A stretch of 64,000 nucleotides of DNA from an uncultured Oscillospiraceae bacterium (GTDB taxonomy: Bacteria; Bacillota; Clostridia; Oscillospirales; Acutalibacteraceae): positions 12,371 through 76,370 of the forward strand of contig USCI01000001.1 of assembly GCA_900553255.1 (NCBI GenBank). Direction: 5' to 3'. The notes below the pieces were generated by a model. It made no database searches and was not told the DNA's origin. It saw nothing but the letters and a program-made list of their open reading frames with translations. The position numbers and the translations under genes were made by a program. Positions 1-64,000 of the stretch are shown here, one piece after another. Positions within the stretch are counted from its first letter, which is position 1. Every line of letters starts with the position of its first letter.

Positions 1-1
1 C

Positions 2-586
2 ACCGTGCTGCACGTGCTGTTTTCGTCGATGGCGGCGTACCCGCTGGCCAAGAACGAATTTCACGGCAAGAAGGTGATTTTCTCCACCGTGGTGGTGGCG
101 CTGCTGTTCGTGCCGCAGGTGACCTTCCTGACCCAGTATGTGGTCATCGAGAAGCTGGGCCTGCTCAATACATACGGCGCGCTGATTTTTCCGTATGTCG
201 GTACGTCGCTGGGGCTGTTCCTGATGAAGCAGTTCATGGAGCAGATCCCCCAGTCGGTGCTCGAGGCGGCGCGCATCGACGGTTCGAGTGAGTACGGCAT
301 CTGGTGGCGGATCGTGATGCCCAACGTCAAGCCCGCGTGGCTGACGCTGATCATCTTTGTGTTCCAGAGCGCCTGGGCGAACAACGGGCAGATGGTCATT
401 TACGACGAATCACTCAAGCTGCTGCCTTCCGCGATCAGTCAGATCCTGTCCACCGGCAGCACCATCGCCCGCCAGGGTGCCGGCATGGCGTCCACCGTGT
501 TTATGATGATCCCTCCGATCCTCCTGTTTGTCTTTTCCCAAAGCCGGATCATCGCCACCATGGCGTATGCCGGCATCAAGGAATAA
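2..586 (+). CDS. carbohydrate ABC transporter permease (LplC/MalG-like), C-terminal part; 5' end lies outside the window
   Basis: Open frame runs from the window edge. Has the EAA-type loop 'LEAARIDGSSEYGIWWRIVMPNVKPAW' and several hydrophobic helices. Its C-terminus 'MAYAGIKE' parallels the 59255..60172 permease ('MTYSGIKG'). Confidence 0.85.
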   Translation, partial: TVLHVLFSSMAAYPLAKNEFHGKKVIFSTVVVALLFVPQVTFLTQYVVIEKLGLLNTYGALIFPYVGTSLGLFLMKQFMEQIPQSVLEAARIDGSSEYGIWWRIVMPNVKPAWLTLIIFVFQSAWANNGQMVIYDESLKLLPSAISQILSTGSTIARQGAGMASTVFMMIPPILLFVFSQSRIIATMAYAGIKE

Positions 587-601
587 GGGGGAGGGAAGCC
601 G

Positions 602-2710
602 ATGAAAAAGCGAATCAGGACGCTGTTATGCGCGGTGGTGCTGCTGCTTGTGCCGGCGATGGACTGCGCGGCCGATGCGGATGTGCGGGACAGCTATACC
701 TATACCTACTGGGGCGACGCCGAGCCGCTTCCCGCCCTGTACGAGGCGCAGCGGGTGATCCGTGCGGAGGACAGCGGGCTGCTGCCGTTCAAGGAGCCAC
801 AGGATCTGTTCGTGGACGCGCGCCATGATAATAAGGTTTATGTGGCGGATACCGGCCGGGACCGGGTGGTGATCTATGACGCGGATTTCACGCTGCTCGG
901 CGAGCTGCATGAGCTGACCGGGCCGGACGGAGCACAGCAGACGCTCAGCGTGCCGATGGGTGTATTCGTGGACGCGCAGGAGCGCATCTACGTGGCCGAC
1001 CAGGGCAATAAGCGTGCGGTGTGCGTGGACGCGCAGGGGAATATCCTGGCGGAATACCGGCAGCCGGAGGGGGAAATCACCTTTGAAAGCGTGGATTTCC
1101 TCCCGGTGAACGTGCTGGCGGATACCAATGGGTTTGTGTACGTGCTCGGTGCCGGGATGCTCGAAGGCGCCGCTGTCTACACGCAGGACGGCGTCTTTCA
1201 GGGGTATTACGGCGCGAACACGGTGGAGGTTACCCTGTCGGTGGCGCTCAATAACTTCTGGAAAAAGCTGCTCAACCAGGAGCAGCGGGACAAGATTGAG
1301 AAGAACGTGCCGGATCAGGTGGCGAACTTTGACATCGACAGCCGGAATTTCATCTATACCTGCACCGAGATTTCTCAGACCAACCAGAACCAGATCAAGC
1401 GCTTTAACCCGGTGAGCGTCAACGTGCTGCGCAGAAGCAGCACCCTCGCCGCCGCATATCAGGAGGTTTACGGCGACCTGAAGGTCAGCTATCTCAACGG
1501 CACCGCGCAGCGCAGCTCGTTTGTGGATGTGTGCTGCGACAGTGAGGGATATATTTACGGGTTGGACTTCACCCGCGGGCGCATCTTCATGTATACCGGC
1601 GACGGCGAGCTGGTCGGCGCATACGGCGGCACCGCCGAGCGGGAGGGGTATTTCCGCAAATGTGCGGCAGTGGATGATATGGGAACGCGGCTGGTGGTGC
1701 TGGATTCCGGCAAAAACGACATCACGGTGCTGTCCCGCACCGCCTTTGCCGAAAACATCGTGCGCGCGCAGACGGCGTATAAGACGGGAGACTATGCCGC
1801 CTCGCTGGAAAGCTGGCAGCAGGTGCTCGGCGCCGACCGCCATCTGGAGCTGGCGATCAACGGCGTAGGGCGAGCGCTGTATAACCTGGGAGATTACACC
1901 GCGGCGATGGGCTGGTTCCGGGAGGGCAACGACCGGGTGGATTACGAAAAGGCTTTCCAGCGCAGCCGCGATGACCGGATGCGGGCGCTGTTCCCCTGGC
2001 TGCTGTCGGGGCTGGCCGCCGTGGGTGTGCTCGCGGGGGTATGCGTGCTGGTGCGCCGTCGGAGGCGGGCGTCCGCCGCCGCAGATTACGGTCCCCGAAA
2101 GAGGGCGTATGTGCGGCATATCCTCAGCCATCCGACCGACGGCTTCGACGACCTGCGGGAGCAGAAGCACACCCTGCTGCTCTATACGCTGTTTATCCTG
2201 CTGCTGTTTTTCACCGGCCGGGTGGCGCAGCGGCAGCTGACCGGCTTCCTGTTCAACACCAACGATTTTTCCACCCTCAACCTGGCCACCGAGTTTTCCC
2301 GGACGATCCTGGTGTTTTTGCTGTGGGTGGTTTGTCACTGGGCGGTAACCACCCTGTTCTCCGGCAAGGCGGCCCCGCGGGAGATCTGGACGGTCAGCGC
2401 GGTGGCGCTGACGCCGTACGTGGCGGCGATGTGGATCAATGTGCTGCTGAGCAACGTGCTGCTGACCACCGAGTCGATGTTCATGACCATTCTGCAGGGT
2501 GTATGCGTGCTGTGGGCGGTCTGGATCCTGCTGTCCGGCCTGATTGATTATCAGGAATTTTCGTTCTGGCAGACCATCGGCTGCATCCTGCTGACGCTGG
2601 CCGCCATGCTGGTGGTGGTGTTCGTGCTGGTGCTGCTGTTCAGCCTGTTCCAGCAGGTCGCCAACTTTATCCAGACGGTGGCGCGGGAGATCATGCTGCG
2701 CATGCAGTAG
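602..2710 (+). CDS. membrane protein: signal peptide + NHL-repeat beta-propeller + TPR-like segment + C-terminal Yip1-like multi-TM domain
   Basis: RBS GGGAGGGAAG lies before the ATG. NHL-type motifs 'VYVADTGRDRVVIYD' and 'IYVADQGNKRAVCVD'. A TPR-like 'YKTGDYAASLESWQQVL..LGDYTAAMGWF'. About 6 C-terminal hydrophobic helices. Paralog of 60183..62303. Confidence 0.85.
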   Translation: MKKRIRTLLCAVVLLLVPAMDCAADADVRDSYTYTYWGDAEPLPALYEAQRVIRAEDSGLLPFKEPQDLFVDARHDNKVYVADTGRDRVVIYDADFTLLGELHELTGPDGAQQTLSVPMGVFVDAQERIYVADQGNKRAVCVDAQGNILAEYRQPEGEITFESVDFLPVNVLADTNGFVYVLGAGMLEGAAVYTQDGVFQGYYGANTVEVTLSVALNNFWKKLLNQEQRDKIEKNVPDQVANFDIDSRNFIYTCTEISQTNQNQIKRFNPVSVNVLRRSSTLAAAYQEVYGDLKVSYLNGTAQRSSFVDVCCDSEGYIYGLDFTRGRIFMYTGDGELVGAYGGTAEREGYFRKCAAVDDMGTRLVVLDSGKNDITVLSRTAFAENIVRAQTAYKTGDYAASLESWQQVLGADRHLELAINGVGRALYNLGDYTAAMGWFREGNDRVDYEKAFQRSRDDRMRALFPWLLSGLAAVGVLAGVCVLVRRRRRASAAADYGPRKRAYVRHILSHPTDGFDDLREQKHTLLLYTLFILLLFFTGRVAQRQLTGFLFNTNDFSTLNLATEFSRTILVFLLWVVCHWAVTTLFSGKAAPREIWTVSAVALTPYVAAMWINVLLSNVLLTTESMFMTILQGVCVLWAVWILLSGLIDYQEFSFWQTIGCILLTLAAMLVVVFVLVLLFSLFQQVANFIQTVAREIMLRMQ

Positions 2711-2729
2711 CGTGCAGGAGGAGGTTTGT

Positions 2730-4991
2730 ATGTACAGGAAACGAACCAACCGGTTCGCCGCCGGCGCGGCAGCGGTGCTTTGTGCGCTGTCCCTGTGCGG
2801 CTGCCGCGGGACACAGGCGCCCGCCGCTGCGGACACGGCCCCGCGCGCCGTGGGTGAACCGCTTTCCGGCGGGGAGCAGACGGTGGCGTCCGCCGGCGCC
2901 TGGCAGCTGACGGTGGAAGCGTCCACCGGGGAATTTGCAGTGGAAAACCAAGCAGCGGGCGTACGCTGGCGTTCCAACCCGACCGCCCAGGAACGGGAGG
3001 CGGATGAGATTGCCAAGGGCAACGGCCGCGCGCTGCTGGCGTCGGCGCTGCGCATCGAGTATCAGGATGCGCTGGGCAACATCAGCGCATCCTCCGGCTA
3101 CACGGCGTCGGTGCGTAAGGACGGCCTGAGGCTGTACGCCATTGAGGACGGCTTCCGGGCGGAGTACACCTTTGTGGACGAGGAGATCGTTATCCCGCTG
3201 GACGTGCAGCTGCAGCCGGACGGGCTGCACTGCTCGGTTCCGGTAGCCGAAATTCAGGAACTGGGGGAGAACCGCCTGCTGACGCTGACGCTGCTGCCCG
3301 CCTTCGGCGCGGCCGGCCCGGAGGAGGAGGGGTATTTCCTGGTGCCGGATGGCTCCGGCGCGCTCATCCGGTTTAATAACGGCAAATACCTGTACGACAG
3401 CTTTTCGATGCCGGTATACGGTGCGGAGGCGGCCCGTGAGCAGGATGCGCTGGCGTATACGGGGGAAAATGTGCTGCTGCCGGTGTTCGGTGTCAGCAAG
3501 GGAACGTCCGGCCTGCTGGCGGTGATCAGTGAGGGAGCAGCCGGCGCGTCGGTGGAGGCGTCGGTCGCCGGCAAATCCACCTCGTATAACCTCATCAGCG
3601 CCGCTTTTACGCTGCGCAGCACCGAGGGCTATACCATCGGCACCTCGGTGGGGGTCACCAAGGAGGTGCGCCTGTATCAGGAGGGCGCTCTCGGCGGCGG
3701 TTCGCTGGGCGTGACCTACCGATTCCTGGATGAGGGGCAGGCGGATTACGCCGGGATGGCGGTCTCCTGCCGCGAGTGGCTGCTCGGACGGGGCTGGCTG
3801 CCGGAACAGAAGACGGCGGCGCTGCCGCTGTATGTCCGCCTGCTGGGCGGTGCGCTCAAGGAAAAATCGGTGCTCGGCATCCCGACCAAACAGGTCGAAA
3901 AGCTCACCGGCTTTGCCCAGGCGGCGGATATCCTGCGGCAGCTGGAGAAAAGCGGCGCGGATGACCTGACGGTGCTGCTGGAGGGCTGGTCGCAGCCGAT
4001 GCTGCAGGGAAAAATCGATGTCAAGGCGTCGCCGGCCTCGGCGCTCGGCGGGAAAAAGGAGCTGGCGGCGCTGCAGGCGCTCTGCCGCGAACAGGGAACC
4101 GCCCTGTACCTTGACAGTGAATTTCAGAAGACCGCCAAATGGGGGAGCGGATACAGCTCGTTCCTGCACGCCGCCCGTACGGTCAGTGGGGTGCCCGCGA
4201 CGGTCAGCCGCTATGATCTCGCCAGCCGGCTGGCGGTGGAGGGGACGCAGGAAAACCTGCTGTCTCCCGGCGTTTTTACCGACGTATTCGGCCGTTTCCT
4301 GGCCGGCCTGCAAAAGCAGGACGAATCCGGTGAAACCGGCCTCGGCATGGGTTCGGCCGCATATATGCTGTACAGCGATTACGGCGCGGGCTACAGCCGG
4401 GAGCAGAGTGCGCTCGCCGTGCAGGCGGCGCTCGGGCAGGCAAAAGCGTCCGGCCGCGGGTTGGTGGGCTGCCGGGCCAACGCGTATGTGTGGCCCTATG
4501 CGGACAGCCTGCTGGCGCTGCCGCTGACCTCGAGCCGCTACAACATCGAGGACGAAACGGTGCCGTTTCTTCAGATGGTGCTTAAGGGCTATATCCCGTA
4601 CAGCACCCCGTCGGTCAACCAGGCGGACGACCCGCAGGAGATGTTCCTGCAGGCGGTCGAAACCGGCAGCGGGCTGCTGTTCACCCTGATCGGCGGGGCG
4701 GCGCAGCTCACGCGGGACACGGTGTACGCGGAATATACCAGCGCGTCGGCCGCCGAATGGATCGGCCCGGCGGCGGAATATCAGCAGGCGCTCGCGCAGC
4801 TCGCGGCGCAGATCGGGGACAGCACCATTGTCGGGCACAGCCGGCGCGGCAGCCTCAGCGCCACGGCGTATGAGAACGGCGTGACCGTGTACGTCAATTA
4901 CGGCAGCGCGGCAGCGCAGTGGGGGGACACGCAGGTGCCCGCCCGAAGCTACACGGCGGTGCGGGAGGACAGCGTGAAGGGAGGCGCATGA
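2730..4991 (+). CDS. DUF5696-like lipoprotein (family name from memory, function unknown)
   Basis: ATG at 2730 is preceded by GGAGGAGG (the track start 2712 is less likely). Signal peptide with 'LSLCGC'. Conserved block 'LTLTLLPAFGAAGPEEEGYFLVPDGSGALIRF' matches 'LEVMPFFGAAGAMEDSYILIPDGCGALMHF' in the ORF at 62317. Confidence 0.8.
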   Translation: MYRKRTNRFAAGAAAVLCALSLCGCRGTQAPAAADTAPRAVGEPLSGGEQTVASAGAWQLTVEASTGEFAVENQAAGVRWRSNPTAQEREADEIAKGNGRALLASALRIEYQDALGNISASSGYTASVRKDGLRLYAIEDGFRAEYTFVDEEIVIPLDVQLQPDGLHCSVPVAEIQELGENRLLTLTLLPAFGAAGPEEEGYFLVPDGSGALIRFNNGKYLYDSFSMPVYGAEAAREQDALAYTGENVLLPVFGVSKGTSGLLAVISEGAAGASVEASVAGKSTSYNLISAAFTLRSTEGYTIGTSVGVTKEVRLYQEGALGGGSLGVTYRFLDEGQADYAGMAVSCREWLLGRGWLPEQKTAALPLYVRLLGGALKEKSVLGIPTKQVEKLTGFAQAADILRQLEKSGADDLTVLLEGWSQPMLQGKIDVKASPASALGGKKELAALQALCREQGTALYLDSEFQKTAKWGSGYSSFLHAARTVSGVPATVSRYDLASRLAVEGTQENLLSPGVFTDVFGRFLAGLQKQDESGETGLGMGSAAYMLYSDYGAGYSREQSALAVQAALGQAKASGRGLVGCRANAYVWPYADSLLALPLTSSRYNIEDETVPFLQMVLKGYIPYSTPSVNQADDPQEMFLQAVETGSGLLFTLIGGAAQLTRDTVYAEYTSASAAEWIGPAAEYQQALAQLAAQIGDSTIVGHSRRGSLSATAYENGVTVYVNYGSAAAQWGDTQVPARSYTAVREDSVKGGA

Positions 4992-4992
4992 G

Positions 4993-5898
4993 ATGAATAC
5001 GATACGCAGGGACGGCGGCCGGTGGTCCTTTGAGAAGAAGAAACGCCGTATCGGCTATGCGTTCATAGCCAGCTGGCTGATCGGCTTCTTTCTGCTGTAT
5101 GCCAAGCCGCTCGTGGAGTCGCTGGTGTATACCTTCCATACGCTCAAGGTGACGTCAAGCGGGTTTGAGATGACTCCGGCGGGGCTGGACAATTACCGGT
5201 ACGCGTTCTTTTCGGATCCGGATTTTCTGCGGATTCTGCTGACCTCGCTGAAGGACATTCTGTACCAGACCCCCACCATCCTGGTGTTCAGCCTGCTGAT
5301 TGCGTTGCTGCTCAATCCGAAGTTCCGGGGCAGAGGCCTGATGCGCGCCGTCTTTTTTCTGCCGGTGATCATCGCGTCGGGCGTGGTCATCAACATCATC
5401 AACGGCGATGTAATGTCCACCGTGATGATGTCCAGCGAAAAAAGCGGCCAGCTGTTCGAGGTGGACGCCTTTTATGAGATGCTCATCGGCATGGGACTGA
5501 GCGAAAGCCTGGTGAGCACGATTGTGGGGGTGGCGAATAACATATTTGAATTGTCCTGGCAGTCCGGCATCCAGATCACCCTGATCCTCGCGGGGCTGCA
5601 GTCGATTTCCCCGACGCTGTACGAAGCGGCGGCGATGGACGGGGGCACCAAATGGGAGGTGTTCTGGTTCATCACCTTCCCGATGCTGACCCCCATTCTG
5701 ATGGTGGCCCTGATTTATACCGTGGTGGAAATGTTTACGAATTACAGCAACCCGGTGATGCAGAAGATCCTGGAATACGGCAATAAGCTGAATTTTGCCT
5801 ACAGCTCCACGATCGCGTGGCTGTATTTCCTGGTGATTGCCGTGCTGCTGGCGCTGGTGTTCCTGCTGTTCGGCAGGCGGGTGGTCTATGCGGACTGA
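4993..5898 (+). CDS. sugar ABC transporter permease (LplB/MalF-like)
   Basis: Start is 2 nt after the previous stop. Six hydrophobic segments. EAA loop 'LYEAAAMDGGTKWEVFWFITFPMLTP'. Confidence 0.9.
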   Translation: MNTIRRDGGRWSFEKKKRRIGYAFIASWLIGFFLLYAKPLVESLVYTFHTLKVTSSGFEMTPAGLDNYRYAFFSDPDFLRILLTSLKDILYQTPTILVFSLLIALLLNPKFRGRGLMRAVFFLPVIIASGVVINIINGDVMSTVMMSSEKSGQLFEVDAFYEMLIGMGLSESLVSTIVGVANNIFELSWQSGIQITLILAGLQSISPTLYEAAAMDGGTKWEVFWFITFPMLTPILMVALIYTVVEMFTNYSNPVMQKILEYGNKLNFAYSSTIAWLYFLVIAVLLALVFLLFGRRVVYAD

Positions 5899-5913
5899 GA
5901 AAGGAGGGGGCAT

Positions 5914-6936
5914 ATGATTCCCTGGTTTTCCGTGTGGGAGGCGAAGGTCTCCGGCTTTGTGCAGCGGATGGAGGGGCGTTTGCTCGGCAGTACGCGGGTG
6001 CGCCGCCGTGTGTCCGGCGTGGCCGGCTTCATCGGGCGGCTGCTGATCTTCACCGGCTTCAGCTTCATCATTCTGTATCCCCTGCTGTATATGCTCAGCG
6101 TAGGCTTCCGGCAGGCGGACGACATGGCGGATCCGATGGTCATCTGGATCCCGAAGCACCTGACCCTGGAGAATATACAGGACGCTTTCCGGCTGATGGA
6201 CTATCCGACGTCGCTGCGCAATTCGGTGACGCTTGGGGTGGTCAGCTCGCTGCTGCAGATCCTGTCCTGTGCACTGGTGGGCTATGGCTTTGCGCGGTTT
6301 GAATTCAAGGGCAAAAGGCTGCTGTTTGCGCTGGTGCTGTTCACCATCATCGTGCCGCCCCAGGTCATCTACGCCCCCACCTATCTGTCCTATAAGTCGT
6401 TTGACTTTTTCGGCCTGGGGCAGATCGGGCGGCTGTTCACCGGCGAGCCGTTCACGGTCAACATCCTCAACACCGGCTTCAGCCTGTACCTGCCGGCGCT
6501 GCTGGGGGTGGGGATCCGTTCGGGGCTGTTCATCTATATTTTCCGGCAGTTTTACCGCGGCCTCCCGCATGAGCTGGAGGACGCCGCCTATATCGACGGC
6601 TGTGGCTTTTTCCGGACCTTTTTCCGGGTGATCCTGCCCAACGCCTCGGCGGCGCTGCTGACCGTGTTCCTGTTTTCCATCGTGTGGTACTGGAACGATT
6701 ATTACTACATCGCGATGTATTTTTCCAGCACCAAAACCGTTTCGATGGCGTTGTCGCTGCTGCCGGACGCGCTGGCCACCAACCAGGCGACACAGTCGCT
6801 CAGCGGCGACCCCTACCTGATCGGCACCCGGCTGCAGGCCGGCGCGCTGCTGGCCATCACTCCGCTGCTGATCCTGTATCTGTTTTTGCAGAGGTATTTC
6901 ACCCAGGGCTTTGAACGCACCGGCCTGACCGGCTGA
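5914..6936 (+). CDS. carbohydrate ABC transporter permease (LplC/MalG-like)
   Basis: RBS AAGGAGGGGG. EAA loop 'LEDAAYIDGCGFFRTFFRVILPNASAAL'. Multiple TM helices. Confidence 0.9.
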   Translation: MIPWFSVWEAKVSGFVQRMEGRLLGSTRVRRRVSGVAGFIGRLLIFTGFSFIILYPLLYMLSVGFRQADDMADPMVIWIPKHLTLENIQDAFRLMDYPTSLRNSVTLGVVSSLLQILSCALVGYGFARFEFKGKRLLFALVLFTIIVPPQVIYAPTYLSYKSFDFFGLGQIGRLFTGEPFTVNILNTGFSLYLPALLGVGIRSGLFIYIFRQFYRGLPHELEDAAYIDGCGFFRTFFRVILPNASAALLTVFLFSIVWYWNDYYYIAMYFSSTKTVSMALSLLPDALATNQATQSLSGDPYLIGTRLQAGALLAITPLLILYLFLQRYFTQGFERTGLTG

Positions 6937-6969
6937 GTCTGCGGCAAAAAAAGAAAAGGAGAGCTGAAG

Positions 6970-8811
6970 ATGAAAAAACAACTGGTTGTTCTGCTGGCAC
7001 TGTGTATGCTGCTGAGCCTGGTGCTTTCCGGCTGCCAATCGACCACCACGTCCTCCGGTACGCCGGGCGAGGTGCCGGAAAACGGGATCGGCTCGGACGA
7101 TCTGGAATCGGATTTCCCGACCATTCCGCTGGAAAGCAAGGAAATCCGGGTGATGACCACCAACCCGGAATTCGACGAGAAGCTCGTCGAGCTGCTCGGG
7201 CAGCAGTACGGCGTAACGGCGGTCCCGGTAACGGTCAGCTGGGCGGATATCCCGGTGCGGCTGTCCACGATGGTGATGTCGGAGGATGCGCCGGATCTGG
7301 TCATCAACCGCAGCGATCTGGAGGACTATCCGAATTATATCGTCAACAATCTCGTGCAGCCGATCGACGGCTATATCAACCTCGAGCATAAACTGTTCCG
7401 CGACCTCAAGGATGCCTATGAATACTCCCTCTGGGGCGGTGAGCATTATATGCTCATCGGCCATTTGGGGCATGAGATGGGGGTCATGTTCAACACCAGG
7501 CTGTTCGAGGAATACGACCTGGAAAACCCGTGGGAGCTGTACCTTAAGGGTGAATGGGACTGGGACGCGCTGCGGGAGATGGCGATCGAGCTGACCGAGG
7601 ATGAGGACCGTGACGGCACGCCGGAGCGGTACGGCATGCAGTTTGTCAACCCCACCTCGTTTGTGTACAGCACCGGCAAAACGCTCGGGCGGATCGACGG
7701 GGCGAACAAAACCATCGTCAACCAGATCGAGGATCCGGATATCGCGCGGGCAATGAATTTTGTCTCGGACCTGATCACCAAGGATAAGGTGTGCACCACC
7801 GCGGTCAGCAGTGCGATCACCGATTTCCGCAACGGGAAATGTGCGATCCTGTACGGATCGGCGTATCCGTATATCGGTACCGAGCTCAAGGAAATGGCCA
7901 AGGCGGGGATCCTGGGCTTTGCGCCGCTCGCGCGCGACCCGCAGCTGGATACCCATTATGCGCGCGGCCAGTTTGCCGGCTATTTCATTCCGGTCGGGGC
8001 GAAGAACCCGCTGGGCGCGGTGGCGTTTTATGCGGTGGAACGGTATCTCAACACGGTGGGCAAGGAAGAAAAGGATAACGCCGACTGGGCGAAATACCAG
8101 TCTGAATATTATCTCAGCGATCTCAACCGCGAGCAGATTGAGGCGTGCTTCTCGGTGGAGATGCTGCCGGACCTGACGCCGTGGCTGGATCAGGGCGCGA
8201 TGTGGACTATGATCGGTTCGGGCAGCAGCTGGGCGGCGCAGCTGCAGAGCTCGCTGCCGAAGATCAATGCACGCATCGAGGAGCTCACTACGCCCGAAGA
8301 GTACGACGCGCCGTCCGGCCCGAAGGTCATCGACGATTTTGAAGGCTATGGCGACGAGGAAAAGACGCTGTCCCGCTATCTGCTGATGGACGGCGGCGAC
8401 CAGAACATCACCGTGTCGCTGGATGCGGCGCATTCCAATGGCGACGGCAAATTTGCGGCGAAGATCACCTACACGCTGGACAATGCCCTCTGGGGTGGCG
8501 TTTACCGCACGGTCAACAAGACCTGGAACGGCAACAATACGCTGCGCCTGTGGGTGCAGGGCGACGGCAGCGGTCAGGTGCTCGGCCTGCGGTTTGACAC
8601 GGCCAACGGCGGCGTTTGGAGCAAGAACATCGAGATCAACAGCGCCGAGGGCCAGGTCATCGAGATTCCGCTCAGCGAGTTTGAGGATGCGTATGGTTTG
8701 GGCGCGGATATGGATCTGACCAAGGTGACCAAGTTCTATATCTCGTTCGGCGAGATGAAGACCGCCACCAAGACCATGTATATCGACAACATTGAAGTGA
8801 TCGCGAAATAA
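6970..8811 (+). CDS. extracellular solute-binding lipoprotein with C-terminal CBM-like domain
   Basis: Lipobox 'LVLSGCQS'. SBP-like body. The last ~170 aa, 'VIDDFEGYGDEEKTLSRY...LRLWVQGDGSGQVLGLRFD...FYISFGEMKTATKTMYIDNIEVIAK', look like a CBM11/CIA30-type beta-sandwich. Confidence 0.8.
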   Translation: MKKQLVVLLALCMLLSLVLSGCQSTTTSSGTPGEVPENGIGSDDLESDFPTIPLESKEIRVMTTNPEFDEKLVELLGQQYGVTAVPVTVSWADIPVRLSTMVMSEDAPDLVINRSDLEDYPNYIVNNLVQPIDGYINLEHKLFRDLKDAYEYSLWGGEHYMLIGHLGHEMGVMFNTRLFEEYDLENPWELYLKGEWDWDALREMAIELTEDEDRDGTPERYGMQFVNPTSFVYSTGKTLGRIDGANKTIVNQIEDPDIARAMNFVSDLITKDKVCTTAVSSAITDFRNGKCAILYGSAYPYIGTELKEMAKAGILGFAPLARDPQLDTHYARGQFAGYFIPVGAKNPLGAVAFYAVERYLNTVGKEEKDNADWAKYQSEYYLSDLNREQIEACFSVEMLPDLTPWLDQGAMWTMIGSGSSWAAQLQSSLPKINARIEELTTPEEYDAPSGPKVIDDFEGYGDEEKTLSRYLLMDGGDQNITVSLDAAHSNGDGKFAAKITYTLDNALWGGVYRTVNKTWNGNNTLRLWVQGDGSGQVLGLRFDTANGGVWSKNIEINSAEGQVIEIPLSEFEDAYGLGADMDLTKVTKFYISFGEMKTATKTMYIDNIEVIAK

Positions 8812-8834
8812 CGCCTGCGGACGGCCGGGTGTCG

Positions 8835-8899
8835 GGCACGCAGGGGAAACGGACTCCGGGGCGGCGCGCGCTGTCCCGAGCGCCCGGCCCCTGCGTGCC
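8835..8899 (+). other. intercistronic stem-loop downstream of the SBP gene
   Basis: GGCACGCAGGGG (8835-8846) pairs perfectly with CCCCTGCGTGCC (8888-8899). The interior is GC-rich and there is no U-tract. Confidence 0.5.
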
Positions 8900-8930
8900 G
8901 CACAGGCGGACAGCGAAAGAGGTAGAACGT

Positions 8931-9665
8931 ATGACGGTTTTGACGCAAAAGGAATATCTGGATAAGGTGCAGGCCTGCTGGAACGGCAAGAATGTCGGCG
9001 GGACGCTTGGCGCGCCGTTTGAGTGTCTGCGCGGCGTGTTTGAGCTGGACGGCTACACCGTCGAGCTGGGCGGCGAGCCGCTGCCGAACGACGACCTGGA
9101 CCTGCAGCTGGTGTGGCTCAACGCCGCAGAGGCGTACGGCCCCGCGGTAAACAGCAAAATCCTCGGGGAATACTGGAACTGGTGGGTAACGCCCCATTGG
9201 GGCGAGTATGGCGCCGGAAAAAACAACCTGCGCGCGGGCATCGTCCCGCCGTTGTCCGGCGTGGTGAATAATGTCTACGGCAACTCAAACGGCTGTTTTA
9301 TCCTGTCGGAGATCTGGGCCTGCCTGTGTCCGGGGCATCCGGAACGGGCGGTGCGCTATGCCTATGAGGACGGCTGCGTCAATCACTATGCCGAGGGGCT
9401 GTATGCGGAAATTTTCTGTGCAGCGATGGAGAGCGCGGCCTTTGCCGAACGGGATATCGAGCGGCTGATCGACATCGGCCTGTCCTACATCCCGCAGGAC
9501 TGCGGCATCGCCGCAGCGGTGCGCAGCGTGCGCGGCGCGTTCGCGGCCGGCAAAACGGACGCCGAGATGTGTGCCTTTGGTGGACGGACGTTGTATATTA
9601 CGGCCGAAGCCGGCGAGGGCACACTCGCTTTTCGGTCGCTGTGCTTCCGGGCAATTTCGGAATAG
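8931..9665 (+). CDS. ADP-ribosylglycohydrolase-family protein, apparently C-terminally truncated
   Basis: ATG at 8931 after AAAGAGG. 'GGTLGAPFE', 'NDDLDLQLVWL' and 'EGLYAEIFCAAMESAAF' are ARH-like. The ORF ends after ~244 aa in an odd tail, just where AT-rich DNA and a terminator begin. The expected C-terminal metal-binding Asp region is missing. Confidence 0.6.
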   Translation: MTVLTQKEYLDKVQACWNGKNVGGTLGAPFECLRGVFELDGYTVELGGEPLPNDDLDLQLVWLNAAEAYGPAVNSKILGEYWNWWVTPHWGEYGAGKNNLRAGIVPPLSGVVNNVYGNSNGCFILSEIWACLCPGHPERAVRYAYEDGCVNHYAEGLYAEIFCAAMESAAFAERDIERLIDIGLSYIPQDCGIAAAVRSVRGAFAAGKTDAEMCAFGGRTLYITAEAGEGTLAFRSLCFRAISE

Positions 9666-9681
9666 ACTATCACCAGACGCT

Positions 9682-9722
9682 GCCTCTGCCGATGTTTTCC
9701 GACACCGGCAGAGGCTTTTTTA
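9682..9722 (+). terminator. rho-independent terminator
   Basis: GCCTCTGCCG ... CGGCAGAGGC stem followed by TTTTTTAT. Confidence 0.8.
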
Positions 9723-9756
9723 TTTATGGGAAGGGTGTTTTCTTGCCGGGGAATGG

Positions 9757-9785
9757 TTGAAAATCGGGAGGCGGTATGCTATAAT
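9757..9785 (+). promoter_or_regulatory. sigma-A type promoter upstream of aspS
   Basis: TTGAAA (9757-9762), a 17-nt spacer, then TATAAT (9780-9785). About 190 nt of AT-rich leader follows. Confidence 0.65.
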
Positions 9786-9977
9786 TTATCTTCAGACTGT
9801 AAATACTTGTCAATATTTTTTCCGGGTGCATGACGGTGTACCGGAAAATCATACTAAAAGCAACACATTGTTGTTTTGACAGGCGGATTTTGACGGCGTC
9901 AATTCCCATTTTTGGAATTGCCTGTTAAATTTTGAAAATGATTTGTTTAATCCTATCGACGAAAGGGCGAAACAGTT

Positions 9978-11729
9978 ATGACGAGGGCGAACATCTATCG
10001 CACCCACCACTGCGGGGAGCTGCGCGAAAACGATATCGGCAAACAGGTTCGGGTGGCCGGCTGGGTGGAGAATATCCGCGACCACGGCGGCGTTAAATTC
10101 CTGGATCTGCGGGATCATTACGGCGTGGTGCAGGTGGTGGTCTACGACGATGCGCTGCTCGCCGAGGTGAACCGGGAATGCACGGTCAGCGTCAGCGGCG
10201 AGGTGGTCAAGCGCAGTGAGGACACCTACAACGCCAAAATCGCGACCGGTACGGTCGAGGTGCGGGCGGATTCGCTGACGGTGCTCGGCAAGTGCGCCGG
10301 CAACCTGCCGTTTGAGGTGGCCTCCTCCACCGAAACCAAGGAGGAGGTGCGGCTGAAATACCGCTTCCTCGACCTGCGCAACCCCAAGGTGCACGAGAAG
10401 ATCGTGCTGCGCTCGCAGGTGATCGCGTTCCTGCGCAATAAAATGACCGAAATGGGCTTTTTGGAGATGCAGACCCCGATCCTGTCTGCCTCCTCGCCCG
10501 AGGGCGCGCGCGACTATCTGATCCCGAGCCGCAAGCATCACGGGATGTTTTACGCCCTGCCCCAGGCGCCGCAGATTTTTAAGCAACTGCTGATGGTGTC
10601 CGGGTTCGACAAATATTTCCAGATCGCCCCCTGCTTCCGCGATGAGGACGCCCGCGCCGACCGTTCGCCGGGCGAGTTCTACCAGCTGGACTTCGAGATG
10701 GCCTTTGCCACCCAGGAGGACGTGTTTGCCGCCGCCGAAGAGGTGCTGTACGCGGTATTTTCGCAGTTCTCCGGCGGCAAGCCGGTGTCCCCGGCGCCGT
10801 TTAAGCAGCTGACCTATGCGGAGTGCATGCTCAAATACGGCACCGACAAGCCCGACCTGCGCAACCCGCTGGAGATCATCGACATCAGCGACCTGTTTAC
10901 CGAAACCGATTTCAAGCCGTTCTGCGGCAAGACGGTGCGGGCGATCAACGTGCCCGGCTGCGCTTCCCAGCCTAAGAGTTTTTTTGAAAACATGCTCAAG
11001 TTCGCGACCGAAATCGGCATGAAGGGGCTCGGCTATGTCAAGGTCACCGAGGAGATGACCTTCCAGGGACCGATCGACAAATTCCTGTCCGACGCCGACC
11101 GCGAGGAGCTCAAGCGCCGCGCCGCACTCAAACCCGGTGACGTACTGTATTTCATCGCCGACACCGCCCAGCTGGCGCCCCGCCTCGCCGGCCAGATCCG
11201 TACCGAGGTCGCCCGACGCCTAAAGCTGATCGACGAGGATCGCTTCGAGCTGTGCTTTGTCAAGGATTTCCCGATGTACGAGCTCGACGAGGAGACCGGC
11301 AGGCCGGCCTTTACCCACAACCCCTTCTCGATGCCGCAGGGCGGCCTCGAAGCGCTCGAAACCAAGGATCCGCTCGATGTCCTCGCCTACCAGTACGACA
11401 TCGTGTGCAACGGGGTGGAGCTGTCCTCCGGCGCGGTGCGCAACCATGACCTCGACATCATGGTGAAGGCATTCGCCATTGCGGGTTATACGGAGGATGA
11501 TCTGAAAGCCAAATTCTCCGCTTTGTATAATGCGTTCAAGTACGGCGCGCCGCCGCATGCGGGCATGGCGCCGGGCATCGACCGGATGGTGATGCTGCTG
11601 ACAGGGGAGGAGAGCATCCGCGAGGTCATCGCCTTCCCGATGAACGCCAATGCGCAGGACCTGCTGCTCGGGGCACCCGGCCCGGTTTCGGAGCAGCAGC
11701 TGCGTGAGGTGCACATCAAATTGCGGTAA
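9978..11729 (+). CDS. aspS: aspartate--tRNA ligase (bacterial type, likely non-discriminating)
   Basis: 'YRTHHCGELR', 'FLDLRDHYG', 'FYALPQAPQIFKQLLM', 'QIAPCFRDED' and 'GMAPGIDRMVMLL' are class II AspRS motifs. Confidence 0.95.
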   Translation: MTRANIYRTHHCGELRENDIGKQVRVAGWVENIRDHGGVKFLDLRDHYGVVQVVVYDDALLAEVNRECTVSVSGEVVKRSEDTYNAKIATGTVEVRADSLTVLGKCAGNLPFEVASSTETKEEVRLKYRFLDLRNPKVHEKIVLRSQVIAFLRNKMTEMGFLEMQTPILSASSPEGARDYLIPSRKHHGMFYALPQAPQIFKQLLMVSGFDKYFQIAPCFRDEDARADRSPGEFYQLDFEMAFATQEDVFAAAEEVLYAVFSQFSGGKPVSPAPFKQLTYAECMLKYGTDKPDLRNPLEIIDISDLFTETDFKPFCGKTVRAINVPGCASQPKSFFENMLKFATEIGMKGLGYVKVTEEMTFQGPIDKFLSDADREELKRRAALKPGDVLYFIADTAQLAPRLAGQIRTEVARRLKLIDEDRFELCFVKDFPMYELDEETGRPAFTHNPFSMPQGGLEALETKDPLDVLAYQYDIVCNGVELSSGAVRNHDLDIMVKAFAIAGYTEDDLKAKFSALYNAFKYGAPPHAGMAPGIDRMVMLLTGEESIREVIAFPMNANAQDLLLGAPGPVSEQQLREVHIKLR

Positions 11730-11851
11730 AGCAGGGACCGGCCGCCGCGCGGTTTGGACGGCGGCCGTCTGCGTATGAAAACGGTTTTCGCCGGCCTTTT
11801 GTAAAAGGCCGTGGGGTTCGGGGCAAAGCCCCGGGATAAGGATGTGTGGAT

Positions 11852-12130
11852 ATGGTAACCCGAGAGGATGTACAGAGCATCGCGAGGCTCGCGAAATTGT
11901 CGGTCCCGGAGGATGAGCTGGACGCGCTGACCGGCGAGATGGCGAAGATCATTTCCTTTGCCGACACCATCAACGCGGCGGGCGCCGAAGCGGAGGAATT
12001 CGATAACATCAACGGCCTGTCCAACGCGTTCCGGGAGGACGTGGTGGTGCCCTCCTATCCCCGCGAGGAGATCCTGCGCAACGCGCAGGGCGGGGAGGAC
12101 GGCTTTTTTGCCGTGCGCCGGCGCCGCTGA
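11852..12130 (+). CDS. gatC: Asp/Glu-tRNA amidotransferase subunit C
   Basis: 'VTREDVQSIARLAKLSVPEDELDALTGEMAKIISFADTIN' is a typical GatC. ATG 11852 has better RBS spacing than GTG 11846. Confidence 0.9.
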   Translation: MVTREDVQSIARLAKLSVPEDELDALTGEMAKIISFADTINAAGAEAEEFDNINGLSNAFREDVVVPSYPREEILRNAQGGEDGFFAVRRRR

Positions 12131-12246
12131 GCGGCGGATAAGCCGACAATAAACCGGTGAAAGACCGGGATTATCCCTGCCGGGGCCGCCCGGCAGGTCA
12201 ATGCCCCGCGCGGAATCCGGGCGGGGAGGAAAGGACGTGACGGCGG

Positions 12247-13707
12247 ATGCCGCAGACAGGAAAAATTCGCAGGGTGCAGCAGCTGTATGCCCGCGGGGAG
12301 ATCACCTGCGAGGAGCTGACCCGGCGTTATCTCGACAGCATTGAGCGGGACAACGGGACACTTAACGCCTATGTGACGGTTACTCCCGACACCGCGCTCG
12401 AAGCCGCGCGGCGGGTGGATGCCAAGCTCCGCGCGGGCGAGACGCTCCGGCCGCTCGAGGGCATCCCGATGACCCTCAAGGACAACATTTCGACCCGGGG
12501 CATCCCGACCACCTGCTGTTCCCGAATTCTCGAGGGGTATACCCCGATCTACGACGCGACGGTGTGGGAGCTGCTGCAGCGCGAAAACGCGGTGCTGCTG
12601 GGCAAAACCAACATGGACGAGTTCGCGATGGGCTCGTCGTGTGAAACGTCCTGCTTCGGCGGGGCCAAAAATCCCTTTGACACCGGCCATGTGGCGGGCG
12701 GCTCCTCGGGCGGCGTGGCCGCCGCGGTCGGCGGCCGCCTTGCGGTGTACGGGCTCGGCTCGGATACCGGCGGCTCCATCCGCCAGCCGGCGAGTTTCTG
12801 CGGCATGGTCGGGCTCAAGCCCACCTACGGCGCGGTTTCCCGCTACGGCCTGATCGCCTATGCGTCCAGCTTCGATCAGATCGGCCCGATCACCGAAACG
12901 GTGGAGGACGCCGCGCTGGTGTACGACGCGATTGCCCGCTATGACGAGCGCGATTCCACCTCCCGCGGCGGCGCCGGGGAGACGGCGTCACAGCTTGACC
13001 GGCCGCTTAAGGGGCTGAAAATCGGCGTTGCGGAGGAATATTTCGACGGGGTGCGCGACGAGGTGAAGGCGGCGCTGCTCGCGGCGCTCGACGTGTACCG
13101 CGCGCTCGGCGCCGAAACGGTCGAGGTGGCGCTGCCAGAGCTGAAATACGCGCTGCCGGTGTACTACATCCTCGCGTGTGCGGAGGCGTCGTCCAACCTC
13201 GGCCGCTACGACGGTATCCGCTACGGCTATAAGACGCCTCACTACGACGACATCAACGACATGATCTGCAAGACCCGCAGCGAGGGCTTCGGCGCGGAGG
13301 TCAAGCGCCGGATCCTGCTGGGCACTTACGTGCTCTCCTCCGGCTACTACGACGCCTATTACAAAAAAGCGCAGAACCTGCGCGGCGCCATCGTGCGCGG
13401 GTTCGACCGCGCGTTTGCCCAGTGCGACCTGCTGGTTGCACCCACCGTGCCGATGACCGCGTTCGCCGAGGGCGATGCGGCGAAGGACCCGGTGGAAACC
13501 TACCTCACCGATATCTGCACGGTGCCGGTCAATATCGCCGGCCTGCCGGCGCTGTCGGTGCCCTGCGGCTTCGATGCGGCCGGCCTGCCCATCGGCATGC
13601 AGCTCATCGGCCGCCGGTTCGACGAGGCCCGGCTGCTCGCCGCCGCCTGGCGCTATGAGCAGGAGGCAGGCGCCGCCCGCAGCACCGCATGGGGCGTGGA
13701 GATTTAA
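12247..13707 (+). CDS. gatA: Asp/Glu-tRNA amidotransferase subunit A
   Basis: Amidase signature 'GGSSGGVAAAV' and 'GSDTGGSIRQPASFCG'. Sits between gatC and gatB. Confidence 0.95.
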   Translation: MPQTGKIRRVQQLYARGEITCEELTRRYLDSIERDNGTLNAYVTVTPDTALEAARRVDAKLRAGETLRPLEGIPMTLKDNISTRGIPTTCCSRILEGYTPIYDATVWELLQRENAVLLGKTNMDEFAMGSSCETSCFGGAKNPFDTGHVAGGSSGGVAAAVGGRLAVYGLGSDTGGSIRQPASFCGMVGLKPTYGAVSRYGLIAYASSFDQIGPITETVEDAALVYDAIARYDERDSTSRGGAGETASQLDRPLKGLKIGVAEEYFDGVRDEVKAALLAALDVYRALGAETVEVALPELKYALPVYYILACAEASSNLGRYDGIRYGYKTPHYDDINDMICKTRSEGFGAEVKRRILLGTYVLSSGYYDAYYKKAQNLRGAIVRGFDRAFAQCDLLVAPTVPMTAFAEGDAAKDPVETYLTDICTVPVNIAGLPALSVPCGFDAAGLPIGMQLIGRRFDEARLLAAAWRYEQEAGAARSTAWGVEI

Positions 13708-13735
13708 TGCGGGCCGCCCGTAAGGAAAGGAATGG

Positions 13736-15160
13736 ATGACCATGAGCAGGAGCTATGAGATGGTGGCCGGGCTGGAGACCCATGTGGAGCTGTCCACCAA
13801 AACCAAGATATTCTGCGGCTGCACCACCAAATTCGGGGGTGAGCCAAACACCAACTGCTGCCCGGTGTGCATCGGCCTGCCCGGCACGCTGCCCAAGCTC
13901 AACCATGAAGTGGTGCGCTATGCGATCAAGGCGGGGCTGGTGACCAACTGCACCATCAATCCCATCGCCAAGATGGACCGCAAAAATTACGTGTATCCCG
14001 ACCTGCCCAAGGCGTACCAGATCTCCCAGTACGACAAGCCGCTGTGCGAGCACGGATACATCGACCTGTCCAACGGACGCCGCATCCGCATCACCCGCAT
14101 CCACATCGAGGAGGACGCCGGCAAGCTGGTGCATTCCCGCGGCGACACCTTCGTGGACTACAACCGCGGCGGGGTGCCGCTCATCGAAATCGTGACCGAG
14201 CCGGATATCCGCAGCGTGGAGGAAATCCGCGAATACCTCGAAAAGCTGCAACTGCTCATGCGCACCATCGGCGTCTCCGACTGCCGCATGCAGGAGGGTT
14301 CGCTGCGCTGCGACGTCAACATCTCCGCGCGGCCCGCGGGCAGCGATAAGCTCGGCACCCGCACCGAAATCAAAAACATGAACTCCTTTGCCAACATGGT
14401 TAAGGCGGTCGACTATGAGTTCGGCCGGCAGGTGGAGCTGCTCGAATCCGGCGAGGCGGTGGTGCAGGAAACCCGCCGCTACAACGAGGAGTCCGGCGAG
14501 ACCGAAAGCATGCGCGGCAAGGAGGATGCGCACGACTACCGCTATTTCCGGGAGCCGGACCTGGTGACCATCGCCACCTCCGCCGAGGAAATCGAGGCGC
14601 TGCGTGCCGGGCTGCCGGAGCTGCCGGAGCAGCGGCTGGCCCGCTATACGGCCGGCTGGGGCATCCCGGAGACCGATGCGCAGCTGCTGGTTAAATACCG
14701 CGCGGTGGCCGACTATTTTGATGAGGCGGCGCAGGGCGTTACCCCGAAAACGGTCGCGAACTTCATCCTCGGTCCGATTTTCCGCCGGATGGAAACCGAG
14801 GCGGATAAGGAGGCCGGCAGCTTCCCGGTGCCGGCGGCACACCTCAACGAGCTGGTGCGGCTCATCGACAGCGGCAAGCTGCGGATGAACCTCGCCAAGG
14901 GTGCGCTCGACAAGATGATCGAAACCGGCAAGCCGGTGACCGAGGTGGTCAGCGAGGAGGATATGGCCGGTGTGGACGACAGCGCCCTGCAGGCGCTGTG
15001 CGAGCAGGCGGTTGCAGCTAACCCCAACGCCGTCAGCGACTATCTCGGCGGCAAGGAAAAGGCGCTCAAGGCGCTGGTCGGTTTCGTGATGAAGGCGACC
15101 CGCGGCACTGCCGACGCTGCAGCGGCAGAGAAAAAGCTGATTGAGCTTGTGCGCCGTTAG
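13736..15160 (+). CDS. gatB: Asp/Glu-tRNA amidotransferase subunit B
   Basis: 'YEMVAGLETHVELSTKTKIFCGC', 'NTNCCPVCIGLPGTLP' and 'SLRCDVNIS'. Confidence 0.95.
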   Translation: MTMSRSYEMVAGLETHVELSTKTKIFCGCTTKFGGEPNTNCCPVCIGLPGTLPKLNHEVVRYAIKAGLVTNCTINPIAKMDRKNYVYPDLPKAYQISQYDKPLCEHGYIDLSNGRRIRITRIHIEEDAGKLVHSRGDTFVDYNRGGVPLIEIVTEPDIRSVEEIREYLEKLQLLMRTIGVSDCRMQEGSLRCDVNISARPAGSDKLGTRTEIKNMNSFANMVKAVDYEFGRQVELLESGEAVVQETRRYNEESGETESMRGKEDAHDYRYFREPDLVTIATSAEEIEALRAGLPELPEQRLARYTAGWGIPETDAQLLVKYRAVADYFDEAAQGVTPKTVANFILGPIFRRMETEADKEAGSFPVPAAHLNELVRLIDSGKLRMNLAKGALDKMIETGKPVTEVVSEEDMAGVDDSALQALCEQAVAANPNAVSDYLGGKEKALKALVGFVMKATRGTADAAAAEKKLIELVRR

Positions 15161-15191
15161 GCGGGCGATGTCCCCTGCCTGACGGCGGGAT

Positions 15192-15241
15192 AAAAAACAC
15201 CCGGAAGAAAACCGGCCGGTTTTCTTCCGGGTGTTTTTTTA
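15192..15241 (+). terminator. rho-independent terminator after gatB
   Basis: AAAAAACACCCGGAAGAAAACCGG / CCGGTTTTCTTCCGGGTGTTTTTTT, a long perfect stem with a U-tract. Confidence 0.9.
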
Positions 15242-15346
15242 TACGTAAACTTAACATACGGTTAACTAAGGCCTGGTCGCGCGGCGGGAAGGATTCCGGT
15301 ATAGTAGGAGGTGCAAGGATAAAGAATAAAATGCAGGAGGAACGTT

Positions 15347-17953
15347 ATGAACGCAGGCAGAAAAACCCTTTCCGGACTGCTGGCGGCCGCTTTGTGTGCG
15401 GCGGCCATGCCCCTTACCCCGTTGGCGCAGGCACCTGACCACCTGGTAATCAATCAGGTTTACGGGGGCGGCGGAAAAGGCGACACCCCGTTTTCCCACA
15501 GCTTTATCGAGCTGTACAATCCCACCGATGCCGCCGTTGCGCTCGACGGCTACACCATCACCTACTCGTCCAACCGGAGCAATCCCGAGGGCAAGCATGA
15601 CGGCTCCACCTGGAACAGCGACGGCTCGGTGGATGTGGTGGAGCTCTCCCTGAGCGGCAGCCTGCCGTCCCGTCACGCGTATCTCATCCGCTGTGCGGCC
15701 GAAGAAACCGATTCCCCGGCCGTGACGCTGAGCGATTACGATCGGGAATGGGATCAGGTGATCGACAACGAAAAGGCGGTCGAGGTGATCCTGTATGACG
15801 GCGAAACCCGTGTGGACGCGGTATCCACGCGGGACACCGATTTCCGTGATGTGGGGGAGGGAAACGCACCGGCCACGGACGAGATTTCCAAGCAGAAATC
15901 CCTGCGCCGCACCAATTTCTCCGATACGGACAGCAATGCGGCCGACTTCCGGGTGGTTGTGTGGAATGCGCTGCCCGCCGACCCGGCGCAACGGCAGGCG
16001 TTTATCGACACCTACCGTCCGCGCAGCCTCGCGGACGGGGAATGGACCGAGTCGCTGACACCGGAGGATGAGGAAGAGAACCCCTCCCTTCCCGAACAGG
16101 ATTTTACCCGGAAAAATGACGGCTTTGAAAACGGTTCCGCTATGGATCTGAACAAAATCGGCAGCTACATTTCCGACTATTCCAACAAGGACGGCGGTGT
16201 GGCGGAAATCGTCTCCTACGATGCCGCGGCCAACAAGGCCTGGGTGGTCAACGGCACCACCGGCATGCTCGATATTCTGGATCTGACCGGTGTTACCTGC
16301 GGCGTGTCCGACACGATGACGGCCGAATCGCTGGATATCAAGTCGATTGTGGAACGGGAAGCGGCGGGCTTCGCCTATGGCGATATGACCTCGGTGGCGG
16401 TCAATTCCGAGCGGGGCATCGCGGCCGTCGCGCTGCAGGAGGCCGGGTATGACAAGAACGGCAAGGTTGCCCTGCTGGATACCGAGGGGACGCTGCTCGC
16501 GCTGCTCGATGCGGGCTGCCAGCCGGATATGCTCACCTTTACGCCCGACGGCTCCCGCATCCTTGTGGCGAATGAGGGTGAGCCGCGGGAAGGCTATGGA
16601 CCGGGCATCGCCGATCCGGCCGGGTCGGTGACCATCCTGACGCTGGACATGGAAAACCTGGCGGAAAGCCGTTCGGAAACCATCGGATTCGAAGCCTTTG
16701 ACGGGCAGCGGGAGCAGCTTGCCGCTGACGGGGTTATGCTGAAAAAGGGTTCCCTGCCTTCGGCCGATTTTGAGCCGGAGTACATTGCGTGCGATGACAA
16801 AACCGCTTACGTCGCGCTGCAGGAGGCGAATGCGGTCGCGGTGCTCGACCTCACAACCAAAGCCTATACTGGCGTGTATTCCCTCGGCTACAAGGATCTG
16901 AGCCGGGAGGAAAATGCGATTGACCTGGTGGAGGACAATGCCTATTCGCCCAAAACCTATCCGCAGGCGGTGGGCGCCTATATGCCCGATGCCGTCTCGC
17001 TGTACAGCGCCGGCGGGAAAACGTATCTGCTGACCGCCAATGAAGGCGACGCCCGGGAATGGGGCAAGGATGCGGCGGAGTATGTCAACGAAATAAAGGT
17101 GACTCTTCACGCGGCGGACGGCAGTGCCGCCGAAAAGGTCCGTGTGGTTGATCCGGAGGGGATCGACGGCATGCCGGAAGGCAGTTCGGTGCTTTTCGGC
17201 GGGCGCTCCTTCTCGGTGTACCGCGTGGAGGCGGACGGGCTGACGCAGGTGTTTGACAGCGGCAATGATTTTGAAGCGAAAACCGCGGCATATATCCCCG
17301 CCTTCTTCAACTGCTCAAACGACGACAACGCGTTTGACAGCCGCTCCGCCAAGAAGGGGCCGGAGCCGGAAAGCGTTACGGTCGGCACCGTTGAGGGCAG
17401 AACCTACGCCTTTGTTGCACTCGAACGAATCGGCGGCATTATGGTATACGACATTACCGACCCGGATGCGGTCACCTACAGCAACTACATCAATACCCGC
17501 GATTTTGCGGAGGATCCCGACAAGGCCAATCCGGAGAAGAACCCGGGGTTCAGCCTGACCGGCGATTTTGCCCCCGAGGGTCTGTATTTTATCGGCGCTG
17601 ATCAATCCCCCTCGTCCACGCCGATCCTGCTGGCGGCCTTTGAGGTCAGCGGCACGGTCGCGGCGTACGCCGTCGGTGAAAGCCCGTCTACCCACAACCT
17701 GGATTATGTGCCGGCCAAGGAGCCTACCACGCAGGAAGCCGGCAACCGGGAATACTGGGTCTGCCGGTCCTGCCACAGGCTTTTTGCCGATGCGCAGGGT
17801 ACTGTGGAGACCACCCTGGCCGAGATTACTCTCGACAAGCTGACGGATGCCCCGGATACCGGCGTGCAGGCGCCGGCGTATATCCTGGCGGCGCTTGTGC
17901 TGCTGGGTACAGCGGCTTTGGGGGTTTTCGTTGCAAAGCGCAGGCGGGTATAA
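15347..17953 (+). CDS. secreted LTD (lamin-tail) domain + choice-of-anchor-I-like beta-propeller protein with C-terminal anchor
   Basis: Signal peptide. LTD motif 'LVINQVYGGGG..FIELYNPTD'. 'PEPESVTVGTVEGRTYAFVALERIGGIMVYDITDP'. C-terminus 'APDTG-VQAPAYILAALVLLGTAALGVFVA-KRRRV'. Confidence 0.75.
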   Translation: MNAGRKTLSGLLAAALCAAAMPLTPLAQAPDHLVINQVYGGGGKGDTPFSHSFIELYNPTDAAVALDGYTITYSSNRSNPEGKHDGSTWNSDGSVDVVELSLSGSLPSRHAYLIRCAAEETDSPAVTLSDYDREWDQVIDNEKAVEVILYDGETRVDAVSTRDTDFRDVGEGNAPATDEISKQKSLRRTNFSDTDSNAADFRVVVWNALPADPAQRQAFIDTYRPRSLADGEWTESLTPEDEEENPSLPEQDFTRKNDGFENGSAMDLNKIGSYISDYSNKDGGVAEIVSYDAAANKAWVVNGTTGMLDILDLTGVTCGVSDTMTAESLDIKSIVEREAAGFAYGDMTSVAVNSERGIAAVALQEAGYDKNGKVALLDTEGTLLALLDAGCQPDMLTFTPDGSRILVANEGEPREGYGPGIADPAGSVTILTLDMENLAESRSETIGFEAFDGQREQLAADGVMLKKGSLPSADFEPEYIACDDKTAYVALQEANAVAVLDLTTKAYTGVYSLGYKDLSREENAIDLVEDNAYSPKTYPQAVGAYMPDAVSLYSAGGKTYLLTANEGDAREWGKDAAEYVNEIKVTLHAADGSAAEKVRVVDPEGIDGMPEGSSVLFGGRSFSVYRVEADGLTQVFDSGNDFEAKTAAYIPAFFNCSNDDNAFDSRSAKKGPEPESVTVGTVEGRTYAFVALERIGGIMVYDITDPDAVTYSNYINTRDFAEDPDKANPEKNPGFSLTGDFAPEGLYFIGADQSPSSTPILLAAFEVSGTVAAYAVGESPSTHNLDYVPAKEPTTQEAGNREYWVCRSCHRLFADAQGTVETTLAEITLDKLTDAPDTGVQAPAYILAALVLLGTAALGVFVAKRRRV

Positions 17954-17978
17954 GCCAAACGATATGGCGTATTCTAAG

Positions 17979-18010
17979 AGCGGGCAGGCAGCGGGCCTGC
18001 CCGCTTTTTG
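17979..18010 (+). terminator. rho-independent terminator
   Basis: AGCGGGCAGGC-agcg-GCCTGCCCGCT followed by TTTTT. Confidence 0.85.
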
Positions 18011-18251
18011 GACAGAAAAAATTTTTCCGTGTCCGGTTGCGGCGGGGACAGGCTTCGCAGGGAACACGATCGCCTCCGGAAACCGCCTGTGAACCTGCCG
18101 GCTGCGGGTAATCCGGATGGGCTGTTGGGCCTTCGAAATTTACACAAATTGACAGTTATAATCCTCCGTGTAAAAGTCAGAATAATGAATGCAAACGCAA
18201 TTATTATTCAGCGGCGAAAATGCCGCCAACTTTGAAGGAGTGTAGTTTATC

Positions 18252-18506
18252 ATGGCTAGCAACAAAACGATGGTTCCTGAGGCGCGCGAAGGTCTTAACC
18301 GTTTCAAGATGGAAGCTGCGAACGAAGTGGGCGTCAACCTGAAGCAGGGCTACAACGGCGACCTGACCTCCAAGCAGGCTGGCTCGATCGGCGGCCAGAT
18401 GGTTAAGAAGATTTTCCCGGAACGCCAAACGAAATTTACCCGTGAAAATCGGCGCGTGCTTAATCACCGGATGGAAATCTGCTATACCGTCGATATGGCA
18501 ATGTGA
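18252..18506 (+). CDS. alpha/beta-type small acid-soluble spore protein with atypical C-terminal extension
   Basis: 'VPEAREGLNRFKMEAANEVGVNL..YNGDLTSKQAGSIGGQMVKK' matches the SASP core. RBS GAAGGAG. Confidence 0.85.
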   Translation: MASNKTMVPEAREGLNRFKMEAANEVGVNLKQGYNGDLTSKQAGSIGGQMVKKIFPERQTKFTRENRRVLNHRMEICYTVDMAM

Positions 18507-18521
18507 ACATACAGACAGCAC

Positions 18522-18556
18522 AAAACCGGCCTTTGCAAAGGCCGGTTTTGTTTTTG
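18522..18556 (+). terminator. rho-independent terminator after the SASP gene
   Basis: AAAACCGGCCTTTGCAAAGGCCGGTTTT followed by GTTTTTG. Confidence 0.85.
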
Positions 18557-18706
18557 TCAATTTAGCTGTATTGAAGTTTTCGGTAATCCTCCCGCCATCG
18601 GAGGACAGACTTCATCTCATCGGCTATGTCGGAACACGTTGGATTGTATTGATATAAATGCCGATTTCATCATTGGTCAGATGCATATGACACTTTCGGC
18701 ATTCGC

Positions 18707-19856
18707 TCATTCCTCGTTCACAACCTTTGCACGTAGCAACAGACAGTCATGTGGAGCAATAGAGGCAGTATAGCGATAATCGCAGGTTTCGGATACGTCC
18801 CCAGTCCAGAGATTGGTCATGACCAACTTTTTACCGCAGGAACGGTTGAGGCCCAATTCCGCCATACAGAAATAAAAGTTACTGACATCGTCGGATAGAT
18901 TGAACAGGCCGATGGCGAAATCTCCATTGTTCAGGAGTCGTGCCATGATAAAGCAGTCCTCTGTACCACCGCGTACATCTGTCTGGTTTCCACCAAGCAG
19001 AAACGGCTGACAATAGGCAGGATCCTGATTAATGGCCAGCACCTCTTTGTTCATCAGTATGGTGCGTGTCTGCTCATCCATATGACGAATATCGCAGCCA
19101 ATCATGAGGGGAGAGGCAAAGAAAGCCCAGAGTGAAAAATGGGTGCGGTATTCAGCGAAGTCGCACCCCTGGAGACCGACATGTCCCTGGCCATTCATGC
19201 CCACTACCAGCATATCCATATCGTTAAAGCAGCCATGGCCGTTGTAGGGAAACAGCGCTCGCTGTTGCTTGGTCAACGATTTTATTGATTCCCAGGAGTC
19301 TACAATATCCGGAGTAGAGCGCCACATGTGGGCACCAGTGGTTTTAATCCAGCGGTGGGTTTCATCAGCCCCCCCAGGAGCAAGCGCTGAAAAGGATATC
19401 CCGGCCGCAGTTGGCCAGAGCAGTTCCCATGCGTCGGTAAAGCAGGTCTCCCGTATCCTCCGCCGGCTTGAAGCAGTAATCATATTTCAGAAAATCTACG
19501 CCCCATTCAGCAAAGTTTTGGGCGTCCAGAAATTCGTGCTCATAACTGCCCGGATATTGTCCGCAAGTCATACAGCCTGCGCAGGAATAAATACCAAATT
19601 TCAACCCCTTACTGTGCAGATAGTCCCCCACCGCTTTCATTCCATGAGGAAACTTATCCGTATTCACGACTAGCCGGTGCTGGTTATCCCGCTGCTTTCG
19701 CGCCCAAGTATCATCAATGACAACATATGTATAGCCGGCATCACGCAGTCCACTTTCCACCAACACATCTGCACATTCAAAAATGAGTTGTTCGCTGATT
19801 TTATCCGCAAATGTATTCCATGTGTTCCATCCTATAGGAGGTGTCAACTGATTCAT
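18707..19856 (-). pseudogene. GH27 alpha-galactosidase interrupted by a +1 frameshift in a G7 homopolymer
   Basis: N-terminal ORF (19365..19856): 'PPIGWNTWNTF', 'YVVIDDTW', 'LKYDYC'. C-terminal ORF (18707..19483): 'GAHMWRSTPDI', 'NDMDMLVVG'. The frames join if one base of the C7 run at 19369-19375 is removed. Confidence 0.85.
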
Positions 19857-19984
19857 ATTTTATTCCCCTCACGATTCTATTCTCTTCATCAGTATACTGA
19901 TGAACTGACACAGAATGCAACGCAGAATGTTGCCGGAACTTTGCATTTTGTTGCATCTAGAAAAAATTTATTATTGCACATTTG

Positions 19985-20845
19985 TTACATAGAGCCGGGA
20001 CACACTTCTTTCTCATTGCGGTACCGGAAACGATATTCCCGTGGAGAGCATTCATATTTGAGAGAAAACAGTCGATAAAAGGAGGAAAAAGTGCTGAAGC
20101 CCGTAGCCATTGCAATTTGTGATATGGAGAGATCACTGGTGATAAGCAGCTTTTTGGCCAGATCGACACGGTAATTGTTTAGATATTCATTTGGGGAAAT
20201 GCCGACTTCTTTTTTAAACAATCGATAAAAATAGCTGCGGTTAATCGAAATCATGTCGGCCAATCCGGATACGGTGAGATGAGAATTGTAGTTGAACTGG
20301 ATATAGCTTATCGCTTTCTGTACGTATTCTTTGGTCAAAGTGTTTTCCGTTTCCGGCGTATCAACGTGATCCATGAGGATCTCAAACATGCGCAGTAGCT
20401 GAATGGTGGCATACATGTCAATATTGCGGAAGGGCTTACTTAGGATAGTTTGAGCGGTTTCGATGATCAGGTCGCTCAACTTCATATCGTTTAGCGTAAT
20501 AACCATATTTCCATCCGCAAAACTGGTCCGCTTTAGAAGTCTTTCCACCATTTCCCCTTTGCAGGCAAAAAAGCTGTACTGCCAGGGATCTGTTTCATCA
20601 GCTGTATAAGTGGTAATCTCTTGTGGGTAGATAATAAACGCCTGGCCTTCATGTATATGGTAAATATTTCCGCGAGCGACATAGGTGCCCTTCCCGGAAG
20701 TAACCAGATGGATGAGATAAACCTCGCGTATGGCGGGACCGTAACAATAGCCACTTTCGCAAATATCCCTCCCCGCATGGCAGAAACTAAGGGATGGATC
20801 ATGAGAATTAATTGTGGCAAATAAAACCGGATTACGTAATGCCAT
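19985..20845 (-). CDS. AraC-family transcriptional regulator (cupin sensor + HTH)
   Basis: 'LIHLVTSGKGTYV' cupin-like N-terminus. C-terminal 'LTVSGLADMISINRSYFYRLFKKEVGISPNEYL..' has two HTH units. ATG at 20845; the track's longer N-terminal extension overlaps the IS remnant. Confidence 0.85.
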   Translation of the reverse strand: MALRNPVLFATINSHDPSLSFCHAGRDICESGYCYGPAIREVYLIHLVTSGKGTYVARGNIYHIHEGQAFIIYPQEITTYTADETDPWQYSFFACKGEMVERLLKRTSFADGNMVITLNDMKLSDLIIETAQTILSKPFRNIDMYATIQLLRMFEILMDHVDTPETENTLTKEYVQKAISYIQFNYNSHLTVSGLADMISINRSYFYRLFKKEVGISPNEYLNNYRVDLAKKLLITSDLSISQIAMATGFSTFSSFYRLFSLKYECSPREYRFRYRNEKEVCPGSM

Positions 20846-20847
20846 AC

Positions 20848-21290
20848 GCCAAAGAATTGACACATGACAACCACTGGATACTCTGTCCTGTGACGATAGA
20901 TGATGTGATATTTGATCCTTGGCCTCACTTCCTTTCTGTGCATTGCAGAAAATCCCGCAGCAGCTTATTCTCCATCTGTAAACGCCGGAACTCGTACGCC
21001 TGCTCTGCTTCCTTGCTGACAAACTTTGCCTCCTTTCGGCGGCGTCCTTTGGGACTGGGCAGGATTCCTGCTGCCAGTTTCGCCTGCTTGCGGTTATACC
21101 GGTTTATCCAATTCTTGATCTGCACCTTACTCAATCCAAGCCGCTCTGCTATCTCTTGCCGTGTCAATCCCATCTCCCGCATAGCCAGTATTTCTCCCTC
21201 TAACGCTTGCAGATGTGTGTATTTGTTCTTGGACATATGAACACCCCCTGTATAGGTCTATTTTCCTACACAGGGGGCGTTTTGTCCATT
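20848..21290 (-). mobile_element. IS3-family insertion sequence remnant (orfA plus the first ~25 codons of orfB)
   Basis: orfA at 20925..21236: 'LAMREMGLTRQEIAERLGLSKVQIKNWINRY..RRLQMENKLLRDF'. An orfB-like start 'IKYHIIYRHRTEYPVVVMCQFFGV' in the adjacent frame breaks off near 20850. Boundaries are approximate. Confidence 0.7.
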
Positions 21291-21333
21291 GTCCGTTTTT
21301 ACTGAACCGGTTCAAAATTGCCGCAGGGCTTTT

Positions 21334-22305
21334 TTAAAGCACCGCCAATGCCAGCCACAGCACGCCCGCTGTGGTCAGCAGCGCCGGCGCGCTGCGGAAG
21401 GGCCTCGGCAGATCGCTGTTGTCCACCCGGTACCAGACGGCGGCAAACAGGCAGCCGGCCGCAAACAGGATTGCCGCGCCGGCAAGCTGCCAGAGCAGGG
21501 CCTGCCAAATCCCGGCCGAGCGGCAGGACAGCCACGCCGTAAACGCGGCCGCCGCCATCCATACTCCATCCGCCGCCTCCGGCTTATACAGCCAGGACAG
21601 CGCGGCGACGGCCGTCACAAACGCGGCGGCGGACGGCAGCCATTCCTCCGGGAATACCGGCCAGATCATCCTCAGAAGGCTGAGCAGCACGCCCGCGGCC
21701 AGCGCGATCAGCGCAGCCAGTGCGGCCGGGAGGATCCCTTCGGCCGGACGCGGCGGCGCCACCGGCTTCCCCCGCAGGCAAAACAGCGCGAGAAGCAGGC
21801 CGGCCACCACCACACCGCTACCGCCGGCCGCAAAATCCGCCGACAGGCCCGCAGGCAGCAGACGTACCGCAAACACGGTGCCGTAGGCGAGCAGCTCCCG
21901 CACGGCGCCGATGACCACCGGCGCAAGGGCGGCGAGATAAACCCGTCCGCCCGACGGGGGCGTTTCGCTCCACTCCTCCGCCGCCGGCGCGCAGCTGAAC
22001 ACCATCGCATAAAACAGCCACAGCGGCGGCAGCCGGTCGGCCACGGCAGGCCAATATGCCAGCAGCAGCACCCGCGACAGCGTTGCGAGAAAGGCAGCGG
22101 TGAGCAGCAGCGCACCCTGCCGTATGGCGGCGGGCAGCGGCCGGAACAGCCGGGCAACCGGGATCAGGATCAGCAGCAGCCACGCGCCGAACATGGTCAC
22201 CAGCAGGCCGCCGAAGCCCGACACGCCGGCCGCCGCGCCCGTGCACAGCAGCACCGTCGATGCGGCCAGCCCGCGGTGCGCCGCCGTTTCCTTGGTATTC
22301 GTCAT
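21334..22305 (-). CDS. Rnf/Nqr-type membrane subunit, apparent RnfE-RnfA fusion (divergent)
   Basis: N-terminal half: 'AYWPAVADRL' and 'VIGAVRELLAYGTVF' resemble RnfE 'AYVPALYNSLG' and 'GSIREILGNGTIF' (from memory). C-terminus 'DLPRPFRSAPALLTTAGVLWLAL' resembles the RnfA end 'DIPKPFKGIPITLITAGLLALAF'. About 9-10 TM helices. Confidence 0.6.
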   Translation of the reverse strand: MTNTKETAAHRGLAASTVLLCTGAAAGVSGFGGLLVTMFGAWLLLILIPVARLFRPLPAAIRQGALLLTAAFLATLSRVLLLAYWPAVADRLPPLWLFYAMVFSCAPAAEEWSETPPSGGRVYLAALAPVVIGAVRELLAYGTVFAVRLLPAGLSADFAAGGSGVVVAGLLLALFCLRGKPVAPPRPAEGILPAALAALIALAAGVLLSLLRMIWPVFPEEWLPSAAAFVTAVAALSWLYKPEAADGVWMAAAAFTAWLSCRSAGIWQALLWQLAGAAILFAAGCLFAAVWYRVDNSDLPRPFRSAPALLTTAGVLWLALAVL

Positions 22306-22329
22306 CTTCCGGATCCTCCCTTTCTCCTG

Positions 22330-23310
22330 TCAGCGGGCCGCATCGCGGACAAACCGGTACGCGAGATTGGCCGCGCGCACCACCGCTTTGGAGGATACGG
22401 TCGCGCCGGATACCGCGTCCACCGCGCCGCCGTCGCCGGGAACGGCGACCGTATTATCCTGACCGGCGGCCTCGGCGAGCGCCTGCGCCGCCAGCTCAAC
22501 GAATTCCCCGACCGAAACCGACACACCGGCATAGGCGTCGGTTTTGCCGTCCGCTTCGTTATATACCAGCTTTGCCGGGTCCTGCACGCTCAGCAGTGCG
22601 TTTTCCATGGTCTGCGCCTGCTCATGCCAGCCGGGGCCGTCCTCGGTCATCACATACCGTCCGGCGAGCGATTCCGCCTTTTTGGTGGAATCGCTGTCCC
22701 GCTTGTCGGCGTCCCAGTTGACCGCCGTGATCTTCCCGCCGGATATGGTCAGCTCCACAAAGGCGCGGTAGCCGGCGCCGTCATAATCCGGTTTCTGTGC
22801 CCGGTATTCGCCGTCGGCCCACACCGTCTGCACAGGCGGGGCGGACGTATCCCCCGGCTCATCGATGCCGGTATAGCCGCCCACCGAGGCCGGTGCGGCC
22901 AAGGCGGTAAACTGGCCGTAAAACGCTTCCTCGGTGACCCGGGAGCCGTAGCCCATCGTTTCACTGTTGCGGCCGACCCGCAGGCCGATAAACCGCGACG
23001 CATCCGGCGAAAGCGCCGTTTTGACCTCGAGATCCCCGCCGTAGCCCTTCACCTGCACCGTGACCGCATAGCCGATCACCGCACCGGATTCATCGAGTGC
23101 GCGATAGGCCGACACGATGCCCTCCGCGTCCCCGGCGTCCATCGCCTCATAGCGTTCTGCCTCGAGCAGGCCGGAAAAATTCTCACGTACCGCCTGTTCC
23201 TCCTGCCGGACGGCCAGCGTTCCGGACACCTTGTCCATCCCCCACAGCAGGCCGACCGAAGCCACGCCGACAATCAGCAGATTCCGTACGGTTTTTCCCC
23301 ATGTTTTCAT
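22330..23310 (-). CDS. rnfG: RnfG-like FMN-binding subunit with a ~130-aa inserted second FMN_bind-like domain
   Basis: N-terminal TM anchor. 'GYGGDLEVKTAL', 'NSETMGYG' and C-terminal 'VDAVSGATVSSKAV' (flavinylation-type SGAT motif). At 326 aa it is much longer than a typical RnfG of about 200 aa. Confidence 0.7.
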   Translation of the reverse strand: MKTWGKTVRNLLIVGVASVGLLWGMDKVSGTLAVRQEEQAVRENFSGLLEAERYEAMDAGDAEGIVSAYRALDESGAVIGYAVTVQVKGYGGDLEVKTALSPDASRFIGLRVGRNSETMGYGSRVTEEAFYGQFTALAAPASVGGYTGIDEPGDTSAPPVQTVWADGEYRAQKPDYDGAGYRAFVELTISGGKITAVNWDADKRDSDSTKKAESLAGRYVMTEDGPGWHEQAQTMENALLSVQDPAKLVYNEADGKTDAYAGVSVSVGEFVELAAQALAEAAGQDNTVAVPGDGGAVDAVSGATVSSKAVVRAANLAYRFVRDAAR

Positions 23311-23329
23311 CCTTCGTCCCTTCCTCTCG

Positions 23330-24256
23330 TCAAGCGGCGTGCCGGCCGACCCGCACGCCGTACACCCGCGGCATGGTCAGCCATTCGATCAGCGGCGCTG
23401 CGGCGTTCATCAGCAAAATCGCAAAGCAGACCCCCTCGGGATACGGCCCCCAGATGCGCAGCACCGCCGTCAGGATGCCGACCCCTGCGGCAAAAAGACA
23501 TTCCCCTACCGGCGTCGTCGGCTTCGAGGTGAAATCGGTGACCATAAATACCGCGCCGAGCAGCAGGCCGCCGGACAGCAACTGCGCGGCCGCCGCCCCG
23601 GTGAAGGGCGTCGTTCCGCCGAATATCCAGTAGACCAGCGCAAAGCTCCACACACAGGTAACCGGCACCCGCATGCGGATTACCCCGCGCAGGCACAGAT
23701 ACACCATGCCGATCAGGATCAGCAGCGCGGAGGTTTCCCCCATGCTGCCGTTCTCATAGCCGAAGAACAGCGGCCACAGGGACGCATCCAGACCGGCTTC
23801 GGCAATCGGGGTGGCTGAGGATACGGCGTCCGGGCGCACATAGCCGCCCAGCGTCTGCGGCAGGGCGACCAGCAGCAGGGCACGACCGGCCATCGCCGGG
23901 TTGAACAGGTTGTGCCCGATACCGCCGGGCAGCTGCTTGACCACTGCGACGGCGAAAACGCCGGCCAGAGCCGCCGCCCAGAGCGCCGTACCCGCCGGCA
24001 GGGACAGCCCCAGCAGCAATCCGGTTACCGCCGCGCTGCCGTCAAAGCCGCCCCGGCCGCGCAGCTTCAGGCAGACCCAGTCCGCCAGGGAACACACCGC
24101 GGTGGTGGTCGCCAGAACGGCCGCCGCCTGCCAGCGGAACAGCCACACCGCCCACGCACACACCGGCAGCAGCGCGATCACCACGTCGGCCATGATAGCG
24201 GAGGTGGTGCGTTTTCTCCGGATATGCGGGGCGGCCATTTCCTGTTTTATCGCCAT
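23330..24256 (-). CDS. rnfD: Rnf electron-transport complex subunit D
   Basis: 'APHIRRKRTTSAIMADVVIALLP' typical N-terminus. 'DAVSSATPIAEAG' FMN-attachment motif. About 8-10 TM helices. Confidence 0.9.
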   Translation of the reverse strand: MAIKQEMAAPHIRRKRTTSAIMADVVIALLPVCAWAVWLFRWQAAAVLATTTAVCSLADWVCLKLRGRGGFDGSAAVTGLLLGLSLPAGTALWAAALAGVFAVAVVKQLPGGIGHNLFNPAMAGRALLLVALPQTLGGYVRPDAVSSATPIAEAGLDASLWPLFFGYENGSMGETSALLILIGMVYLCLRGVIRMRVPVTCVWSFALVYWIFGGTTPFTGAAAAQLLSGGLLLGAVFMVTDFTSKPTTPVGECLFAAGVGILTAVLRIWGPYPEGVCFAILLMNAAAPLIEWLTMPRVYGVRVGRHAA

Positions 24257-24379
24257 AGCCCATCGCTTCCTTTCTCACTCAATGGTCGGTACCCGGCCGG
24301 AAAATGCGGCGGTGCCGCAGCAGCAGGCGGGATCTTGTCCCGGCGGCCGATCCTTCCCAGGAAACCATTCCCTTGCCTC

Positions 24380-25666
24380 TCATCGTTTCGCCGCACGCGC
24401 CCGGGCGCGGATGCCCTCCCGCGCCATGCCCACCCGCGCGGCAAGCGGCCGCTTGGCCGGACAGGTGTACGAGCAGCAGCCGCAGGAGATGCACTGCGCC
24501 GCGTGCAGCGCTTCACAGACATCCCGCCGTCCGGCGATCACCGCCGCGTCGATCGCAAAGGGCTGCAGCCGCGACGGGCACACCCTCGCGCAGCCGCCGC
24601 AGCGGATGCAGGGCTGTTCGGTCCATCCGGGACGCCCGAGCAGTATCAGCCCGGACGTGGATTTGGTCATCGGCACATCCAGCCGGTCGAGCACCCGGCC
24701 GGTCATCGGCCCGCCGAAAACCGCGGTCAGCCCCTCGCCGCCCGCGCCGCCGCAGAAGGCCAGCAGGTCGCTGAGCAGGGTACCCACCGGCGCATAGACG
24801 TTGCCGGGATGCGCCACCTGCCCCGCCACCGTCACCAGCCGGTGGGTCAGCGGGAAGCCCGCCATCGCGTCCGAAAGCGCCGCGGCGGTGGCGACATTAT
24901 TCACGATTGCGCCGACATCGGCGGGCAGGCCGCCCTCCGGCACCTCCCGTCCTACCGCCGTCTGGATGAGCTGCCGCTCGCCGCCCTGCGGGTAGCGGTC
25001 GGGCAGCTCGAGGATTTCCACCCCGAACGGCAGCGCCGCCTCCCGCAGCTTTTTCACCGCGTCCGGCTTATTGCTTTCCACGCAGATTTTTACCGCCGCG
25101 CCCGCCGCCTGGCCGAGCGCCGCCGCGCCCGCCACCACCCGGTCGGCATGCCGCACCATCAGCTGATGGTCACAGGTGAGATACGGCTCGCATTCGCAGC
25201 CGTTGACCAACACCCAGTGGATCGCCTTATCGGTTTCGTACTTCACCGCGGTCGGAAACCCCGCACCGCCCATGCCGATCAGCCCTGCCTCCCGCATAAG
25301 GGTACGCAGGCCCTGCGCACCGGGCAGGTGCTTGATCCCCGGCGCCGGCGTGTCGCAGCCGTCGTTTTCCACCACCACACACAGGCCTTCTCCTTCGAGG
25401 CAGGGACGGTTTTCCACCGCGGTGACCGTGCCGGACACGCTGGCATGCACCGGCACCGACATTTTCCCGTCCGCCCGGCCGATCAGCTCACCCTTTCTCA
25501 CCGTCTGCCCCGGTTCCACCACCGGCAGCGCCGGCTTAGCCAGCCCCTGCGCCAGCGGGATGACCACCTGCGGCGGGGCAAGGGTCTGCACCGGCAGGTT
25601 TGCCGTCTCCTCTTTATGCTCGGTCTGATGCGGGAGAGCGATGCCCCCGCTGAATTTTGCGCCCAT
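24380..25666 (-). CDS. rnfC: Rnf electron-transport complex subunit C (NADH/FMN and 2x[4Fe-4S])
   Basis: 'GMGGAGFPTAVKY', 'CECEPYLTCD', 'CIRCGGCARVCP' and 'CISCGCCSYTCPA'. Confidence 0.9.
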   Translation of the reverse strand: MGAKFSGGIALPHQTEHKEETANLPVQTLAPPQVVIPLAQGLAKPALPVVEPGQTVRKGELIGRADGKMSVPVHASVSGTVTAVENRPCLEGEGLCVVVENDGCDTPAPGIKHLPGAQGLRTLMREAGLIGMGGAGFPTAVKYETDKAIHWVLVNGCECEPYLTCDHQLMVRHADRVVAGAAALGQAAGAAVKICVESNKPDAVKKLREAALPFGVEILELPDRYPQGGERQLIQTAVGREVPEGGLPADVGAIVNNVATAAALSDAMAGFPLTHRLVTVAGQVAHPGNVYAPVGTLLSDLLAFCGGAGGEGLTAVFGGPMTGRVLDRLDVPMTKSTSGLILLGRPGWTEQPCIRCGGCARVCPSRLQPFAIDAAVIAGRRDVCEALHAAQCISCGCCSYTCPAKRPLAARVGMAREGIRARARAAKR

Positions 25667-25687
25667 CCGGCAGCCTCCGTTTCTTCA

Positions 25688-26734
25688 TCACTCATCCAGA
25701 CAATGCCCGGCAAAGCCCAGGGTCATCTCCCGGCTGCCGTCCGCAAATATCCACAGTGCATCGACAGCCGGCAAGCTCTCCACCGCTGCCCGGCCGGTGG
25801 CATACGGCTGTGCGAACAGTGCGGTGGACAGGTAGTCCGCCGTAAACGCATCCGGCGCCAGCACACACACCGCACGGCAGTAGCGCGCCGGATACAGGGT
25901 GGATTCTTCCAGGATATGCGCATAGTATGTCCCGTTTGCGGCAAAATACTTCTGGTAATCCCCGCTGACCCCCAGGCACCGGTCGGTGAGAGCCAGCGTC
26001 ACGCTGTATTCCGGCACCTCCCGGCGTCCGGACAGGTTGAGCACGGCGTCCGGCTCCCGCAGGGCGACCGTCCAGCCGCTGCTCTCCGGCGGCGCGCCGG
26101 CGCACACCATGGTGCTCTCCCCGAAATCCAGCAAAAAATCGGTCAGCCTCAGTTCGCGCAGCCGCGCTGCGGCGGCATCCGCCGCGTGGCCCTTGCCCAC
26201 CGCGCCGAGATCGAGCGACAGCTCCGGGTCGGCGATGGTGATTTTTTCGCTTTCCGGATCCGCAATAACCTGATCCAGCGCCATGTGCTCCCCCGCATGC
26301 TGCAAAGCGGCAGCATCCGGCAGCACGCCGGACGCCCGGGCCTGCTCCCACAATCGCAGCACCGCCCCCATCGCGATGTTCGTCCCCGGCACCCGGGCAT
26401 ACAGCGCCTGGCAGCGGCCGACCAGCGCACACAGCTCCGCCGGGCAGGCAGCCGTGCCGCCCGCCGCCGCATTCACCCGGGACACCGCACTGTCCGGCCG
26501 GTGGACGTCGAGCAGCGCTTCCTGCCGCTCCAGCTCCCCGCGCACCGCCTCCACCGCCCGGATGAACTCCGCTTCGTCGGCACAATACACGATCATCCGC
26601 GATACGGTATCCATTGCCCCGATAAACTCGGTGGAAAACCGCCGCGGCGCGGGATCGGCCGCCTGCGCCATACAGCCGGTCAGACCCACACAAAGGATGG
26701 TCAATATCCCCAAAAACATCCGGCGCATCTTCAT
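25688..26734 (-). CDS. apbE: ApbE-family FAD:protein FMN transferase lipoprotein
   Basis: Lipobox 'LTGC'. 'MDTVSRMIVY', 'SAVSRVN' and 'LDLGAVGKGHAAD' ApbE-like motifs. First gene of the rnf-like operon. Confidence 0.85.
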   Translation of the reverse strand: MKMRRMFLGILTILCVGLTGCMAQAADPAPRRFSTEFIGAMDTVSRMIVYCADEAEFIRAVEAVRGELERQEALLDVHRPDSAVSRVNAAAGGTAACPAELCALVGRCQALYARVPGTNIAMGAVLRLWEQARASGVLPDAAALQHAGEHMALDQVIADPESEKITIADPELSLDLGAVGKGHAADAAAARLRELRLTDFLLDFGESTMVCAGAPPESSGWTVALREPDAVLNLSGRREVPEYSVTLALTDRCLGVSGDYQKYFAANGTYYAHILEESTLYPARYCRAVCVLAPDAFTADYLSTALFAQPYATGRAAVESLPAVDALWIFADGSREMTLGFAGHCLDE

Positions 26735-26865
26735 CCCCCTAACAAATCGCAGGCTTGACCCGATATTGTCCTTTTATTGTGCCCCGAAGTATGGTATAGT
26801 TTGTACAAAGTGGATGAATTTTTTCTCCGACCGTTGAATAACGGATGCGAAAGGATGAGGCTTCG

Positions 26866-27345
26866 ATGAAAAGAACCCATTGGTTTTCCGGAGCGGCAGG
26901 GATCGCCTGTGCGCTGATGATGGCGGCCATGCTGTCAGGATGCTCGAAGGAACCGGCGGGCAGCGATGCGGGTTCCGCTCCCGCAAGTGACACCGCCGCT
27001 TCCACCACCGCGGAGACAACGCCGGCTACCACGACGACCACTCTGCCGGGCGAGCCGGCGGCCTATCCGGTGCGCGGCTGGTGCTCGGACGATGACGTCC
27101 TTGTGCGCAGCGGGCCGGGCAAGGAATACGGCGCCATCGGCGGTGCGCACAAGGGCGAGCAGTTCAGCGTGCTCGGGCGCGAAGGCGACTGGTACAAGGT
27201 GCAGCATGGCGAGGACGAGGGCTATATCAGCGCCCAATTCATCCGGTTCAGCCTCGAAGAGGCGATGGCGACGACTACCACCGAAGCGCCGACCACCACG
27301 GCGGATACCGGCGAGAATTCCGCGCAGGAGGGACAGGATTCCTGA
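26866..27345 (+). CDS. SH3b-domain lipoprotein with Thr/Ala-rich linkers
   Basis: Lipobox 'MLSGCS'. 'VLVRSGPGKEYGAIGGAHKGEQFSVLGREGDWYKVQHGEDEGYISAQFI' is a bacterial SH3 motif. ATG 26866 follows GAGG. Confidence 0.75.
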   Translation: MKRTHWFSGAAGIACALMMAAMLSGCSKEPAGSDAGSAPASDTAASTTAETTPATTTTTLPGEPAAYPVRGWCSDDDVLVRSGPGKEYGAIGGAHKGEQFSVLGREGDWYKVQHGEDEGYISAQFIRFSLEEAMATTTTEAPTTTADTGENSAQEGQDS

Positions 27346-27400
27346 GTCCTTGGGAAACAATCCTATCCTTGCTCTGCAGAAAACAGGAGGGTGTTTGGTT

Positions 27401-27808
27401 GTGAAAAAGCTATGTCTTGCGATTCTTATTGTCCTGCTTGCTTTCACCCTTTCCGCCTGCAGGGGCGGGGATGTTACGCATACCGAAATTCTGGAGCAGC
27501 CATCCGAGATCTACACGGACAGCGATATCAATGCCGCCATCCAAACGATCAAGGATTATTTTGCCCAAAACCTTGACGGCTGCAAATTAACAGAAATCGG
27601 CTATATCGGCGACGATTCTGCCAGCAGCTTTGCGATGTGGGCCGAACGCTTTCAGACGGATGAAGCCATTATCCTTTGCTCTTCTTTCGATGTGGACCCC
27701 TCGGCAGACAATGTCATCCTTGAGCCGAACGCAACCTATGACTGGGAGTGGATCCTGGTAAGAGAGAAGGGCGGCAAGTGGATGCATGTCGACCATGGAT
27801 ACGGTTAA
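27401..27808 (+). CDS. small lipoprotein, function unknown
   Basis: RBS AGGAGG 10 nt before GTG 27401. 'KKLCLAILIVLLAFTLSAC' lipobox. Lower GC than flanks. The track ORF 26966..27808 is over-extended. Confidence 0.65.
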   Translation: MKKLCLAILIVLLAFTLSACRGGDVTHTEILEQPSEIYTDSDINAAIQTIKDYFAQNLDGCKLTEIGYIGDDSASSFAMWAERFQTDEAIILCSSFDVDPSADNVILEPNATYDWEWILVREKGGKWMHVDHGYG

Positions 27809-27837
27809 AAGCCTTATTTTTTGCCGCAGAACCGAAA

Positions 27838-28095
27838 AATGCCGCTATGGAATTCCATAGCGGCATTAGTCTGTCCAAAAAGTCGTTTCGCAAAAAAAAT
27901 CGTGCACAAAAAGTTTTCGCCCGCCTTTTGAAAAAGGCGGCGGGGTGGAGGGGCGGCGCCCCTCCTCGCCTTCCGCAGAAGGCGAAAGTCCCGACAGTTC
28001 AAAGGATCAGGAAGGGAGACGCAACAGCCCGGTGGGCTGTTGTGTCGTGGGAAACCCTATCAAGGGGTTTCCCGATGCGGCGTCTCACGCCGCAT
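27838..28095. repeat. train of seven independent GC-rich hairpins in a convergent intergenic spacer
   Basis: 30-nt perfect palindrome AATGCCGCTATGGAATTCCATAGCGGCATT (27838-27867). Further hairpins at about 27921-27940, 27947-27965, 27967-27984, 28018-28046, 28049-28073 and 28075-28095. Confidence 0.6.
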
Positions 28096-28138
28096 TTGGG
28101 CAACTTGCTACCTGCCAACCAGTTTTTCGACACGCTGA

Positions 28139-28190
28139 GACAGCAAAAGGCTGCCGCACCAGCGGCAGCCTTTTGCTGTCTGTTGCTTTT
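28139..28190 (+). terminator. strong hairpin with a U-rich tail only on the + strand, abutting the stop of the minus-strand permease gene
   Basis: GACAGCAAAAGGCTGCCGC / GCGGCAGCCTTTTGCTGTC (19 bp) followed by TGTTGCTTTTT. Confidence 0.6.
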
Positions 28191-29005
28191 TACGCGTTCC
28201 GGTTGCGAATAAAGAAGGTGCCGAAAAACAGCGCCGCCGCAACCAACACGATCATCGGGCCGGTGCCCACTGCGTGATAATACGAGAGCAGCAGGCCGAG
28301 CAGGCCGGAAAACAGGCCGAAAATCAATGCGAGGACGTGGTAGCTGCGCATGCTGCGGGACACGTTGCGCGCCGCAGCCGCCGGCAGGATCAGCATCGCG
28401 TTGATGATCAGCAGCCCCACCCAACGGATCGCCAGCATCACAATCACCGCGATAATCACCACAAACAGGTTATCGAGAAAGGCCACCGGGATCCCCTTGC
28501 TGCGGGCAAGCGACGGGCTGAGGCTGACCGCATGCAGGCTGTTGAAGCACAGCAGCCACAACAGCACGACCACCACCAGCGCGCCGGCGAGCACCGCCAG
28601 CTCCCCGCGGGAAATGCTCAGGATATCCCCGATGAGCAGGCTCTGGTATTTGGAAAAGCTGCTGCCCCTCGAGAGGATCACCAGCCCCAGCGCCACGCCG
28701 CAGGAGGAAAACACGCCGATAACCGTATCGGTCGAGGAAAGGCGGGAATGGCGGATGCGATTCATCAGCAGGGCAAACACCACCGCAAAGGCGATCATCA
28801 CAAGATTCGTATCGGTGAAGCCCAGCAGGACGCCAATGCCCACGCCGGTCAGTGCGGAGTGCCCGAGCGCATCCGAAAAGAACGCCATGCCGTTATTGAC
28901 CACCAGCGTGCCGAGCAGGGCAAACAGCGGCATAATCAGCAGCACGGCGACAAAGGCGTTACGCATAAAGTCATACTGCCACCAGCCAAACAGGGCGTCA
29001 AGCAT
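28190..29005 (-). CDS. metal (zinc-type) ABC transporter permease, ZnuB/AdcB-like
   Basis: ABC-3 type membrane protein with 8-9 TM helices. ATG 29005 overlaps the upstream stop (ATGCTTGA). Confidence 0.85.
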   Translation of the reverse strand: MLDALFGWWQYDFMRNAFVAVLLIMPLFALLGTLVVNNGMAFFSDALGHSALTGVGIGVLLGFTDTNLVMIAFAVVFALLMNRIRHSRLSSTDTVIGVFSSCGVALGLVILSRGSSFSKYQSLLIGDILSISRGELAVLAGALVVVVLLWLLCFNSLHAVSLSPSLARSKGIPVAFLDNLFVVIIAVIVMLAIRWVGLLIINAMLILPAAAARNVSRSMRSYHVLALIFGLFSGLLGLLLSYYHAVGTGPMIVLVAAALFFGTFFIRNRNA

Positions 29006-29747
29006 GCGCAATCCCCTCCCCTTCCGGAAATGCCGCGCGGAACGCCTCATCGGCAAACACCGTCTCCGGGTCGCCGGATGCCGCTACCCGGTGGTCGAGC
29101 AGCACCACCCGGTCCGCATGCCGCCGGACATAATCGAGGTCATGCGACACCAGCAGGATCACCATATCGTCGGTGGCCTTGAGCCGGTCCACCGTTTCAT
29201 AAAACTGCGCCAGCCCCGCCTGGTCGACGCCGGAGACCGGCTCGTCCAGGATCAGCAGATCCGGCTTGGGCAGCGTGGCAACGGCAAGCAGCACCCGCTG
29301 CAGCTCGCCGCCGGACAGCCGGCCCACCGGCTTATCCAGCAGCATGTCCGCCGAAAAGCGCGCCAGGTGCGCCCGCAGCGCCTCGGTCTGCTTTTTCCGC
29401 CGCGGCAGGAAGGCCGGATAGGCCGAGGAGTACGACAGCAGCATATCGTACACCGTCGCGGGCGAGCCGCTGTCGATGTTCAGCGACTGCGGCACATACC
29501 CGATGCGGGGCTTATGCACCCGCTCGCCTGCCGTATGCCCGCTGAATTCCACCGTTCCGGTGTGGCGGATCTCCCCCAGAATCGCCTTGAGCAGGGTGGA
29601 TTTCCCCGCACCGTTGCGCCCGATGATGGCGGTCAGCTCGCCGCAGTGCGCGTGCAGGTTCACATCGGTCAGGATCACCGTTTCCCCTGCCCGCACGCCG
29701 ATATGGTTGATTTTCAGGCAGTGCAGCCCGCAGCCGGTCGCAGTCAT
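28998..29747 (-). CDS. metal ABC transporter ATP-binding protein, ZnuC/AdcC-like
   Basis: Walker A 'GRNGAGKST', signature 'LSGGELQRV', Walker B 'LLILDEP'. ATGA overlap with the upstream gene. Confidence 0.9.
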   Translation of the reverse strand: MTATGCGLHCLKINHIGVRAGETVILTDVNLHAHCGELTAIIGRNGAGKSTLLKAILGEIRHTGTVEFSGHTAGERVHKPRIGYVPQSLNIDSGSPATVYDMLLSYSSAYPAFLPRRKKQTEALRAHLARFSADMLLDKPVGRLSGGELQRVLLAVATLPKPDLLILDEPVSGVDQAGLAQFYETVDRLKATDDMVILLVSHDLDYVRRHADRVVLLDHRVAASGDPETVFADEAFRAAFPEGEGIAHA

Positions 29748-30676
29748 GCCGTCTCCCCCCTCAGCTTGCGCAGGTTTTCCCGCATGGCGTTCAGCCAGGC
29801 GTCCGGGGACTCATCCCCGACGACCCCCATGTCCAGCTGCAGGATCCTGCCGTCCGCCGCACTGTCCGCAAGGTATTCGTACGCCGGGTCGTACTGGTTG
29901 TCGTACAGCAGCCACACCTGTCCGGCTGCAGCTGCGGCCTGCTGCGCCGCCGCCAGATCCGCGGCGGACACCCCCGCATCCTCCCCGATCGGCAGGGAGG
30001 CGAGCGGCGTCAGGCCGAGATCGTCGGCAAAATACCGCAGCGATTCATGGAACAGGATGCAGCCGTCAAACGGCAGCGATGCGGCGGTATCGGCAAACGC
30101 CGCCCGGATCTCCCCGATTTCCGCGAGGTATTGCGCGGCGTTGTCCCGATACTGCGCGGCATGCGCGGGATCCGCCTCACACAGCCCGTCGCGCAGGTTT
30201 TCCACCTGCCGGTAATACCGGCTGGGGCTCGTCCAGATATGCTCATTGACCAGCTCCTCGTGGATTTCGCCGTCCTCGTGCTCATGCGCATGTCCGCTCT
30301 CCAGCAGCGAAATCCCCGCCGAGGTATCCACCACCGGCAGCTCCGGGAACCGGCTGCGCGCATCGTCCAGGAACGCCTCGGCTCCCGCTCCGTTGATCAC
30401 CAGCACATCCGCTTCCGCAAGCGTAATCATGTTGTCCGGCGACAGCTGGAAATCGTGCAGGCAGCCGGTCTGCGGTCCGGTCAGGCTGATGAGCTCCACA
30501 TCGCCGATCCCCTGCGTCAGGTTCAGCGCCGCCACATACACCGGATAAAACGACGCGACGATCCGCGTTTTTTCCTTCCCGCGCTGCGCCGTACCGGTCA
30601 GCAGCGTAATCACCGCCGACAGCGCCACAATGCCCGCCATCAGCAGCGCCACCTGTGCGTAAACCCGTTTTCCCAT
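29744..30676 (-). CDS. metal-binding lipoprotein/SBP, ZnuA/AdcA-like with His-rich loop
   Basis: 'IVASFYPVYVAALNL' and 'CLHDFQLSP'. His/acid-rich loop 'SGHAHEHEDGEIHEE' typical of zinc-specific cluster A-I SBPs. Confidence 0.85.
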   Translation of the reverse strand: MGKRVYAQVALLMAGIVALSAVITLLTGTAQRGKEKTRIVASFYPVYVAALNLTQGIGDVELISLTGPQTGCLHDFQLSPDNMITLAEADVLVINGAGAEAFLDDARSRFPELPVVDTSAGISLLESGHAHEHEDGEIHEELVNEHIWTSPSRYYRQVENLRDGLCEADPAHAAQYRDNAAQYLAEIGEIRAAFADTAASLPFDGCILFHESLRYFADDLGLTPLASLPIGEDAGVSAADLAAAQQAAAAAGQVWLLYDNQYDPAYEYLADSAADGRILQLDMGVVGDESPDAWLNAMRENLRKLRGETA

Positions 30677-30702
30677 GCCGCCCTCCAAAAATGCTTCCGC
30701 TC

Positions 30703-30754
30703 ATTATTGCAATCCATTTGCAATTACAATACCCGAATTTTTCCCGCTTGTCAA
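30703..30754 (-). promoter_or_regulatory. promoter of the metal-uptake operon overlapped by a candidate Zur/Fur-type operator
   Basis: Minus strand: TTGACA (30754-30749), 17 nt, TATTGT (30731-30726). Two palindromic TTGCAA cores in ATTATTGCAATCCATTTGCAATTACAAT (30703-30730). Not a canonical Zur box. Confidence 0.4.
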
Positions 30755-30798
30755 GGGAAAAACCGCGAATCCCGCGGCAACAACGCCGAAAGACGCGG

Positions 30799-30827
30799 TT
30801 GACAACCGAATTTTCCCCGGATACAAT
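30799..30827 (+). promoter_or_regulatory. sigma-A type promoter for the Fur-family gene
   Basis: TTGACA (30799-30804), a 17-nt spacer, then TACAAT (30822-30827). Confidence 0.6.
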
Positions 30828-30850
30828 AGGAAACGAAAGGGGGCGGCCGC

Positions 30851-31282
30851 ATGGAACAGCGCACCACACGGCAAAAACAGCTGATTATGGACATCCTGCT
30901 GCATGCGGAAGAGCCACTGACTGCGCAGGAGGTTCATGCGCGCGCCGTACGGCAGCTGCCGAATCTCGCCAAGTCGACGGTATACCGCAACCTCGAGGCG
31001 ATGAAGGCACGCGGCGAGGTCACGCAGGGACGGCTCGACAACGGCGAAAGCTATTATGAAGCGGTGCACGAGGGGGAACACAAGCATTATATGGTGTGCA
31101 AGGACTGCCACGTCCGGGTGGATCTTCCCGACTGCCCTCTCGCGCATATGCAGCAGGAAATTGCGGACGCGGCCGATTTCACCATCACCGACCACGTGAT
31201 CCAGCTGTACGGCTACTGCCGCGAATGCGCCGCCCGGCGGCATATGCGGCCGGCGGATAAAAAAAGCCCCGACCATCGCTGA
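30851..31282 (+). CDS. zur: Fur-family metalloregulator, probably Zur
   Basis: 'TRQKQLIMDILL..PLTAQEV..STVYRNLE' winged helix. 'HYMVCKDCH' and 'GYCRECA' CxxC pairs. Divergent from the zinc-type ABC operon. Confidence 0.7.
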   Translation: MEQRTTRQKQLIMDILLHAEEPLTAQEVHARAVRQLPNLAKSTVYRNLEAMKARGEVTQGRLDNGESYYEAVHEGEHKHYMVCKDCHVRVDLPDCPLAHMQQEIADAADFTITDHVIQLYGYCRECAARRHMRPADKKSPDHR

Positions 31283-31301
31283 TCGGGGTAGCGGGGCGGC
31301 T

Positions 31302-31463
31302 TCACGCCTGCTTTTCAAAAAGGTTCTTTTCCACGCCGCAGATCGGACACAAAAAGCCCTCGGGCAGCTGGTCAAACGGCGTCCCGGGCGCGATGCCCTC
31401 TTCCGGCACACCGACGGCCGGGTCATACACATAACCGCATACCGAGCACACATATTTTTCCAT
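31302..31463 (-). CDS. rubredoxin (53 aa, too short for the ORF track)
   Basis: My translation: [53 protein letters not shown]. It has the classic CxxCG ... CPxCG pairs. Confidence 0.85.
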
Positions 31464-31549
31464 TGACCGGATTCTCCTTTTCTGTCGGATGACGTTAGGA
31501 TGCGCCGGCGGCCGGAAAAATATACGATATACGAAAGGAAGATTGACGT

Positions 31550-31897
31550 ATGGTACGGAAATTTCAGAGCCTGCCCGCCGAGCAGCGGGAGCATATGCGC
31601 GGCGGGGACGGGACGGTTACCCTGACGCCCGGCCTGCAGGCCGGGGATTACGCCGCGAAGCTGCGGCTGTTCTCCCGCATCACGCTGCCCGCCGGCGCCT
31701 CCATCGGCGCCCATGTGCATGAACAGGAGGAGGAATTTTTCTACATCCTCGCCGGTACCGGCGAATTCAATGACAACGGCACGGCGATCGCCGTCGGGCC
31801 GGGGGATTCCACCGTCACCCGCAGCGGCGAATGCCACTCCATCCGCAACACCGGCGATACCCCGCTCGAGCTGCTCGCGGTCATCGCCACGCTGTAA
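31550..31897 (+). CDS. cupin-domain protein
   Basis: '[25 protein letters not shown]' and '[19 protein letters not shown]' cupin_2 motifs. Confidence 0.8.
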
Positions 31898-31939
31898 GCC
31901 GCGCAGCCGCGGGGAACAGGGCAAATGCACGCCCGGTTC

Positions 31940-33860
31940 TCACCAGCGGGTGAGCGGGACGCCGTTTTCGCTGAGCACGATATTGCCGTCCTGCACCGCG
32001 ATGTCGTAGAGGTACGTTTGCGGCGTGTCGCCCCACGTGACGCCTTTCACCCGGAGTTTGCCGTCCGCCGTCTCCACAAAAGAGAACTGGGGGGTAAACA
32101 TCCAAAAACAGGACGAACGTCGTGCTGTATTCCGGCCGGCCGTCTTCGGCAGCCGAAAAGGTGAAGGTGAACAGGCCCGAGGTGGGTCCGGGTCCCAGGC
32201 AACAGGTTTCCTCTCTGCCGTCGCCGTCGATGTCGGCGACGGCGATGCTTTCGGCAGCAGGATACCCGTCGTATTCGTCGATATTGACAATCGCGTATAC
32301 CGTTTGGATCTTCGCGGGATAGGATACCGCGATCAGGCCGTCATAGAAGATGCGGACCAGCGAGCCGACGGTCAATGCAGCGCGTTCGCTTTCGGTCATG
32401 CCTCCCGCGGAAACCCAGATTTTATCCGCCGATCTGGCCTCATCGCTGCCGTCGAGCGGCCGTACCAGCAGGGATTCCCCGTTCACCTCCAAGACGGTGG
32501 CGGCGAAGTTCGGCGCAGCGGCCGTATCGGCGGCCTGCACCTGCGTCCGCAGCTTATCAAAAATCTCCCGGACCGCCTCCGGGTTCTGCACCTTATAGGA
32601 ATGCGCCGGGGGGTCCCCGTCATACAGCCAAAACGCCGTATACCCATCGTTGAAGCAGAGATACACACCGCCGAGCGCAGACGACGCCGAGGGAATTGCA
32701 TCCGTCTCGGACTGCAGCACAAGGGCATGGGCGGGGGTTCGGTCTTTGCCCGGGTCGTTGAGCAGCGGACGGCGGCGTATACGGATATTCCCGATCGTTT
32801 CCAGCTGCACGTCCTCCACAGAGGGCAGCCGCCGGTACGCCCCGCCGTCCCCTACCCACAGGCAGGCCGTTTCCCCGAAAACGGCCTCCAGGGAGATCCC
32901 CTCATCGAACGCCGACAGCGTCATCCCGGCCGGGTTGGTCAGCAGGCACACCGCCGCTGCCGCACAGAGCACAACCGCGGCGGCGGTCAGCCAGAAAGCC
33001 GGCTTTTTATAGCTGAGCACGTTTTTCACCCGTTCCTTTACCCCCACCTCGGCGAAGGACAGCGGACAGGCGGAAAGGCCGCGGCGGCCGGCGCTGCAGG
33101 ACAGCAGTGCTTCGGAATAGGCCTTTTTTTCCTGCAGATCCAGTGTCCTGACCACCCGTTCATCGCAGGCCAGTTCCATATCGCGGCAGAAAAACCAATA
33201 CGCCAGCCAGCACAGCGGGTTGAACCAGTAGACCGACAGCAGGAGAAAGCCCAGCGGCTTCCAGAGGTAATCCCGGCGCTTCAGGTGGGCTTTTTCATGG
33301 GCGAGCACATAGGCCATCCGCCCCTCGTCCAGGTCGGACGGCAAATAAATGCGCGGCTTCCAAAAGCCGAAAATAAACGGGGACGCCGTCTGGTCACACA
33401 GCCAGATATTGTCATCGACCCTCATCGCCGCGCCTACCCTCCGGCGCAGGCGGAAACAGCTCACCGCCGCATAGACCAGCATGGCGGCCAGACCGGCTGC
33501 CCAGATCACCGAAGCTGCAAAGACCGCAACCTGCAGCGGGCTGACGCTTGCCTCCGGCACAGGTGCGAAAGACTGTGACATGAACGGATTCATGGCGCTG
33601 TCCAGCGCGGGCATACCGCTGTCGACCGCCGGCGTCCGTGCATAAAGCATTTCGGGAGAAAGCGTTTCCTCGCTGGGGATCAGGCTGAACACGCTTTCCA
33701 GAGAAAACGGACACACCAGCCGGAAGGCAACAAATGCCCACAACAGGCAACGTATCCCCTTCGATGCCCTTTTCAATAGAACGCGAAGCAAAAGCACCGC
33801 AAAAATCAGCCATCCGGCCGCGATGCTCCGGTTCAGCAGCTCCAGGAATACCGTTTCCAT
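31940..33860 (-). CDS. BlaR1/MecR1-like M56 peptidase membrane sensor; 3' end disrupted by an apparent frameshift at a C6 run
   Basis: 'VLAHEKAHLKRRDYLWK' (HExxH) and N-terminal TM helices. The plausible C-terminus 'FSFVETADGKLRVKGVTWGDTPQTYLYDIAVQDGNIVLSENGVPLTRW' lies in the other frame (31940..32290). The frames join if one base of the run at 32089-32094 is removed. Confidence 0.75.
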
Positions 33861-33863
33861 CCG

Positions 33864-34256
33864 CTACACCTCCTGCGCATGGTCAATCATACGGCGGATC
33901 TCGGAAATTTCCTCGGCGGACAGGGCCTGACGCTGCGTAAACGCCGCAATAAATGCGGGAAGTGACCCGCCGAAGGCTTCCTCAACAAATTTTTCGCACT
34001 GCTTTGCGTAAAATTCCTGACGGGAGACCTGCGCACTCACCATACCGTTTTGGTTTTGAAAAACACCCCGTTCGCAGAATTTTTTCAAAACCGTGTAGGT
34101 CGTGGATTTTTTCCAGCCCAACTCTTTTTCGCACAATTTTACCAGTTCACCGGAGGAAAGCGGCTGTGCCTTCCAAACGATATCCGCAAAACGGGCTTCG
34201 ACCGTTCCCAGTTTTTTCTCATTCAAAGGTTTCCATCCCTTTCCGGGTCTATTCAT
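33864..34256 (-). CDS. BlaI/MecI/CopY-family transcriptional repressor
   Basis: 'ARFADIVWKAQPLSSGELVKLCEKELGWKKSTTYTVLKKFCERGV' winged helix. Sits 3 nt upstream of the M56 sensor gene. A TTG at 34226 is an alternative start. Confidence 0.85.
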   Translation of the reverse strand: MNRPGKGWKPLNEKKLGTVEARFADIVWKAQPLSSGELVKLCEKELGWKKSTTYTVLKKFCERGVFQNQNGMVSAQVSRQEFYAKQCEKFVEEAFGGSLPAFIAAFTQRQALSAEEISEIRRMIDHAQEV

Positions 34257-34290
34257 AGTAGACCCGTATTCAGTCTATCATGTATAGACC
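34257..34290. promoter_or_regulatory. candidate BlaI-family operator
   Basis: GTCTAT-catgt-ATAGAC palindrome (34273-34289), with a further GTAGAC half-site at about 34258-34263, immediately upstream of the repressor gene. Confidence 0.45.
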
Positions 34291-34470
34291 TTTCTGTCAA
34301 GCCCGGTGGCAGTGCCACCGGTGTGCGGACATTTTTATAGCCGAGCAGCGGTTCAGCGTATTCACCGGAACGAAACACATGAGGCCGTTGCCTTGGCGGC
34401 CGTAAATCGGCATAGGCCAAGCCGGGCCAAGGAAATATTTTCGCACCAATAAAGCAGAGGAGGCAGACAA

Positions 34471-34854
34471 ATGGATCTTGTTGCGTATCTGAAAAATGCC
34501 ATTACAGACAAAATGCCGCTCGAAAACATCGTGGATGTATTCGAACAGATGTGCCAGGTGCCGATTGAAGAGGACATGATCCTGTTTGAAACCGGAACCT
34601 ATTCCTTTACGGGGGAGCCCTTCTTTTATTTCTCGCTGGTTCGACAATTTCCCAATAACATCGATGATGAATTCTACCAGCTCCACGTGGACGTTCTTTA
34701 CGTGCCGACGGATGAAAACGAAGCTTTTCAGTCCTCCGTGTGGGACAGTGATGTGGAGGGGAATATTTTCGATTATATCCGCAAATCCCCGGATTTTGCT
34801 TACGCCAAAAATGAGGAATATGTGCGGGTAGACATATTCCTGACCGAAACATAA
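34471..34854 (+). CDS. hypothetical acidic cytoplasmic protein (127 aa)
   Basis: RBS AGAGGAGG, protein-like composition, lower GC than surroundings. I recognise no family. Confidence 0.55.
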   Translation: MDLVAYLKNAITDKMPLENIVDVFEQMCQVPIEEDMILFETGTYSFTGEPFFYFSLVRQFPNNIDDEFYQLHVDVLYVPTDENEAFQSSVWDSDVEGNIFDYIRKSPDFAYAKNEEYVRVDIFLTET

Positions 34855-34922
34855 CGTTGCGTTTTCTCACCCCGCCCGGCTATAAGCGGTTTACCGGGCC
34901 TTGACAAGCCAAATACCGCAAC

Positions 34923-34961
34923 AGCCCGGACGGCGAAAATCGCCGTCCGGGCTTTCCTTTT
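34923..34961 (+). terminator. rho-independent terminator
   Basis: AGCCCGGACGGCG-aaaat-CGCCGTCCGGGCT followed by a T-rich tail. Confidence 0.8.
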
Positions 34962-35260
34962 GCTGTCAATCCGCCGTGGCCCGGCTGACCAGGCAGTGCA
35001 GCGAACGCGCGATACCGCCCTGCATCGTCCCGCAGAAAATCGTCCGCGGCGTGCCGCACACAGAATTTTCTGCGTCAACCCACCGGTATTCCCAAAAGGT
35101 ATATCTTTTCAGACAGCCGTTGTCAAGTCCGTTTTTCGCTTTTTTTCGGGCGTTCTCACCAGTGTACGATGATTTCATTGTTCAACACATCTAAATTTAT
35201 CGCCGGCCGGCAACCTATACTTTACCAGTCGGAAAATTTTTCCGGTCTTTCCGCCGGGCA

Positions 35261-35289
35261 TTGTGCTTTTCCCGGCGGCATGGTATGAT
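35261..35289 (+). promoter_or_regulatory. sigma-A type promoter with extended -10
   Basis: TTGTGC (35261-35266), 17 nt, then TGgTATGAT (-10 at 35284-35289). Confidence 0.5.
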
Positions 35290-35315
35290 AGGCGAGGAAT
35301 CGACTAAAGGAGGGA

Positions 35316-36218
35316 ATGCCTGTGGGGCTTTCTTTACAGCACGTCAGCAAATCCTTCGGTGAGCGCAAGGCGGTGGACGACCTCAGCTTCTCGATGGAGC
35401 ATCCGGGGGTCTTCGGCCTGATCGGCACCAACGGCGCCGGAAAAACCACCACCATCCGCATGACGCTCGGCGTGATGGATCGCGATGCCGGGGAAATCAC
35501 CTGGAACGGCGGCCCGCTCAACCGGGACACCGTGCGTTTCGGCTACATGCCGGAGGAGCGCGGCATCTATCCAAAGGTGAAGGTCATCGACCAGCTTGTG
35601 TATTTCGGTGAGCTGCGCGGCATGAGCCGCAAAGCGGCGTTCGAATCCGCCGACCGCTGGCTCGCGCGGCTCGGGGTAACCGAATACCGGGACATGATGG
35701 CCGAAAAGCTGTCGAAGGGCAACCAGCAGAAAATCCAGCTGATCGCCACCCTGATCCACAGCCCGGAGCTGATCTTCCTCGATGAGCCGTTCAGCGGCCT
35801 TGACCCGATCAACACCGATGTTTTCAAAAGCGTGATCGGCGAGCTGATCGCTGAAAACAAATACATTGTGATGTCCAGCCACCAGATGGCGACGGTGGAG
35901 GAATACTGCGAGGATCTGGTGATCCTCACCCATGGGCGCACGGCGCTGGCCGGCAACCTGCGGCAGATCAAGGCGGGATACGGCCACACCAACCTGTCGG
36001 TCGGCTGCGCAGCCGACCTGCTGCCGCTGGCCGAACAGCACGGGCTGCGGCTGATCGAAAAGACCGCCGGCGGCTATGAATTCAAAATCACCGGCGATGA
36101 GATGGCCAACGGCTTCCTGCGGGACATGGTGGCGCGCGATATTTTCCCGGAACGCTTTGAGATCCGGGAGCCGTCGCTGCACGAAATTTTTGTGGAAAAG
36201 GTGGGTGAGGCCGGATGA
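35316..36218 (+). CDS. ABC transporter ATP-binding protein (ABC-2/NatA-like)
   Basis: Walker A 'GTNGAGKTT', signature 'LSKGNQQK', Walker B 'LIFLDEPFSGLD'. Confidence 0.9.
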   Translation: MPVGLSLQHVSKSFGERKAVDDLSFSMEHPGVFGLIGTNGAGKTTTIRMTLGVMDRDAGEITWNGGPLNRDTVRFGYMPEERGIYPKVKVIDQLVYFGELRGMSRKAAFESADRWLARLGVTEYRDMMAEKLSKGNQQKIQLIATLIHSPELIFLDEPFSGLDPINTDVFKSVIGELIAENKYIVMSSHQMATVEEYCEDLVILTHGRTALAGNLRQIKAGYGHTNLSVGCAADLLPLAEQHGLRLIEKTAGGYEFKITGDEMANGFLRDMVARDIFPERFEIREPSLHEIFVEKVGEAG

Positions 36219-37492
36219 GAGACATTTTGACGGTATTCCGCTTCACCCTGCGGGACGGCGCGCGCAAAAAAGCCTTCTGGGTGACCACCATTATCGTGCT
36301 GGTGCTGATCGTCGGCATCTGCTGCATACCGCGGGTTATGGAGCTGTTTTCCGGCGGAAGCACGCCGGAACCGGGCACCGAACCCCCCGGCGCCTCCGCG
36401 GGCGAGCCGGCCGAAAAGACCGAAACCTGCTACCTGATCGATGAGCAGCAGCTCATCCCCGGCGCCGCCGAAGCGCTCGCCGCCGCGCTGCCGCAGGCCG
36501 ACGTCATCGCCGGCGAGGAAAGCCAGCTCGACAGCTATAAGACGGAGGCCGAGGAGGACAACAGCATCTATATCGTTCAGGTTTTGCCGTCCGAACAAGG
36601 GGCGCTGCCGAAGGTACAGTTTTATGTGCACGACATCCTCAGCGGCGCGCCGACCGACACGGTGACAGCGGTGCTCAAGACCACCTATGTGTCCCAGGCG
36701 CTGCAGTCCGCCGGCGTTTCGGCCGATATGGCGGCGCTTGCCCTGTCCGACATGACCTACGACATGGCGATTGTGGGAAAAATGGATATGTCGGGGTATG
36801 TCCTTGGCATTCTGCTGACCATGCTCACCTTCTTTGCGGTGTACTATTACGGCTACGGCGTGGCGATGTCGGTCGCGTCCGAAAAGACCTCCCGCGTGAT
36901 GGAAACGCTGGTGGTTTCCGCCAAGCCGTCCCGCATCCTGGTGGGCAAAATCCTCGGCATGGGCGTGCTTGGACTGCTCCAGATGCTGATGTTCCTGGTG
37001 GTCGGGGCGCTCGGCTACACGCTGCTCGTACCGGAGGGCTTCACCATCGGCGGCATGCCGCTGGCGCTGTCGGCCTTCACCCCCGCCTCCGCGGTGCTGA
37101 TCCTCGTGTACTTCCTGCTCGGCTATGCGCTGTATGCGGTGCTCAACTCGGTCTGCGGCGCCACGGTCAGCCGCACCGAGGACCTCAACGCCGCGATGAT
37201 GCCCACCGTATTCATCAGCCTGATCGCGTTCTATGCTGCCTATATGGTGATGTTTATCCCCAACGAGGCGGCCAAGCGGATCGTCACCTATATCCCGTTC
37301 ACCTCCCCGTTCCTGCTGCCCTTCCGGCTGCTCAACGAAACGGTGCCGGCGACGGATATCGCCATCTCGCTTGTACTGCTGGTGGTCTGCATCGCGCTCG
37401 TGGCGCTGCTGTCCATCCGGATTTATTCCGCTTCGGTGCTGCATTACGGCCAGCGGCTGAAGCTGAAGGACATTCTCAAGCTGAGCAAATAA
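36215..37492 (+). CDS. ABC-2 family transporter permease (NatB-like)
   Basis: ATGA overlap with the ATPase gene. An N-terminal TM, a large extracytoplasmic loop, then 5 C-terminal TM helices. Confidence 0.85.
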   Translation: MRDILTVFRFTLRDGARKKAFWVTTIIVLVLIVGICCIPRVMELFSGGSTPEPGTEPPGASAGEPAEKTETCYLIDEQQLIPGAAEALAAALPQADVIAGEESQLDSYKTEAEEDNSIYIVQVLPSEQGALPKVQFYVHDILSGAPTDTVTAVLKTTYVSQALQSAGVSADMAALALSDMTYDMAIVGKMDMSGYVLGILLTMLTFFAVYYYGYGVAMSVASEKTSRVMETLVVSAKPSRILVGKILGMGVLGLLQMLMFLVVGALGYTLLVPEGFTIGGMPLALSAFTPASAVLILVYFLLGYALYAVLNSVCGATVSRTEDLNAAMMPTVFISLIAFYAAYMVMFIPNEAAKRIVTYIPFTSPFLLPFRLLNETVPATDIAISLVLLVVCIALVALLSIRIYSASVLHYGQRLKLKDILKLSK

Positions 37493-37577
37493 TGCCAAAA
37501 GGGAGCCGGACAGAGCCGGCTCCCTTTTGGCGGCTTACGGCGGAAAAAAAGTCTTTCTTAATACGAGGGGATCGGCC

Positions 37578-39176
37578 ATGACAAAACAAAAATGGCGGAA
37601 AAAGCTCGAAGCCCGTTTTGGACGGATGCCGCAGGAAGCCATCGAAGACAGCGAAATCGATATCCTGCGGGGGTATTTCGACCACCGGCGTAAAGCGGAG
37701 CCGACGGTCTTCCATATCGACGAGACCACCTGGCAGGATCTCTCGCTGGACGAGGTGTACCGGCGGGTCAACCACACCCTGACCTCGCCGGGGGATCAGC
37801 TGCTGTACTACTGGCTGCGCGCCCCTGCGCAGGAGGAAGCGGTCTACACCCGGCGGCGGGAGATGATCCGCTATATGGAGACACACCCCGAGGTTCGTCT
37901 GCGCATCCAGATGATCCTGGCCAAAACCGGAAAGCACCGGGCCGCGCAGACAATCGAGTCCTTTGCCCCGTCGGCCGCCCGCTCAGGCGGATTATGGATC
38001 GCCCTGCTGCTGCCCGTGATGCTGCTGGCAGCGGGACTGTGCATGGTGAAAATCGCCTGGATGGTGCCGGTGTTTTTCGCGCTGCTCATCCTGCTGCCGG
38101 CCTACCATATCGGGATGACCCGCCGGCTGGAGGAAAACCTGCCGATTGCCAACGCCATCGTCTCCACCGTTGCCGCCTACCGGAAAATCGTCCGCACGCT
38201 GCCGGAGGACGGCCGGTTTTTAACCGCGCCGTACGAGCAGGCCGGCCGCCGGGCAAAGACGGTCACCCGGATCGGCGGCGCATCGTTCGCGACCTGCAAC
38301 GACCTGATGCTGCTGATCAACAACTTCCTTTTGTTTGACCTGATCGTATACGAGCTGCTGAAAACCCGCATCGGCCGGCTGAGCCGGGAGGTATCCGCCA
38401 TTCATACCTGTGTGGGCGAGCTCGACGCGGCCATCGCGGCGGCCTCCTACCGGAAGGCGGCCGGACACTGGTGCGAGCCGGATTTGTCCTTCGCGCCGGA
38501 TGCCCCGCTGCAGCTGCGGGCCGTCGGTATGGTACACCCGCTGCTCCGCCATCCGGTGCCCAACACGGTGGACACCGCACAGTGCCTGCTGATCACCGGT
38601 TCCAACGCTTCGGGTAAATCCACCTTTCTGAAGGCGGTCGCACTCAACGCCCTGCTCGCGCAGAGCATCGCCACCGCCCTGTGCGACGAATACAGCGCCC
38701 CGGCCTTCCATATTTACAGCTCGATGGCGCTCAGCGACGATATTCTGGCAGGCGAAAGCTATTTCGTCACCGAAATCAAGGCTGTGCGGCGCATCTGCCG
38801 CGCCGCGGAACGGGGAGAGCGCGTGCTGTGTATCGTCGACGAGGTGCTGCGCGGCACCAACACGGTCGAGCGCATCGCCGCCTCGAGCGTCCTGCTCGAG
38901 GATTTAGCGGAGCACGACTGCCTGTGCATCGCGGCAACGCATGACGCCGAACTGTGCGAGCTGCTCGGGGCGCGCTATGCCCTGTTCCATTTTCAGGAGC
39001 AGGTCACCGATTCCGACATCACCTTCGATTACCGTCTGCGCCCCGGTGCCGTCTGCTCCAGCAACGCCATCCGGCTGCTCGGGCTGCTCGGCTTTCCGGA
39101 AGCCGTCACCGCGCGTGCGGATGAACGGGCGGACCGTTATCGCCAAAGCGGAAAATGGACGCCCTCACCGCAATAG
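37578..39176 (+). CDS. MutS-family (domain V ATPase) protein with internal transmembrane segments
   Basis: 'LITGSNASGKSTFLKAVALNALLAQ' Walker A. 'SYFVTEIKAV' and 'IVDEVLRGTNTVERIA' MutS ATPase motifs. Hydrophobic stretch 'LWIALLLPVMLLAAGLCMVKIAWMVPVFFALLILLPA'. No mismatch-binding or Smr domain is evident. Confidence 0.75.
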   Translation: MTKQKWRKKLEARFGRMPQEAIEDSEIDILRGYFDHRRKAEPTVFHIDETTWQDLSLDEVYRRVNHTLTSPGDQLLYYWLRAPAQEEAVYTRRREMIRYMETHPEVRLRIQMILAKTGKHRAAQTIESFAPSAARSGGLWIALLLPVMLLAAGLCMVKIAWMVPVFFALLILLPAYHIGMTRRLEENLPIANAIVSTVAAYRKIVRTLPEDGRFLTAPYEQAGRRAKTVTRIGGASFATCNDLMLLINNFLLFDLIVYELLKTRIGRLSREVSAIHTCVGELDAAIAAASYRKAAGHWCEPDLSFAPDAPLQLRAVGMVHPLLRHPVPNTVDTAQCLLITGSNASGKSTFLKAVALNALLAQSIATALCDEYSAPAFHIYSSMALSDDILAGESYFVTEIKAVRRICRAAERGERVLCIVDEVLRGTNTVERIAASSVLLEDLAEHDCLCIAATHDAELCELLGARYALFHFQEQVTDSDITFDYRLRPGAVCSSNAIRLLGLLGFPEAVTARADERADRYRQSGKWTPSPQ

Positions 39177-39211
39177 AAAACAAGCTTACGATTAAAAAGG
39201 AGGCCTATCCA

Positions 39212-39964
39212 TTGACGACAAAAAAGCAGCTTTGCGAGGGACTGCGCCGGCTTGGCGTGCAGCCCGGCGATGTCCTTCTTGTCCACAGCGCGATGAAACC
39301 GCTCGGCCCGGTCGAGGACGGCTGCCGCGGCGTGATCGAGGCGCTGCTTGAGGCGCTGACCGACACGGGCACCCTGCTGCTGCCGGCGCTCACCTATGCG
39401 ACGGTCACGCGGGAAAACCCCGTTTTTTCGGTCAGCGATACCCCCTCCTGCGTCGGCAAACTGTCCGAGGCGTTCCGCACCATGCCGGGCGTCCGGCGCA
39501 GCGTACACCCCACCCACTCGGTGTGTGCCGTCGGACGGCTTGCCGCCGAAATGCTATCCGGGCACGAGGACGACCGCACACCGGTGGGACCGCATTCCCC
39601 GTTTCGCCGTCTGGCCGAGCAGGGCGGAAAAATCCTGATGCTCGGCTGCAGGCTAACCCCCAACACCTTTATGCACGGCGTCGAGGAGGAGGCCGGGGTA
39701 CCGTACTGCCTGTCACCCGACCCGATTGCCTATACCTGCATCCTGCCGGACGGGACGCGGTACACCGCCACATACACGCCCCATCTGTTTGAAGGGATAA
39801 CCCAGCGCTACGATCGGGCAGCGGCGCTGCTCGACGGGGGCGCCCTGCGGTTCGGCCGGGTAGCTCTGGCCGACTGCGCCTTGATCGACGCGGCAAAGCT
39901 GCGCCGGGCGGCGCTGGCCCGGATGCAGACGGAGCCTCTGTATTTTGTCGATCGCAACGTCTGA
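39212..39964 (+). CDS. AAC(3)-family aminoglycoside N-acetyltransferase-like protein
   Basis: 'GVQPGDVLLVHSAMKPLG', 'GTLLLPALTY', 'RSVHPTHSVCAVG' and 'TFMHGVEE' match the AAC(3) fold. TTG 39212 follows AAGGAGG by 8 nt. The track start at 39155 overlaps the upstream gene. Confidence 0.75.
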   Translation: MTTKKQLCEGLRRLGVQPGDVLLVHSAMKPLGPVEDGCRGVIEALLEALTDTGTLLLPALTYATVTRENPVFSVSDTPSCVGKLSEAFRTMPGVRRSVHPTHSVCAVGRLAAEMLSGHEDDRTPVGPHSPFRRLAEQGGKILMLGCRLTPNTFMHGVEEEAGVPYCLSPDPIAYTCILPDGTRYTATYTPHLFEGITQRYDRAAALLDGGALRFGRVALADCALIDAAKLRRAALARMQTEPLYFVDRNV

Positions 39965-40015
39965 ATCCTGTGACAAACAAAAACGGGCCATCGGCATGGC
40001 CCGCTGAAAATCTTC

Positions 40016-40049
40016 GGGGGATGATGCCACGCATCATCCCCCCTTTTTT
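40016..40049 (+). terminator. rho-independent terminator
   Basis: GGGGGATGATG-ccacg-CATCATCCCCC followed by CTTTTTT. Confidence 0.8.
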
Positions 40050-40071
40050 ACGGCCGTCCGGCCGGAAAACG

Positions 40072-40614
40072 CTATTCCTCCATCTGCTTGCCGAGGAAAG
40101 CCGCCGCCACCTGCGCCAGGCGGACATCGCCTTCGTTGGGGACCGCACCGCTGTCCGGCAGCAGCATACACACCGCGCCGATGACATCCCCCGCGGCGAG
40201 GATCGGCGCCACCACCGCAGCCGCCCGGTCGCTGCCGTCGACCGGCTGGACCCGGTTCGCATCCCCCGCCGCGATCTGATAGGTCCGGCGCTGGTCCATC
40301 AGTTCTTCGAGGCGTGCGGATACCCGCCGCTCCTGAAACTCCTTTTTGGAAATACCGGCGGCCGCCACCACATGGTCCCGGTCGCAGATCAGCACCGCCA
40401 TACCGCAGGCGCGGGACATCACGTCGGCGTACTGACCGGCAAACGGGGAAAGCTCGCCGATCGGGGAATACTTTTTGAATACCACTTCCCCGTCGTTATC
40501 GGTAAAGATCTCCAGGGGATCCCCTTCACGGATACGCATGGTCCGCCGGATTTCCTTGGGGATCACCACGCGGCCGAGATCATCTATTCTACGAACAATT
40601 CCTGTTGCCTTCAT
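40072..40614 (-). CDS. spoVT: stage V sporulation protein T (AbrB-type N-domain + GAF-like domain)
   Basis: 'MKATGIVRRIDDLGRVVIPKEIRRTMRIREGDPLEIF' followed by a ~120-aa C-terminal domain. The length fits SpoVT. Confidence 0.9.
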   Translation of the reverse strand: MKATGIVRRIDDLGRVVIPKEIRRTMRIREGDPLEIFTDNDGEVVFKKYSPIGELSPFAGQYADVMSRACGMAVLICDRDHVVAAAGISKKEFQERRVSARLEELMDQRRTYQIAAGDANRVQPVDGSDRAAAVVAPILAAGDVIGAVCMLLPDSGAVPNEGDVRLAQVAAAFLGKQMEE

Positions 40615-40620
40615 AATATA

Positions 40621-40679
40621 AATCAATCTCCTTGTTTTAGTAATAGTGATACTATTATCTGTAAAACAAGGAGATTTAT
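40621..40679 (-). promoter_or_regulatory. inverted repeat in the spoVT leader that can base-pair with the Shine-Dalgarno sequence
   Basis: The minus-strand RNA arm AAAUCUCCUUGUUUUA pairs over 15 bp with UAAAACAAGGAGAUU, which contains the SD AAGGAGA. The 22-nt loop holds a nested AAUAGU/ACUAUU stem. Confidence 0.55.
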
Positions 40680-40805
40680 ACGCTATAGGATATTTTTAAG
40701 GCAAGTCACGAAGTATAGGCAAAAACTGTAGCCGGAGTCTGCGAAATATTTTGAACAGTGCAAACTCGACGTGACATAAAATGATTTTTCTATTTTTGAA
40801 ACGCA

Positions 40806-41678
40806 TCAACTGCGATTCTTCCGATACTTGGATGGAGCAGCGCCGTAATACCGTTCAAACACTCTGGTAAAGGACGACGCATCAGGAAAACCGACTGCGG
40901 CACCGATTTGAGTAACACTGAGGGAAGATTCCGTAAGCATCTGCTTCGCGTGGGTCAGACGGCACAGTAAAAGATATTCATGCGGTGCTATTCCCGTAAC
41001 ACGGCGGAACAACTTTGAAAAATAAGGTCGGGATAAAAAGCACTGTTGTGCCAACTGATCTACATTGAGCGGTTCACGATAATGCGTCTTGATGTAGGTA
41101 ATACTGTTTCCTATCAACTGCCGTGACAATTCCGAAACAGTATCACAGCAATCCTCGTCACCAAGCAGTGCGACCAAAATGGCATAGATCTCACCTGACA
41201 AAAGCGCACCTGCACCGAGCGGTGGCTGCTCCATCATAGCAAGAATCCGATCGGTATGCTCAATCACATTTAAGAACGTCGGGGATGTAGGTATCATCAT
41301 AGGTCCACTTTTCTTTTGCAGATGTGAGGTGTACTGCTCGCGCATTGCACCGCCCCAATGAATATATTTGAACGCCCAGCCCTCCTCCAAAGAATAGTAA
41401 CTGTGCGGCGTTTCGGCATCCAATATAGCAACCGTTCCTGCCGTCAGAAGGTAGGTTTTTTCGCGATAAAGCAGTTCCCCGCGACCCGACAGCGTCATCA
41501 TAAGCAGTGTATCGCCGCAGACCCGTTGTCTAATCGCATAGCTTTTTTTGGTAACATAGTGCCCTGCATAGTGCGGCGTAAAAAACAGCTTCTCATGTTC
41601 ATCCGATGCAATATAGATGTGCCGCAGAGTATATATAGAGTTTTCTGTTTCCGCAACCGGAATTCGATCATTTATCAT
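40806..41678 (-). CDS. AraC-family transcriptional regulator
   Basis: Cupin-like N-terminus and C-terminal 'NVDQLAQQCFLSRPYFSKLFRRVTGIAPHEYL..' HTH pair. ATG at 41678 (MINDRIPV) is preferred over the track start. Confidence 0.85.
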   Translation of the reverse strand: MINDRIPVAETENSIYTLRHIYIASDEHEKLFFTPHYAGHYVTKKSYAIRQRVCGDTLLMMTLSGRGELLYREKTYLLTAGTVAILDAETPHSYYSLEEGWAFKYIHWGGAMREQYTSHLQKKSGPMMIPTSPTFLNVIEHTDRILAMMEQPPLGAGALLSGEIYAILVALLGDEDCCDTVSELSRQLIGNSITYIKTHYREPLNVDQLAQQCFLSRPYFSKLFRRVTGIAPHEYLLLCRLTHAKQMLTESSLSVTQIGAAVGFPDASSFTRVFERYYGAAPSKYRKNRS

Positions 41679-41835
41679 ACAAGTCGGCAAATTTATCCCT
41701 CCAAGATTACAAAACGTAAAAAATCGGATACATTTTATCATTGCAACCCCTTTATTTGTGTACTATAATCAAAAATAACCATATTAGTATTATACTACAT
41801 TGATGACATTTTGTAAAGAATGCAAGGAGGCAAAT

Positions 41836-42726
41836 ATGAACACGTTCCAAAAATCACCCAATAATCCTATCTATGGCAGTAAGAGCACCGGTACTCTTTT
41901 TGATGTTCTGGTACAGAAAGAGGACGGCAGATTCCGCATGGACTTCTCCTGGCGTTCGAAGAAAGCGCTGGCTGTCGCGTTTTCTGATGATGGTAGTCAT
42001 TGGAGTGACCCTCAGATCACACTGCATTGCGATCAGAACACCGGCTGGGAGGATAACAACAACCGCAACTGTGTCGTGCGTATCGGAGACACCTGGCATA
42101 TGTGGTATACAGGACAAGCTCGCGGCTATAGCTTTATCGGCTATGCAAAAAGCGACGACGGTCTGCACTTCATGCGTGTCATCGACGAACCCGTTCTGAT
42201 CTCCGAGCGACTTTGGGAAGGTATGTCAGTCATGAATCCCTGTGTGTTGTATGAGGATGGCATCTTCAAGATGTGGTATGCCGCAGGGGAAACGTATGAG
42301 CCGAACGTTCTTGCCTATGCCGAAAGCCACGACGGCATTCACCGGGAAAAGAGTCGAATCAATCCGATTTTTGTCAGAGAAACGAGCAATGACTATGAAC
42401 AGAACCGCGTCGGCGGCTGTCAGGTTCTCCATGTCGAAGGGCTTGGCTATCTGATGTTCTACATCGGCTATGGTGATATCAACACTGCATGCATCTGTGC
42501 CGCACTTTCTCCCGATGGAAAAACGCAATGGAAGCGCTGCAAAAAGAATCCATTAGTCGTACCCGACATCGGTATGTGGGACGAGCATTCCTGTTATAAG
42601 CCTTCCGCACTGTATGATGAGAATATCGGTGGCTGGCGTATCTGGTATAACGGCCGCAGAAACAGCAACGAATTCATCGGTGAAGCCTTTATGCCTGGAG
42701 ATCTGACCGCAGAGGATTTCGGCTGA
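41836..42726 (+). CDS. five-bladed beta-propeller glycosidase/phosphorylase-like protein (GH130/GH43-type fold)
   Basis: RBS AAGGAGG. Repeated 'W(H/K)MWY(T/A)G'-type blade motifs ('WHMWYTGQA', 'FKMWYAAGE', 'WRIWYNGRR'). No signal peptide. Confidence 0.65.
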   Translation: MNTFQKSPNNPIYGSKSTGTLFDVLVQKEDGRFRMDFSWRSKKALAVAFSDDGSHWSDPQITLHCDQNTGWEDNNNRNCVVRIGDTWHMWYTGQARGYSFIGYAKSDDGLHFMRVIDEPVLISERLWEGMSVMNPCVLYEDGIFKMWYAAGETYEPNVLAYAESHDGIHREKSRINPIFVRETSNDYEQNRVGGCQVLHVEGLGYLMFYIGYGDINTACICAALSPDGKTQWKRCKKNPLVVPDIGMWDEHSCYKPSALYDENIGGWRIWYNGRRNSNEFIGEAFMPGDLTAEDFG

Positions 42727-42779
42727 TTAGAATCCCCGTTACAACATCATTTGTGCAAAAGAAAGGAGATCCGGCGCCA

Positions 42780-44129
42780 ATGACTATTGCATTTCCAAAG
42801 TTTATCTCCTCAGATGAGGATTTAAATGTCACCTATGACTACCGCCGTTCAATATATCAACAGCATATCAAAAAAACGCCCACCGGTCATGTTATCACGG
42901 AATTTCTTCCGGACGTCCCTTGGGCAGGCGTTTATAATACCATCAGCTGTGCGGCAATGCATCATTTTCGCGAAGGACGCTGGATGCAAAATCCTTCTGT
43001 GCTGACAGAATATGCACAGTTTTGGTGCACGGAAGGCAACCCGCGCCTGTACAGCTTTCCTATTGCCGACAGCATCCTCGCACTGTGTCGGGTGACGGGT
43101 GATTATTCCACCGCCGATGCGCTTTACTCAAAGCTTTGTGAAATTCACAGCGCATGGGATGACCACAAAACCGCTGACGGTATGTATCGTCAGTCCTGTG
43201 ACCGCGACGGTATGGAATATTCCATTTCCGGTGACGGTCTGCGTCCGACGATCAACTCTTATATGTACGCAGACAAGTGTGCATTGTCGTATCTTGCGCG
43301 CCGTGCGAATGACAACACCGCCGCACAGTCCTATGCTGATGATGCTTTTCATTTGCTCGAGCAAATCAATGTGTGTCTGTGGAATGATGAAACCAATATG
43401 TATGGTGTTGTTTCTGATAACGGTATGATGCAGAACGTTCGCGAGCTGATCGGCTATATTCCGTGGATTTATGGAATTCCGACCGCAAAGCGGGACTCCT
43501 GCTTTGATAATCTGCTCGATCCATCCTGTTTCGCCTCGCCCTTCGGTCTGCGTACCGCAGACGCTTCCCATCACGATTATCGGAAACCCTACCCGCATGA
43601 ATGCCTCTGGAACGGTCCGATTTGGCCATTTGCCTCTTCTCAGACATTGACGGCAGTCATCGAATATCTACACACAGCAGAGGCACCTGTCCTGTCACCC
43701 AAGGATTTTACAGAGCTTATTCTGACCTATGCAAGATCCCACCGCGATACGGACGGCACACCTTATTTGGATGAAAATATGGACCCCGACACAGGCATCT
43801 GGCTCGCACGAGAGATTATGCGCGGATGGAATCGACCCGGTAAGGATCCCACGCGCGGGCGACACTATAATCATTCCACATTTATCGATCTGGTGATGAC
43901 CGGCATCTGCGGCATCCGTCCGTGTGACAGTGATCGTTTGATTCTGCACCCGCTCGGCACTTCACTTGATTGGTTCTCCGCAGAAGATATTCACTATCAC
44001 GGACATGTCCTCTCATTCAGGTGGGACAAAATCGATGGTCTGCGTGTGGATGTGGACGGAACACGGTCGTTTTTTGCTCAAGCAGCTGCGGATGTTCGTT
44101 TGGAGATCCATCTTGCCGACATTGAATGA
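42780..44129 (+). CDS. (alpha/alpha)6-barrel glycoside hydrolase, GH63/MGH1-like
   Basis: RBS AAAGGAG before ATG 42780. 'PFGLRTADASH', 'ECLWNGPIWPFASSQ' and 'HYNHSTFIDLVMTGICGIRP' resemble GH63/trehalase-type six-hairpin enzymes. Confidence 0.65.
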   Translation: MTIAFPKFISSDEDLNVTYDYRRSIYQQHIKKTPTGHVITEFLPDVPWAGVYNTISCAAMHHFREGRWMQNPSVLTEYAQFWCTEGNPRLYSFPIADSILALCRVTGDYSTADALYSKLCEIHSAWDDHKTADGMYRQSCDRDGMEYSISGDGLRPTINSYMYADKCALSYLARRANDNTAAQSYADDAFHLLEQINVCLWNDETNMYGVVSDNGMMQNVRELIGYIPWIYGIPTAKRDSCFDNLLDPSCFASPFGLRTADASHHDYRKPYPHECLWNGPIWPFASSQTLTAVIEYLHTAEAPVLSPKDFTELILTYARSHRDTDGTPYLDENMDPDTGIWLAREIMRGWNRPGKDPTRGRHYNHSTFIDLVMTGICGIRPCDSDRLILHPLGTSLDWFSAEDIHYHGHVLSFRWDKIDGLRVDVDGTRSFFAQAAADVRLEIHLADIE

Positions 44130-44169
44130 TAAGATCATATGTGTGTAACGAGTTAAGATGAAATTTACC

Positions 44170-44323
44170 TCGTTTGTGCTATGTATAGTTCAAAATTTGC
44201 TGGTTTTCATCAAAAATTATTCTTTGAAATTGCCCGAAATCCCAGTGTTTATGCGGCTTTAAGCGACGTTTGTGTTATTATAACACGAGCCTCAATCCTT
44301 CTGACAATTCCAGTTGCTTTCAT
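44170..44323 (-). pseudogene. degraded AbrB/SpoVT-family gene remnant
   Basis: The minus strand after the RBS GAAAGGA reads MKATGIVRRIEARVIITQTSLKAA*. Its first 10 aa are identical to SpoVT at 40614. A downstream 'TLGF' echo of AbrB 'RRTLGI' follows an in-frame stop. Confidence 0.55.
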
Positions 44324-44593
44324 CTTAAAAATTCCTTTCTTCCACGATACGCTTTTTTCCATCTATATTCCATGCAGGGATTTCATGGATCGTTCTTTCC
44401 GCTCCCTGCCATCAATGGCAAAAGTAGTATCTGTCTGAACGGAATTTTTATTCAGCGGCAACAGCCATTTTTTCGCATTGAAAGCCAACACTGTCTGCCC
44501 GTACAACCGCGCTTTCCGGCCAAACACCGGACAATGCCCGGACTTTGTCGTTATCCTGAAGCGACCTGGAAAATGTTTCTATATATTCAAAAT

Positions 44594-44637
44594 ACGGGAA
44601 CGGAGGCTGAGGTGTTGACCTCAGCCTCCGTTCCCGT
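44594..44637 (-). terminator. rho-independent terminator of the membrane AraC regulator gene
   Basis: 19-bp perfect stem ACGGGAACGGAGGCTGAGG / CCTCAGCCTCCGTTCCCGT. The U-rich tail is on the minus strand (CGTATTTTG). Confidence 0.8.
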
Positions 44638-44655
44638 ATACGGCCGCAAACCATC

Positions 44656-46932
44656 CTAGCGGTATCGCTCGCGGTAATCCCCCATGGTCACGCCCTGGAT
44701 TTGCTTGAACTTGCGCAGAAAGGTGGGCACATCCCCATACCCCACCGCCAGCACAATGTCCTTGATCGGCAGGTCGGAATCCCGCAGCAGCTCCGTTACC
44801 CGCGCCATGCGCAGCGCCGCAACATATTGTGCGAACCCGACACCGGTTTTTTTCTTGACCATCCGGCTGATGTAATACACCGAAAGCCCGAAGATTTCGG
44901 AAAGCTGCGCCAGGCTCAGCTGCGGATCGGTAAAATGCGCATCAATGTAGGCAACCATACGGTCCGCATCCGAAAGCAGCGCCGACCGGTTGCGCTCGCA
45001 CAGCGACAAAAGCAGCTGCCGCAGCTGTTCCCGGTTTTCCTCCGGCGAACTGACCCCCAGCATCGCCTTGAAGCGGGCCAGCGATGCGTAGTCTATCGGG
45101 GTGTCCTTCTCCTGTACGGCATTGAGGATTTCGGTACAGATATATTTGGCCAGAATCACCGAGCTGTTCCCCCGCGTTATGGTTTCCCACAGATCGTCAA
45201 ACTGCCGTGCCGCCTCCTGCGCGTCGCCCTGCCGCACACATTGCGCAAGCAGGGAATAATCCGCCGGCGTGCCGGAAAAGGGCTGATTCTGCAGGCTGGA
45301 CAGGTGCTCAAAAAAGACCAGGCCGTCCTGCATGCCGTCGGCCAGGTCGGCCGCCGTAAACGCCTCATAATACATCCGGCGGATCTCCGCCGCCGTACCC
45401 TGCCGGCCAGCGCCGGCGCTGCGGATAAACCGCATGGCGGCGTCGGTGCGCTGGGCGTATTCACGCAGCGCGCGGGAAACGGTACTGGCAAGCCATGCAC
45501 AGCCGTCCGGCGTTCCGTTTGCAAGCAGAACAAAACCATCTTCAAAAACCGGTTCAAATATCCACCAGCCGGCAGCTCCGTTTTCCGCCGAACGCGCCAG
45601 CGCGTCCGCAATAAAGGAAAAATCCACCCTGGCCTGCGCCGCCTTATTCTCCTTAAAAACAAGGAGGATAAAGGCCTCTTCCGGGAAACTGACGCCGCAG
45701 GCTTCCGCTTCCCGGAAAATCTCATCCGTATTCCCAAAGTCACCGGCAATCAACCGGCTGAAATACTGCTGCCGCACAATCCCGGCCTGCGCATTCAGCT
45801 GGCTTTTCAGCCGTTCACTGCTTTCGAGTATCGGCTCAATGGTATCCAGCGAACGCTCCAGCAAAGCCAGATCATCCCGGCCGCCGCCTTCCACATGCGC
45901 GATATCGGCTGCCTTCCGGATGAGCCGCGCAATCGGCCGGTAGTTCCTCCGCGTGAACAGCGCTACCGCGCCGAAAGCCACCAGCAAAACCACGATGACC
46001 GCCAGCGTCGCTACCAGCAGCACCGGCAGCGAGGCGGCAAAGTAGGCCCTGCGCGGGATGGTTACCGCCAGGACGGTCGGCGCCTGCCCGGAATTGCAGG
46101 CAATGACCGTGAAATCGTCCTGCGTTATGCCGGTCGGTGCATAGGCCGCCGTGTCCAGCACCGTCTGTGCGGAGGCACCCGCCTCCGCTCCGCCGGACAG
46201 CAGCCGGTCGCCCGCAGCGGTGAGCAGCTGCCATCCGGCATATTCGCCTCCCACCCCTTCAAGCATGGCCGTTATTGCTCGGCTGCTGATGCAGAACGCC
46301 AGACTTCCCTTGCCCTCATAGCTCAGATCGACGGCATACACCAGCATCAGAATATCCGTACGGCTGATCGAGGATGTCTGCAGCTCACAGGAAGGGATAA
46401 AAAGACGGCTGATCCGATGCCGGTTCTCGACAGACAGCCGGAAAACGTCCTGCAGCCCCTGTGCGCCGGTATACAGGGAGGCCGTTTCCGGCGCCAAATG
46501 TGCGGTAAAAAAGCCCGGCGGGTACTGATAAAACTGCCCGAAAAAGGTTTCCCGGTCAACCGTACCGCGGGAAGTATACACCAGCGGGGCATCCACCGGA
46601 TAAAACAGGACCTCCTCTAGGATCGCATATTCCCCGCGGATGCTGCGGATGCGCTCGGAAATCTCCGAATGCGATCCGCTTTCCACCGCTTCCCGGAAGT
46701 TCTGGGCGGTTACCAGGGAGGAAACCGCATAATCAAAATACGAAAACCAGCCGTCCATATATGCACTCACCCGCTGCAGCTCGGCCGCGGTGTCCTCATT
46801 AAACCGCCTGCGGGTGTCCTGATAATACAGCGTATAAAAAAGCAGGCCGACCAGCGACAGCGCGGCCGCAACCACCAGCGACTGCGTGAGAATAAAACGG
46901 AACAGGGTATGCATCGCTGGTTTTTCTTTCAT
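44656..46932 (-). CDS. membrane-anchored one-component AraC-family regulator (TM, ~270-aa extracytoplasmic domain, TM, cytoplasmic linker, AraC HTH)
   Basis: Hydrophobic 'LTQSLVVAAALSLVGLLFYTLYY' and 'LPVLLVATLAVIVVLLVAFGAVALF'. C-terminal 'LSLAQLSEIFGLSVYYISRMVKKKTGVGFAQYV..GYGDVPTFLRKFKQIQGVTMGDYR'. ATG 46932 preferred. Confidence 0.8.
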   Translation of the reverse strand: MKEKPAMHTLFRFILTQSLVVAAALSLVGLLFYTLYYQDTRRRFNEDTAAELQRVSAYMDGWFSYFDYAVSSLVTAQNFREAVESGSHSEISERIRSIRGEYAILEEVLFYPVDAPLVYTSRGTVDRETFFGQFYQYPPGFFTAHLAPETASLYTGAQGLQDVFRLSVENRHRISRLFIPSCELQTSSISRTDILMLVYAVDLSYEGKGSLAFCISSRAITAMLEGVGGEYAGWQLLTAAGDRLLSGGAEAGASAQTVLDTAAYAPTGITQDDFTVIACNSGQAPTVLAVTIPRRAYFAASLPVLLVATLAVIVVLLVAFGAVALFTRRNYRPIARLIRKAADIAHVEGGGRDDLALLERSLDTIEPILESSERLKSQLNAQAGIVRQQYFSRLIAGDFGNTDEIFREAEACGVSFPEEAFILLVFKENKAAQARVDFSFIADALARSAENGAAGWWIFEPVFEDGFVLLANGTPDGCAWLASTVSRALREYAQRTDAAMRFIRSAGAGRQGTAAEIRRMYYEAFTAADLADGMQDGLVFFEHLSSLQNQPFSGTPADYSLLAQCVRQGDAQEAARQFDDLWETITRGNSSVILAKYICTEILNAVQEKDTPIDYASLARFKAMLGVSSPEENREQLRQLLLSLCERNRSALLSDADRMVAYIDAHFTDPQLSLAQLSEIFGLSVYYISRMVKKKTGVGFAQYVAALRMARVTELLRDSDLPIKDIVLAVGYGDVPTFLRKFKQIQGVTMGDYRERYR

Positions 46933-47059
46933 GCAAACGCCATCCTTTTCGCAGCAGGCCCCTAACCGGAATGTATACGGATTAATTATCGCACAGAGCT
47001 GCCCCGTCCCGCAATGGCCAATTTTTGGATATCGGTAGAGTCTGTTTGGCTTTTTGATT

Positions 47060-47100
47060 TTGTGGACAAATTTGTGCAAATAATCGCCATTGTGGGCAAA
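47060..47100. repeat. three direct repeats TTGTG(G)(A/G)CAAA in the divergent promoter region
   Basis: TTGTGGACAAA (47060-47070), TTGTGCAAA (47072-47080) and TTGTGGGCAAA (47090-47100). Weaker TTGT..AAA copies follow at about 47137-47160. Confidence 0.5.
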
Positions 47101-47234
47101 AAAAACATATTTCAATCAACCCCCGTTTTTGATATGGTTGTTTTGTAAATACGGATTGTTGCCATACCGTTCTGTTTATGATCCGTTTCAAAGGGGTATC
47201 AAATCCCGGCGCCATGAAAAAAGGAGGTCGATTC

Positions 47235-49124
47235 ATGTATTCCCTGCAGGAACTCGGCAAAGCCTATACCCCCATACACGTCGTCGGAAACGGTCGGGTA
47301 TGCGCTTACGGCAACGGCGTGGCTGTCGAGCAGCTGTTTGGCCCGCATTACAGCGCGGCGGTGTTCTGCTCCCTTCTGCCGGCGGGGGAAGCGGCGCAGG
47401 CCGAAACCCGGCGGCTGCCGCAGACCGCCGTTTATGAACACCGGCTGTATGACGCGCACGGGCGGCAGGCGGCGACGATACGCGACTTTGCCGCCGCGGA
47501 GCATACCGCCTTCGTGCGATTGATTGACGGCAGCGTACCCACCGGATGGACGGCACAAACCCGAGCCCCGACCGGCTGGAAGCCGCTTACCCCCGTCCAT
47601 CTGACGGGAGCGCGGGCTTTTTGGGGCGAAATTCCGGAGGGTGCTTCCTTTTACGACTACGCGACCGAACCGGGGCGGGTACGCAGCTACATAACCCCTA
47701 CTCCTTCGCTGATGTGTCTGCTGGTGACCGGTGAAGCGGATATCCAAAACGACGGCGCACTCCTGCATCTGCGCATCGGCAGCGGCATGCTGGCGGCCGT
47801 GTTCGCGGCCGATTTCGGCGGGCTGATGGCGGAATGCCGCCGGGTGCTGGATACCGGCGCCCCGGCACTGCTGGAGGCAGCGCTCGCGGATGGCAGGCGG
47901 TTCTCCGCCCGGCGGTCGGCAAACCGGCCGCTTGCCGATCCCAGGCTTGAGGCGGTGGCCGACGATGTTGCGATGCTCATCCGCTGCCAGCAGTCGGCCT
48001 CCGGCGGCATCATGGCCGGACCGCGCTATCATCTGAGCTATGTGCGGGACAACTACGGCACCCACCGGGGGCTGCTGAGCCTGGGCTGTTTTGACGAGGC
48101 GCGCCGGCTTTTGGGGTTCTATGCCGACACCTTCGCACGCTACGGTGCCGTACACACCGCTCAGGCCACCGATTGCTATGGCTTTCATATCCACGAGCAG
48201 GACGCCGTGGAAATCACTGCATACCTGATGCTCATGGCGGCCGAATACCGGCAGAAAACCGGCGACACCGATACCTTTGCGGCTCTGCTGCCCCTGATCC
48301 GGTGGGCCGCTGCGCAGCAGCATGCACTTCTGAAAAACGGCATGCTCCCGTTCAACGGGGACGAAACCTACATTGCCTGCGGATTGCTGCCCCGCACCGT
48401 CATCAACAACGGTTCCATGGAGGCCACTGCGCTGTATCACCGGGCATGTGACCGCCTGCTGGCCATGGGAGAGGACGCCGGCCTTACAGCGGCACAGCGC
48501 AGCATGCTTGCGGCGGACCGGGAAGACATCGAACGGCTTTTTGCCGATAATTTTGTCTGCAGCGGCACCCTCACTGCCAACTGTCCCCGCTATTACGCCC
48601 CGGGCGAAGCGCCGGCATACCGGCACGGCGTTTACCAGTGCGGTCACGGCATGGGCGGCAATGCCTGCCGCAATCCGGACGGGATCTATGTCTGCCCCGA
48701 CTGCGCCGGCAAATCCATCCCCGGGCTGCAGGAAAACACCGAGCGCCGCTTCACCGTCCCATCGGCCGTGCTGATGCCGGCGGTCGCCGGCTCGCCGCTG
48801 ATGAGCCGCCCTTATGCGGTAAAAACGGTGCAGACAATGCTGGACCATTTCCGTGCCGGCGGCACCTTAGACGGCAGCAGGCGGATGATCGGCTACGAAT
48901 ACGGCGAGCTGCTGTTCGCCCTGCAGGCTGCCGGCTGCGGTACGCCTGCGGATATTGCCGCCATCGGCCGGCAGATGCTGGCGGTGCGGGACGCGGCCGG
49001 CGCCTGGGTGGAGTGCTATGACAACGGGCAGCCGGTGGGCTGCATGTGCCGTCCGTGGGAAAGCGGCATCAACGCCGCCGCACTGCTGGACATCGCCGGA
49101 ACGGCAGCATTTCCGGCGGAATAA
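47235..49124 (+). CDS. (alpha/alpha)6-barrel glycoside hydrolase-like protein (GH15-like), cytoplasmic
   Basis: RBS AAGGAGG 7 nt before ATG 47235. 'GPRYHLSYVRDNYG' resembles the GH15 'Y..W.RD' motif. Helix-rich composition and no signal peptide. Confidence 0.6.
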   Translation: MYSLQELGKAYTPIHVVGNGRVCAYGNGVAVEQLFGPHYSAAVFCSLLPAGEAAQAETRRLPQTAVYEHRLYDAHGRQAATIRDFAAAEHTAFVRLIDGSVPTGWTAQTRAPTGWKPLTPVHLTGARAFWGEIPEGASFYDYATEPGRVRSYITPTPSLMCLLVTGEADIQNDGALLHLRIGSGMLAAVFAADFGGLMAECRRVLDTGAPALLEAALADGRRFSARRSANRPLADPRLEAVADDVAMLIRCQQSASGGIMAGPRYHLSYVRDNYGTHRGLLSLGCFDEARRLLGFYADTFARYGAVHTAQATDCYGFHIHEQDAVEITAYLMLMAAEYRQKTGDTDTFAALLPLIRWAAAQQHALLKNGMLPFNGDETYIACGLLPRTVINNGSMEATALYHRACDRLLAMGEDAGLTAAQRSMLAADREDIERLFADNFVCSGTLTANCPRYYAPGEAPAYRHGVYQCGHGMGGNACRNPDGIYVCPDCAGKSIPGLQENTERRFTVPSAVLMPAVAGSPLMSRPYAVKTVQTMLDHFRAGGTLDGSRRMIGYEYGELLFALQAAGCGTPADIAAIGRQMLAVRDAAGAWVECYDNGQPVGCMCRPWESGINAAALLDIAGTAAFPAE

Positions 49125-49143
49125 GAAAAAGCCTTCACGGTAT

Positions 49144-49413
49144 GAGATAAGCAGGCTCGAACCCGGCCCGCCTTCTCTGGGCAGGACGTCGGCCGTCTGC
49201 GTTTTCGTCCTTGATGGGCGCCAGCCCATCTTCGTTCTCAGCCTTGCCGGACAACGTCCTGCTCCCCAGAGAAGGTCGAAGAATTTCGGAGAGCGGAAGA
49301 AAGGCGGGACAAGGCGCCTGACCGAGGCATGCTGCCGCATGCTAAGGAAAGGCAACGACGGCCGGCTTTTCTTCCGCCGCCGAAATCGTGTCGTGTTCGT
49401 GCCTGCTTATCTT
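49144..49413 (+). other. ~270-nt non-coding element with nested long-range helices (candidate structured RNA or MITE-like element)
   Basis: AGATAAGCAGGC (49145-49156) pairs with GCCTGCTTATCT (49401-49412). CCTTCTCTGGGCAGGACGT (49171-49189) pairs with ACGTCCTGCTCCCCAGAGAAGG (49254-49275). GCGGAAGAAA (49293-49302) pairs with TTTCTTCCGC (49368-49377). Inner hairpins at 49213-49230 and 49328-49343. Confidence 0.55.
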
Positions 49414-49449
49414 AACCAAATCATTCAAACAGAGAGGGGTTCCGATCCG

Positions 49450-50631
49450 ATGGCAAACGATTCTTGGCAGCAGGAGCAATTCGTACTATCCACTTTTCAC
49501 GCAGTGCCTGCCGACGCAGGCGACGAGCTGCCGGCCATTCTCAACGCCTGCAAGGAGGCCGGACTGACCCATGTCGAAACCGCCTTTTCAGCACGGCCTG
49601 CCATCCTGCGGGCACTGGACATCTGCGACGAAATCGGCCTGAAGGTGATCGTGCAGGATCTCGGCTCACTCAGCGGGTTCCAGGATCGCACCACTTCCGC
49701 CGCCACCCCCGAGACGGTGGCCGAGGCGGTAAAAACCTACGGCGCCCACCGGTCGGTGGACGGCTACTACATCTGGGACGAACCGTTTTTCGAGCAGCTG
49801 GACTTTGCCGCCGAAAACACCCGGCTGATCCGGCAGTATGCGCCCGGCAAGCTGCAGCTGATCGCACTGCTGCAGTCCTACAGCCCGGATTATCACTGGG
49901 AAAACGGTCTGTTCCCCCGGTATATTGATACCTTCATCGAGCGTACCGACCCATCCCTTTTATCCTTTGACTATTATGTCTTTGACCATGACGTGGACAA
50001 AGGGGTTTCCCTTGAGGATTCCTACTTGTGGACCGATATGGCGTACATCCGCAAAAAAGCGCTGGAAAACGGCATTCCGTACTGGTACTACCTGCAGCTC
50101 ATCGGCGATATTATCGGGCATCAGCCCGACCGCATTACTCTCGAGCGGGTGCGGGTACAGACCGGCATAGCGCTGGCCTTCGGAGCCTCGGGCATCCAGT
50201 ATTTCAACATCCTCGACGGCATCCTGACCAAACAGGGGGAACGCATGAAGCTGTTCGACCCGGTGGCCGCCCTCAACCGCGAGGTGCTTTCGCTCGGGGA
50301 GGCGCTGTTCGGCAAAAAATCCACCCTCGTTTACCCCTCCGGCAGACTGCTGCACCGCGAATATCTGGACAGCCCGGCCGATTCCCCGCTGGTCGCCGGG
50401 GCGCCGGACGGCCTGTTCATCGGCGAATTTACCGACGAGGCAAGCGATTATCTGCTGGCGGTCAGCCTCGATTACGAACAGCCGCGCACGGGAGAAATCC
50501 GGCTGCGGCAGACACGGCAGGCTGCAGCATTCGACCCGGGCAGCAAAACCTACGGTGCCCCGGAACGCACCGCCGCCCTGGCGTACAATCTGCCGGCCGG
50601 CGGCTATCGTCTGTACCGGTTTGCAAAATAA
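49450..50631 (+). CDS. uncharacterised TIM-barrel-like protein (GH42/clan GH-A-like by eye), cytoplasmic paralog 1 of 3
   Basis: No signal peptide. Blocks shared with the next two genes: 'FVLSTFHAVP', 'GLTHVETAF', 'IGLKVIVQD', 'GYYIWDEPFFEQ', 'LLQSYSPDY', 'LSFDYYVFDHDVDKG', 'IPYWYYLQLIGD', 'GIQYFN'. Confidence 0.8.
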   Translation: MANDSWQQEQFVLSTFHAVPADAGDELPAILNACKEAGLTHVETAFSARPAILRALDICDEIGLKVIVQDLGSLSGFQDRTTSAATPETVAEAVKTYGAHRSVDGYYIWDEPFFEQLDFAAENTRLIRQYAPGKLQLIALLQSYSPDYHWENGLFPRYIDTFIERTDPSLLSFDYYVFDHDVDKGVSLEDSYLWTDMAYIRKKALENGIPYWYYLQLIGDIIGHQPDRITLERVRVQTGIALAFGASGIQYFNILDGILTKQGERMKLFDPVAALNREVLSLGEALFGKKSTLVYPSGRLLHREYLDSPADSPLVAGAPDGLFIGEFTDEASDYLLAVSLDYEQPRTGEIRLRQTRQAAAFDPGSKTYGAPERTAALAYNLPAGGYRLYRFAK

Positions 50632-50643
50632 GGAGGAGAGGCA

Positions 50644-52134
50644 ATGCACGGCAAAAAACGTCTGGCCGGCGCAGCGGCGCTGGCAATCGGCGCGGCCTGT
50701 CTGCTCAGCCCGGCCGCACTCGCCGAGGAGACCCCCAGATACCAGCAGGAGGAATTTGTTATTTCCACCTTCCACGGCGTACCCTCGATGCCTAACGGTT
50801 TTTACAACGAGGTGATGTTCGCCCTCAAGGAGGTGGGGATGACCCATTTGGAGACCGCCTTCACCTCTCCGGAGGGAAGTGAGATGGCTCTTCAGATCGC
50901 AGAGGAGCTGGGCCTGAAGGTCATTGTGCAGGATACCAACCTTTACGGCGGTTTCCAGAACCAGACCATCCCTCCCACCACCGAGGAGGACATCCTCAAA
51001 GTGATCGAGAAATACGCCCAGTACGAGTCCTTCGGCGGTTACTACGTCTGGGATGAGCCGTTTCTTGAACAGCTCGACGACGTAAAAAAGAACATGGACT
51101 GGATACAGAAGCATGATCCCGGCAAGCTGCGGCTGGTGGCACTGCTGCAGTCCTACAGCCCCACCTACTGGTGGCCCAACGGCACCTTCAAGGAATACAT
51201 TGACACCTATGTCGACAAGATTGATCCCGACCATCTGTCCTTCGACTATTACGTGTTCGATGCCGATGTGGATAACGGTACCCCGCTTAAGGATTCCTAC
51301 ATGTGGATGGACATGGCGTATATCCGCAAAAAAGCCCTTGAGCGCGATATCCCGTACTGGTATTACCTGCAGATCCTCGACGATGTGGCGAATCCCAACA
51401 TCAATCCCCAGCCCATGACCCGCGGGCGCATCAGTTTCCAGGTATACACCGCCATGGCGTACGGTGCAACCGGCATCCAGTATTTCAACACCATGGACAG
51501 CATTGTGGACGATTACGGGCGGCGTCTGGACAAATTCGACATCCTCAAGTCCATTAACAGTGAAATCCATAACCTCGGCCCGACCCTGATGGAGCTGACC
51601 TCCACCGTGATTTACCCCACCATTGATCTCGCACGCCACGAATATATCGGCTCCCTGGAGGAGGATGCCACGCTGGTCGCTTCCGCACCGGGGGACATGT
51701 TCTTCGGCGAGTTCAAGGATGACGACGGCAACGACTACCTGCTGCCGGTCAACTGCGATTACGACAACCCGAAAGCCGGCACCATCACCCTTAAAGGGCG
51801 CTGGGATGTCTACGAGCTGGACGCGGCCACCGGCGAAACCAAGCTGAAGGCAGCGGACACCGACACGATCGAGATCGATTATGTTGAGGGCGGCGGCGCA
51901 CTGTACGCACTGCGGCCGGTTGGCGCGGACTTCCCGGTTCTGCCCGGGACCGGGGAGCCGGCAGCACCGGATAATCCGTCGTCGGACGGCCCGTCCTCCG
52001 ACACGGCATCCAACGGGGAAACAGACAACGGGCTGATGACCGTACTGCTGATCGTCGGCGGCATCGTGGCAGCCGGCCTGGTGATCATCGGGGTGATCAT
52101 GGTGGTGAAGCTGCGGCGCCCGGTTAAGAAATGA
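50644..52134 (+). CDS. same family, paralog 2: signal peptide and C-terminal Pro/Ser/Asp linker + TM anchor
   Basis: RBS AAGGAGGAG. 'AALAEE' signal cleavage-like site. The same conserved blocks. C-terminus 'LPGTGEPAAPDNPSSDG..LMTVLLIVGGIVAAGLVIIGVIMVVKLRR'. Confidence 0.85.
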   Translation: MHGKKRLAGAAALAIGAACLLSPAALAEETPRYQQEEFVISTFHGVPSMPNGFYNEVMFALKEVGMTHLETAFTSPEGSEMALQIAEELGLKVIVQDTNLYGGFQNQTIPPTTEEDILKVIEKYAQYESFGGYYVWDEPFLEQLDDVKKNMDWIQKHDPGKLRLVALLQSYSPTYWWPNGTFKEYIDTYVDKIDPDHLSFDYYVFDADVDNGTPLKDSYMWMDMAYIRKKALERDIPYWYYLQILDDVANPNINPQPMTRGRISFQVYTAMAYGATGIQYFNTMDSIVDDYGRRLDKFDILKSINSEIHNLGPTLMELTSTVIYPTIDLARHEYIGSLEEDATLVASAPGDMFFGEFKDDDGNDYLLPVNCDYDNPKAGTITLKGRWDVYELDAATGETKLKAADTDTIEIDYVEGGGALYALRPVGADFPVLPGTGEPAAPDNPSSDGPSSDTASNGETDNGLMTVLLIVGGIVAAGLVIIGVIMVVKLRRPVKK

Positions 52135-52144
52135 GGTCGTGTTC

Positions 52145-53683
52145 ATGAAAAAAGCAATCAAACGCCCTCTGGCGCTGGCGGCTGCGCTGTGTATCTCCGG
52201 TTCCGCCTGCGCGGCATCGCCGGCCGAAGCGCTGCCCGCACCGGCAGGCGAAACGCTTGTCCAGACCGATTTCGTCATCTCCACCTTTCATTGTGTTCCC
52301 GGCGGCCTCACCCCGGAATACCCTCAGCTTCTCACCCTGGCCAAGGAGGCGGGGCTGACCCACGTGGAAACCACCTTCACCGCGCCTTCCGCCAGCCAGA
52401 CAGTGCTGGACATCGCGGAACAGATCGGGTTAAAGGTGATCGTACAGGACTACACCCGCTTCGGCGGGTTCCAGAACTGGCCCGACCGCATCGCCGCCAC
52501 CACCGAGGACAGCGCAAAAGAAGCGGTGGAAATGTTCGATTCCCCGGCCCTGGCCGGCTATTACATCTGGGATGAACCGTTTCTTGAGCAGTTTGAACAG
52601 GTACGTCAGGACATCGGTATCATGGACCGGTTGGATCCCGGAAAAATCCAGCTGGTAACCATGCTGCAGAGCTACAGCCCCGACTACACCTGGGACAACG
52701 GCATGTACAAAACATACCTTGACCGCTATATGGCCGAGGTGCGGCCTCCGCTGCTGGTATTCGACTACTACGTCTTCGACCATGATGTGGATAAGGGGGT
52801 CGGCCTGTACGACTCCGCAATGTGGAAGGATATGGGCTATATCCGCCTGAAGGCTAAGGAGGCGGATATCCCCTACTGGTTCTATATCCAGCTCATCGGG
52901 GACATTCCCAACAACACGCCCGGCACCATGACCGTCCCCCGCGTCGCGGTGCAGGATTATATTTCGCTGGCGTTCGGGGTGTCCGGTATCTCCTACTACA
53001 ACGCCATCGAGGGCATTTTTGACGACAAGGGCAACAAAAACCATCTGTATGACGGGGTGGCTGCCCTCAACCGGGATATTCTGACGCTCGGCCGGGCGCT
53101 GCTCGGCGCGGAATCCACCCTGGTCTACCATACCTCCCCACTGCAGCATGACGATTATCTTGACCAGTTGGGGGACTCCGAAACGGTGGAAGCGGCGCCG
53201 GCCGACCTGTTTATCGGCGAGTTCAACGCCCCGGACGGCGGGCAGTATCTGCTGCCGGTAAATACCGATTATGAAAAGGAACGCAGCGGAAGCATCCGGC
53301 TGAAAGCGTCAAAAACCGTGTACCGCATCGACAAAGCCACCGGACAGCCGGTGCTCGTTGCCGAAAGCACCGATGCCATCGACTACCAGATGGCGGCAGG
53401 CGAAGGCGAGCTGTACTGGCTGACCGATCTGCCCTCCGATCCGCCGCCGGTTGTCCCGACCGGTGACCAACCCGCCGCAAGCGAACCGGATTCCCCGGCT
53501 GAAACCGGCGGATCCGAAAGCGGCATCCCATCAACCGGTACGGAACCAGGCGCCTCTCCCCCCATTGGGCTGATTGCCGCACTGGTGCTTGGCGGCGCCG
53601 TCCTGCTCGGCGGTGCCGGGATCGTCTGTGCGTATCTTTACCGACGGAAAACCATGAACAAAAGAAAGGAGCCACCGCAATGA
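52145..53683 (+). CDS. same family, paralog 3: signal peptide and C-terminal linker + TM anchor
   Basis: ATG 52145 after GAGG. The same conserved blocks. C-terminus 'IPSTGTEPGASPPIGLIAALVLGGAVLLGGAGIVCAYLYRRK'. Confidence 0.85.
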   Translation: MKKAIKRPLALAAALCISGSACAASPAEALPAPAGETLVQTDFVISTFHCVPGGLTPEYPQLLTLAKEAGLTHVETTFTAPSASQTVLDIAEQIGLKVIVQDYTRFGGFQNWPDRIAATTEDSAKEAVEMFDSPALAGYYIWDEPFLEQFEQVRQDIGIMDRLDPGKIQLVTMLQSYSPDYTWDNGMYKTYLDRYMAEVRPPLLVFDYYVFDHDVDKGVGLYDSAMWKDMGYIRLKAKEADIPYWFYIQLIGDIPNNTPGTMTVPRVAVQDYISLAFGVSGISYYNAIEGIFDDKGNKNHLYDGVAALNRDILTLGRALLGAESTLVYHTSPLQHDDYLDQLGDSETVEAAPADLFIGEFNAPDGGQYLLPVNTDYEKERSGSIRLKASKTVYRIDKATGQPVLVAESTDAIDYQMAAGEGELYWLTDLPSDPPPVVPTGDQPAASEPDSPAETGGSESGIPSTGTEPGASPPIGLIAALVLGGAVLLGGAGIVCAYLYRRKTMNKRKEPPQ

Positions 53684-55287
53684 AAACCATGAAAGCACGT
53701 CTTCTCGCCCTGGCCGCCTGCGCGGCGATGACCATCGGCCTGGCTGCCGGCTGCAGCCCCTCGGACCCCGCCGGCTCCGGCGGTGCCGTGGACACCGAAA
53801 ATCCCGACCTGGCCGCCTTCCCTGTTTCGGAGGAAACCATCAATCTCAAGGTGGTGCTCAAGACCAACCCGGTCAACGGCGACATCGAGAGCATGTGGTT
53901 CTGGGAAGAAATGGAAAGGCTGAGCAATATCCATTTCGAGGTGCAGGCGATCGACATGGCTACCTTCCACGACCGCAAGGCACTGATGATCATGTCCGAA
54001 CAGCTGCCGGATATGTTTCTGGGCTATGCCGAATTTGATTCCGGCGAGGTGCTCAAATACGGCAACGAGGGCGTGTTTATCGACCTGCAGGATTATGTGG
54101 CCGATATGCCGAACCTGCAGAAGGTACTGGCTACCGGCGGAAACAACACCCTGAAAACGGTGACCGCGCCGAGCGGGCAGATTTATTCGCTGCCCTGCTT
54201 CAACACCCGCGGCAATCCCGACACCGGCACCCGCGCCTTTATCAATACCCAGTGGCTGGAAAATCTGGGACTGGAGATGCCCACCACCCTGTCCGAGCTG
54301 CACGACGTACTGGTCGCTTTCCGCGACCGCGACCCGGACGGTGACGGCGTCAACAACACCATCCCCTTCTCCGCAGTGGGCTGGAACTTCGTCGAGCTGT
54401 TCAAGCATGCCTACGGCTATGTTTCCGACTTTGATGTCAAGGACGGCAAGATTTCCTATTTCCCGCTGACGCCGGAATATGTGGACTACTATGATACCCT
54501 CAACCGCTTCTACACCGAAAACCTGATCGACCACGAATTCTACACCCAGTCGGACGATCAGTTCAAGGCCAAGGCGCAGGCAATGAAGGTTGGTATGTTC
54601 GTCTATTCCTCGATCGATATCGCGGTGGGCGATGACGAGGAGAAATGGTCCCAGTATGAGGCGTTCATGCCGGTCAAGGCGGACGAGAATACCGAAGCCA
54701 CCTGGAGCCTGCTCGACGGTGTCTATCCCCACGCCGCAATCCTTACCAAGGCCAACCAGCATGTGGAGGAATCGCTCAAATTCCTGGATTTCCTGTACAC
54801 CGACACCGGCACCACCATGCTGCGCAACGGCCCGGAAAAAGGCAAATGGTCGGGTGAAGGCGGCTGGTACTACAACGAAAACGGCGAAGTGGAAATTGAA
54901 CCGTCGCCGGAGTTCACCAACTCCTGGGAATACATCAACGCTGTGACGCCCGCCATCAACATCCTGCCCTGCTGGATGCCGTCTGCCACGATGGAAAAGG
55001 GCAAGGGTACCCCGAAGGACGATTATCTCACCGAGCAGCTGGCACGGTATGAGGACGTGGGCCGCTATATCCTGCCGGAGGTCATGTACACCGAAGAAGA
55101 GGCCGCCCGCATCAACGAAATCTGGCCGTATCTGGAGGCATATGTCGGCGGCCAGGTAGGCAACCTGATTATCGGTGTCAAGGCGGTGGAGGAAATCCCC
55201 GCCATGCAGGAGCAGATGCGCAAAATCGGTGCGGAGGAGCTTCTTCAGATCCGGCAGGCGGCCTACGACCGCTACCTGAACAGCTGA
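53680..55287 (+). CDS. extracellular solute-binding lipoprotein (LplA-type, family 1)
   Basis: ATGA overlap with the previous gene. Lipobox 'LAAGCS'. About 510-aa SBP body typical of LplA-like oligosaccharide binders. Confidence 0.85.
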   Translation: MKTMKARLLALAACAAMTIGLAAGCSPSDPAGSGGAVDTENPDLAAFPVSEETINLKVVLKTNPVNGDIESMWFWEEMERLSNIHFEVQAIDMATFHDRKALMIMSEQLPDMFLGYAEFDSGEVLKYGNEGVFIDLQDYVADMPNLQKVLATGGNNTLKTVTAPSGQIYSLPCFNTRGNPDTGTRAFINTQWLENLGLEMPTTLSELHDVLVAFRDRDPDGDGVNNTIPFSAVGWNFVELFKHAYGYVSDFDVKDGKISYFPLTPEYVDYYDTLNRFYTENLIDHEFYTQSDDQFKAKAQAMKVGMFVYSSIDIAVGDDEEKWSQYEAFMPVKADENTEATWSLLDGVYPHAAILTKANQHVEESLKFLDFLYTDTGTTMLRNGPEKGKWSGEGGWYYNENGEVEIEPSPEFTNSWEYINAVTPAINILPCWMPSATMEKGKGTPKDDYLTEQLARYEDVGRYILPEVMYTEEEAARINEIWPYLEAYVGGQVGNLIIGVKAVEEIPAMQEQMRKIGAEELLQIRQAAYDRYLNS

Positions 55288-55355
55288 TAGCCGCACGGAA
55301 ACCACCCCAGGCAGCGGGGCAAAAGAAACCCCCACAGCCCGCAAGTGTTTTTCAA

Positions 55356-55392
55356 GGAGCTGCTGCAAAAGGAAACCTTTTGCAGCAGCTCC
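55356..55392 (+). other. perfect 17-bp intercistronic stem-loop between the two SBP genes
   Basis: GGAGCTGCTGCAAAAGG-aaa-CCTTTTGCAGCAGCTCC with no U-tract after it. Confidence 0.7.
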
Positions 55393-55418
55393 GTCGGCAC
55401 GAGAGGATGATCTACATA

Positions 55419-58340
55419 ATGAGAGCACCGAGGAACAGGCTAAGAAAAGCCATTGCCCTGCTGGCAGCGGCGCTGACGGCTGTTTCACTGTCCGCCGGGT
55501 ATACTGCGCTCGCCGGTGCCGGCGGCAAGCCGCTCCGGGAAGAGTTTATTTCCGGGGATGAGGGGGAGTCGGTCGATTTCGTCAACCAGCTTGAGCAGCC
55601 GTACTACCGCACCGTGCGGGAGGAGTACACCGCTAAGGGCTATACCCCCGCTGAAGCGGAGGATATCGTACTGCCGCCTTCGCACCTTTCGGAAACGCTC
55701 ACGGAACAGCTGGGAGAAACCGCCTTTCACTGGACCGGGGAGGACGAAGAGGTCAGCTGGACCTTCACCATCGAGCAGGCGGGGCTGTATGAAATCCGCC
55801 TCGACTACCTCGTGGCAGAGGGCGGGGTCAATCCCGCGCGGCGTTCGATCACTGTTGATGGTGAGACCCCCTTCTTTGAATGCAGCGGCTTGTATTTCTA
55901 CCGGCTGTGGGAGGATGACGGCGAGCCGATTGTCAACAGCCTCGGCGACGAAATCAAACCGCGTCAAAAGGAGGTCCGCCGCTGGCAGTCGGTTTCTCTG
56001 GAGGACGGGCACGGGTTTTACGCTGAACCGTTCGCCTTCTACTTCACCCCCGGCGAGCACACCCTGACGATGGCCTACGTCGAGGAGGATATGTATATCG
56101 GGGATTTGACCGTCACGCCTCAGCGGGTAATTCCCCCGTACAGCGAAGTGGCGGCAGAATACGAGGCAAAGGGCTACCAGCCCGCGGCTGCCGCGGACGG
56201 CGGAATATTCCAGGCAGAGCTGACCGCCGTGGAAAAGTCCGATCAGACCCTGCGCCGGGAGAGCGACACCGATCCGGCCACGCAGCCGTCCAGTCCGTCC
56301 GAACGCCGGCTCAACATGATGGGCGGAGTCGGCTGGGCCAAGGGCAATCAAACCATCACATGGTCCTTTGAGGTGAAGCAGGACGGGTTGTATACCCTGT
56401 CGCTGCGGTATGGGCAGATCTGGCTCAACGGCCTGCCCTCCTACCGCCGCATCGCCATCGACGGTGAGGTGCCGTTCGCCGAGCTGCTCGATTACCGTTT
56501 CGATTACGGCTCCGGCTGGCAGGCCGAAACCCTCAGCGACAGTGAAGGGAATCCTTTTCAGTTTTACCTCACCGCCGGGAAGCACACCCTGTCGATGACC
56601 GTAAAATTCGGAGAGATCACCGAAGTGGTGCAATCGCTCAATGAGGACTCCATCCGGATGTCCAACATCATGCTGGATCTGCTGCGCATCACCGGCAATG
56701 ATCCGGATCCGAATTACGATTACGAATTTTTCACCGCGATCCCGGGCCTCGAGGATACGCTGCGGCAACTGTCCGCGAGCCTGGACGAAAAATACCAGCA
56801 GCTTGTGGATATCTGCGGCGGGGACGTGCCCGGCTTTGCCAACTCCCTGAAGGCCACCCGCATCCAGATCGACGAGCTGATCGAGGATCCTTTCCTCATC
56901 GCCCGGCGCATGGACGATCTGACCACCATTCAGTCGAATCTGGGCAGCTGGTATATGGAGTTCCAGACCCAGCCGATTATGATCGACTATTTTGAGGTCG
57001 GCAGCGCCGACACCCCCTTTGTCATGCGCAAATCCAACATACTGGAAAAGATCCAATACATGATGATCAGCCTGGCGGTATCCTTCGTTAAGGATTACGA
57101 CTCGGTCGGCTCGGTAGCCGACAACAGCGCCGTGATTACCGACAACATCACCGTCTGGATTGCACGCGGCAACGAGTGGGCCAGCCTGATCAAGGAGCTG
57201 GCCGACCAGCAGTTCACCCCCGCCACCGGCATCAACGTCAACATCAACATCATGCCGGCTTCCCAGCTCAATGCCGGTGCGGTCAACGCGCTGATGCTGT
57301 CGATCACCTCCGGCAAAGCGCCGGACGCAGCGATGGGCGTGGATCCCGGCTCCCCGGTGGAATTCGCCATCCGCGATGCCGTGGTGGATCTGTCGTCCCT
57401 GCCGGGGTTTGACGAAACGGTCGCTCCCCGGTTCATCGAACAATGCCTGGTGCCGTTTACCTACCGCGGTGGGATTTACGCGCTGCCCGAAACGATGGAT
57501 TTCCGGGTGCTGATCTACCGCAAGGATATTGTTGCCAAGCTGGGACTGACCCTGCCGGATACCCGGCAGGATCTGTACGACACCGTGCTGCCGGCGCTGT
57601 ATCAAAACGGCATGAATTTTTACTACCCCCGTGACGATTCCCAGTTTGTCTACCAGCACGGTGCCGCTTTCTACACGGAGGACGGCCTGCGTTCCGGGCT
57701 GGACACCCCCGAGGCATACCAGGCCTTCAAGGAATCCACCGAGCTGTACACCAACTACGGCATCCCGGTGACCGCCAACTTCTACAACCGCTTCCGCAGC
57801 GGCGAGATGCCGATGGGCATCGGCTCATTCACCGATTATATCCAGATCAGCGTGGCCGCCCCGGAGCTGTCCGGCAAATGGGGAATCGCTCCGCTGCCCG
57901 GCATTGAGCGGGAAGACGGCAGCGTGGACCGCTCGGTCGGCAGCATCACCGGCCAGTGCAGCCTGATCATGAGCCAGACCGACAAGGTCGATGCGGCATG
58001 GCAGTTCCTGCAGTGGTGGACCGAGGCACAGACCCAGACCGATTTCGGCCGGGAGATCGAGGCGCTGCTGGGCAGCTCCGCCCGCTGGAATTCGGCAAAT
58101 GTGGAGGCGTTCTGCAACATGCCCTGGCCGCAGGAGGACCTCGCGGTCATTCAGGAGATGTGGCCGTTCTACCGGGAGGTACCGGTGGTGCTGGGCGGCT
58201 ATTTCACCGGCCGGCATCTCAACAACGCCTGGAACAATGTCGTCATCGGCGGCGAACCGCTGCGGGACAGCTTGGAAGAGGCGGTCAAGGAAATCAACCG
58301 CGAGCTTTCGATGAAGCAGCGCGAATACGGCGTGACCTGA
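55419..58340 (+). CDS. large extracellular protein: two tandem CBM-like beta-sandwich repeats fused to an ABC solute-binding domain
   Basis: Signal/anchor 'AIALLAAALTAVSL'. Internal repeat 'VSWTFTIEQAGLYEIRLDY..RRSITVDGETPF..FTPGEHTLTM' versus 'ITWSFEVKQDGLYTLSLRY..YRRIAIDGEVPF..LTAGKHTLSM'. The C-terminal ~430 aa are SBP-like. Confidence 0.75.
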   Translation: MRAPRNRLRKAIALLAAALTAVSLSAGYTALAGAGGKPLREEFISGDEGESVDFVNQLEQPYYRTVREEYTAKGYTPAEAEDIVLPPSHLSETLTEQLGETAFHWTGEDEEVSWTFTIEQAGLYEIRLDYLVAEGGVNPARRSITVDGETPFFECSGLYFYRLWEDDGEPIVNSLGDEIKPRQKEVRRWQSVSLEDGHGFYAEPFAFYFTPGEHTLTMAYVEEDMYIGDLTVTPQRVIPPYSEVAAEYEAKGYQPAAAADGGIFQAELTAVEKSDQTLRRESDTDPATQPSSPSERRLNMMGGVGWAKGNQTITWSFEVKQDGLYTLSLRYGQIWLNGLPSYRRIAIDGEVPFAELLDYRFDYGSGWQAETLSDSEGNPFQFYLTAGKHTLSMTVKFGEITEVVQSLNEDSIRMSNIMLDLLRITGNDPDPNYDYEFFTAIPGLEDTLRQLSASLDEKYQQLVDICGGDVPGFANSLKATRIQIDELIEDPFLIARRMDDLTTIQSNLGSWYMEFQTQPIMIDYFEVGSADTPFVMRKSNILEKIQYMMISLAVSFVKDYDSVGSVADNSAVITDNITVWIARGNEWASLIKELADQQFTPATGINVNINIMPASQLNAGAVNALMLSITSGKAPDAAMGVDPGSPVEFAIRDAVVDLSSLPGFDETVAPRFIEQCLVPFTYRGGIYALPETMDFRVLIYRKDIVAKLGLTLPDTRQDLYDTVLPALYQNGMNFYYPRDDSQFVYQHGAAFYTEDGLRSGLDTPEAYQAFKESTELYTNYGIPVTANFYNRFRSGEMPMGIGSFTDYIQISVAAPELSGKWGIAPLPGIEREDGSVDRSVGSITGQCSLIMSQTDKVDAAWQFLQWWTEAQTQTDFGREIEALLGSSARWNSANVEAFCNMPWPQEDLAVIQEMWPFYREVPVVLGGYFTGRHLNNAWNNVVIGGEPLRDSLEEAVKEINRELSMKQREYGVT

Positions 58341-58353
58341 AGGAGGAACGGAT

Positions 58354-59250
58354 GTGAAGGCAATCACCAAAAAACGCTTTATGCGTGAATATCGCTACGG
58401 CTATATCTTTTTGGCGCCGTTTCTGATCCTCTTTTTTGTGTTTATGGTCATACCGATATTCGTCGCCTTTTTTCTGAGCTTCACCAACTATAACATGCTC
58501 CAGTCGCCGGTATTCACCGGCATTGAGAACTATAAGATGCTGCTGCTCGACGACAAGGTGTTTCTCACCGCGCTCAAAAACACCCTGATCTTTGCGCTGA
58601 TTACCGGGCCGGTGGGGTATTTCTGCTCCTTTATCTTCGCCTGGGTAATCAACGAGCTGCGCTTCCGCACCGTGTTCGCGCTGGCGTTTTATGCGCCCTC
58701 GATCACCAACGGCATCGCCATGTCGGTCATCTGGCTGTATTTCTTCTCCGGAGACCGCTACGGCATGATCAACAACGTCCTGATTAACATCGGTATCATC
58801 AGCGAACCAATCCAGTGGACCATGGACGCCAACTACATTCTCGGTGTGGTTATCTTCATCTCGATATGGATGAGCATGGGCACCGGCTTCCTGGTTTTCC
58901 TGGCCGGATTCCAGAATATCAACAAGGAATACTACGAGGCCGGAGCCATCGACGGCATCCGCAACAAGACCCAGGAGCTCCGCCTGCTGACCCTGCCCAT
59001 GATGAAGCCGCAGCTGCTATTCGGCGCGATCAACGCGCTGGTCAACTCATTCGGGGTGTTCGACGTCGCGGTGTCGGTAGCCGGCATGCCAAGCCCCAAC
59101 TATGCTGCGCACACCATTGTGGCGCATCTGTACGATTACGCATTCATCCGCTTCCAGATGGGATATGCCTCGGCGGTTGCCATGGTGTTGTTCCTGATCA
59201 CCTTTGTGATCGGCCGCGGATTCATGAAGCTGCTGAGCAGCGACGACTGA
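58354..59250 (+). CDS. sugar ABC transporter permease (LplB/MalF-like)
   Basis: AGGAGG 7 nt before GTG 58354. EAA loop 'YYEAGAIDGIRNKTQELRLLTLPMMKP'. Confidence 0.9.
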   Translation: MKAITKKRFMREYRYGYIFLAPFLILFFVFMVIPIFVAFFLSFTNYNMLQSPVFTGIENYKMLLLDDKVFLTALKNTLIFALITGPVGYFCSFIFAWVINELRFRTVFALAFYAPSITNGIAMSVIWLYFFSGDRYGMINNVLINIGIISEPIQWTMDANYILGVVIFISIWMSMGTGFLVFLAGFQNINKEYYEAGAIDGIRNKTQELRLLTLPMMKPQLLFGAINALVNSFGVFDVAVSVAGMPSPNYAAHTIVAHLYDYAFIRFQMGYASAVAMVLFLITFVIGRGFMKLLSSDD

Positions 59251-59254
59251 GGAG

Positions 59255-60172
59255 GTGGTACGGTTGGCTGAGCTTCAACGGGCAAAACGGATACGCACAC
59301 ATGCGCCGCTTCGCCGGCGCGTACATAAGATCCGTGCCCCCTGGGTAATCGTCTACATCCTGATGATCCTGCTGGTCTGCTTCACGGCACTGCCTCTGGT
59401 ATACATGGTAAACACCGCATTCAAGCCCATGCAGGAATTATTTGTATTCCCGCCCAACTTTTTTGTACGCAATCCCACCACCAAGAACTTTGTCGACCTG
59501 GTGGTGGTTATGGGCAGCTCGACGGTGCCGTTTATCCGCAACGTGGTCAACAGCATCATTGTTTCGGTTTCCATCGTATTTCTGACGGTGATGGTGTCCA
59601 CCACCGGCGCCTACGGCCTGGTCAAATTCCATATTCCCGGCCGCAAGCTGATTTTCAATATCGTGGTGGCCTCCCTGATGTTCTCCCCTCATGTGACCCA
59701 GATCCCCCGTTACCTGGTGGTCAACGGCCTGGGCATGATCAACCACTATTCGGCGCTGATCCTGCCGGCGGTGGCGAGCAGCTACAACTTTTTCCTGATG
59801 AAGCAGTTTGTCGAGCAGTTCCCGAACGAGCTGCTCGAAGCGGGACGCATCGACGGCTGCGGGGAATACCGCATGTTTTTCAAGCTGGTAATGCCGGCCC
59901 TCCGTCCAGCATGGTGCACGCTGGTCGTTTTCTCCTTTGTATCCAGCTGGAACGACTATTTCACCCCGCTGATCTACGTGACCAGTCAGGCAATGAAGAC
60001 GCTGCCGCTGGCGCTGCAGACCATCGCGGGCGGTGCCGCGGCACAGAGCATTTCACGCGCCGGGGCAGTAGCGGCCGCCACACTTCTGATGACCCTGCCT
60101 ACCATCGTCATTTTCACCGCCATGCAGAAAAACGTAATGGAAACGATGACCTACTCCGGCATAAAGGGGTGA
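59255..60172 (+). CDS. carbohydrate ABC transporter permease (LplC/MalG-like)
   Basis: EAA loop 'LLEAGRIDGCGEYRMFFKLVMPALRPAW'. Paralog of the gene at 2..586. The start may be TTG 59264, which has better RBS spacing. Confidence 0.9.
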   Translation: MVRLAELQRAKRIRTHAPLRRRVHKIRAPWVIVYILMILLVCFTALPLVYMVNTAFKPMQELFVFPPNFFVRNPTTKNFVDLVVVMGSSTVPFIRNVVNSIIVSVSIVFLTVMVSTTGAYGLVKFHIPGRKLIFNIVVASLMFSPHVTQIPRYLVVNGLGMINHYSALILPAVASSYNFFLMKQFVEQFPNELLEAGRIDGCGEYRMFFKLVMPALRPAWCTLVVFSFVSSWNDYFTPLIYVTSQAMKTLPLALQTIAGGAAAQSISRAGAVAAATLLMTLPTIVIFTAMQKNVMETMTYSGIKG

Positions 60173-60182
60173 CAGACGGAGC

Positions 60183-62303
60183 ATGAAAATCCAAAAAGTC
60201 CTTGCGCTCCTCCTCACGGCGGTGCTGCCTGTTATGGCGGCGCTGCCTGCCGGTGCGGCCAGCGACCAGTTCACGCTGGAGGATAACGAGCGCATCCCAA
60301 TCCCGGAGGCCTATACCCTTGAGAGAACCCTCTCCGGTTTCACGGCCGACGGGCAGCAACAGCAATTTAGCGGCATACTGGACATCTTCATAGATGAAGG
60401 CGGCACGCTGTACGTCAGCGATACCGCGAACAACCGCGTGGTCCGGCTGGATGCCGACGGCAACTGCACCGGCGTTTTCACCGGCGACGAGAAGGGCTTC
60501 AGCAATCCGGACGGCCTGTTTGTCGACGATACCGGCGATATATTCGTCGCCGATACCGGCAACAAGCGGATTGTGCATCTGGATAAAAACGGCGGGTTTA
60601 TCGAGGAATTCGGCAAGCCGGAATCCGAGCTCCTGGACGAAAACTTCGATTACCGCCCGTCCAAGATCTGCGTCAGCGATACAGGCTATATTTATGTCAT
60701 CAAAGAGCAGGCGATTATGCAGCTGGATTCCCTCAACCGGTTCCGCGGCTATATCGGCCAGCCGGAAGTTGGCTTTAGCTTCACCGATTTTCTGCTGCGC
60801 ATCTTTGCTTCCGAAAATCAAAGCCGGCTCATTGAGAAACGGCTGCCGGCAACCTATTCCAACATCCTTCTGGATCAGGAGGGCAACCTGTTCGCCGTAT
60901 CGCGGGACACCACCGACGGCGAAATCAAGCAGCTCAACTCCATCGGCAAAAACATCTACCGCGAATATGCCGAAGGCAACGTGATCACCAGCACCATAAT
61001 GAGCTTCCTGAGCCTGGAAGGGACCATGCAGTGGTTCGGCGAACGGACCGATCCGGCGGGCAATCCACGCGTCCCTACTTTCAGCGATATCGCGGTGGAC
61101 AGCAACGGCGTGGTGACGGTTCTGGATTCCGGCAACCTGCAGCTGTATCAGTACGACCCGGAGGGACAGCTGCTGTGTTCGTTCGGCGGCCAGGGGACAA
61201 GGCGCGGGAAATTCTCCTCCCCGACCTCTATCGCAGTCGGGCCGGACGGCCGCATCTATGTGGCCGACCGTACCCAGAACAACATCCAGGTATTCGCCCC
61301 CACCGCCTTCATCCAAAGTGTGCACGAGGCGGTGGCCGCCTACGCTGACGGCGACTATGAGAAAGCGTTTACCTGCTGGCAGGCGGTGCTGAGCATCGAC
61401 GAAAACTACCGCTTTGCCCACGACGGCATCGCCGATACCCTATACAAGCGCGGCCAGTACAGCGAAGCGATGGACGAATATGTCATCGCCGAAAACCGCG
61501 AGGGCTACACCAAAGCGTTCAACGAACACCGCATGGAGCTGTTCAAGCAATATTTCGTGCTGATTATCCTGTGCATCCTCGCCATCGCTGCGGCGGTATG
61601 GTTTTTCGGCCGCTGGCTGCTGCACGCCGGCAGGCGGGCACAGCACCGCTTTCTCTTCAAGGAAGAGGGCCGGAACAGGCTCGGCAACTTCCTGCTGCTG
61701 GCACCTGCCATGATGACCAGGCCCAGCGACACGGTGGAAGCCGTCAAGGAAAACCGCGGCCATAACCGGATGCTTCCGGGGATACTGGTCATACTCGCCG
61801 CACTCGCTTCACGGCTCATATACATTTTCATTGTGCATTTCCCGCTCATGGACGTCTCTCCGCAGAACGTCAACCTGGTGCTGGAGGTGCTCAAGATGGT
61901 GCTGCCGGTTGTCACCTGGGCGGTTGCCTCTTATGCGGTATCCTCCATCATGGGCGGCGAAGCGCGCTTCGACGAGGTTTTCCTGTGCGCGTCGTTCGGC
62001 ATGATCCCCTATGTGATGTTTACTCTGCCGATGGGCCTTGTCTCCAACGTACTCGCCCACGGCGAACAGCAATTTTATGCCATCGCCACCATTATTGTGT
62101 TCGTCTGGCAGATCGTGCTGATGTTCATCGGATTGATGCAACTCAACCGTTACGGCTTCTGGCAGGCGGTAGGCGTCGGCATCATCAGCCTGCTGGTCAT
62201 GCTGCTGTTCTGGGTGGTGGCTATCCTGTGTTTCGGCCTGATCGGCCAGCTTATCCGCTTTGCGGACGGTCTGATCACCGAAATCCGCCTGAATTCGCTA
62301 TAG
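60183..62303 (+). CDS. membrane protein: signal peptide + NHL-repeat propeller + TPR-like + Yip1-like multi-TM domain (paralog of 602..2710)
   Basis: 'LYVSDTANNRVVRLD', 'IFVADTGNKRIVHLD' and 'IYVADRTQNNIQVF' NHL motifs. 'YADGDYEKAFTCWQAVL'. About 6 C-terminal TM helices. Confidence 0.85.
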   Translation: MKIQKVLALLLTAVLPVMAALPAGAASDQFTLEDNERIPIPEAYTLERTLSGFTADGQQQQFSGILDIFIDEGGTLYVSDTANNRVVRLDADGNCTGVFTGDEKGFSNPDGLFVDDTGDIFVADTGNKRIVHLDKNGGFIEEFGKPESELLDENFDYRPSKICVSDTGYIYVIKEQAIMQLDSLNRFRGYIGQPEVGFSFTDFLLRIFASENQSRLIEKRLPATYSNILLDQEGNLFAVSRDTTDGEIKQLNSIGKNIYREYAEGNVITSTIMSFLSLEGTMQWFGERTDPAGNPRVPTFSDIAVDSNGVVTVLDSGNLQLYQYDPEGQLLCSFGGQGTRRGKFSSPTSIAVGPDGRIYVADRTQNNIQVFAPTAFIQSVHEAVAAYADGDYEKAFTCWQAVLSIDENYRFAHDGIADTLYKRGQYSEAMDEYVIAENREGYTKAFNEHRMELFKQYFVLIILCILAIAAAVWFFGRWLLHAGRRAQHRFLFKEEGRNRLGNFLLLAPAMMTRPSDTVEAVKENRGHNRMLPGILVILAALASRLIYIFIVHFPLMDVSPQNVNLVLEVLKMVLPVVTWAVASYAVSSIMGGEARFDEVFLCASFGMIPYVMFTLPMGLVSNVLAHGEQQFYAIATIIVFVWQIVLMFIGLMQLNRYGFWQAVGVGIISLLVMLLFWVVAILCFGLIGQLIRFADGLITEIRLNSL

Positions 62304-62316
62304 GAGGGATGCGGAT

Positions 62317-64000
62317 ATGTTATACAAACGATTTCTGGCCGCTGCGCTGGCGCTGTGCTGCCTGGCGCTGACCTCCTGTGCGGGAAAGGCTGTTCCTCAG
62401 CGCACCCTTACCTCCGGTGAAGCACGCCTGGTGACGGTGGCCAGCGACCCGGTGTCGCTCGATGCCCCCGACCGCCTCGCCGACACCTATGAACGGGTGA
62501 CCGATGGCGGGAGTGTGGCTCTCTACCTTGACCGGGAAGCCTGTACCATCGGGGTTTTCGACAAACGAAGCGGCGCCTTCTGGCGGGCGGCGGTCGATCC
62601 TGCTGCCGTGGACGCCGAAAAGATCAACCGGCTTTGGCTGAACTACATGAACTCCATGCTGTCCATCCGTGCCACCAAGGCTGACGACGAACAGGCGCAG
62701 GTGCAGCGCTACGATTCCGCCGACGAGGATATGACCCGCTCGGTACAGGAAGAGGACGGCCGTCTTCTGTTCACCGTCACCTTTGGGCGCACCGGTATTA
62801 CGGCGGGGATGGAGGTATCTCTCGAAGACGACCAGCTGTGCGTGCGCGTCCCGCAGGACAGCATCCGGGAGGAAGGCGAATACCGGCTGGTTTCCCTTGA
62901 GGTCATGCCCTTTTTCGGCGCCGCAGGCGCGATGGAGGACAGCTACATCCTCATCCCGGACGGCTGCGGCGCACTGATGCATTTTCTGCCGGGGACACAG
63001 CGGGTAAACGCGCAGACCTACTATTTCCCGGTGTATTCCTCCCACGATTCCTCGGTGGATGTCCATCTTAACCGGGAAGTCCAGGCAGAACCCTACCTGC
63101 CGCTGCCGGTGTACGGCATCAAGCAGCAGGATAGTGCGGTGCTTGGCTTTATCACGGAGGGGGAAGCGGACGCCGAGCTGGCGGTCACCCCGGAAAGCAC
63201 TGCTGTGGCGCTCAACCGCGCCGGCTTCCAGTTCAAATACCGGTATTCCTACAACCTGCTCACCAGCAACATCGGCCTGGCGGACGACAACAGCATGAAA
63301 AGCCTGTCCGGTTCCACCACGTCGGCGCTCTCGGTGGCGTTTGAAGAGGAACTGCGCCGTCAGGACCGGGAGCTGCGTTTCGCTTTCCTGCAGGGTGAAT
63401 CCGCCAATTACTCCGGTATGGCCAACGTCTATCGCAACTATCTCGCCCAGGCCGGACTGCTCAATACGGCTGCCGCCCGGCGGCCGGCGCTGTCGCTGGA
63501 GTTCTTCTGCGGCATCCTGGAGCCCAACCTGTTTTTCGACACCTTTGTGCCGATGACGGACTTCGAGCAGGCCGCCGCCATGCTGGAACAGCTTGGGGGC
63601 GAGGGAGTATCCGGCATTGACGTTACTCTCAACGGCTGGGCAAAAAACGGCTACGGCGTGTATCCGCCGAAGCTGTCGCCGGACAGCCGGCTGGGCGGAA
63701 AAAATGCGCTTGAGGCCCTCGCCGGGACAGTGACCGGACAGCAGGGGCGGCTTTTCCTGCAGACCGAGCCGATGCTGTATGACACCTCCGGCGGCGGCTT
63801 TATCTCCCGCGGCGATGTGCTTACCCTCAAGACCGGCGTGCCGGTTGCTGACAGCGCCGGTACTCTGCAGGTATTCAACCTGCAGGTAGCGGCCGAGCGC
63901 ATGCTGGCCATGCGCACCCAGATCGCCGCCTTCGACGGCGCCGGCCTGCGTCTGACCCATACGGCAATGGTCTTCAACGATTACAACCAGAAACGGCCGA
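62317..64000 (+). CDS. DUF5696-like lipoprotein (paralog of 2730..4991), 3' end outside the window; absent from the ORF track
   Basis: My own translation from ATG 62317: MLYKRFLAAALALCCLALTSCAGK... (lipobox LTSC), open to the window end. Shares 'FFGAAGAMEDSYILIPDGCGALMHF' and later blocks with the left copy. The track's minus ORF 62320..63960 is its antisense artefact. Confidence 0.8.
   Translation, partial: MLYKRFLAAALALCCLALTSCAGKAVPQRTLTSGEARLVTVASDPVSLDAPDRLADTYERVTDGGSVALYLDREACTIGVFDKRSGAFWRAAVDPAAVDAEKINRLWLNYMNSMLSIRATKADDEQAQVQRYDSADEDMTRSVQEEDGRLLFTVTFGRTGITAGMEVSLEDDQLCVRVPQDSIREEGEYRLVSLEVMPFFGAAGAMEDSYILIPDGCGALMHFLPGTQRVNAQTYYFPVYSSHDSSVDVHLNREVQAEPYLPLPVYGIKQQDSAVLGFITEGEADAELAVTPESTAVALNRAGFQFKYRYSYNLLTSNIGLADDNSMKSLSGSTTSALSVAFEEELRRQDRELRFAFLQGESANYSGMANVYRNYLAQAGLLNTAAARRPALSLEFFCGILEPNLFFDTFVPMTDFEQAAAMLEQLGGEGVSGIDVTLNGWAKNGYGVYPPKLSPDSRLGGKNALEALAGTVTGQQGRLFLQTEPMLYDTSGGGFISRGDVLTLKTGVPVADSAGTLQVFNLQVAAERMLAMRTQIAAFDGAGLRLTHTAMVFNDYNQKRP

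Follow-up and report, generated by a model that had tools for sequence, protein, structure and literature searches.

The window, a stretch of 64,000 nucleotides from an uncultured Oscillospiraceae bacterium (contig USCI01000001.1), carries a tight minus-strand operon in the order apbE, rnfC, rnfD, rnfG* and a gene for a 323-aa polytopic protein, where rnfG* denotes an RnfG-like gene with a large insertion. The first gene, apbE (25688..26734, minus strand; Pfam ApbE, E 7.6e-51), encodes a lipoprotein flavin transferase and is the most divergent of the three ApbE paralogs in the genome. It is followed by an rnfC paralog (24380..25666, minus strand; TIGR01945, 382.9 bits, above cut-off) encoding an NADH/FMN module with two 4Fe-4S motifs, and by an rnfD paralog (23330..24256, minus strand; TIGR01946, 250 bits, above cut-off), whose 308-aa stand-alone product matches Pfam PF03116 only and has an intact flavinylation motif, DAVSSAT. 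The rnfG* gene occupies 22330..23310 (minus strand), and the last gene, 21334..22305 (minus strand), encodes the polytopic protein, assigned from a profile of 50 homologs as a fused and diverged RnfE-RnfA membrane subunit. A first-pass annotation of this DNA had described ApbE as adjacent to rnfG*; the two share an operon, with apbE lying three genes upstream rather than directly adjoining. A complete canonical rnfCDGEAB operon is located on another contig of the same genome, and the subunits of the module described here are 37% (RnfC), 44% (RnfD) and 29% (RnfG) identical to these canonical paralogs.

The rnfG* reading frame opens with an ATG and encodes 326 aa, with the domain assignment resting on split FMN_bind and RnfG matches and on an AF2 model. 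Residues 1-44 (23179..23310, minus strand) form a predicted N-terminal membrane anchor with the sequence MKTWGKTVRNLLIVGVASVGLLWG, modeled as a helix at positions 3-44; the N-terminus is positively charged, and the protein has this TM anchor and no lipobox. By analogy with RnfG structures and from the alignment to 7zc6_G, the protein beyond the anchor would lie outside the membrane. The N-terminal part of the outer RnfG FMN_bind domain spans residues 45-138 (22897..23178, minus strand; RnfG model match 40-138 and 7zc6_G alignment) and contributes beta-sheet together with the strings GYGGDLEV (89-96) and NSETMGYG (115-122). A conserved short strand (AP..V.GYTG, P140 invariant) and the first flexible linker follow at residues 139-164 (22819..22896, minus strand), leading into the inserted domain at residues 165-282 (22465..22818, minus strand). 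A second flexible linker, residues 283-295 (22426..22464, minus strand), returns the chain to the outer domain, whose C-terminal part, residues 296-326 (22333..22425, minus strand), carries the canonical DAVSGAT with Thr304 and a final helix. The open reading frame and all strings quoted in the first-pass annotation are present in the protein, including VDAVSGATVSS (297-307) and, within the insert, EYRAQKPDYDGAGYRAFVELTISGGKITAVNWDA at residues 168-201 and DAYAGVSVSVGEF at 258-270.

The outer domain matches Pfam FMN_bind (PF04205) with 49 bits against a cut-off of 22, in two separate stretches, the C-terminal of which places residues 294-318 on profile positions 52-76 of 77. A split is also seen with the NCBIfam RnfG models, whose matches are limited to residues 40-138 and 283-322, in keeping with the RnfG-like beginning and flavinylation-motif end that had been noted at first reading. 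When residues ~139-288 were removed in silico, the FMN_bind match became contiguous (profile 1-76 of 77) and the RnfG models matched end to end; this rejoining, together with the two-domain fold of the AF2 model, upholds the proposed domain-within-domain arrangement. In the alignment to the solved RnfG of C. tetanomorphum (7zc6_G), residues 12-137 of rnfG* correspond to 14-139 and residues 296-321 to 156-181, so that ~158 residues of rnfG* face 16 of 7zc6_G, a net insertion of ~140. The insertion of about 130 residues proposed earlier is therefore real and slightly larger than estimated, with the folded domain confined to 165-282. It is placed in the last beta-hairpin, ~10 residues upstream of Thr304.

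The curated RnfG cut-offs were missed both by the full protein (TIGR01947, 63.4 vs 102 bits; NF041840, 81.8 vs 230 bits) and after deletion of the insert (63.4 and 91.4 bits, respectively). By these model scores, rnfG* is best classed as RnfG-like and not as an equivalog. The hallmarks of RnfG are nevertheless in place, namely the N-terminal anchor, the C-terminal DAVSGAT and the gene position between rnfD and the RnfE/A fusion, and G302, A303 and T304 are invariant in an alignment of 59 homologs.

A PDB sequence search aligned the insert with 2kzx over residues 165-282 (E 1e-20; 39-45% identity), with TDAYAGVS opposite TDAISGAT, and 2kzx itself matches Pfam FMN_bind with 31.8 bits (cut-off 22). 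Searched against Pfam alone, the insert of rnfG* gave no FMN_bind match at E values up to 10, its sole match being a chance one to Beta_helix_3; the first-pass annotation had named such a result as speaking against its reading. Of the orthologous inserts, that of Blautia hansenii reaches 24 bits, above the same FMN_bind cut-off, and one from Acutalibacteraceae falls just short of it at 21.4 bits. Because the insert matches 2kzx, and because both 2kzx and the Blautia insert pass the cut-off, the missing match is interpreted as a problem of sensitivity and not a real absence, and the insert is assigned to the FMN_bind family by transitive homology through 2kzx. It also matches model positions 181-291 of the NCBIfam PplA model NF041941 (E 1e-6). 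On the strength of the 2kzx and PplA matches and the Pfam matches of orthologous inserts, the resemblance to FMN_bind noted at first reading holds.

AF2 modeling from a 59-sequence alignment gave a mean pLDDT of 87.3 and two confident domains, with values below 50 confined to the linkers at 153-161 and 285-293; disorder of the insert, which had been considered at first reading, is thus not borne out by the prediction. The pTM was 0.59, and the mutual orientation of the two domains and of their flavin sites is therefore not predicted. A Foldseek search with the model returned 2kzx (E 3e-9), RnfG 7zc6_G (E 4e-7) and 3o6u, followed by NqrC structures. Few parts of the protein are as well conserved as the insert, in which W199, K210, W228, Q231, G255, T257 and D258 are invariant across the 59 homologs. 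From sequence and model together, we are nearly certain of the architecture, in which one FMN_bind domain encloses another, the insert being a folded member of the FMN_bind family.

The nested architecture is not confined to the window. When 185,579 species genomes were scanned by pattern, 320 proved to have a relative; the best 80 of these belong to Ruminococcaceae/Oscillospiraceae, 'Avimonas', Acutalibacteraceae and Lachnospiraceae and include Blautia hansenii, Mediterraneibacter agrestimuris, Diplocloster and Herbinix hemicellulosilytica; Anaerocolumna cellulosilytica is also a carrier. Conservation in ~320 species genomes rules out a frameshift, a misassembly or chance as the origin of the arrangement. 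Homologous proteins with the same arrangement numbered 93, and the order RnfC-RnfD-RnfG*-RnfE/A was intact in ~77 of 85 loci, the others lying mostly at contig ends. Longer forms of 430-470 aa contain two tandem inserts that are 45-100% identical within one protein, which means that the insert was duplicated repeatedly, partly very recently, and in both orders. Such repeated tandem duplication is as expected for a modular relay unit.

Within the insert, residues 258-264 (22519..22539, minus strand) read DAYAGVS, a variant flavinylation-type motif aligned with DAISGAT of 2kzx, and its Ser264 is the candidate site of FMN attachment. While the C-terminal DAVSGAT fits the ApbE substrate consensus D-x-x-[S/T]-G-A-[S/T] in full, DAYAGVS keeps the Asp, the Gly and the terminal Ser and carries Ala at position 4 and Val at position 6. 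The motif occurs in three forms in the 93 homologs: DAY[AT]GVS in a Ruminococcaceae-type clade that includes the window protein, D-x-V-[AS]-G-V-S in Lachnospiraceae, and the canonical DAY[ST]GA[ST] in Acutalibacteraceae homologs of the same architecture. The final residue is Ser or Thr in all homologs among the matches listed. The motif region, GKTDAxxG[VA][ST], is the most conserved part of the insert, with G255, T257 and D258 joined by the nearly invariant G262.

An exhaustive HMMER search with the insert yielded 449 cluster representatives with one to six domain copies per protein. In the best 144 of these 449, GV[ST]/SV[ST] outnumbers GA[ST] by ~7:1, with AGVS (41), SGVS (39), ASVS (19), TGVS (17), SGVT (15) and AGVT (11) on one side and SGAT (8) and SGAS (7) on the other. 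The terminal Ser/Thr is almost always kept, being retained in more than 100 domain copies of the 2kzx-type subfamily. Since GV[ST]/SV[ST] is the commonest form in the subfamily, D-x-x-[AST]-[GS]-V-[ST] is, by this count, its majority motif and not a decayed SGAT. The replacement of SGAT by AGVS that caught attention at first is in place, then, and is not an oddity of one protein.

Published mutagenesis bears on whether such a site could be modified. According to a review (PMC12052999), an Ala-to-Val change in the flavinylation motif leaves ~50% of flavinylation, a Thr-to-Ser change lowers it by 10-55%, Ser is among the accepted residues for attachment, and seven residues suffice as a recognition tag. 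A small lipoprotein, TP0171, was flavinylated in vitro, with enzyme specificity (PMC4436053). Covalent FMN on Ser264 is plausible in this light, and we regard a second covalent flavin in the protein as somewhat probable. Two further lines were pursued and dropped: the GVS motif is not taken as a sign of a specialised ApbE, as the pattern of motif and ApbE adjacency follows clades, and PplA lends no experimental support to GV[ST], as a bona fide example carries TGAT twice.

The remaining subunits of the module differ in how far their cofactor sites are preserved. Among 70 RnfC homologs/loci, 65 retain GGAGFP together with the two CxxCxxCxxxCP motifs, and the D-x-x-S-x-A-T of RnfD is kept across the aligned family. 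The 323-aa polytopic protein had no Pfam match, and a word-indexed search gave five close homologs, the rest being taken from neighboring genes in the loci. In a profile of the 50 homologs, the N-terminal half matched RnfE (7zc6_E, E 4e-13) and NqrD, and the C-terminal half RnfA (9eri_A, E 6e-8); four Acutalibacteraceae loci encode the two halves as separate genes. The family does not conserve the four [2Fe-2S] cysteines. RnfE-type cysteines are kept in part of it, with C21 and C105 of the window protein falling on or close to canonical sites. RnfA-type cysteines are absent throughout, neither ligand position of the RnfA-like half being held by a cysteine, and Lachnospiraceae versions lack them altogether.

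None of the 85 loci contained RnfB in the module. RnfB was encoded elsewhere in 22 of 22 carrier genomes tested, and the module is therefore always a second system. As judged from these gene sets and motifs, the NADH-RnfC-RnfD-RnfG arm of the complex is intact and the RnfB/[2Fe-2S] arm is gone. Of the 85 loci, 39 have an ApbE gene no more than 4 kb from the module; it is upstream and co-oriented in the Ruminococcaceae-type clade, while in Lachnospiraceae a different ApbE lineage is encoded on the opposite strand. The two orientations and two lineages suggest that ApbE was recruited to the module twice, independently. Acutalibacteraceae loci are without an adjacent ApbE whichever motif is present. 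No conserved terminal reductase or acceptor gene was found beside the module among the loci; the recurring neighbors are ApbE, an SH3_3 lipoprotein and syntenic housekeeping genes (rpsO, PNPase).

Rnf is a central energy-conserving ferredoxin:NAD+ machine of many anaerobes. In the canonical complex, as Rnf/Nqr structures show, the RnfG flavin carries electrons between the [2Fe-2S] cluster of RnfA/E, supplied from ferredoxin through RnfB, and the flavin of RnfD, itself linked to RnfC and NAD(H). Against this background, we propose a second complex of Rnf origin, composed of RnfC, RnfD, RnfG* and RnfE/A, in which RnfG* would be the flavoprotein subunit, anchored in the membrane and facing outward. 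ApbE, most likely the operon copy, would attach FMN to Thr304 in DAVSGAT and to Ser264 in DAYAGVS, and two covalent flavins would thereby stand in series. Electrons would pass from NADH to RnfC (FMN, two 4Fe-4S), RnfD (FMN), the RnfG FMN, the FMN of the insert and an extracytosolic acceptor. The ferredoxin/RnfB/[2Fe-2S] branch would have been lost, with the nested domain replacing it as partner of the RnfG flavin. Because the NADH arm is kept, the RnfB arm is gone and the FMN_bind domain is the only new element, this linear outward path is the most economical reading. A similar path was proposed by Meheust et al. for multi-flavinylated RnfGs and NQR/RNF-like systems (PMC8238504).

We favor, with moderate confidence, the overall model of an Rnf-derived relay from NADH to the extracytosolic side, with two flavins in series and RnfC, RnfD, RnfG* and the fused RnfE/A as its subunits. 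The outward direction with an external acceptor, taken as a part of its own, is held with less than even confidence. Read jointly, the module and the motif may point further, to an unrecognised class of ferredoxin-independent NADH:extracytosolic-acceptor oxidoreductase, ApbE-RnfC-RnfD-RnfG*-RnfE/A, common in gut Clostridia beside canonical Rnf, in which the nested domain, in one or two copies, would act as a covalent flavin wire and D-x-x-[AST]-[GS]-V-[ST] would be a genuine ApbE motif of a large extracytosolic FMN_bind subfamily with up to six repeats per protein. This wider claim is tentative, and as a whole falls somewhat short of likely.

Several alternatives were weighed against the relay model. 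The insert could be an FMN_bind-fold domain without covalent flavin, binding a flavin or other ligand non-covalently or serving in partner docking or shielding, with Thr304 alone flavinylated. The two off-consensus positions of DAYAGVS fit such a role, as do the poorer flavinylation of Ala-to-Val mutants (PMC12052999), the score of the window protein's insert below the Pfam FMN_bind threshold, and the existence of related flavoproteins with non-covalent flavin, described by Huang et al. 2024 (PMC10979944). Yet the motif region is the part of the insert under the strongest conservation, its terminal Ser/Thr is found in all homologs among the matches listed and in the >100 subfamily copies, Acutalibacteraceae orthologs carry a perfect GA[ST] at the same place, and ApbE was recruited to the module on two independent occasions; we consider an insert without covalent flavin unlikely.

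The module as a whole could instead be an isoform of the usual ferredoxin:NAD+ oxidoreductase, with its RnfB supplied by the canonical operon and the insert as a lineage-specific decoration that takes no part in electron transfer. RnfB is available for this in every carrier genome tested, the cofactor motifs of RnfC, RnfD and RnfG are intact, and the RnfE-like half of the window protein keeps C21 and C105. Such an isoform is nonetheless improbable: with the ligand cysteines missing from the RnfA-like half, and all of them from the Lachnospiraceae versions, the [2Fe-2S] centre linking RnfB to RnfG could not form family-wide, RnfB is missing from the module at all 85 loci, and an insert so strongly conserved and repeatedly duplicated speaks for a function of its own. 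We judge it equally improbable that the complex runs inward, the nested flavin taking electrons from extracellular donors such as reduced flavins or a partner organism and feeding them via RnfG, RnfD and RnfC into NAD+ reduction, perhaps at the expense of the ion gradient. Canonical Rnf is reversible and no acceptor enzyme is encoded near the module, both of which count for inward flow; however, donors at the level of flavins would have to reduce NAD+ uphill, and the loss of the [2Fe-2S] site makes the ion-coupling elements of this pared-down complex uncertain.

Together, our results suggest that a widespread second version of Rnf exists without a ferredoxin branch and with an outward flavin relay, and that abundant gut commensals (Blautia, Ruminococcaceae, Acutalibacteraceae) may export NADH electrons to the surface without quinones or cytochromes. 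RnfG* provides a concrete, testable protein with two predicted FMN sites, Ser264 and Thr304, and Gly-Val-Ser/Thr is a candidate extension of the ApbE recognition motif. If this holds, genome counts of flavinylated proteins would change, since searches for [S/T]GA[S/T] miss Gly-Val-Ser/Thr. The nested topology also illustrates how a redox relay might be built by inserting a cofactor domain into a loop beside another cofactor site.

RnfG and FMN_bind domains are known, while there seems to be no earlier description of the nested topology, of GV[ST] as the norm in a family or of a four-subunit module without RnfB; in the literature searched, nothing specific was found on RnfCDG-type or RnfB-less modules or on nested FMN_bind domains, and a search of Meheust et al. 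2021 (PMC8238504) for the carrier genera gave no occurrence. With canonical RnfG (TIGR01947; 7ZC6_G, 9ERI_G, 8AHX_G), rnfG* shares the N-terminal anchor, the FMN_bind fold, the C-terminal D-x-x-S-G-A-T followed by a helix, and the gene position between rnfD and an rnfE/rnfA homolog. It differs in having, within the last hairpin, a second FMN_bind domain made of the ~140 extra residues, and in a partner complex without RnfB and without the 4-Cys [2Fe-2S] site. Canonical Rnf (RnfABCDGE) has six subunits including RnfB and a [2Fe-2S] cluster to which RnfA and RnfE each contribute two Cys, and the module departs from it on both counts.

The closest relatives of the insert are small stand-alone FMN_bind proteins, 2KZX (A3DHT5, Clostridium thermocellum; NMR) and 3O6U (CPE2226). 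The similarity to 2KZX extends over the whole length of the insert, with the same fold and motif position; 2KZX, however, is a free-standing protein of 131 residues with SGAT, whereas the insert is nested and has AGVS. TP0171 (Tp15) is apparently of the same size as the 2KZX class, as far as the name of a homolog and the literature (PMC4436053) indicate. The likeness to two-domain flavinylated lipoproteins of extracellular electron transfer, also raised by the first-pass annotation, is real and not close: the match of rnfG* to the PplA model covers the second-domain part only and reaches 28.7 bits against a cut-off of 325. PplA (NF041941; Listeria extracellular electron transfer) and rnfG* are both extracytosolic, with two FMN_bind domains in one chain; an ApbE/FmnB gene lies in the neighborhood of each, and each has been proposed to relay electrons outward. 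PplA, in contrast, is a lipoprotein with two tandem domains fed by Ndh2/quinone/EetAB, and in one bona fide member, which scores 442 bits and is encoded beside an ApbE/FmnB gene, both motifs read TGAT, while in rnfG* the second domain is nested and would be fed by RnfC/RnfD.

Multi-flavinylated RnfGs are mentioned in Meheust et al. 2021 (PMC8238504) and in Huang et al. 2024 (PMC10979944), there in clusters defined by the presence of RnfB. These sources share with our proposal the idea that extra FMN_bind domains offer a path to extracytosolic acceptors and, for NQR/RNF-like systems, that partial Rnf/Nqr sets act unidirectionally. The NQR/RNF-like system consists of two genes, an RnfD-NqrF fusion and an RnfG-like subunit, and has lost the RnfD-like flavinylation site (PMC8238504). 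The module of the window, by comparison, has its NADH module as a separate RnfC, with no fusion of RnfD to an NqrF-type PF00175 domain, and keeps the RnfD site; set against both multi-flavinylated RnfGs and NQR/RNF-like systems, it retains the fused RnfE/A and carries its extra domain nested within RnfG rather than appended to it.

The first gene of the operon in the window, apbE (25688-26734, minus strand), lies divergent from a gene at 26845-27345 (plus strand) whose product is a lipoprotein of 166 aa containing an SH3_3-like domain. Because this divergent pair recurs in 21 Ruminococcaceae-type loci, the lipoprotein may be part of the Rnf-type system, for example as a partner bound to the cell wall. 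Two further ApbE paralogs are encoded in the same genome outside the module operon (G000:C25:14406-15221, minus strand; G000:C5:41181-42002, plus strand). Each scored about 290 bits against the Pfam ApbE consensus, versus 174 bits for the operon ApbE, which is thus far more distant from the consensus than both of them.

About 15 loci of two families (L001, L002, L007, L009 and L010, together with Acutalibacteraceae loci) have rpsO and a polynucleotide phosphorylase gene on the downstream side of the module. The window carries at this place an island of lower GC content (48-54%). Here two overlapping ORFs of 258 and 163 aa (18707-19856, minus strand), which together look like a single alpha-galactosidase gene broken by a frameshift, have a gene for an AraC regulator and a fragment resembling an IS as neighbours. 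This difference suggests an insertion downstream of the window's module.

Within the module, RnfE/A is encoded in the Acutalibacteraceae loci L042-L045 by two genes (about 175 and 169 aa) downstream of rnfG*, so that these loci show either how the subunit was encoded ancestrally, before fusion, or a gene that was split secondarily. In several Blautia-type genomes (L067, L070, L081, L084 and others), one RnfG* contains a tandem pair of inserts; their 97-100% sequence identity indicates very recent duplications.

Outside the window, this genome's canonical RnfG (G000:C57:2588-3154, minus strand) carries the flavinylation motif DGVSQAT, with Gln at the consensus Gly position. Among the best 144 of 449 cluster representatives retrieved by HMMER with the insert (P0100-P0243), 2kzx-type FMN_bind domains mostly have D-x-x-[AST]-[GS]-V-[ST] and less often GA[ST], and occur in tandem, with up to six copies per protein, as in P0102 with six DVVSGVS motifs. 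Predicted multi-flavin proteins of this type would escape [S/T]GA[S/T] motif searches.

Follow-up and report, generated by a model that had tools for sequence, protein, structure and literature searches.

The operon studied here lies within a 64-kb stretch of DNA, which we refer to as the window, and looks like part of an uncharacterised carbohydrate-utilisation locus. AraC-type regulators and an MGH1-like glycoside hydrolase are encoded in the preceding part of the locus, followed by a 648-aa protein for which we found no Pfam family and very few relatives. Downstream, three tandem paralogous genes (49450-53683; 393, 496 and 514 aa) also fall into no Pfam family. A search of 5.8 billion proteins gave 26 relatives of these paralogs at E ≤ 1e-20, most of them unnamed, with PF08329 present in 2 of the 26. 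On the 3' side of the paralogs lie genes for ABC permeases and for two solute-binding proteins, of which one (986 aa) has an extended N terminus. Between the upstream gene and the first of the paralogs is a spacer of about 325 nt, most of which is occupied by the element described below. The coordinates of the element, its parts and its neighbours are given in Table 1.

Table 1. Features of the element, its target site and flanking genes (window positions unless a contig is named)
Feature	Position	Strand	Remarks
Element proper, 268-nt non-coding MITE copy	49145..49412		Ends set by contig divergence points and by copies L089, L090 and L098
5' terminal inverted repeat AGATAAGCAGGCTCGAA	49145..49161		Complementary to the 3' end
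3' terminal inverted repeat TTCGTGCCTGCTTATCT	49396..49412		T49400 is a private mismatch
Degenerate 5' TA target duplication	49143..49144		Reads TG; other copies have TA here
3' TA target duplication	49413..49414		TA in all copies; single TA in the X9 empty allele
Arm 1	49169..49277		Base helix 49171-49191 / 49255-49275; tip hairpin 49213-49230
Arm 2	49283..49386		Helices 49283-49289 / 49380-49386 and 49293-49308 / 49362-49377; tip 49328-49343
Upstream gene, 648-aa ORF (629 aa from 47235)	47178..49124	+	Stop ends 20 nt before the element
Downstream gene, 393 aa	49450..50631	+	RBS GAGAGGGG (49433-49440) and ATG 49450 outside the element
3'-end fragments	L026:4720-4770; L088:15-61; L091:4001-4051		Matching the 3' end of the element

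Set against the adjacent operon junctions, which are 4-12 nt long or overlap, the distance from the last base of the upstream stop codon (49124) to the downstream ATG (49450) is unusually large, as the initial annotation had pointed out, and every helix claimed there is present in the sequence. The outer helix is a perfect 12 bp (49145-49156 with 49401-49412), extends imperfectly to 31 nt (49145-49175 with 49382-49412, 81% complementary) and forms the longest inverted repeat in the window. Within it the base helix of arm 1 carries a 3-nt bulge and arm 2 is built from two helices, with the tips formed by the hairpins GATGGGC-gcca-GCCCATC in arm 1 and GCATGC-tgcc-GCATGC in arm 2. Fold energies were compared with those of dinucleotide-preserving shuffles. 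The plus-strand RNA of the whole spacer is predicted to fold with -160 kcal/mol, compared to a shuffle mean of -117 (z = -7.5), and none of the 100 shuffles folded as well. The minus-strand RNA also folds well (z = -5.6), as does the element as single-stranded DNA (z = -8.1), which suggests that the structure reflects palindromic DNA rather than one strand of a transcript. No riboswitch or housekeeping RNA had been recognised in the initial annotation and this was borne out by a search of Rfam, which returned no relevant family for the spacer at either permissive or gathering thresholds. We also found no tRNA or tmRNA in the 64-kb window.

A structured spacer in front of a sugar-utilisation gene raises the question of whether it acts as a switch. 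The segment CCTTCTCTG (49171-49179) is complementary at 8 of 9 positions to the Shine-Dalgarno region of the downstream gene (49430-49438), a region which CAGAGAAGG (49267-49275) resembles, and from this complementarity and likeness an anti-SD / anti-anti-SD switch could be drawn. In the minimum-energy fold, however, the ribosome-binding site and the ATG of the downstream gene are unpaired and the 49171-49179 segment is locked in an 11-bp helix, and we rejected sequestration of the Shine-Dalgarno region on these grounds. The plus strand also contains two weak terminator-like hairpins followed by T residues, but 1.1 such matches are expected from shuffles and a terminator reading was likewise rejected.

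The view that the spacer holds no protein-like frame stands in part. The plus-strand translation is rich in arginine and does not resemble a protein, but the downstream gene's frame meets no stop codon anywhere in the element, running unbroken in an ORF at 48955..50631. As it reaches upstream as far as a TTG at 48955, automatic annotation could lengthen the downstream gene by 165 codons. The GC content at third codon positions (GC3) of the extension over the element is 0.66, versus 0.75-0.77 in the neighbouring genes, and the open frames of the element overall encode Arg-rich peptides with a GC3 of 0.54-0.67. At 268 nt, well under 1 kb, the element is short and without coding capacity, as expected of a MITE. 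A frame free of stop codons also covers nearly the entire element on the minus strand. We found essentially no protein relatives of the element frames. A search with the concatenated six-frame peptides gave no match, the query having probably been swamped by low-complexity words, and searching the +2 frame against 1.84 billion representatives returned a single relative, P0001, a 42-aa ORF that is 66% identical to the 3' half of the element.

The clearest indication of what the element is came from metagenomes. In all 11 of the gut metagenomes examined that hold it (X1, X2 and X4-X12), sequencing depth over 49140-49411 exceeds the depth over the flanking genes by a factor of 2-20, a measure taken throughout from metagenome contigs and not equivalent to copy counts per genome. 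Depth is 26-110 over the element against 4-7.5 in the flanks in X1, 30-88 against 6 in X9, 9-72 against 4.6 in X8 and 7-28 against 2-4 in X7. The contigs part from the window exactly before 49145 and after 49414-49419, continuing into at least ten distinct flanks. Independent assemblies of the same operon (L003, L095, L096, L097 and L099) end inside the element.

Metagenome contigs were also scanned by pattern, which yielded assembled copies at a minimum of four other, unrelated loci. The contig L089 contains a full-length copy (7033-7301; 269 nt, 97% identical) located between a LysR regulator gene and a gene for an NHL/TPR/Yip1 protein, to both of which it is antisense. A 168-nt form is present in L090 (1129-1296), and L086, L087 and L092 carry copies at contig ends. 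The genes beside these copies are unrelated to one another, and include a GDSL lipase and a protease-like protein in addition to the LysR and NHL/TPR/Yip1 genes. Orientation relative to neighbouring genes is mixed, being sense in the window and antisense in L089; for L090 (sense) and L092 (antisense) the assignment comes only from the positions of ORFs. Many similar copies are therefore dispersed over unrelated sites, as in a MITE family. Within the 64-kb window itself no further copy was found by pattern search, BLAST or an nhmmer profile, and viral contigs, plasmids and phages gave no match to the element. Scanning 185,579 species genomes for the terminal-repeat 17-mer gave 82 matches, all attributable to chance except L026. 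No partner repeat was found within 4 kb of the 17-mer matches, save for two 4-mismatch chance matches on archaeal contigs.

The match in L026 belongs to a second class of related sequence. L026, L088 and L091 each hold a 41-51-nt fragment of the 3' end, located in the interval between carA and an ANTAR regulator gene. In the metagenomes the 3'-terminal 45-80 nt (window 49333-49414) exceed the 5' part 3-6-fold in abundance, and are joined to other upstream sequences at junctions 49333, 49359 and 49368. These pieces could be either truncated copies or more distant members that have only that end in common. P0001 likewise points to relatives that would share the 3' end.

The ends of the element are sharply defined, with the break points of the contigs coinciding with the ends of the terminal repeats. 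The 5' repeat AGATAAGCAGGCTCGAA is the same in the window and in L089, L086, L092 and L098, and differs at its last base in L090. In the window copy the first 12 bp pair perfectly and 16 of 17 positions match, the exception being position 49400. The commonest base here among the other copies is A, which holds a majority in several of the runs (66.9 of 112.7 depth units carry T49400A in X1) and is also found in L087, L090, L026, L089 and L098. With A at this position the termini become a perfect 17-bp inverted repeat, AGATAAGCAGGCTCGAA ... TTCGAGCCTGCTTATCT, in most copies. In L090 the repeat is perfect over 16 bp, the 17th pair being lost through A49161C, and agreement with the consensus is seen in the terminal 17-mers of L087, L086 and L092. 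Terminal inverted repeats thus lie at the extreme ends of the element, the arrangement expected of a MITE.

Immediately outside these repeats the copies share very little. The left flanks of L089, L090 and L092 read TTA followed by AGATAAG, the first bases of the element, and the contig flanks in X1, X6, X7, X8, X11, X12 and X28 finish in (T/A)TA. On the right side every copy reads ...CTTATCT and then TA, after which the sequences diverge, the next base being A, C or T. The sole invariant on both flanks is TA, the base before the 5' TA being T or A, and the copy in the window is the exception in having TG on its 5' side. Across the family the pattern is therefore one of insertion at TA with duplication of the target, as in MITEs derived from IS630/Tc1-mariner elements. 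Since TA is palindromic, it could, until more empty sites are available, also be counted as part of the repeat.

One such empty site was recovered. A contig from X9 shows the same operon junction empty, its spacer being about 55 nt long with one TA where the element would sit. Its depth, 6.1, equals that of the flanks, while the element is abundant elsewhere in the same metagenome. The contig joins 49138 to 49413 via AGCA (...CCTTCACG-AGCA-TAACCAAATC...), and the filled allele reads ...CACG-GTA-TG-(element)-TA-ACC.... We take the empty allele to mean that the native spacer is about 55 nt long, with one TA at the point of insertion. The surrounding 380 nt are nearly identical between the two alleles. 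The 6 nt to the left of the insertion differ by three small changes, with GTA-TG in the filled and AGCA-TA in the empty allele, and we have treated these as local polymorphism. We also considered whether the empty allele could be the footprint of an excision and rejected this, as AGCA is unlike the expected remnants of the element ends. Given the TG in the left copy of the target and the altered bases before it, the duplication does not read cleanly here, and the case for TA duplication rests on the family as a whole, in which other copies carry TA at both ends where the window copy carries TG and TA.

The copies also vary in their internal structure. The 168-nt form in L090 is without arm 2, and the same joint, 49284->49386, recurs in X1, X7, X8 and X11. 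The existence of these short forms indicates that arm 2 is dispensable. Other recurrent internal deletions or replacements join 49220->49333 and 49308/49314->49369. A third allele of the window's own locus is present in L098 (NCBI MAG GCA_949297165.1, 1271-1643), in which the flanks are 100% identical to the window, the aberrant TG included. Here the element measures about 374 nt. Its arm-1 tip is swapped for a 117-nt segment predicted to form four small hairpins, the CTC bulge is missing and some 14 bases are substituted. That the element should be far more diverged than its identical flanks suggests ectopic conversion, through which the L098 element may have exchanged sequence with other copies.

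The element is a multi-copy repeat with sharp ends, a 17-bp terminal repeat, TA flanks, size variants and a junction found both filled and empty. On this basis we conclude with considerable confidence that 49145-49412 is one copy of a MITE, a DNA transposon that neither encodes protein nor moves autonomously. The candidates put forward in the initial annotation had included a MITE-like insertion with terminal inverted repeats, and this was the right one, as many near-identical copies are found elsewhere. The family is of a known type and is not a dedicated regulatory RNA. It appears to be undescribed, with no match in Rfam, plasmids or phages, and our search of the literature on MITEs in Ruminococcaceae and Oscillospiraceae found nothing relevant. 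It also appears to be active, or to have been recently active, in uncultured Ruminococcaceae-like bacteria of about 60% GC from chicken and human guts.

Insertion at TA with target duplication by a DDE transposase is the habit of the IS630/Tc1-mariner superfamily. A transposase of this type would act in trans, binding the terminal repeats, inserting the element at TA and duplicating the TA. An autonomous partner, meaning a transposase gene with the same repeats, was found neither in the window nor in the fetched loci nor in plasmid, phage and viral collections, and we can therefore only infer the mobilisation and the family of the transposase. At the present locus the native spacer, about 55 nt long and lying between two genes that would be co-transcribed, would have been lengthened to 325 nt by the insertion. 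The nested 'RNA structure' would then be a consequence of the palindromic build of the element, in which two long hairpins are enclosed by the paired terminal repeats. Passive carriage on the mRNA of the operon is probable, and the element would there adopt its very stable fold and leave the downstream ribosome-binding site free. Polarity, cleavage by RNases or stability of the mRNA might be affected as a by-product, and a processing or stability element, also proposed in the initial annotation, would fit only as such a side effect.

All this agrees with how bacterial MITEs have been defined in the literature, as elements that have terminal inverted repeats with 5'-TA-3' termini, duplicate their target, give transcripts that form base-paired stem-loops and occur in long and short forms (PMC2229807). 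Classical bacterial MITEs measure 100-200 bp; the present element exceeds them in size (268 nt) and, having two arms in its interior, also in complexity. Its closest analogues are RUP and the Correia elements. RUP from Streptococcus pneumoniae is likewise a non-coding intergenic repeat of a Gram-positive bacterium, with terminal inverted repeats, insertion at TA, a stable stem-loop and highly similar copies that suggest recent spread (PMC2229807), and it is thought to be mobilised by IS630-Spn1. RUP differs in its length of 107 bp, its 9-bp repeat and its identified IS630-family partner, compared with the 268 nt, 17-bp repeat and two arms described here, and the element has no sequence similarity to RUP or to anything else tested. 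The Correia/NEMIS elements of Neisseria resemble it in their TA termini with target duplication, their long terminal repeats (24 bp) and their long and short forms, which differ by an internal segment (155 versus 107 bp, where the present family has forms of 268, 168 and 374 nt) (PMC2229807). Co-transcription with adjacent genes is frequent among them, and cleavage of the resulting RNA hairpins by RNase III has been proposed (PMC2229807). They belong to another phylum, however, have no sequence relation to the element and are smaller, with a single stem-loop. Promoter and IHF-site functions have been demonstrated for Correia elements. The CIR repeats of Caulobacter and Brucella share the possession of two long hairpin arms instead of one stem (PMC2229807). 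They carry GANTC methylation motifs and have neither terminal inverted repeats nor a proven target duplication, whereas here the two arms are enclosed by a stem of terminal repeats and flanked by TA.

A mobile origin would be compatible with a local function acquired after insertion. The copy in the window could serve as an RNase III site, a barrier to 3' exonucleases or a partial terminator, and so set the ratio of upstream to downstream expression. It lies between co-directional genes, with which it would be co-transcribed, its fold of -160 kcal/mol contains long near-perfect duplexes, and the filled allele is present with intact flanking genes in the independent samples L001, L002 and L098. 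Precedents exist in which the RNA structures of MITEs affect neighbouring transcripts (PMC2229807). Sequences of the element do occur in metatranscriptome contigs from the chicken gut, but none of these RNA contigs spans the junction between flank and element, and RNA libraries may contain DNA. The empty allele indicates that the operon does not need the element, and the swapped arm tip and roughly 14 substitutions in L098 argue against tight constraint. Correia/NEMIS and REP/BIME elements are reported to tune the relative expression of neighbouring genes, and by analogy (PMC2229807) an effect of the element on the processing or stability of the mRNA is possible. Overall we consider it unlikely that this copy has been recruited in such a way. 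Were the insertion found to alter downstream expression, it would be another case of operon tuning by a MITE, which is an already known phenomenon.

A related question is whether selection maintains the fold itself. RNAalifold applied to the four assembled copies found none of 90 pairs to be compensated and a positive covariation term (+3.6), and most substitutions among these copies disrupt pairs; the covariation looked for as a mark of a functional RNA is absent from this set. Two findings speak for the opposite. In L098 the pair 49178/49268 changes from T-A to C-G. In a diverged sub-family, known from metagenome contigs only, the base of arm 1 is formed by CCTCCTCCCCGGCAGGACG and CGTCCTGCCGGGGAGGAGG, a perfect 19-bp helix that differs from that of the window by three or more double changes. 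These double substitutions hint at some constraint on the arm-1 hairpin, and comparison of the copies shows that the predicted hairpins persist in the family. The two-arm architecture might then be under selection, either because the folded strand, as DNA or RNA, is the substrate or guide of an undescribed form of mobilisation, or because the arms are portable modules for mRNA processing or stability in gut Clostridia. Such a reading would draw on the maintenance of the arm-1 helix through those double changes, on the modular swapping of tips and on the conserved, over-represented 3' terminus. The persistence of hairpins, however, would fit selection on RNA, selection on transposition-competent DNA or mutation that homogenises palindromes equally well, and we regard selection on the two arms as improbable.

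The strong folding of the single-stranded DNA also brings to mind hairpin-type repeats moved by an HUH/Y1 transposase, either REPIN/BIME-like repeats with a RAYT or palindromes derived from IS200/IS605. REP/BIME and REPIN sequences are dispersed intergenic palindromes, often located inside operons, and their stable mRNA hairpins can affect stability. Hairpin elements moved by HUH/Y1 enzymes insert beside a short target word without duplicating it. The 5' flank of the present family is (T/A)TA in nearly all copies, which is tighter than the base following the 3' TA, and a constrained 5' flank would be in keeping with insertion on the 3' side of a fixed word; the several-fold excess of the 3' end over the 5' part could be read in the same way. 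Against this, the extreme ends form a perfect 17-bp inverted repeat, which is a signature of DDE elements and not of IS200/IS605 ends or REP pairs, and TA is present on both sides of the element and once in the empty allele. No RAYT or TnpA gene happened to come to notice. REPIN and IS200/IS605 elements are recognised by the absence of both a terminal inverted repeat and a target duplication, and REP units, which are served by a Y1 transposase, are 20-40 nt long, do not duplicate TA and lack terminal repeats spanning the element. We consider mobilisation of this kind very improbable.

A dedicated cis-regulatory RNA, a riboswitch, attenuator or leader that senses a signal and controls transcription or translation of the downstream genes, had also been suggested for the spacer and would account for its very stable fold directly upstream of a gene of the sugar-utilisation operon, but with the same sequence beside unrelated genes at unrelated loci in both orientations, an operon junction that exists without it, no fixed position or orientation, and neither an Rfam family nor covariation among the assembled copies, we discount this possibility almost entirely.

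Insertion of a MITE explains both the anomalous length of the spacer and its fold, and the sequence should not be catalogued as a candidate riboswitch. As the element breaks metagenome assemblies at its copies, its consensus should help in scaffolding and in typing strains by filled and empty sites.

Two further observations concern the surroundings of the copies. The copy in L089 lies 38 nt upstream of the gene for the NHL/TPR/Yip1-domain protein (L089:4920-6995, minus strand), and the last gene of the operon in the window (60183-62303, plus strand) encodes a protein of the same domain architecture. The window also contains perfect intergenic hairpins with stems of 16-24 bp, at 15192-15239, 44592-44639, 28138-28181, 55356-55392 and 37494-37531. 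One of them is a 48-nt perfect palindrome flanked by A/T runs, and these hairpins are probably bidirectional or ordinary intrinsic terminators.

Follow-up and report, generated by a model that had tools for sequence, protein, structure and literature searches.

The beta-N-acetylhexosaminidases of families GH20, GH84 and GH123 employ neighbouring-group participation, and in GH112 a phosphate or acceptor takes the place of an enzymic nucleophile. The clan GH-A family GH39 carries the canonical Glu/Glu pair of the clan, and in clan GH-D (GH27/GH31/GH36) the nucleophile is located on strand 4 and the acid/base on strand 6. Substrate-assisted retaining catalysis without an enzyme nucleophile is established for GH20 according to the works cited as refs 17–19 in PMC11087588. 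In the GH123-like beta-N-acetylhexosaminidase NgaAt, D401 stabilises the 2-acetamido group and E402 is the acid/base (Sumida et al. 2024, PMC11087588). The locus described here, from an uncultured Oscillospiraceae bacterium, lies in a window of 64,000 nucleotides, the whole stretch of DNA that was analysed. It encodes three members of what is probably, judged from sequence and by analogy, a glycoside hydrolase family new to the Pfam and NCBIfam models, composed of retaining glycosidases with neighbouring-group (substrate-assisted) catalysis.

Three open reading frames follow one another on the + strand. Paralog A (49450–50631) encodes 393 residues, paralog B (50644–52134) 496 residues, and paralog C (52139–53683) 514 residues from a GTG start; public gene calls begin C at the ATG at 52145, which gives 512 residues. 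The Shine-Dalgarno sequence GAGAGGGG is located 8–15 nucleotides 5' of the ATG of A. The intergenic gaps are 12 nucleotides between A and B and 4–10 nucleotides between B and C. The shared core has pairwise identities of 46–49%, with 113 invariant columns over about 390 residues, which is far above chance and bears out the earlier note, in which the genes were described as consecutive and sharing conserved blocks. Paralog A opens straight into the core and has no signal peptide. The N-termini of B and C are hydrophobic signal-like segments (MHGKKRLAGAAALAIGAACLLSPAALA and MKKAIKRPLALAAALCISGSACAAS, respectively), and their cores are followed by a Pro/Ser/Gly linker, which is Pro/Ser-rich in B, and, at the C-terminus, by a single transmembrane helix and a basic tail. 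An LPGTG motif is positioned 27 residues ahead of the helix of B. It follows from these sequence features that A is predicted to be cytoplasmic and B and C to be surface-anchored, as had been proposed.

The arrangement had also been called a tandem triplication. The three paralogs are indeed adjacent, but their identities speak against recent duplication. Paralog C is 65% identical to P0005 and P0007, which reside in a different locus of the AraC/ABC-transporter/GH3 type, 59% identical to P0003, and 53% identical to a Sphingobacterium protein, and is the closest of the three to orthologs of other phyla (53–65%). Because C is closer to proteins of other loci than to A or B, the three appear as old, diverged paralogs. 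Arrays of two to four family genes are common across other genomes, and a protein identical to B (P0004) is found on public contigs with the same operon.

The three proteins fall into a large (beta/alpha)8-barrel family that is without annotation and counts 7122 cluster representatives at E<=1e-3 (1335 at E<=1e-30). At threshold, A, B and C are not claimed by any Pfam or NCBIfam model, so the label "uncharacterised" stands as far as these collections show. Every source name reads "hypothetical protein". DUF4434 (PF14488) is the sole Pfam family touched by A (E 1e-3, 18.8 bits) and B (E 7e-3, 16.3 bits). These scores are below the gathering cut-off of 30 bits, the matches span only about 80–110 residues around strands 2–4, and C has no match.

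The AlphaFold2 model (pLDDT 93) consists of a (beta/alpha)8 barrel, formed by residues ~10–287 of A, and a C-terminal beta-sandwich (290–392). Residue numbers refer to paralog A throughout. When the model was compared with known structures using Foldseek, the matches were PslG/GH39, GH13, the putative alpha-galactosidase 4NZJ, and GH42, with TM values of about 0.55–0.6. In terms of the predicted fold, these are generic similarities to TIM barrels with a sandwich, and the best 50 matches contained no hexosaminidase. The top match is to the PslG-type exopolysaccharide hydrolases of GH39 (5BX9/4ZN2; E 2.6e-12, TM 0.56), which have the same layout of a TIM barrel and a C-terminal beta-sandwich, although the identity is 14–16% and the rmsd 7–8 Å. 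Some distant family members are encoded in exopolysaccharide biosynthesis clusters.

Profile searches of the PDB indicate a distant but significant relationship of the family to GH42 and to glycosidases of clan GH-A. The GH42 enzymes are the best statistically supported matches (E 3e-6 to 2e-4), with 5XB7 at 3e-6 and 3TTS at 2e-5; 6LVW was matched at 4e-3, and GH35-type beta-1,2-glucosyltransferases (7VKW–7VKZ) are among the weak matches. The GH42 and GH-A motif correspondences drawn by eye in the earlier note are each reproduced in these alignments: "AGfnlvel" pairs with "AGINVIRI" of 5XB7, "GYyvwDEP" with "GYDIMNEP" of the GH5 enzyme 4LX4 at the acid/base position, "sfDyYpf" with "SWDNYPS" of 3TTS, and "YGakglsyF" with "HGADAVLYF" of 6LVW. 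The family and GH42 (PF02449; 3TTS, 5XB7, 6LVW, 1KWG) have in common the barrel, the strand-4 "...xEP", strand-6 "DxYP" and strand-7 "PFW" lead-in motifs, and, ahead of helix 8, the strand-8 "GAxxxxYF" motif. Two features that identify clan GH-A members, the (beta/alpha)8 fold in the AlphaFold2 model and the strand-4 acid/base in the GH5 motif alignment, are present. However, none of A, B and C matches PF02449 at E<=1, and only 6 of 73 wider relatives do so weakly (best 1.6e-8). No GH42M (trimerisation) or GH42C domain was matched in A, B or C, and the model contains the barrel and one beta-sandwich of about 100 residues. Because of this single C-terminal sandwich, the proteins are much shorter than GH42 enzymes (~390 versus ~650–700 residues).

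A difference from GH42 lies on strand 7 (residues 211–216). The segment "pfwfyiq" is paired with "PFWVMEQ" of 6LVW and "PFMLMEQ" of 3TTS, and the GH42 nucleophile Glu therefore aligns to residue 215. In a multiple alignment of 73 diverse family members, only 20–50% identical to A, this position is Ile in 23, Phe in 22, Tyr in 11, Val in 7, Leu in 4, Thr in 3 and Ala in 2, and is never Asp or Glu; A–C have Leu or Ile there, with Leu215 of A on strand 7. No Asp or Glu is conserved within residues 211–220 of the 73 members, so that a strand-7 carboxylate nucleophile is missing, as the earlier note suspected.

The putative acid/base is retained. Glu111, the Glu of the "DEP" motif, is present in 72 of the 73 members, and the preceding Asp110 in all of them. 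This pair is at the end of strand 4 (103–110), and Asp110 occupies the place of the clan GH-A Asn directly before the acid/base, where GH42 has Asn-Glu. By analogy with that Asn we infer where Asp110 would stand with respect to the -1 sugar. Strong conservation at predicted strand ends extends to Tyr144, Asp174 (strand 6; 71/73), Tyr176 (71/73), Trp212 (61/73), Tyr244 and Asn276; Asp70 is found in 56 and Asp196 in 48 of the 73 sequences.

A consecutive Asp-Glu pair in a "(Y/L)WDEP" motif, followed by the same helix-strand element, is also found in GH123 and GH123-like enzymes (PF13320/PF22680), which share with the family a TIM barrel and the lack of an enzymic nucleophile. When residues 60–182 were compared with the PDB, the best match was 8K2H, the structure of NgaAt (E 0.011), in which "AYFYLWDEPLN" is aligned with "GYYIWDEPF" and D401/E402 with Asp110-Glu111. 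NgaAt alone was matched among the solved GH123-like structures. Comparisons with two independent GH123-like profiles in hhalign placed Asp-Glu on Asp-Glu in four of four cases (E 5e-6, 2.7e-4, 0.011 and 2.4e-4; probability 86%, 41%, 4% and 44%), and reversed or column-shuffled controls gave E of at least 0.055. The HMM E-values for the similarity to GH123-like enzymes are 0.011–0.36. The strand-7 aromatic "WxY" and strand-8 "Gxxx(W/F/Y)" align to within one residue, and the register on these strands moves by one residue between comparisons. At the sequence level the similarity is weak; it exceeds the controls, yet makes homology no more than tentative. None of A, B and C matches PF13320 or PF22680 at E<=1, and in its C-terminal half the barrel resembles GH42 more than GH123-like enzymes. 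Unlike GH123, the family has neither an N-terminal beta-sandwich nor the DUF4091 "pillar"; its sandwich is C-terminal, and A has no N-terminal domain, since its barrel begins at about residue 10. In GH20 beta-hexosaminidases (clan GH-K), strand 4 of the barrel likewise ends in an Asp-Glu pair, although sequence and fold searches gave no match to GH20. We propose the GH123-like enzymes as a mechanistic analogue of the family.

Paralogs A, B and C head an operon, probably for glycan utilisation through an ABC transporter, all genes of which are on the + strand. The stop codon of C overlaps by 4 nucleotides with the start of a gene for an ABC-transporter solute-binding protein (53680–55287; Pfam SBP_bac_1, E 2.7e-12). 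It is followed by a large solute-binding protein of ~980 residues (55380–58340; SBP_bac_1, 1.4e-22) with an N-terminal extension of ~560 residues, two ABC permeases (58354–59250 and 59255–60172; BPD_transp_1), and a membrane protein with SGL/NHL beta-propeller, TPR and Yip1 Pfam matches (60183–62303), encoded by the last gene of the conserved block. This reading is supported by short gaps and overlaps, by fusions of family members that are of the carbohydrate type (dockerin, SLH, CBM11, F5/8-C and a T9SS tail), and by synteny with loci L005 and L006, in which paralog arrays are accompanied by permeases, the Yip1 protein and a counterpart of the large binding protein (33% identity over 881 residues, tblastn). 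The Yip1-protein gene also occurs in the syntenic locus L010 and in L085/L086.

The loss of the nucleophile together with the invariance of the Asp-Glu pair implies that the missing catalytic group is probably borrowed from the substrate, and the invariant Asp in place of the clan GH-A Asn before the acid/base makes neighbouring-group catalysis the probable form of this. A substrate group at C2 (most likely 2-acetamido) would attack C1 while Asp110 orients and polarises it and Glu111 acts as the acid/base, and retention would proceed without a covalent enzyme intermediate. The surface-anchored B and C would cleave a glycan outside the cell, the fragments would be taken up by way of the permeases and both binding proteins, and the cytoplasmic A would complete their breakdown. 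We assign a probability of about 45% to this explanation as a whole, which combines nucleophile-less catalysis with cutting at the surface, import and finishing in the cytoplasm. The earlier suggestion that the family is not a classical retaining hydrolase or uses a different mechanism is upheld and, by analogy, narrowed to probable neighbouring-group catalysis.

Gene contexts in other genomes bear on the substrate. One member (P0134) is fused to an N-acetylmuramoyl-L-alanine amidase, distant members adjoin CE4 deacetylases and exopolysaccharide glycosyltransferase clusters, and members in L010 adjoin a weakly matched DUF4838 (GH163/GH185-type) protein; these are hints of HexNAc substrates. 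In Bacteroidota PULs, the closest homologs occur with GH78 or GH106 rhamnosidases, GH127, WbsX-like proteins and GDSL/SASA esterases, and no GH20, GH18 or amino-sugar catabolism genes are beside them. The direct neighbours of family genes in 80 genomes are heterogeneous. Contexts with rhamnosidases, GH127 and esterases give no clear indication of HexNAc.

The same PUL partners, which are not HexNAc enzymes, would suit classical two-carboxylate glycosidases, retaining or inverting, that act on ordinary neutral sugars (e.g. rhamnosides, arabinofuranosides or galactosides) and have the second catalytic residue shifted to another strand. By its conservation Asp174 could in principle be the alternative carboxylate, with Glu111 or Asp110, as could the less conserved Asp70 or Asp196. 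The 64-residue spacing of Asp110 and Asp174 resembles that of nucleophile and acid/base in GH27/GH31/GH36, and 4NZJ and many GH13 enzymes are among the top Foldseek matches. However, those matches are generic, and sequence statistics link the family to GH42 and GH5 and not to GH27, GH31 or GH13. Moreover, GH42 has the same Asp in its strand-6 "WDxYP" motif (3TTS alignment), where it is not known to belong to the catalytic pair, so that the conservation of Asp174 is most simply explained by inheritance. We consider this alternative unlikely, though it deserves more weight than the two that follow.

A GH42-like barrel without a nucleophile could also belong to a glycoside phosphorylase or transglycosylase, with phosphate or an acceptor sugar in place of the nucleophile. 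The cytoplasmic location predicted for A and many relatives of ~447 residues and the weak matches to 7VKW–7VKZ agree with this. It is nevertheless very improbable, as B and C have signal peptides and membrane anchors, with which a phosphorylase would not be expected, many of the relatives have dockerin, SLH or T9SS domains or are encoded inside SusC/D PULs, and the near-invariant columns show no evident conserved Arg/His set for phosphate binding. Slightly less probable still is a family of glycosidase descent that has lost catalysis and serves in glycan binding or as a scaffold, for which the family-wide absence of the canonical nucleophile and the pairing with solute-binding proteins might speak. 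The invariance of Asp110/Glu111 across such divergent proteins and the conserved strand-end residues are what one expects of an active site that has been maintained, and a cytoplasmic copy is hard to reconcile with a binding role.

Upstream of A, a gene on the + strand (47178–49124) encodes a 648-residue protein with a weak, sub-threshold GH15 match and a single-sequence AlphaFold2 model of pLDDT 38. It has no counterpart in the syntenic loci, and may form its own transcript because a terminator-like hairpin (49213–49230) follows it. The divergent gene on the - strand (44656–47115) encodes an AraC-family protein of 819 residues, with a membrane/sensor region at the N-terminus and an HTH_18 domain at the C-terminus (Pfam, 1.7e-18), which is a candidate regulator of the locus.

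Paralog A (positions 49450–50631, plus strand) encodes a protein of 393 amino acids and is followed on the same strand by paralog B (50644–52134, 496 amino acids) and paralog C (52139–53683), the product of which has 514 residues from a GTG start codon and 512 residues from the ATG at 52145 (public gene calls). The sequence GAGAGGGG precedes the ATG of A. The three proteins share a core of about 390 residues with pairwise identities of 46–49% and 113 invariant columns, and the core begins at the very start of A. B and C each have a signal-like hydrophobic N-terminal segment, and at the C-terminus of each, a Pro/Ser/Gly-rich linker leads into a single hydrophobic helix with a basic tail. This organization agrees with the earlier note, which had described three consecutive related genes, the first product lacking a signal peptide and the other two carrying a signal segment and a C-terminal linker with a hydrophobic helix. 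The tandem triplication proposed there holds as an array of three paralogs. Recent duplication was rejected, since orthologs from other phyla resemble C more than A or B do: C shows 65% identity to the family proteins P0005 and P0007, 59% to P0003, and 53% to P0006, the last of which is from Sphingobacterium. Judged from these identities, A, B, and C are old paralogs. The motif LPGTG is located in B 27 residues ahead of the C-terminal transmembrane helix (51990–52134), and IPSTG in C 8 residues ahead of the helix (53500–53683); both could be putative sortase-type sorting signals instead of plain membrane anchors.

The spacing within the A–B–C array is 4–12 nucleotides, and the stop codon of C overlaps with the beginning of the following gene, which encodes a solute-binding protein (53680–55287). 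Further downstream are a large solute-binding protein of about 980 amino acids with a long N-terminal extension (55380–58340), two ABC permeases (58354–60172), and an SGL/NHL-propeller–TPR–Yip1 membrane protein (60183–62303). The region upstream of A contains a divergent gene for a membrane-bound AraC regulator (44656–47115) and a gene for a 648-residue protein (47178–49124), followed by a terminator-like hairpin. The same operon occurs on public NCBI, Logan, and ENA contigs (L085 and L086), and loci L005 and L006 from two other Clostridia display synteny of a family array, the large binding protein, the permeases, and the propeller–Yip1 protein. The N-terminal extension of the large binding protein comprises about 560 residues, for which Golvesin_C, PKD, and DUF5077-like domains gave no more than faint matches; proteins with 33% identity to it over 881 residues are encoded beside the family arrays in L005 and L006, and it may be a candidate for glycan capture. 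The 648-residue protein matches no Pfam model above threshold (GH15, E = 0.035) and no sequence in the PDB; AlphaFold2 run on the single sequence yielded an unreliable, mostly helical model (pLDDT 38). It was set aside as a part of the system because it is missing from the syntenic loci. No tRNA or Rfam features were found in the window.

The structure predicted by AlphaFold2 using the family alignment (pLDDT 93, pTM 0.92) can be divided into a (beta/alpha)8 barrel and a subsequent beta-sandwich of about 100 residues. Strands 4, 6, 7, and 8 of the modelled barrel are formed by residues 103–110, 171–174, 211–216, and 248–252, respectively (numbering of paralog A). A Foldseek comparison of the model to the PDB identified only generic barrel-and-sandwich structures (PslG/GH39, GH13, 4NZJ, GH42) with TM scores of 0.55–0.6, which do not discriminate between families. 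The single sequence of A had no match in the PDB. The top PDB matches of the family profile are the GH42 beta-galactosidases 5XB7 (E = 3e-6), 3TTS (2e-5), and 6LVW (4e-3), and GH5 cellulases come next. In the profile alignments, the family motif ‘GYyvwDEP’ corresponds to ‘GYDIMNEP’ of GH5, ‘sfDyYpf’ to ‘SWDNYPS’, ‘YGakglsyF’ to ‘HGADAVLYF’, and ‘pfwfyiq’ to ‘PFWVMEQ’ and ‘PFMLMEQ’. The last of these alignments places residue 215 at the position of the GH42 nucleophile (E312 in the chain numbering of 6LVW, a number that matches the published nucleophile E312 of the Thermus A4 enzyme).

Conservation was evaluated in 73 diverse relatives, each 20–49% identical to A. Residue 215 is occupied by Ile (23), Phe (22), Tyr (11), Val (7), Leu (4), Thr (3), or Ala (2), and never by Asp or Glu. 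Furthermore, the alignment contains no conserved acidic residue on or after strand 7. Asp110 is present in all 73 sequences, Glu111 in 72, and Pro112 in 62. The other conserved positions are Tyr144 (68/73), Asp174 and Tyr176 (71/73 each), Trp212 (61/73), Gln237 (66/73), Tyr244 (67/73), Gly245 (72/73), and Asn276 (68/73). The correspondences to GH42 recognized by eye in the earlier note were reproduced by the profile alignments, the absence of the nucleophile is supported by the alignments and by the wider set of relatives, and the conservation of the Glu from the DEP motif, which had been in question, is evident from Glu111.

In clan GH-A, strand 4 carries an Asn-Glu pair, with the Asn in contact with the 2-OH of the −1 sugar and the Glu serving as acid/base, and the nucleophile is a Glu on strand 7. 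The family differs from the clan in having an invariant Asp in place of the Asn and no strand-7 nucleophile. An Asp-Glu pair on strand 4 of a TIM barrel without an enzymic nucleophile is the mark of substrate-assisted retaining enzymes such as GH20 and GH123. The best PDB match to a profile of residues 60–182 is the GH123-like beta-N-acetylhexosaminidase NgaAt (PDB: 8K2H; E = 0.011), in the alignment to which ‘AYFYLWDEPLNMEHFDNVRKMASEIYAYAPD’ is paired with ‘GYYIWDEPF.EQ...DP’. The Asp-Glu of the NgaAt motif corresponds to D401 and E402, because the published 399-residue fragment ends with ‘...AYFYL’. Mutants and thiazoline complexes back the functions of D401 and E402 as the 2-acetamido stabiliser and acid/base, and GH123-like enzymes share the Asp-Glu pair, the lack of an enzymic nucleophile, and substrate-assisted retaining catalysis (PMC11087588).

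Two independent GH123-like profiles were built, A6 from plant group 2 and A7 from bacterial group 3. All four hhalign comparisons of the family with A6 and A7 placed Asp-Glu on Asp-Glu, with E-values of 5e-6 (probability 86%), 2.7e-4 (41%), 0.011 (4%), and 2.4e-4 (44%); reversed and column-shuffled controls gave E ≥ 0.055 and probabilities of at most 1%. The strand-7 ‘WxY’ and strand-8 ‘Gxxx W’ motifs of GH123-like enzymes are within one residue of ‘W212-x-Y214’ and ‘G248...F/Y252’ of the family, and the register of strands 7 and 8 varies by one among the comparisons. The link to GH123-like enzymes lies above the controls but is weak. We read it as a common active-site layout, and possibly remote homology, not as membership.

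Because the Asn is replaced by an invariant Asp, the nucleophile is gone, and the Asp-Glu motif aligns to those of NgaAt and GH123-like enzymes, we propose by analogy that catalysis in the family may proceed by neighbouring-group participation. The participating group would most likely be a 2-acetamido group, polarised by Asp110, and Glu111 would be the acid/base. We estimate the probability of this mechanism at roughly 0.45. The conserved Asp174 might instead take part in catalysis, which would give a strand-4/strand-6 layout like that of clan GH-D; however, the Asp of ‘WDxYP’ is the same in GH42, and the conservation of Asp174 is therefore most simply explained as inherited. A GH112-like phosphorylase is unlikely for those members that are secreted, surface-anchored, or dockerin-bearing, and the invariant Asp-Glu makes a catalytically dead binding protein improbable. 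In the locus of paralogs A–C, an extracellular glycan would be cleaved by B and C, which are predicted to be surface-anchored; its fragments would be imported through the two binding proteins and the permeases, and A, predicted to be cytoplasmic, would finish their breakdown. The membrane AraC-type regulator would govern the locus.

A word-indexed search identified only 27 clusters of the family. The profile of these clusters matched 7122 proteins with E ≤ 1e-3 among 1.84 billion cluster representatives, 1335 of them with E ≤ 1e-30, and the family is therefore large. Neither Pfam nor NCBIfam has a model that matches it at threshold; the sole Pfam matches are sub-threshold DUF4434 in A and B and weak GH42 in 6 of the 73 distant relatives, and NCBIfam gave nothing relevant. 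Members are named ‘hypothetical protein’ throughout, and no account of the family was found in the literature on DUF4434, WbsX, and new neighbouring-group glycoside hydrolase families. Among GTDB representative genomes, the family occurs chiefly in Sphingobacteriia/Chitinophagia and in gut Clostridia, the latter being Oscillospiraceae, Ruminococcaceae, and Lachnospiraceae MAGs from ruminants, chicken, and human. Among GTDB species representatives, Parapedobacter provides the best match, at only 45% identity. Of 80 loci, at least 15 contain arrays of 2–4 family genes, and an array is also present in a polysaccharide utilisation locus (PUL) of Chitinophaga. Domains carried by relatives are dockerin, fn3 with SLH, CBM11, F5/8-C with a T9SS tail, VanZ, and, in a single protein, N-acetylmuramoyl-L-alanine amidase, and these accessory domains are typical of extracellular carbohydrate-active enzymes. 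Unusual fusions of the barrel are those to a C-terminal Amidase_3 (P0134), an N-terminal VanZ (P0122 and P0131), and an N-terminal ECF sigma factor (P0141).

In the Pfam annotation of 116 immediate neighbours from 80 genomes, 106 different families appeared without a conserved partner gene among them, so that the context in most Clostridia is uninformative. The closest Bacteroidota homologs are located in small SusC/D-type PULs. The Chitinophaga PUL combines two family genes with GH127, and that of Sphingobacterium contains a WbsX-like protein, a 436-residue protein with no Pfam match (possibly a second family gene), and one family gene. In the L084 PUL, the family member is accompanied by WbsX-like, GH106, SASA esterase, and GDSL esterase proteins, and in Parapedobacter by GH78, FG-GAP, and GDSL esterase proteins. 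These partners suggest a glycan rich in rhamnose, arabinose, or acetyl groups, with no obvious sign of a HexNAc polymer. The hints towards HexNAc are thin, and comprise the amidase fusion P0134, CE4 deacetylases and an exopolysaccharide glycosyltransferase cluster adjoining distant members, a weak DUF4838 neighbour, and GH38, MGH1-like, and GH130-like genes near Clostridial loci. Speculatively, rhamnose-GlcNAc bacterial wall polysaccharides would fit both sets of contexts. A link to chitin from PF08329 (ChitinaseA_N) in P0005 and P0007 was dropped, as the ‘faint’ match is to a C-terminal Ig-like repeat. WbsX-like proteins (PF14307) are encoded beside the family in two Bacteroidota PULs (L082, 7192–8427; L084, 1339–2541), and no paper tying PF14307 to glycosidase activity was found. 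At locus L089, the gene of the distant member P0027 lies beside VanZ and an exopolysaccharide glycosyltransferase/CE4 cluster.

Neither the fold nor the clan nor the proposed chemistry is new in itself, whereas a very large GH42-descended family with Asp-Glu and without a nucleophile, outside Pfam, NCBIfam, and solved structures, appears to be new. Tentatively, it could be an unclassified glycoside hydrolase family of several thousand clusters, widespread in herbivore-gut Clostridia and soil Bacteroidota PULs, which descended from GH42/clan GH-A, discarded the strand-7 nucleophile, converted Asn-Glu to Asp-Glu, and either switched from double-displacement to neighbouring-group catalysis or acts by an undescribed mechanism on glycans rich in rhamnose, arabinose, or acetyl groups. 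To our knowledge, such a switch has not been documented in clan GH-A. If this is true, a new family would be defined that comprises about 7000 clusters (50% identity) and has many members in ruminant and human gut Clostridia, often in 2–4-gene arrays, and the clan GH-A barrel would be shown to be re-wired to run without an enzymic nucleophile. ‘Hypothetical’ genes would gain a function in PULs, where rhamnosidases, GH127, and esterases point to a glycan the breakdown of which is not yet understood. The family would also provide new specific glycosidases as tools, and A, compact and soluble with its 393 residues, is predicted to be easily expressed.

A second ABC glycan locus occupies positions 602–8811 of the window. 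It encodes an SGL-propeller–Yip1 membrane protein (602–2710) of the same paralog type as that at 60183–62303, a DUF5696 protein (2712–4991, E = 8e-162), a permease (5914–6936), and a fusion of a solute-binding protein with CBM11 (6970–8811), with a 301-residue open reading frame between the DUF5696 and permease genes. The propeller–Yip1 protein is thus paired with sugar ABC loci twice in the window, and again in L005, L006, and L010. A small unit adjacent to the locus of paralogs A–C, at 40806–44129, contains an AraC regulator (40806–41741, minus strand), a 308-residue protein with weak GH130/GH43-like matches (41800–42726), and an MGH1-like (GH63-type) hydrolase (42753–44129, E = 5e-60); its G+C content is 0.49–0.50, compared with about 0.60 elsewhere. 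The gene for a choice-of-anchor I and lamin-tail-domain protein (15347–17953) is followed by a low-G+C stretch, with values of 0.48–0.54 at 18–22 kb.

Follow-up and report, generated by a model that had tools for sequence, protein, structure and literature searches.

The 64,000-nucleotide stretch of gut-bacterium DNA analysed here (hereafter the window) carries two loci of one and the same gene module. As read from the sequence, the gene pair at positions 60183..64000 forms the middle of a seven-gene operon, which is widespread in Firmicutes, apparently undescribed, and likely to serve the capture, trimming and uptake of complex sugars. The reading we prefer, and consider somewhat better than an even bet, is that the module is a constant core that captures, trims and imports glycans within Gram-positive polysaccharide utilisation loci, and that the window holds two ancient paralogues of it. 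The literature searched contained no mention of DUF5696 and no description of Yip1 paired with sugar ABC transporters or polysaccharide utilisation.

Organisation of the two loci

Contigs extending the window showed seven collinear genes at both loci, each gene pairing with its positional counterpart, in the order giant solute-binding protein (SBP), permease 1, permease 2, NHL/TPR/Yip1 protein, DUF5696 protein, permease 3 and permease 4. Genes in the module are spaced by 4-15 nt or overlap, the DUF5696 gene lies directly upstream of permeases 3 and 4 with an overlap, and a terminator with a 14-bp stem follows permease 4. Each module encodes two complete permease heterodimers of the CUT1 type, resembling UgpAE and MalFG, with EAA loops present. 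No ATPase gene was found in the module at either locus on the extended contigs. An AraC regulator and an ADP-ribosylglycohydrolase-family gene are present at both window loci. The original prediction that the order permease–NHL/TPR/Yip1–DUF5696 recurs at both ends of the window is borne out by coordinates, gene order and Pfam matches alike.

At the left locus, all features described here lie on the plus strand. Permease 2 is represented by its C-terminal 194 aa (2..586; BPD_transp_1, E 3.4e-11), which end in ...AGIKE and a stop; its start lies left of the window and the full gene (308 aa) is at L005:9059-9985. It is followed by the NHL/TPR/Yip1 gene (602..2710, 702 aa; Pfam Yip1 at 46 bits, SGL and TPR_16, together with the hydropathy profile) and by the DUF5696 gene (2730..4991, 753 aa; Pfam DUF5696, E 7.5e-162), whose product has a lipoprotein-like signal and a predicted GH129-like fold. 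Permease 3 (4993..5898, 301 aa; BPD_transp_1, EAA loop) shares 36% identity with right permease 3 versus only 27% with right permease 1, and permease 4 (5914..6936, 340 aa; BPD_transp_1, E 9e-15, EAA-like loop DAAYIDG) shares 40% with right permease 4. Downstream are a second solute-binding lipoprotein ending in a CBM11 domain (6970..8811, 613 aa; Pfam SBP_bac_8 and CBM_11) and the ADP-ribosylglycohydrolase-family gene (8829..9665; Pfam ADP_ribosyl_GH). The latter is shortened in this strain: it encodes 518 aa in L005, where 962 bp are present that the window lacks, and the window is identical to L006 in this region.

The right locus includes an AraC-family regulator of 818 aa, divergent from the operon (44656..47115, minus strand; Pfam HTH_18 and HTH_AraC); the genes that follow are on the plus strand. 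Four genes at 47178..53683 gave no Pfam match at E <= 0.001. The last three are paralogues, the two N-termini that were read (those of the 496-aa and 512-aa paralogues) are signal-like, and L089 has homologues on the upstream side of its module. An ordinary solute-binding lipoprotein (53680..55287, 535 aa; Pfam SBP_bac_1, lipobox-like AAGC) precedes the giant SBP (55407..58340, 977 aa; Pfam SBP_bac_1 at residues 603-886), which is 34% identical to its left-locus counterpart on L005. Permease 1 (58354..59250, 298 aa; BPD_transp_1, EAA loop) shares 46% identity with left permease 1 on L005. Permease 2 (59255..60172; BPD_transp_1) has 305 aa when read from GTG 59255 and ends in ...SGIKG and a stop; public gene calls start it at ATG 59363, giving 269 aa. 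The NHL/TPR/Yip1 gene (60183..62303, 706 aa; Pfam NHL 75 bits, Yip1 48 bits, TPR_2) is followed by the DUF5696 gene (62317..>64000; Pfam DUF5696, E 1.7e-80, lipobox LTSC), of which the window includes the first 561 of 756 aa from ATG 62317. Because it is cut by the window end, it covers only profile positions 7-355 of 612. The full gene is found at L001:12135-14405, followed by permeases 3 and 4, and its product keeps the motifs PDGCG, VFNDY and EDEDVPF. The minus-strand open reading frame listed opposite it (62320..63960, 546 aa) had been called the antisense artefact of a gene running off the window, and we agree: it is an artefact of DNA with about 60% G+C, and the plus frame holds the DUF5696 match.

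Divergence, conservation and age of the module

The paired genes had been described as homologous yet strongly diverged, and BLASTP of all three pairs indeed gave 26-43% identity with E-values of 2e-33 or better. The NHL-Yip1 copies share 26% identity over 713 columns (E 2e-74) in a full-length alignment that is collinear through the propeller, the TPR and every transmembrane helix. The DUF5696 copies share 31% over 397 aa (E 2e-33) with the right copy as cut by the window end; completing that copy from contig L001 gives 28% over 749 aa (E 6e-54). The permease 2 copies are 42-43% identical (E 2e-55). The domain order is common to both copies, and with these E-values neither chance nor generic NHL and transmembrane composition comes near to explaining the similarity. 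NHL and TPR are repeats that can yield spurious partial matches, and the left copy's NHL Pfam score is under the cut-off (18.1 vs 20), so that a trivial likeness of repeats and hydrophobic segments, or else a recent local repeat, might be suspected. However, DUF5696, which is repeat-free, matches as well, five more flanking genes pair by position, and an identity of only 26-46% excludes a recent repeat. We consider this explanation refuted, with practically no chance of being right, by the BLASTP of the three pairs and the positional pairing of all seven genes.

Eighty related loci, the best matches to the left copy, were located through one peptide pattern. The module order is kept in 80/80 of them (64 complete, 16 cut by contig ends) with 0 violations, in carriers comprising Oscillospiraceae, Ruminococcus, Lachnospiraceae and Paenibacillus. 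For the right NHL/TPR/Yip1 protein 649 homologues were found, and three loci reached through right-copy relatives, two of them clearly right-type, have the identical order. More distant DUF5696 proteins may sit outside such modules. Distance matrices of the seven components correlate with r 0.90-0.97 across 70 modules, partly reflecting shared organismal descent, and subtype membership is concordant across all seven genes. Strict order and correlated distances argue for the functional coupling of the components that had been proposed, although the coupled unit is the seven-gene operon and not the three genes originally named. The left and right modules represent two subtypes, each nearer to copies in other Clostridia and in Paenibacillaceae than to one another. 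The proposal of an old duplication thus holds as to age, but not as to a duplication particular to this genome: by sequence comparison, the two copies are ancient paralogous modules and not a recent local duplication, and either they parted very long ago or one of them arrived by horizontal transfer.

The enzymes flanking the module vary among related loci and include GH32 with fructokinase, GH43, GH53, GH10 and PL11, among others. GH32 and fructokinase are neighbours of Paenibacillus modules three times, and PL11 with GH2, as well as BNR with DHDPS, lie beside loci reached through right-copy relatives. A census of the downstream flank listed GH32, DUF4838, GH43, GH53, GH10, GH5 and alginate lyase, and that of the upstream flank AraC, two-component and LacI regulators.

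Protein architecture and proposed function

The giant SBP begins with a membrane helix, continues with two beta-sandwich domains and a helical stalk, and ends in a MalE-like domain of the oligosaccharide-binding kind. The AF2 model of the right copy has a pLDDT of 88 and its best Foldseek matches are oligosaccharide SBPs; the N-terminal hydrophobic anchor is present in 109/117 family members. The hydropathy profile of the NHL/TPR/Yip1 protein indicates a signal peptide, an extracellular propeller with TPR, one transmembrane helix and a five-helix Yip1 domain. Both copies pass the Pfam Yip1 cut-off (46-48 bits vs 28.6) and match NHL/SGL and TPR models, a cluster member is named 'YIP1 family protein' by NCBI, and the right copy matches NHL propellers among PDB sequences. 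NHL-TPR and Yip1 are one fused gene in 16 loci and adjacent separate genes in 60, and 37/39 short NHL-TPR proteins have a C-terminal transmembrane helix, which together imply an interaction between NHL-TPR and Yip1.

The AF2 model of left DUF5696 (pLDDT 89) folds like GH129 glycosidases. Foldseek ranked GH129 structures first (5opq/8rzk at E 6e-31, and 5wzn; TM 0.6-0.7), then GH101, GH36 and GH31. In the DUF5696 alignment, D207 is conserved in 34/34 sequences, D550 in 30/34, D608 in 26/34 and an Asp or Glu at position 609 in 25/34. Both window copies retain all four acidic residues; the candidate catalytic residues vary in the family, and L092 lacks two. DUF5696 is constant while the apparent substrates are diverse (fructan, pectin, xylan, sialoglycan-like), which is odd for a substrate-specific glycosidase.

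In the import core that we propose, the helix-tethered giant SBP, with its CBM-like beta-sandwich domains, and the other tethered extracellular parts would keep glycan at the membrane, where DUF5696, extracytoplasmic and membrane-tethered, would trim it or pass it on. The products would be imported via both permease pairs. Since the module has no ATPase gene, energisation in trans is assumed, with a shared MsmK-type ATPase encoded elsewhere powering both pairs. YknW, a Yip1-family protein, is reported to modulate ABC transporter complex assembly (PMC4887032); by analogy with YknW in YknXYZ, the Yip1 domain may dock the extracellular parts to the permeases, and we infer that the products form a physical complex. 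Substrate specificity would come from the fast-evolving extracellular parts and the variable surrounding enzymes, which would explain several diverged copies per genome, one per glycan.

The alternative that carries most weight, though we regard it as unlikely, is that DUF5696 is not an enzyme but a GH129-derived binding or delivery protein, the substrate receptor of the second permease pair, with NHL/TPR/Yip1 tethering or regulating the hand-over. Its gene occupies the usual solute-binding slot upstream of permeases 3 and 4, the candidate catalytic residues are not invariant, the profile aligns to ZgGH129 only outside the barrel's catalytic half (HMMER), and the constant module accompanies chemically unrelated enzymes across loci. 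Also in its favour, a second SBP, detected beside the module in 41/80 related loci, went undetected by phmmer in the other 39, though there it may have been overlooked by the queries or be encoded further off. Against a mere receptor stand the invariant D207, the largely conserved D550 and the intact barrel of a high-confidence model, and we know of no glycosidase-fold protein acting as an ABC importer receptor.

Two further readings seem improbable to us. The module could export or assemble a cell-surface glycan, or remodel the cell's own envelope, instead of importing nutrients: YknWXYZ, the one bacterial Yip1 partner that has been characterised, is an exporter, a constant glycosidase-like protein would be sensible if its target were a constant self-structure, and 5-7 loci have ABC-2 exporter genes on the upstream side of the module. 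However, the permeases are of the type I importer class, carry EAA loops and have SBPs dedicated to them, the genes nearby are catabolic (GH32 with fructokinase, PL11 with GH2, GH43, GH53, GH10), the regulators are those of sugar catabolism (AraC, LacI, pairs of histidine kinase and AraC-type response regulator), and glycosyltransferase, flippase and polymerase families are absent among the listed flank families. Just as doubtful is a role of NHL/TPR/Yip1 mainly as a sensor, outside the transport machinery, that would inform the neighbouring AraC or two-component regulators of glycan outside the cell. NHL propellers do act as extracellular sensor domains, as in PknD (PDB 1rwi, matched here), and regulators adjoin the module nearly always. 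Yet no cytoplasmic signalling domain is recognisable in the protein, in which only about 30 cytoplasmic residues separate the first helix from Yip1, its gene is always between the permease pairs and away from the regulator, and it is constant where the regulator type varies by locus.

Comparison with known systems

The closest known systems are Gram-positive polysaccharide utilisation loci, or gpPULs (Sheridan et al. 2016, PMC5320581), based on CUT1 ABC sugar importers of the MalEFG, UgpBAE or LplABC type. Like these, module loci combine a regulator, an SBP with the fold of oligosaccharide binders, ABC permeases and glycan-degrading enzymes, leave the importer ATPase outside the locus, and are present several times in a genome as diverged copies whose accompanying enzymes differ. 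Unlike them, the module has two permease heterodimers in one operon, a helix-anchored SBP of about 950-980 aa that additionally carries a stalk and two beta-sandwich domains, and constant NHL/TPR/Yip1 and DUF5696 proteins fixed between the permease pairs.

For DUF5696, the closest fold is GH129, including the alpha-N-acetylgalactosaminidase NagBb (5wzn) and the 3,6-anhydro-D-galactosidase ZgGH129 (5opq/8rzk), GH101, GH36 and GH31 being more distant. Both have an N-terminal beta-sandwich, a (beta/alpha)8 barrel and a C-terminal beta-sandwich in that order, and the family profile compared with PDB sequences detects a weak but significant likeness to ZgGH129 (E 2.8e-10). However, identity is only 13-16%, the catalytic half of the barrel is unaligned in sequence, and, unlike in GH129, the strongest motif of DUF5696 (PDGSG, with D207) is in the N-terminal domain, and the protein is predicted to be membrane-tethered and is always encoded within an ABC transporter operon.

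The NHL/TPR/Yip1 protein resembles YknW of Bacillus YknWXYZ (PMC4887032) in being a bacterial Yip1 membrane protein encoded with an ABC transporter, and YknW is needed by its transporter. YknYZ, in contrast, belongs to the MacB-type exporters and has a membrane fusion protein, whereas here Yip1 is encoded with type I importer permeases and SBPs; YknW lacks the NHL/TPR ectodomain, and a physical association of Yip1 with the permeases of the module is a prediction. With the Sus-like systems of Bacteroidota (SusC/SusD, surface glycan-binding proteins, surface glycosidases), the module shares a similar logic without homology: a core for capture and import, with a binder and an enzyme at the surface, stays constant and is reused in many paralogous loci whose substrate-specific enzymes and regulators differ. 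Sus-like systems work with an outer membrane, a TonB-dependent transporter and SusD, all absent from the module, for which we propose ABC import across the cytoplasmic membrane.

Two diverged seven-gene blocks at the ends of the window

Pfam searches showed that the right end of the window encodes, on the plus strand, two BPD_transp_1 permeases (58354..59250 and 59255..60172), a 706-aa NHL/TPR/Yip1 protein (60183..62303) and a DUF5696 ORF that starts at the ATG at 62317 and runs off the window (62317..>64000). At the left end, the C-terminus of a permease (2..586) is followed by a 702-aa NHL/TPR/Yip1 protein (602..2710) and a 753-aa DUF5696 protein (2730..4991). Yip1 scored above the Pfam cut-off in both long proteins, which also matched NHL/SGL and TPR models; the NHL, TPR, Yip1 and DUF5696-like domains of the original prediction were thereby recovered at both ends. 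By BLASTP, the left and right NHL/TPR/Yip1 proteins share 26% identity over their entire length (E 2e-74), the permeases 43% (E 2e-55) and the DUF5696 proteins, from window sequence alone, 31% over 397 aa (E 2e-33). The pairs are therefore homologous, strongly diverged and in the same order, as had been proposed, and their likeness goes beyond generic NHL or transmembrane composition. The same statistics rule out a recent repeat or a compositional artefact. With its G+C content of about 60%, the window contains many long antisense ORFs, and the minus-strand ORF at 62320..63960 was rejected as an antisense artefact.

An exact-protein look-up retrieved public human-gut contigs, 99.6-100% identical to the window, that extend both ends. 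On the contig extending the right locus (L001), the order is a solute-binding protein (SBP, 535 aa), a giant SBP (977 aa), permeases 1 and 2, NHL/TPR/Yip1, DUF5696 (756 aa) and permeases 3 and 4, followed by an AraC regulator in convergent orientation and a gene of the ADP-ribosylglycohydrolase family. On the contig extending the left locus (L005), two DUF4855 proteins and an AraC regulator precede a giant SBP (943 aa), permeases 1 and 2, NHL/TPR/Yip1, DUF5696 and permeases 3 and 4, and SBP-CBM11, an ADP-ribosylglycohydrolase-family gene and aspS come after. In an all-against-all BLASTP, each gene paired best with its positional counterpart: giant SBP 34% identity, permease 1 46%, permease 2 42%, NHL/Yip1 26%, completed DUF5696 28% over 749 aa (E 6e-54), permease 3 36% and permease 4 40%. 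As permease 1 resembles permease 3, and permease 2 permease 4, at only about 25%, the seven collinear genes are paralogous as a block. The repeat of permease, NHL-Yip1 and DUF5696 originally described is thus real in its order, and the repeated unit is larger, comprising seven genes.

Genes of the module lie 4-15 nt apart or overlap, and the sole strong hairpin, with a 14-bp stem containing 10 G-C pairs, stands just past permease 4 (L001:16202-16233, just right of the window). As read from the sequence, this arrangement indicates a single operon. The hairpin separates the ends of permease 4 and the converging AraC gene, and is likely a two-way terminator.

Distribution, gene order and age of the copies

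To assess the distribution of the module, one genome per bacterial species (185,579 species genomes) was scanned with the DUF5696 alignment. This gave at least 590 matching stretches, from which the best 80 loci were fetched; the window's own species is missing from this representative set, where its best DUF5696 match is 37% identical. Window proteins were then mapped onto all ORFs of these loci to read gene order. Among the 80 loci, a set skewed towards the left subtype and one peptide pattern, the seven genes kept the same order on one strand in 64 complete cases, the remaining 16 were consistent and cut by a contig end, and none violated it. Hosts comprise Oscillospiraceae, Ruminococcus (including R. 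callidus ATCC 27760 and R. flavefaciens), Lachnospiraceae/Acetatifactor and many Paenibacillus; Candidatus Avimonas caecicola and MGYG-HGUT-04159 each contribute two loci. A full HMMER scan with DUF5696 gave 7,448 clusters (50% identity) at E <= 0.001 and 4,182 at E <= 1e-30, and searches with NHL/Yip1 and the giant SBP gave hundreds of relatives of matching length. According to ORF-based calls, NHL-TPR and Yip1 form a single gene in 16 loci and two adjoining genes in 60, a pattern of fusion and fission that is a classic sign of two parts working together. Of the 39 short NHL-TPR proteins, 37 have a transmembrane helix at the C-terminus.

Some loci depart from this picture in size or host. Modules of 14-15 kb instead of 11 kb occur in an Oscillospiraceae/Ruminococcaceae subgroup (L030, L016, L023, L025, L029, L031, L034 and L045). 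In L030, two extra ORFs lie between permeases 3 and 4 (L030:13116-15784), one (344 aa) with a weak match of the Podoplanin type and the other (521 aa) of no family, and DUF4838 proteins lie there downstream of the second SBP. A complete module is present on L092, whose giant SBP (P0269) is named Dictyoglomaceae by NCBI, a label that suggests spread beyond Bacillota. Another is found on L086, a MAG labelled "uncultured Alistipes sp." (Bacteroidota), where a binning error is more likely.

Three loci fetched through relatives of the right-copy proteins (L092, L093 and L094) show the same seven-gene order. All seven proteins are nearer the right copy in L093 and L094 and nearer the left copy in L089 and L091, with L092 intermediate. 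Carriers of the right-type NHL/Yip1 include Paenibacillaceae, Cohnella and Lachnospiraceae, and those of the left-type DUF5696 include Paenibacillus and Oscillospiraceae; Bacilli and Clostridia are therefore represented in each subtype. For either copy, closer relatives occur in other families, Paenibacillaceae among them, which rules out a duplication within this genome or lineage. From the proposal of an old duplication kept under selection, the old divergence thus stands, and the duplication in this lineage does not. Judging from these relationships, the window's copies are ancient paralogues, or one of them was acquired horizontally.

Co-evolution of the components was examined through distance matrices, which correlate pairwise across 70 modules (r 0.90-0.97), organismal descent accounting for part of this. 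Paralogous modules inside one genome are far apart in all seven genes simultaneously. Left-right p-distances reach 0.74 in NHL/Yip1, 0.73 in DUF5696 and 0.68 in the giant SBP, against 0.57-0.65 in the permeases. Divergence is thus fastest in the extracellular parts, as expected if those parts contact substrate.

Predicted architecture of the module proteins

The AF2 model of the giant SBP (pLDDT 88) predicts an N-terminal helix (9-33), two beta-sandwiches (~85-240 and 265-400), a helical stalk (402-519) and a MalE-like domain (524-977). In fold searches, this last domain matched binders of sophoro-, cycloisomalto-, malto- and cello-oligosaccharides, and it provides the cognate SBP of a CUT1 importer. 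Within the family, 109 of 117 members have a hydrophobic N-terminus and eight of 117 a lipobox-like motif; the giant SBP is, by these N-termini, predicted to be no lipoprotein. Ordinary SBPs are also encoded in the window, at 53680..55287 and 6970..8811. BPD_transp_1 matched every module permease, some under the gathering score of 26.4 bits, and the best NCBIfam models were UgpA/UgpE, GlcT/GlcU and MalF/MalG, all under their equivalog cut-offs; neither DUF5696 nor any of the SBPs, giant or ordinary, had an NCBIfam model. EAA-like loops were present in six of the eight permeases. These features support a general assignment of the permeases to CUT1-type ABC importers (type I), within which the LplBC type originally named would be a particular case. 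In Firmicutes, transporters of this kind usually share an ATPase encoded elsewhere in the genome. Neither module, nor any of the related loci inspected, contained a gene for a cognate MalK/MsmK-type ATPase; ORFs with a Walker A motif occur in the window only near 29621 and 35424, far from both modules, and the LSGGQ signature is absent throughout the window.

The Yip1 assignment of the NHL/TPR/Yip1 proteins (PF04893) rests on scores of 46.2 and 48.3 bits against a gathering score of 28.6, with profile positions 2-172 of 173 covered and five hydrophobic helices after an anchor helix. In the right copy, the NHL propeller scored 75 bits (cut-off 20 bits) and matched Pizza, TRIM71 and PknD in the PDB, with E values down to 1e-42. 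The left-copy NHL scored 18.1 bits, under the cut-off on its own, and aligns with the right copy across the whole propeller. The predicted layout runs from a signal peptide through a six-bladed NHL propeller, TPR, one transmembrane helix and a short cytoplasmic linker to the five-helix Yip1 domain, and conserved residues are distributed across the NHL, TPR and Yip1 parts.

Both DUF5696 proteins belong to PF18952, with 540 bits for the left copy (E 7.5e-162) and 272 bits for the incomplete right copy (E 1.7e-80) against a gathering score of 25.6. An AF2 model from 34 sequences (pLDDT 89, pTM 0.89) predicts the GH129 arrangement of an N-terminal beta-sandwich, a (beta/alpha)8 barrel and a C-terminal beta-sandwich. 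Foldseek against the PDB ranked GH129 at the top, namely ZgGH129 (5opq/8rzk, E 6e-31 to 3e-30, TMt 0.68-0.70) and NagBb (5wzn, E 9e-26), then GH101, GH36, GH31 and GH97. At the sequence level, a single DUF5696 protein gave a marginal GH129 match in the PDB (E 0.08), and the family profile matched ZgGH129 (E 2.8e-10) in three short collinear pieces, the catalytic barrel half lying outside. Identity to GH129 structures is 13-16%, and neither single-sequence nor profile searches gave significant similarity across the catalytic domain. DUF5696 is thus a distant relative of GH129 and not a member.

D207 lies within an invariant PDGSG motif. GH129 enzymes have an Asp nucleophile and a Glu/Asp acid-base at the beta4 and beta6 ends of the barrel, the catalytic half of which HMMER leaves unaligned in DUF5696. 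Candidates for these residues are D550 (30 of 34 sequences), D608 (26/34) and an Asp or Glu at position 609 (25/34). Both window copies retain all conserved acids (PDGCG, VFNDY and EDEDVPF in the right one), and DUF5696 of L092 keeps only some of the acidic positions. By simple rules for signals and lipoboxes, both window copies carry lipobox-like signals, and a hydrophobic N-terminus was called in 190 of 195 family members, a lipobox-like motif in 53. DUF5696 is therefore modelled as an extracytoplasmic, membrane-tethered, distantly GH129-like protein, in which catalysis is plausible but unproven.

Glycan loci and a possible import machine

Analysis of the gene environment revealed catabolic and regulatory neighbours. 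In Paenibacillus sp. LHD-117, the module is preceded by a histidine kinase with an AraC-type response regulator and followed by an SBP, three GH32 enzymes (one also matching GH43 models) and a fructokinase. A PL11 rhamnogalacturonan lyase and GH2 accompany the module in L094, two BNR proteins and a DHDPS-family lyase in L093, and GH53 is nearby in L092. A Pfam census of 103 downstream ORFs gave 14 SBPs, 13 GH32, 11 DUF4838 and seven GH43, with three GDSL esterases, two GH53 and one each of GH10, GH5 and alginate lyase; 100 upstream ORFs gave 15 AraC-type HTH proteins, nine response regulators, eight SBPs and five LacI-type proteins. Taken together, the surroundings suggest breakdown of glycans, with substrates differing between loci. 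Given these neighbours, the module is a constant core, and the related loci with GH32, PL11, GH43, GH53 or GH10 clearly correspond to the published gpPUL definition (Sheridan et al. 2016, PMC5320581). Both window loci have the transport system and AraC regulators of that definition (PMC5320581), and on the enzyme side only GH-like folds or domains of putative activity (DUF5696, DUF4855 and ADP_ribosyl_GH). Exporter-type ABC_tran and ABC-2 membrane protein genes were seen just upstream of the giant SBP in 5-7 loci.

The genes accompanying the module in the window are of poorly characterised kinds: DUF4855/F5_F8_type_C, CBM11, ADP-ribosylglycohydrolase-family and no-family genes, some of the last with signal-like N-termini. 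ADP-ribosylglycohydrolase, an unusual family for a glycan locus, occurs without signal peptides beside both modules (window 8829..9665; L001:17146-18717, minus strand), and the two proteins are 50% identical, above every module gene. It was also found in a related gut locus (L089:17588-19552) and not detected in the other 80 loci. The left gene encodes 278 aa after a 962-bp internal deletion relative to L005:18331-19887 (518 aa). This deletion is shared by a further contig (L006), to which the window is 100% identical over 8701..10100, and is a strain polymorphism, probably inactivating the enzyme. Upstream of the right module, four consecutive plus-strand genes (47178..53683) have homologues upstream of the module in L089. 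The last three are paralogous, two share an FVISTFH motif, and signal-like N-termini were seen in the two that were read (496 and 512 aa). Even at E <= 1, Pfam and the PDB yielded nothing convincing for these four or for the 288-aa and 560-aa genes of L001, nor did NCBIfam return anything for the four; faint DUF4434 and GH15 matches in right-locus no-family genes were judged not credible. The four may be new glycan-active enzymes. Adjoining the right locus on its left side are an AraC regulator (40806..41741, minus strand), a gene without Pfam match (41800..42726) and an MGH1-like glycoside hydrolase (42753..44129), which may represent a further small locus for sugar use. The protein of 868 aa encoded at 15347..17953 (plus strand), beside gatA/gatB, combines a Lamin Tail Domain with a choice-of-anchor I domain and is unrelated to the module.

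Oscillospiraceae, Ruminococcus and Lachnospiraceae are major gut fibre degraders, in which polymer capture and import are far less understood than in Bacteroides. The module is common, strictly ordered and reused with many enzyme sets, and contains two families without an assigned role there: DUF5696, and Yip1 in sugar import. On the reading with the best support, the tethered extracellular proteins would hold glycan at the membrane, DUF5696 would trim it or pass it on, the products would be imported by the two ABC importers with an ATPase encoded elsewhere, and Yip1 would link the extracellular parts to the permeases. In the main rival, DUF5696 lacks catalysis and acts as the receptor of permeases 3 and 4: its gene occupies the SBP position, no second SBP was seen in 39 of 80 loci, and DUF5696 is constant over unrelated substrates. 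Readings of the module as an exporter, a sensor or an artefact fit the data poorly. It is possible, if rather unlikely, that the seven products form one membrane supercomplex, with two importers bridged by Yip1 and topped by the giant SBP, an NHL/TPR platform and a GH129-derived protein that delivers long glycan chains or their products straight to the permeases, DUF5696 being a new GH family or the first ABC-importer receptor with a glycosidase fold. If the seven proteins do act as one machine, the module would make Gram-positive glycan loci recognisable in genome annotation, DUF5696 would be a candidate for a new family of glycosidases, and the role of bacterial Yip1 would be testable in culturable carriers (Paenibacillus spp. 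and Ruminococcus callidus ATCC 27760).

A literature search found no paper on DUF5696, and searches for Yip1 with ABC transporter/permease, NHL, SBP or polysaccharide utilisation gave no account of the module. The superfamilies of the components and the locus type (gpPUL with ABC importer) are already known; the fixed seven-gene layout, dual permease pairs, giant anchored SBP and constant Yip1-anchored propeller with a GH129-like protein appear undescribed. The only experimental precedent is YknW, which belongs to the Yip1 family and modulates how the YknXYZ ABC transporter is assembled (PMC4887032). What YknWXYZ has in common with the module is the Yip1 component only, as the membrane fusion protein, FtsX/MacB permease and ATPase are all absent from the module. 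Were the supercomplex real, it would be a Gram-positive functional counterpart of SusC/D and would give the bacterial Yip1 domain its first role in nutrient import.
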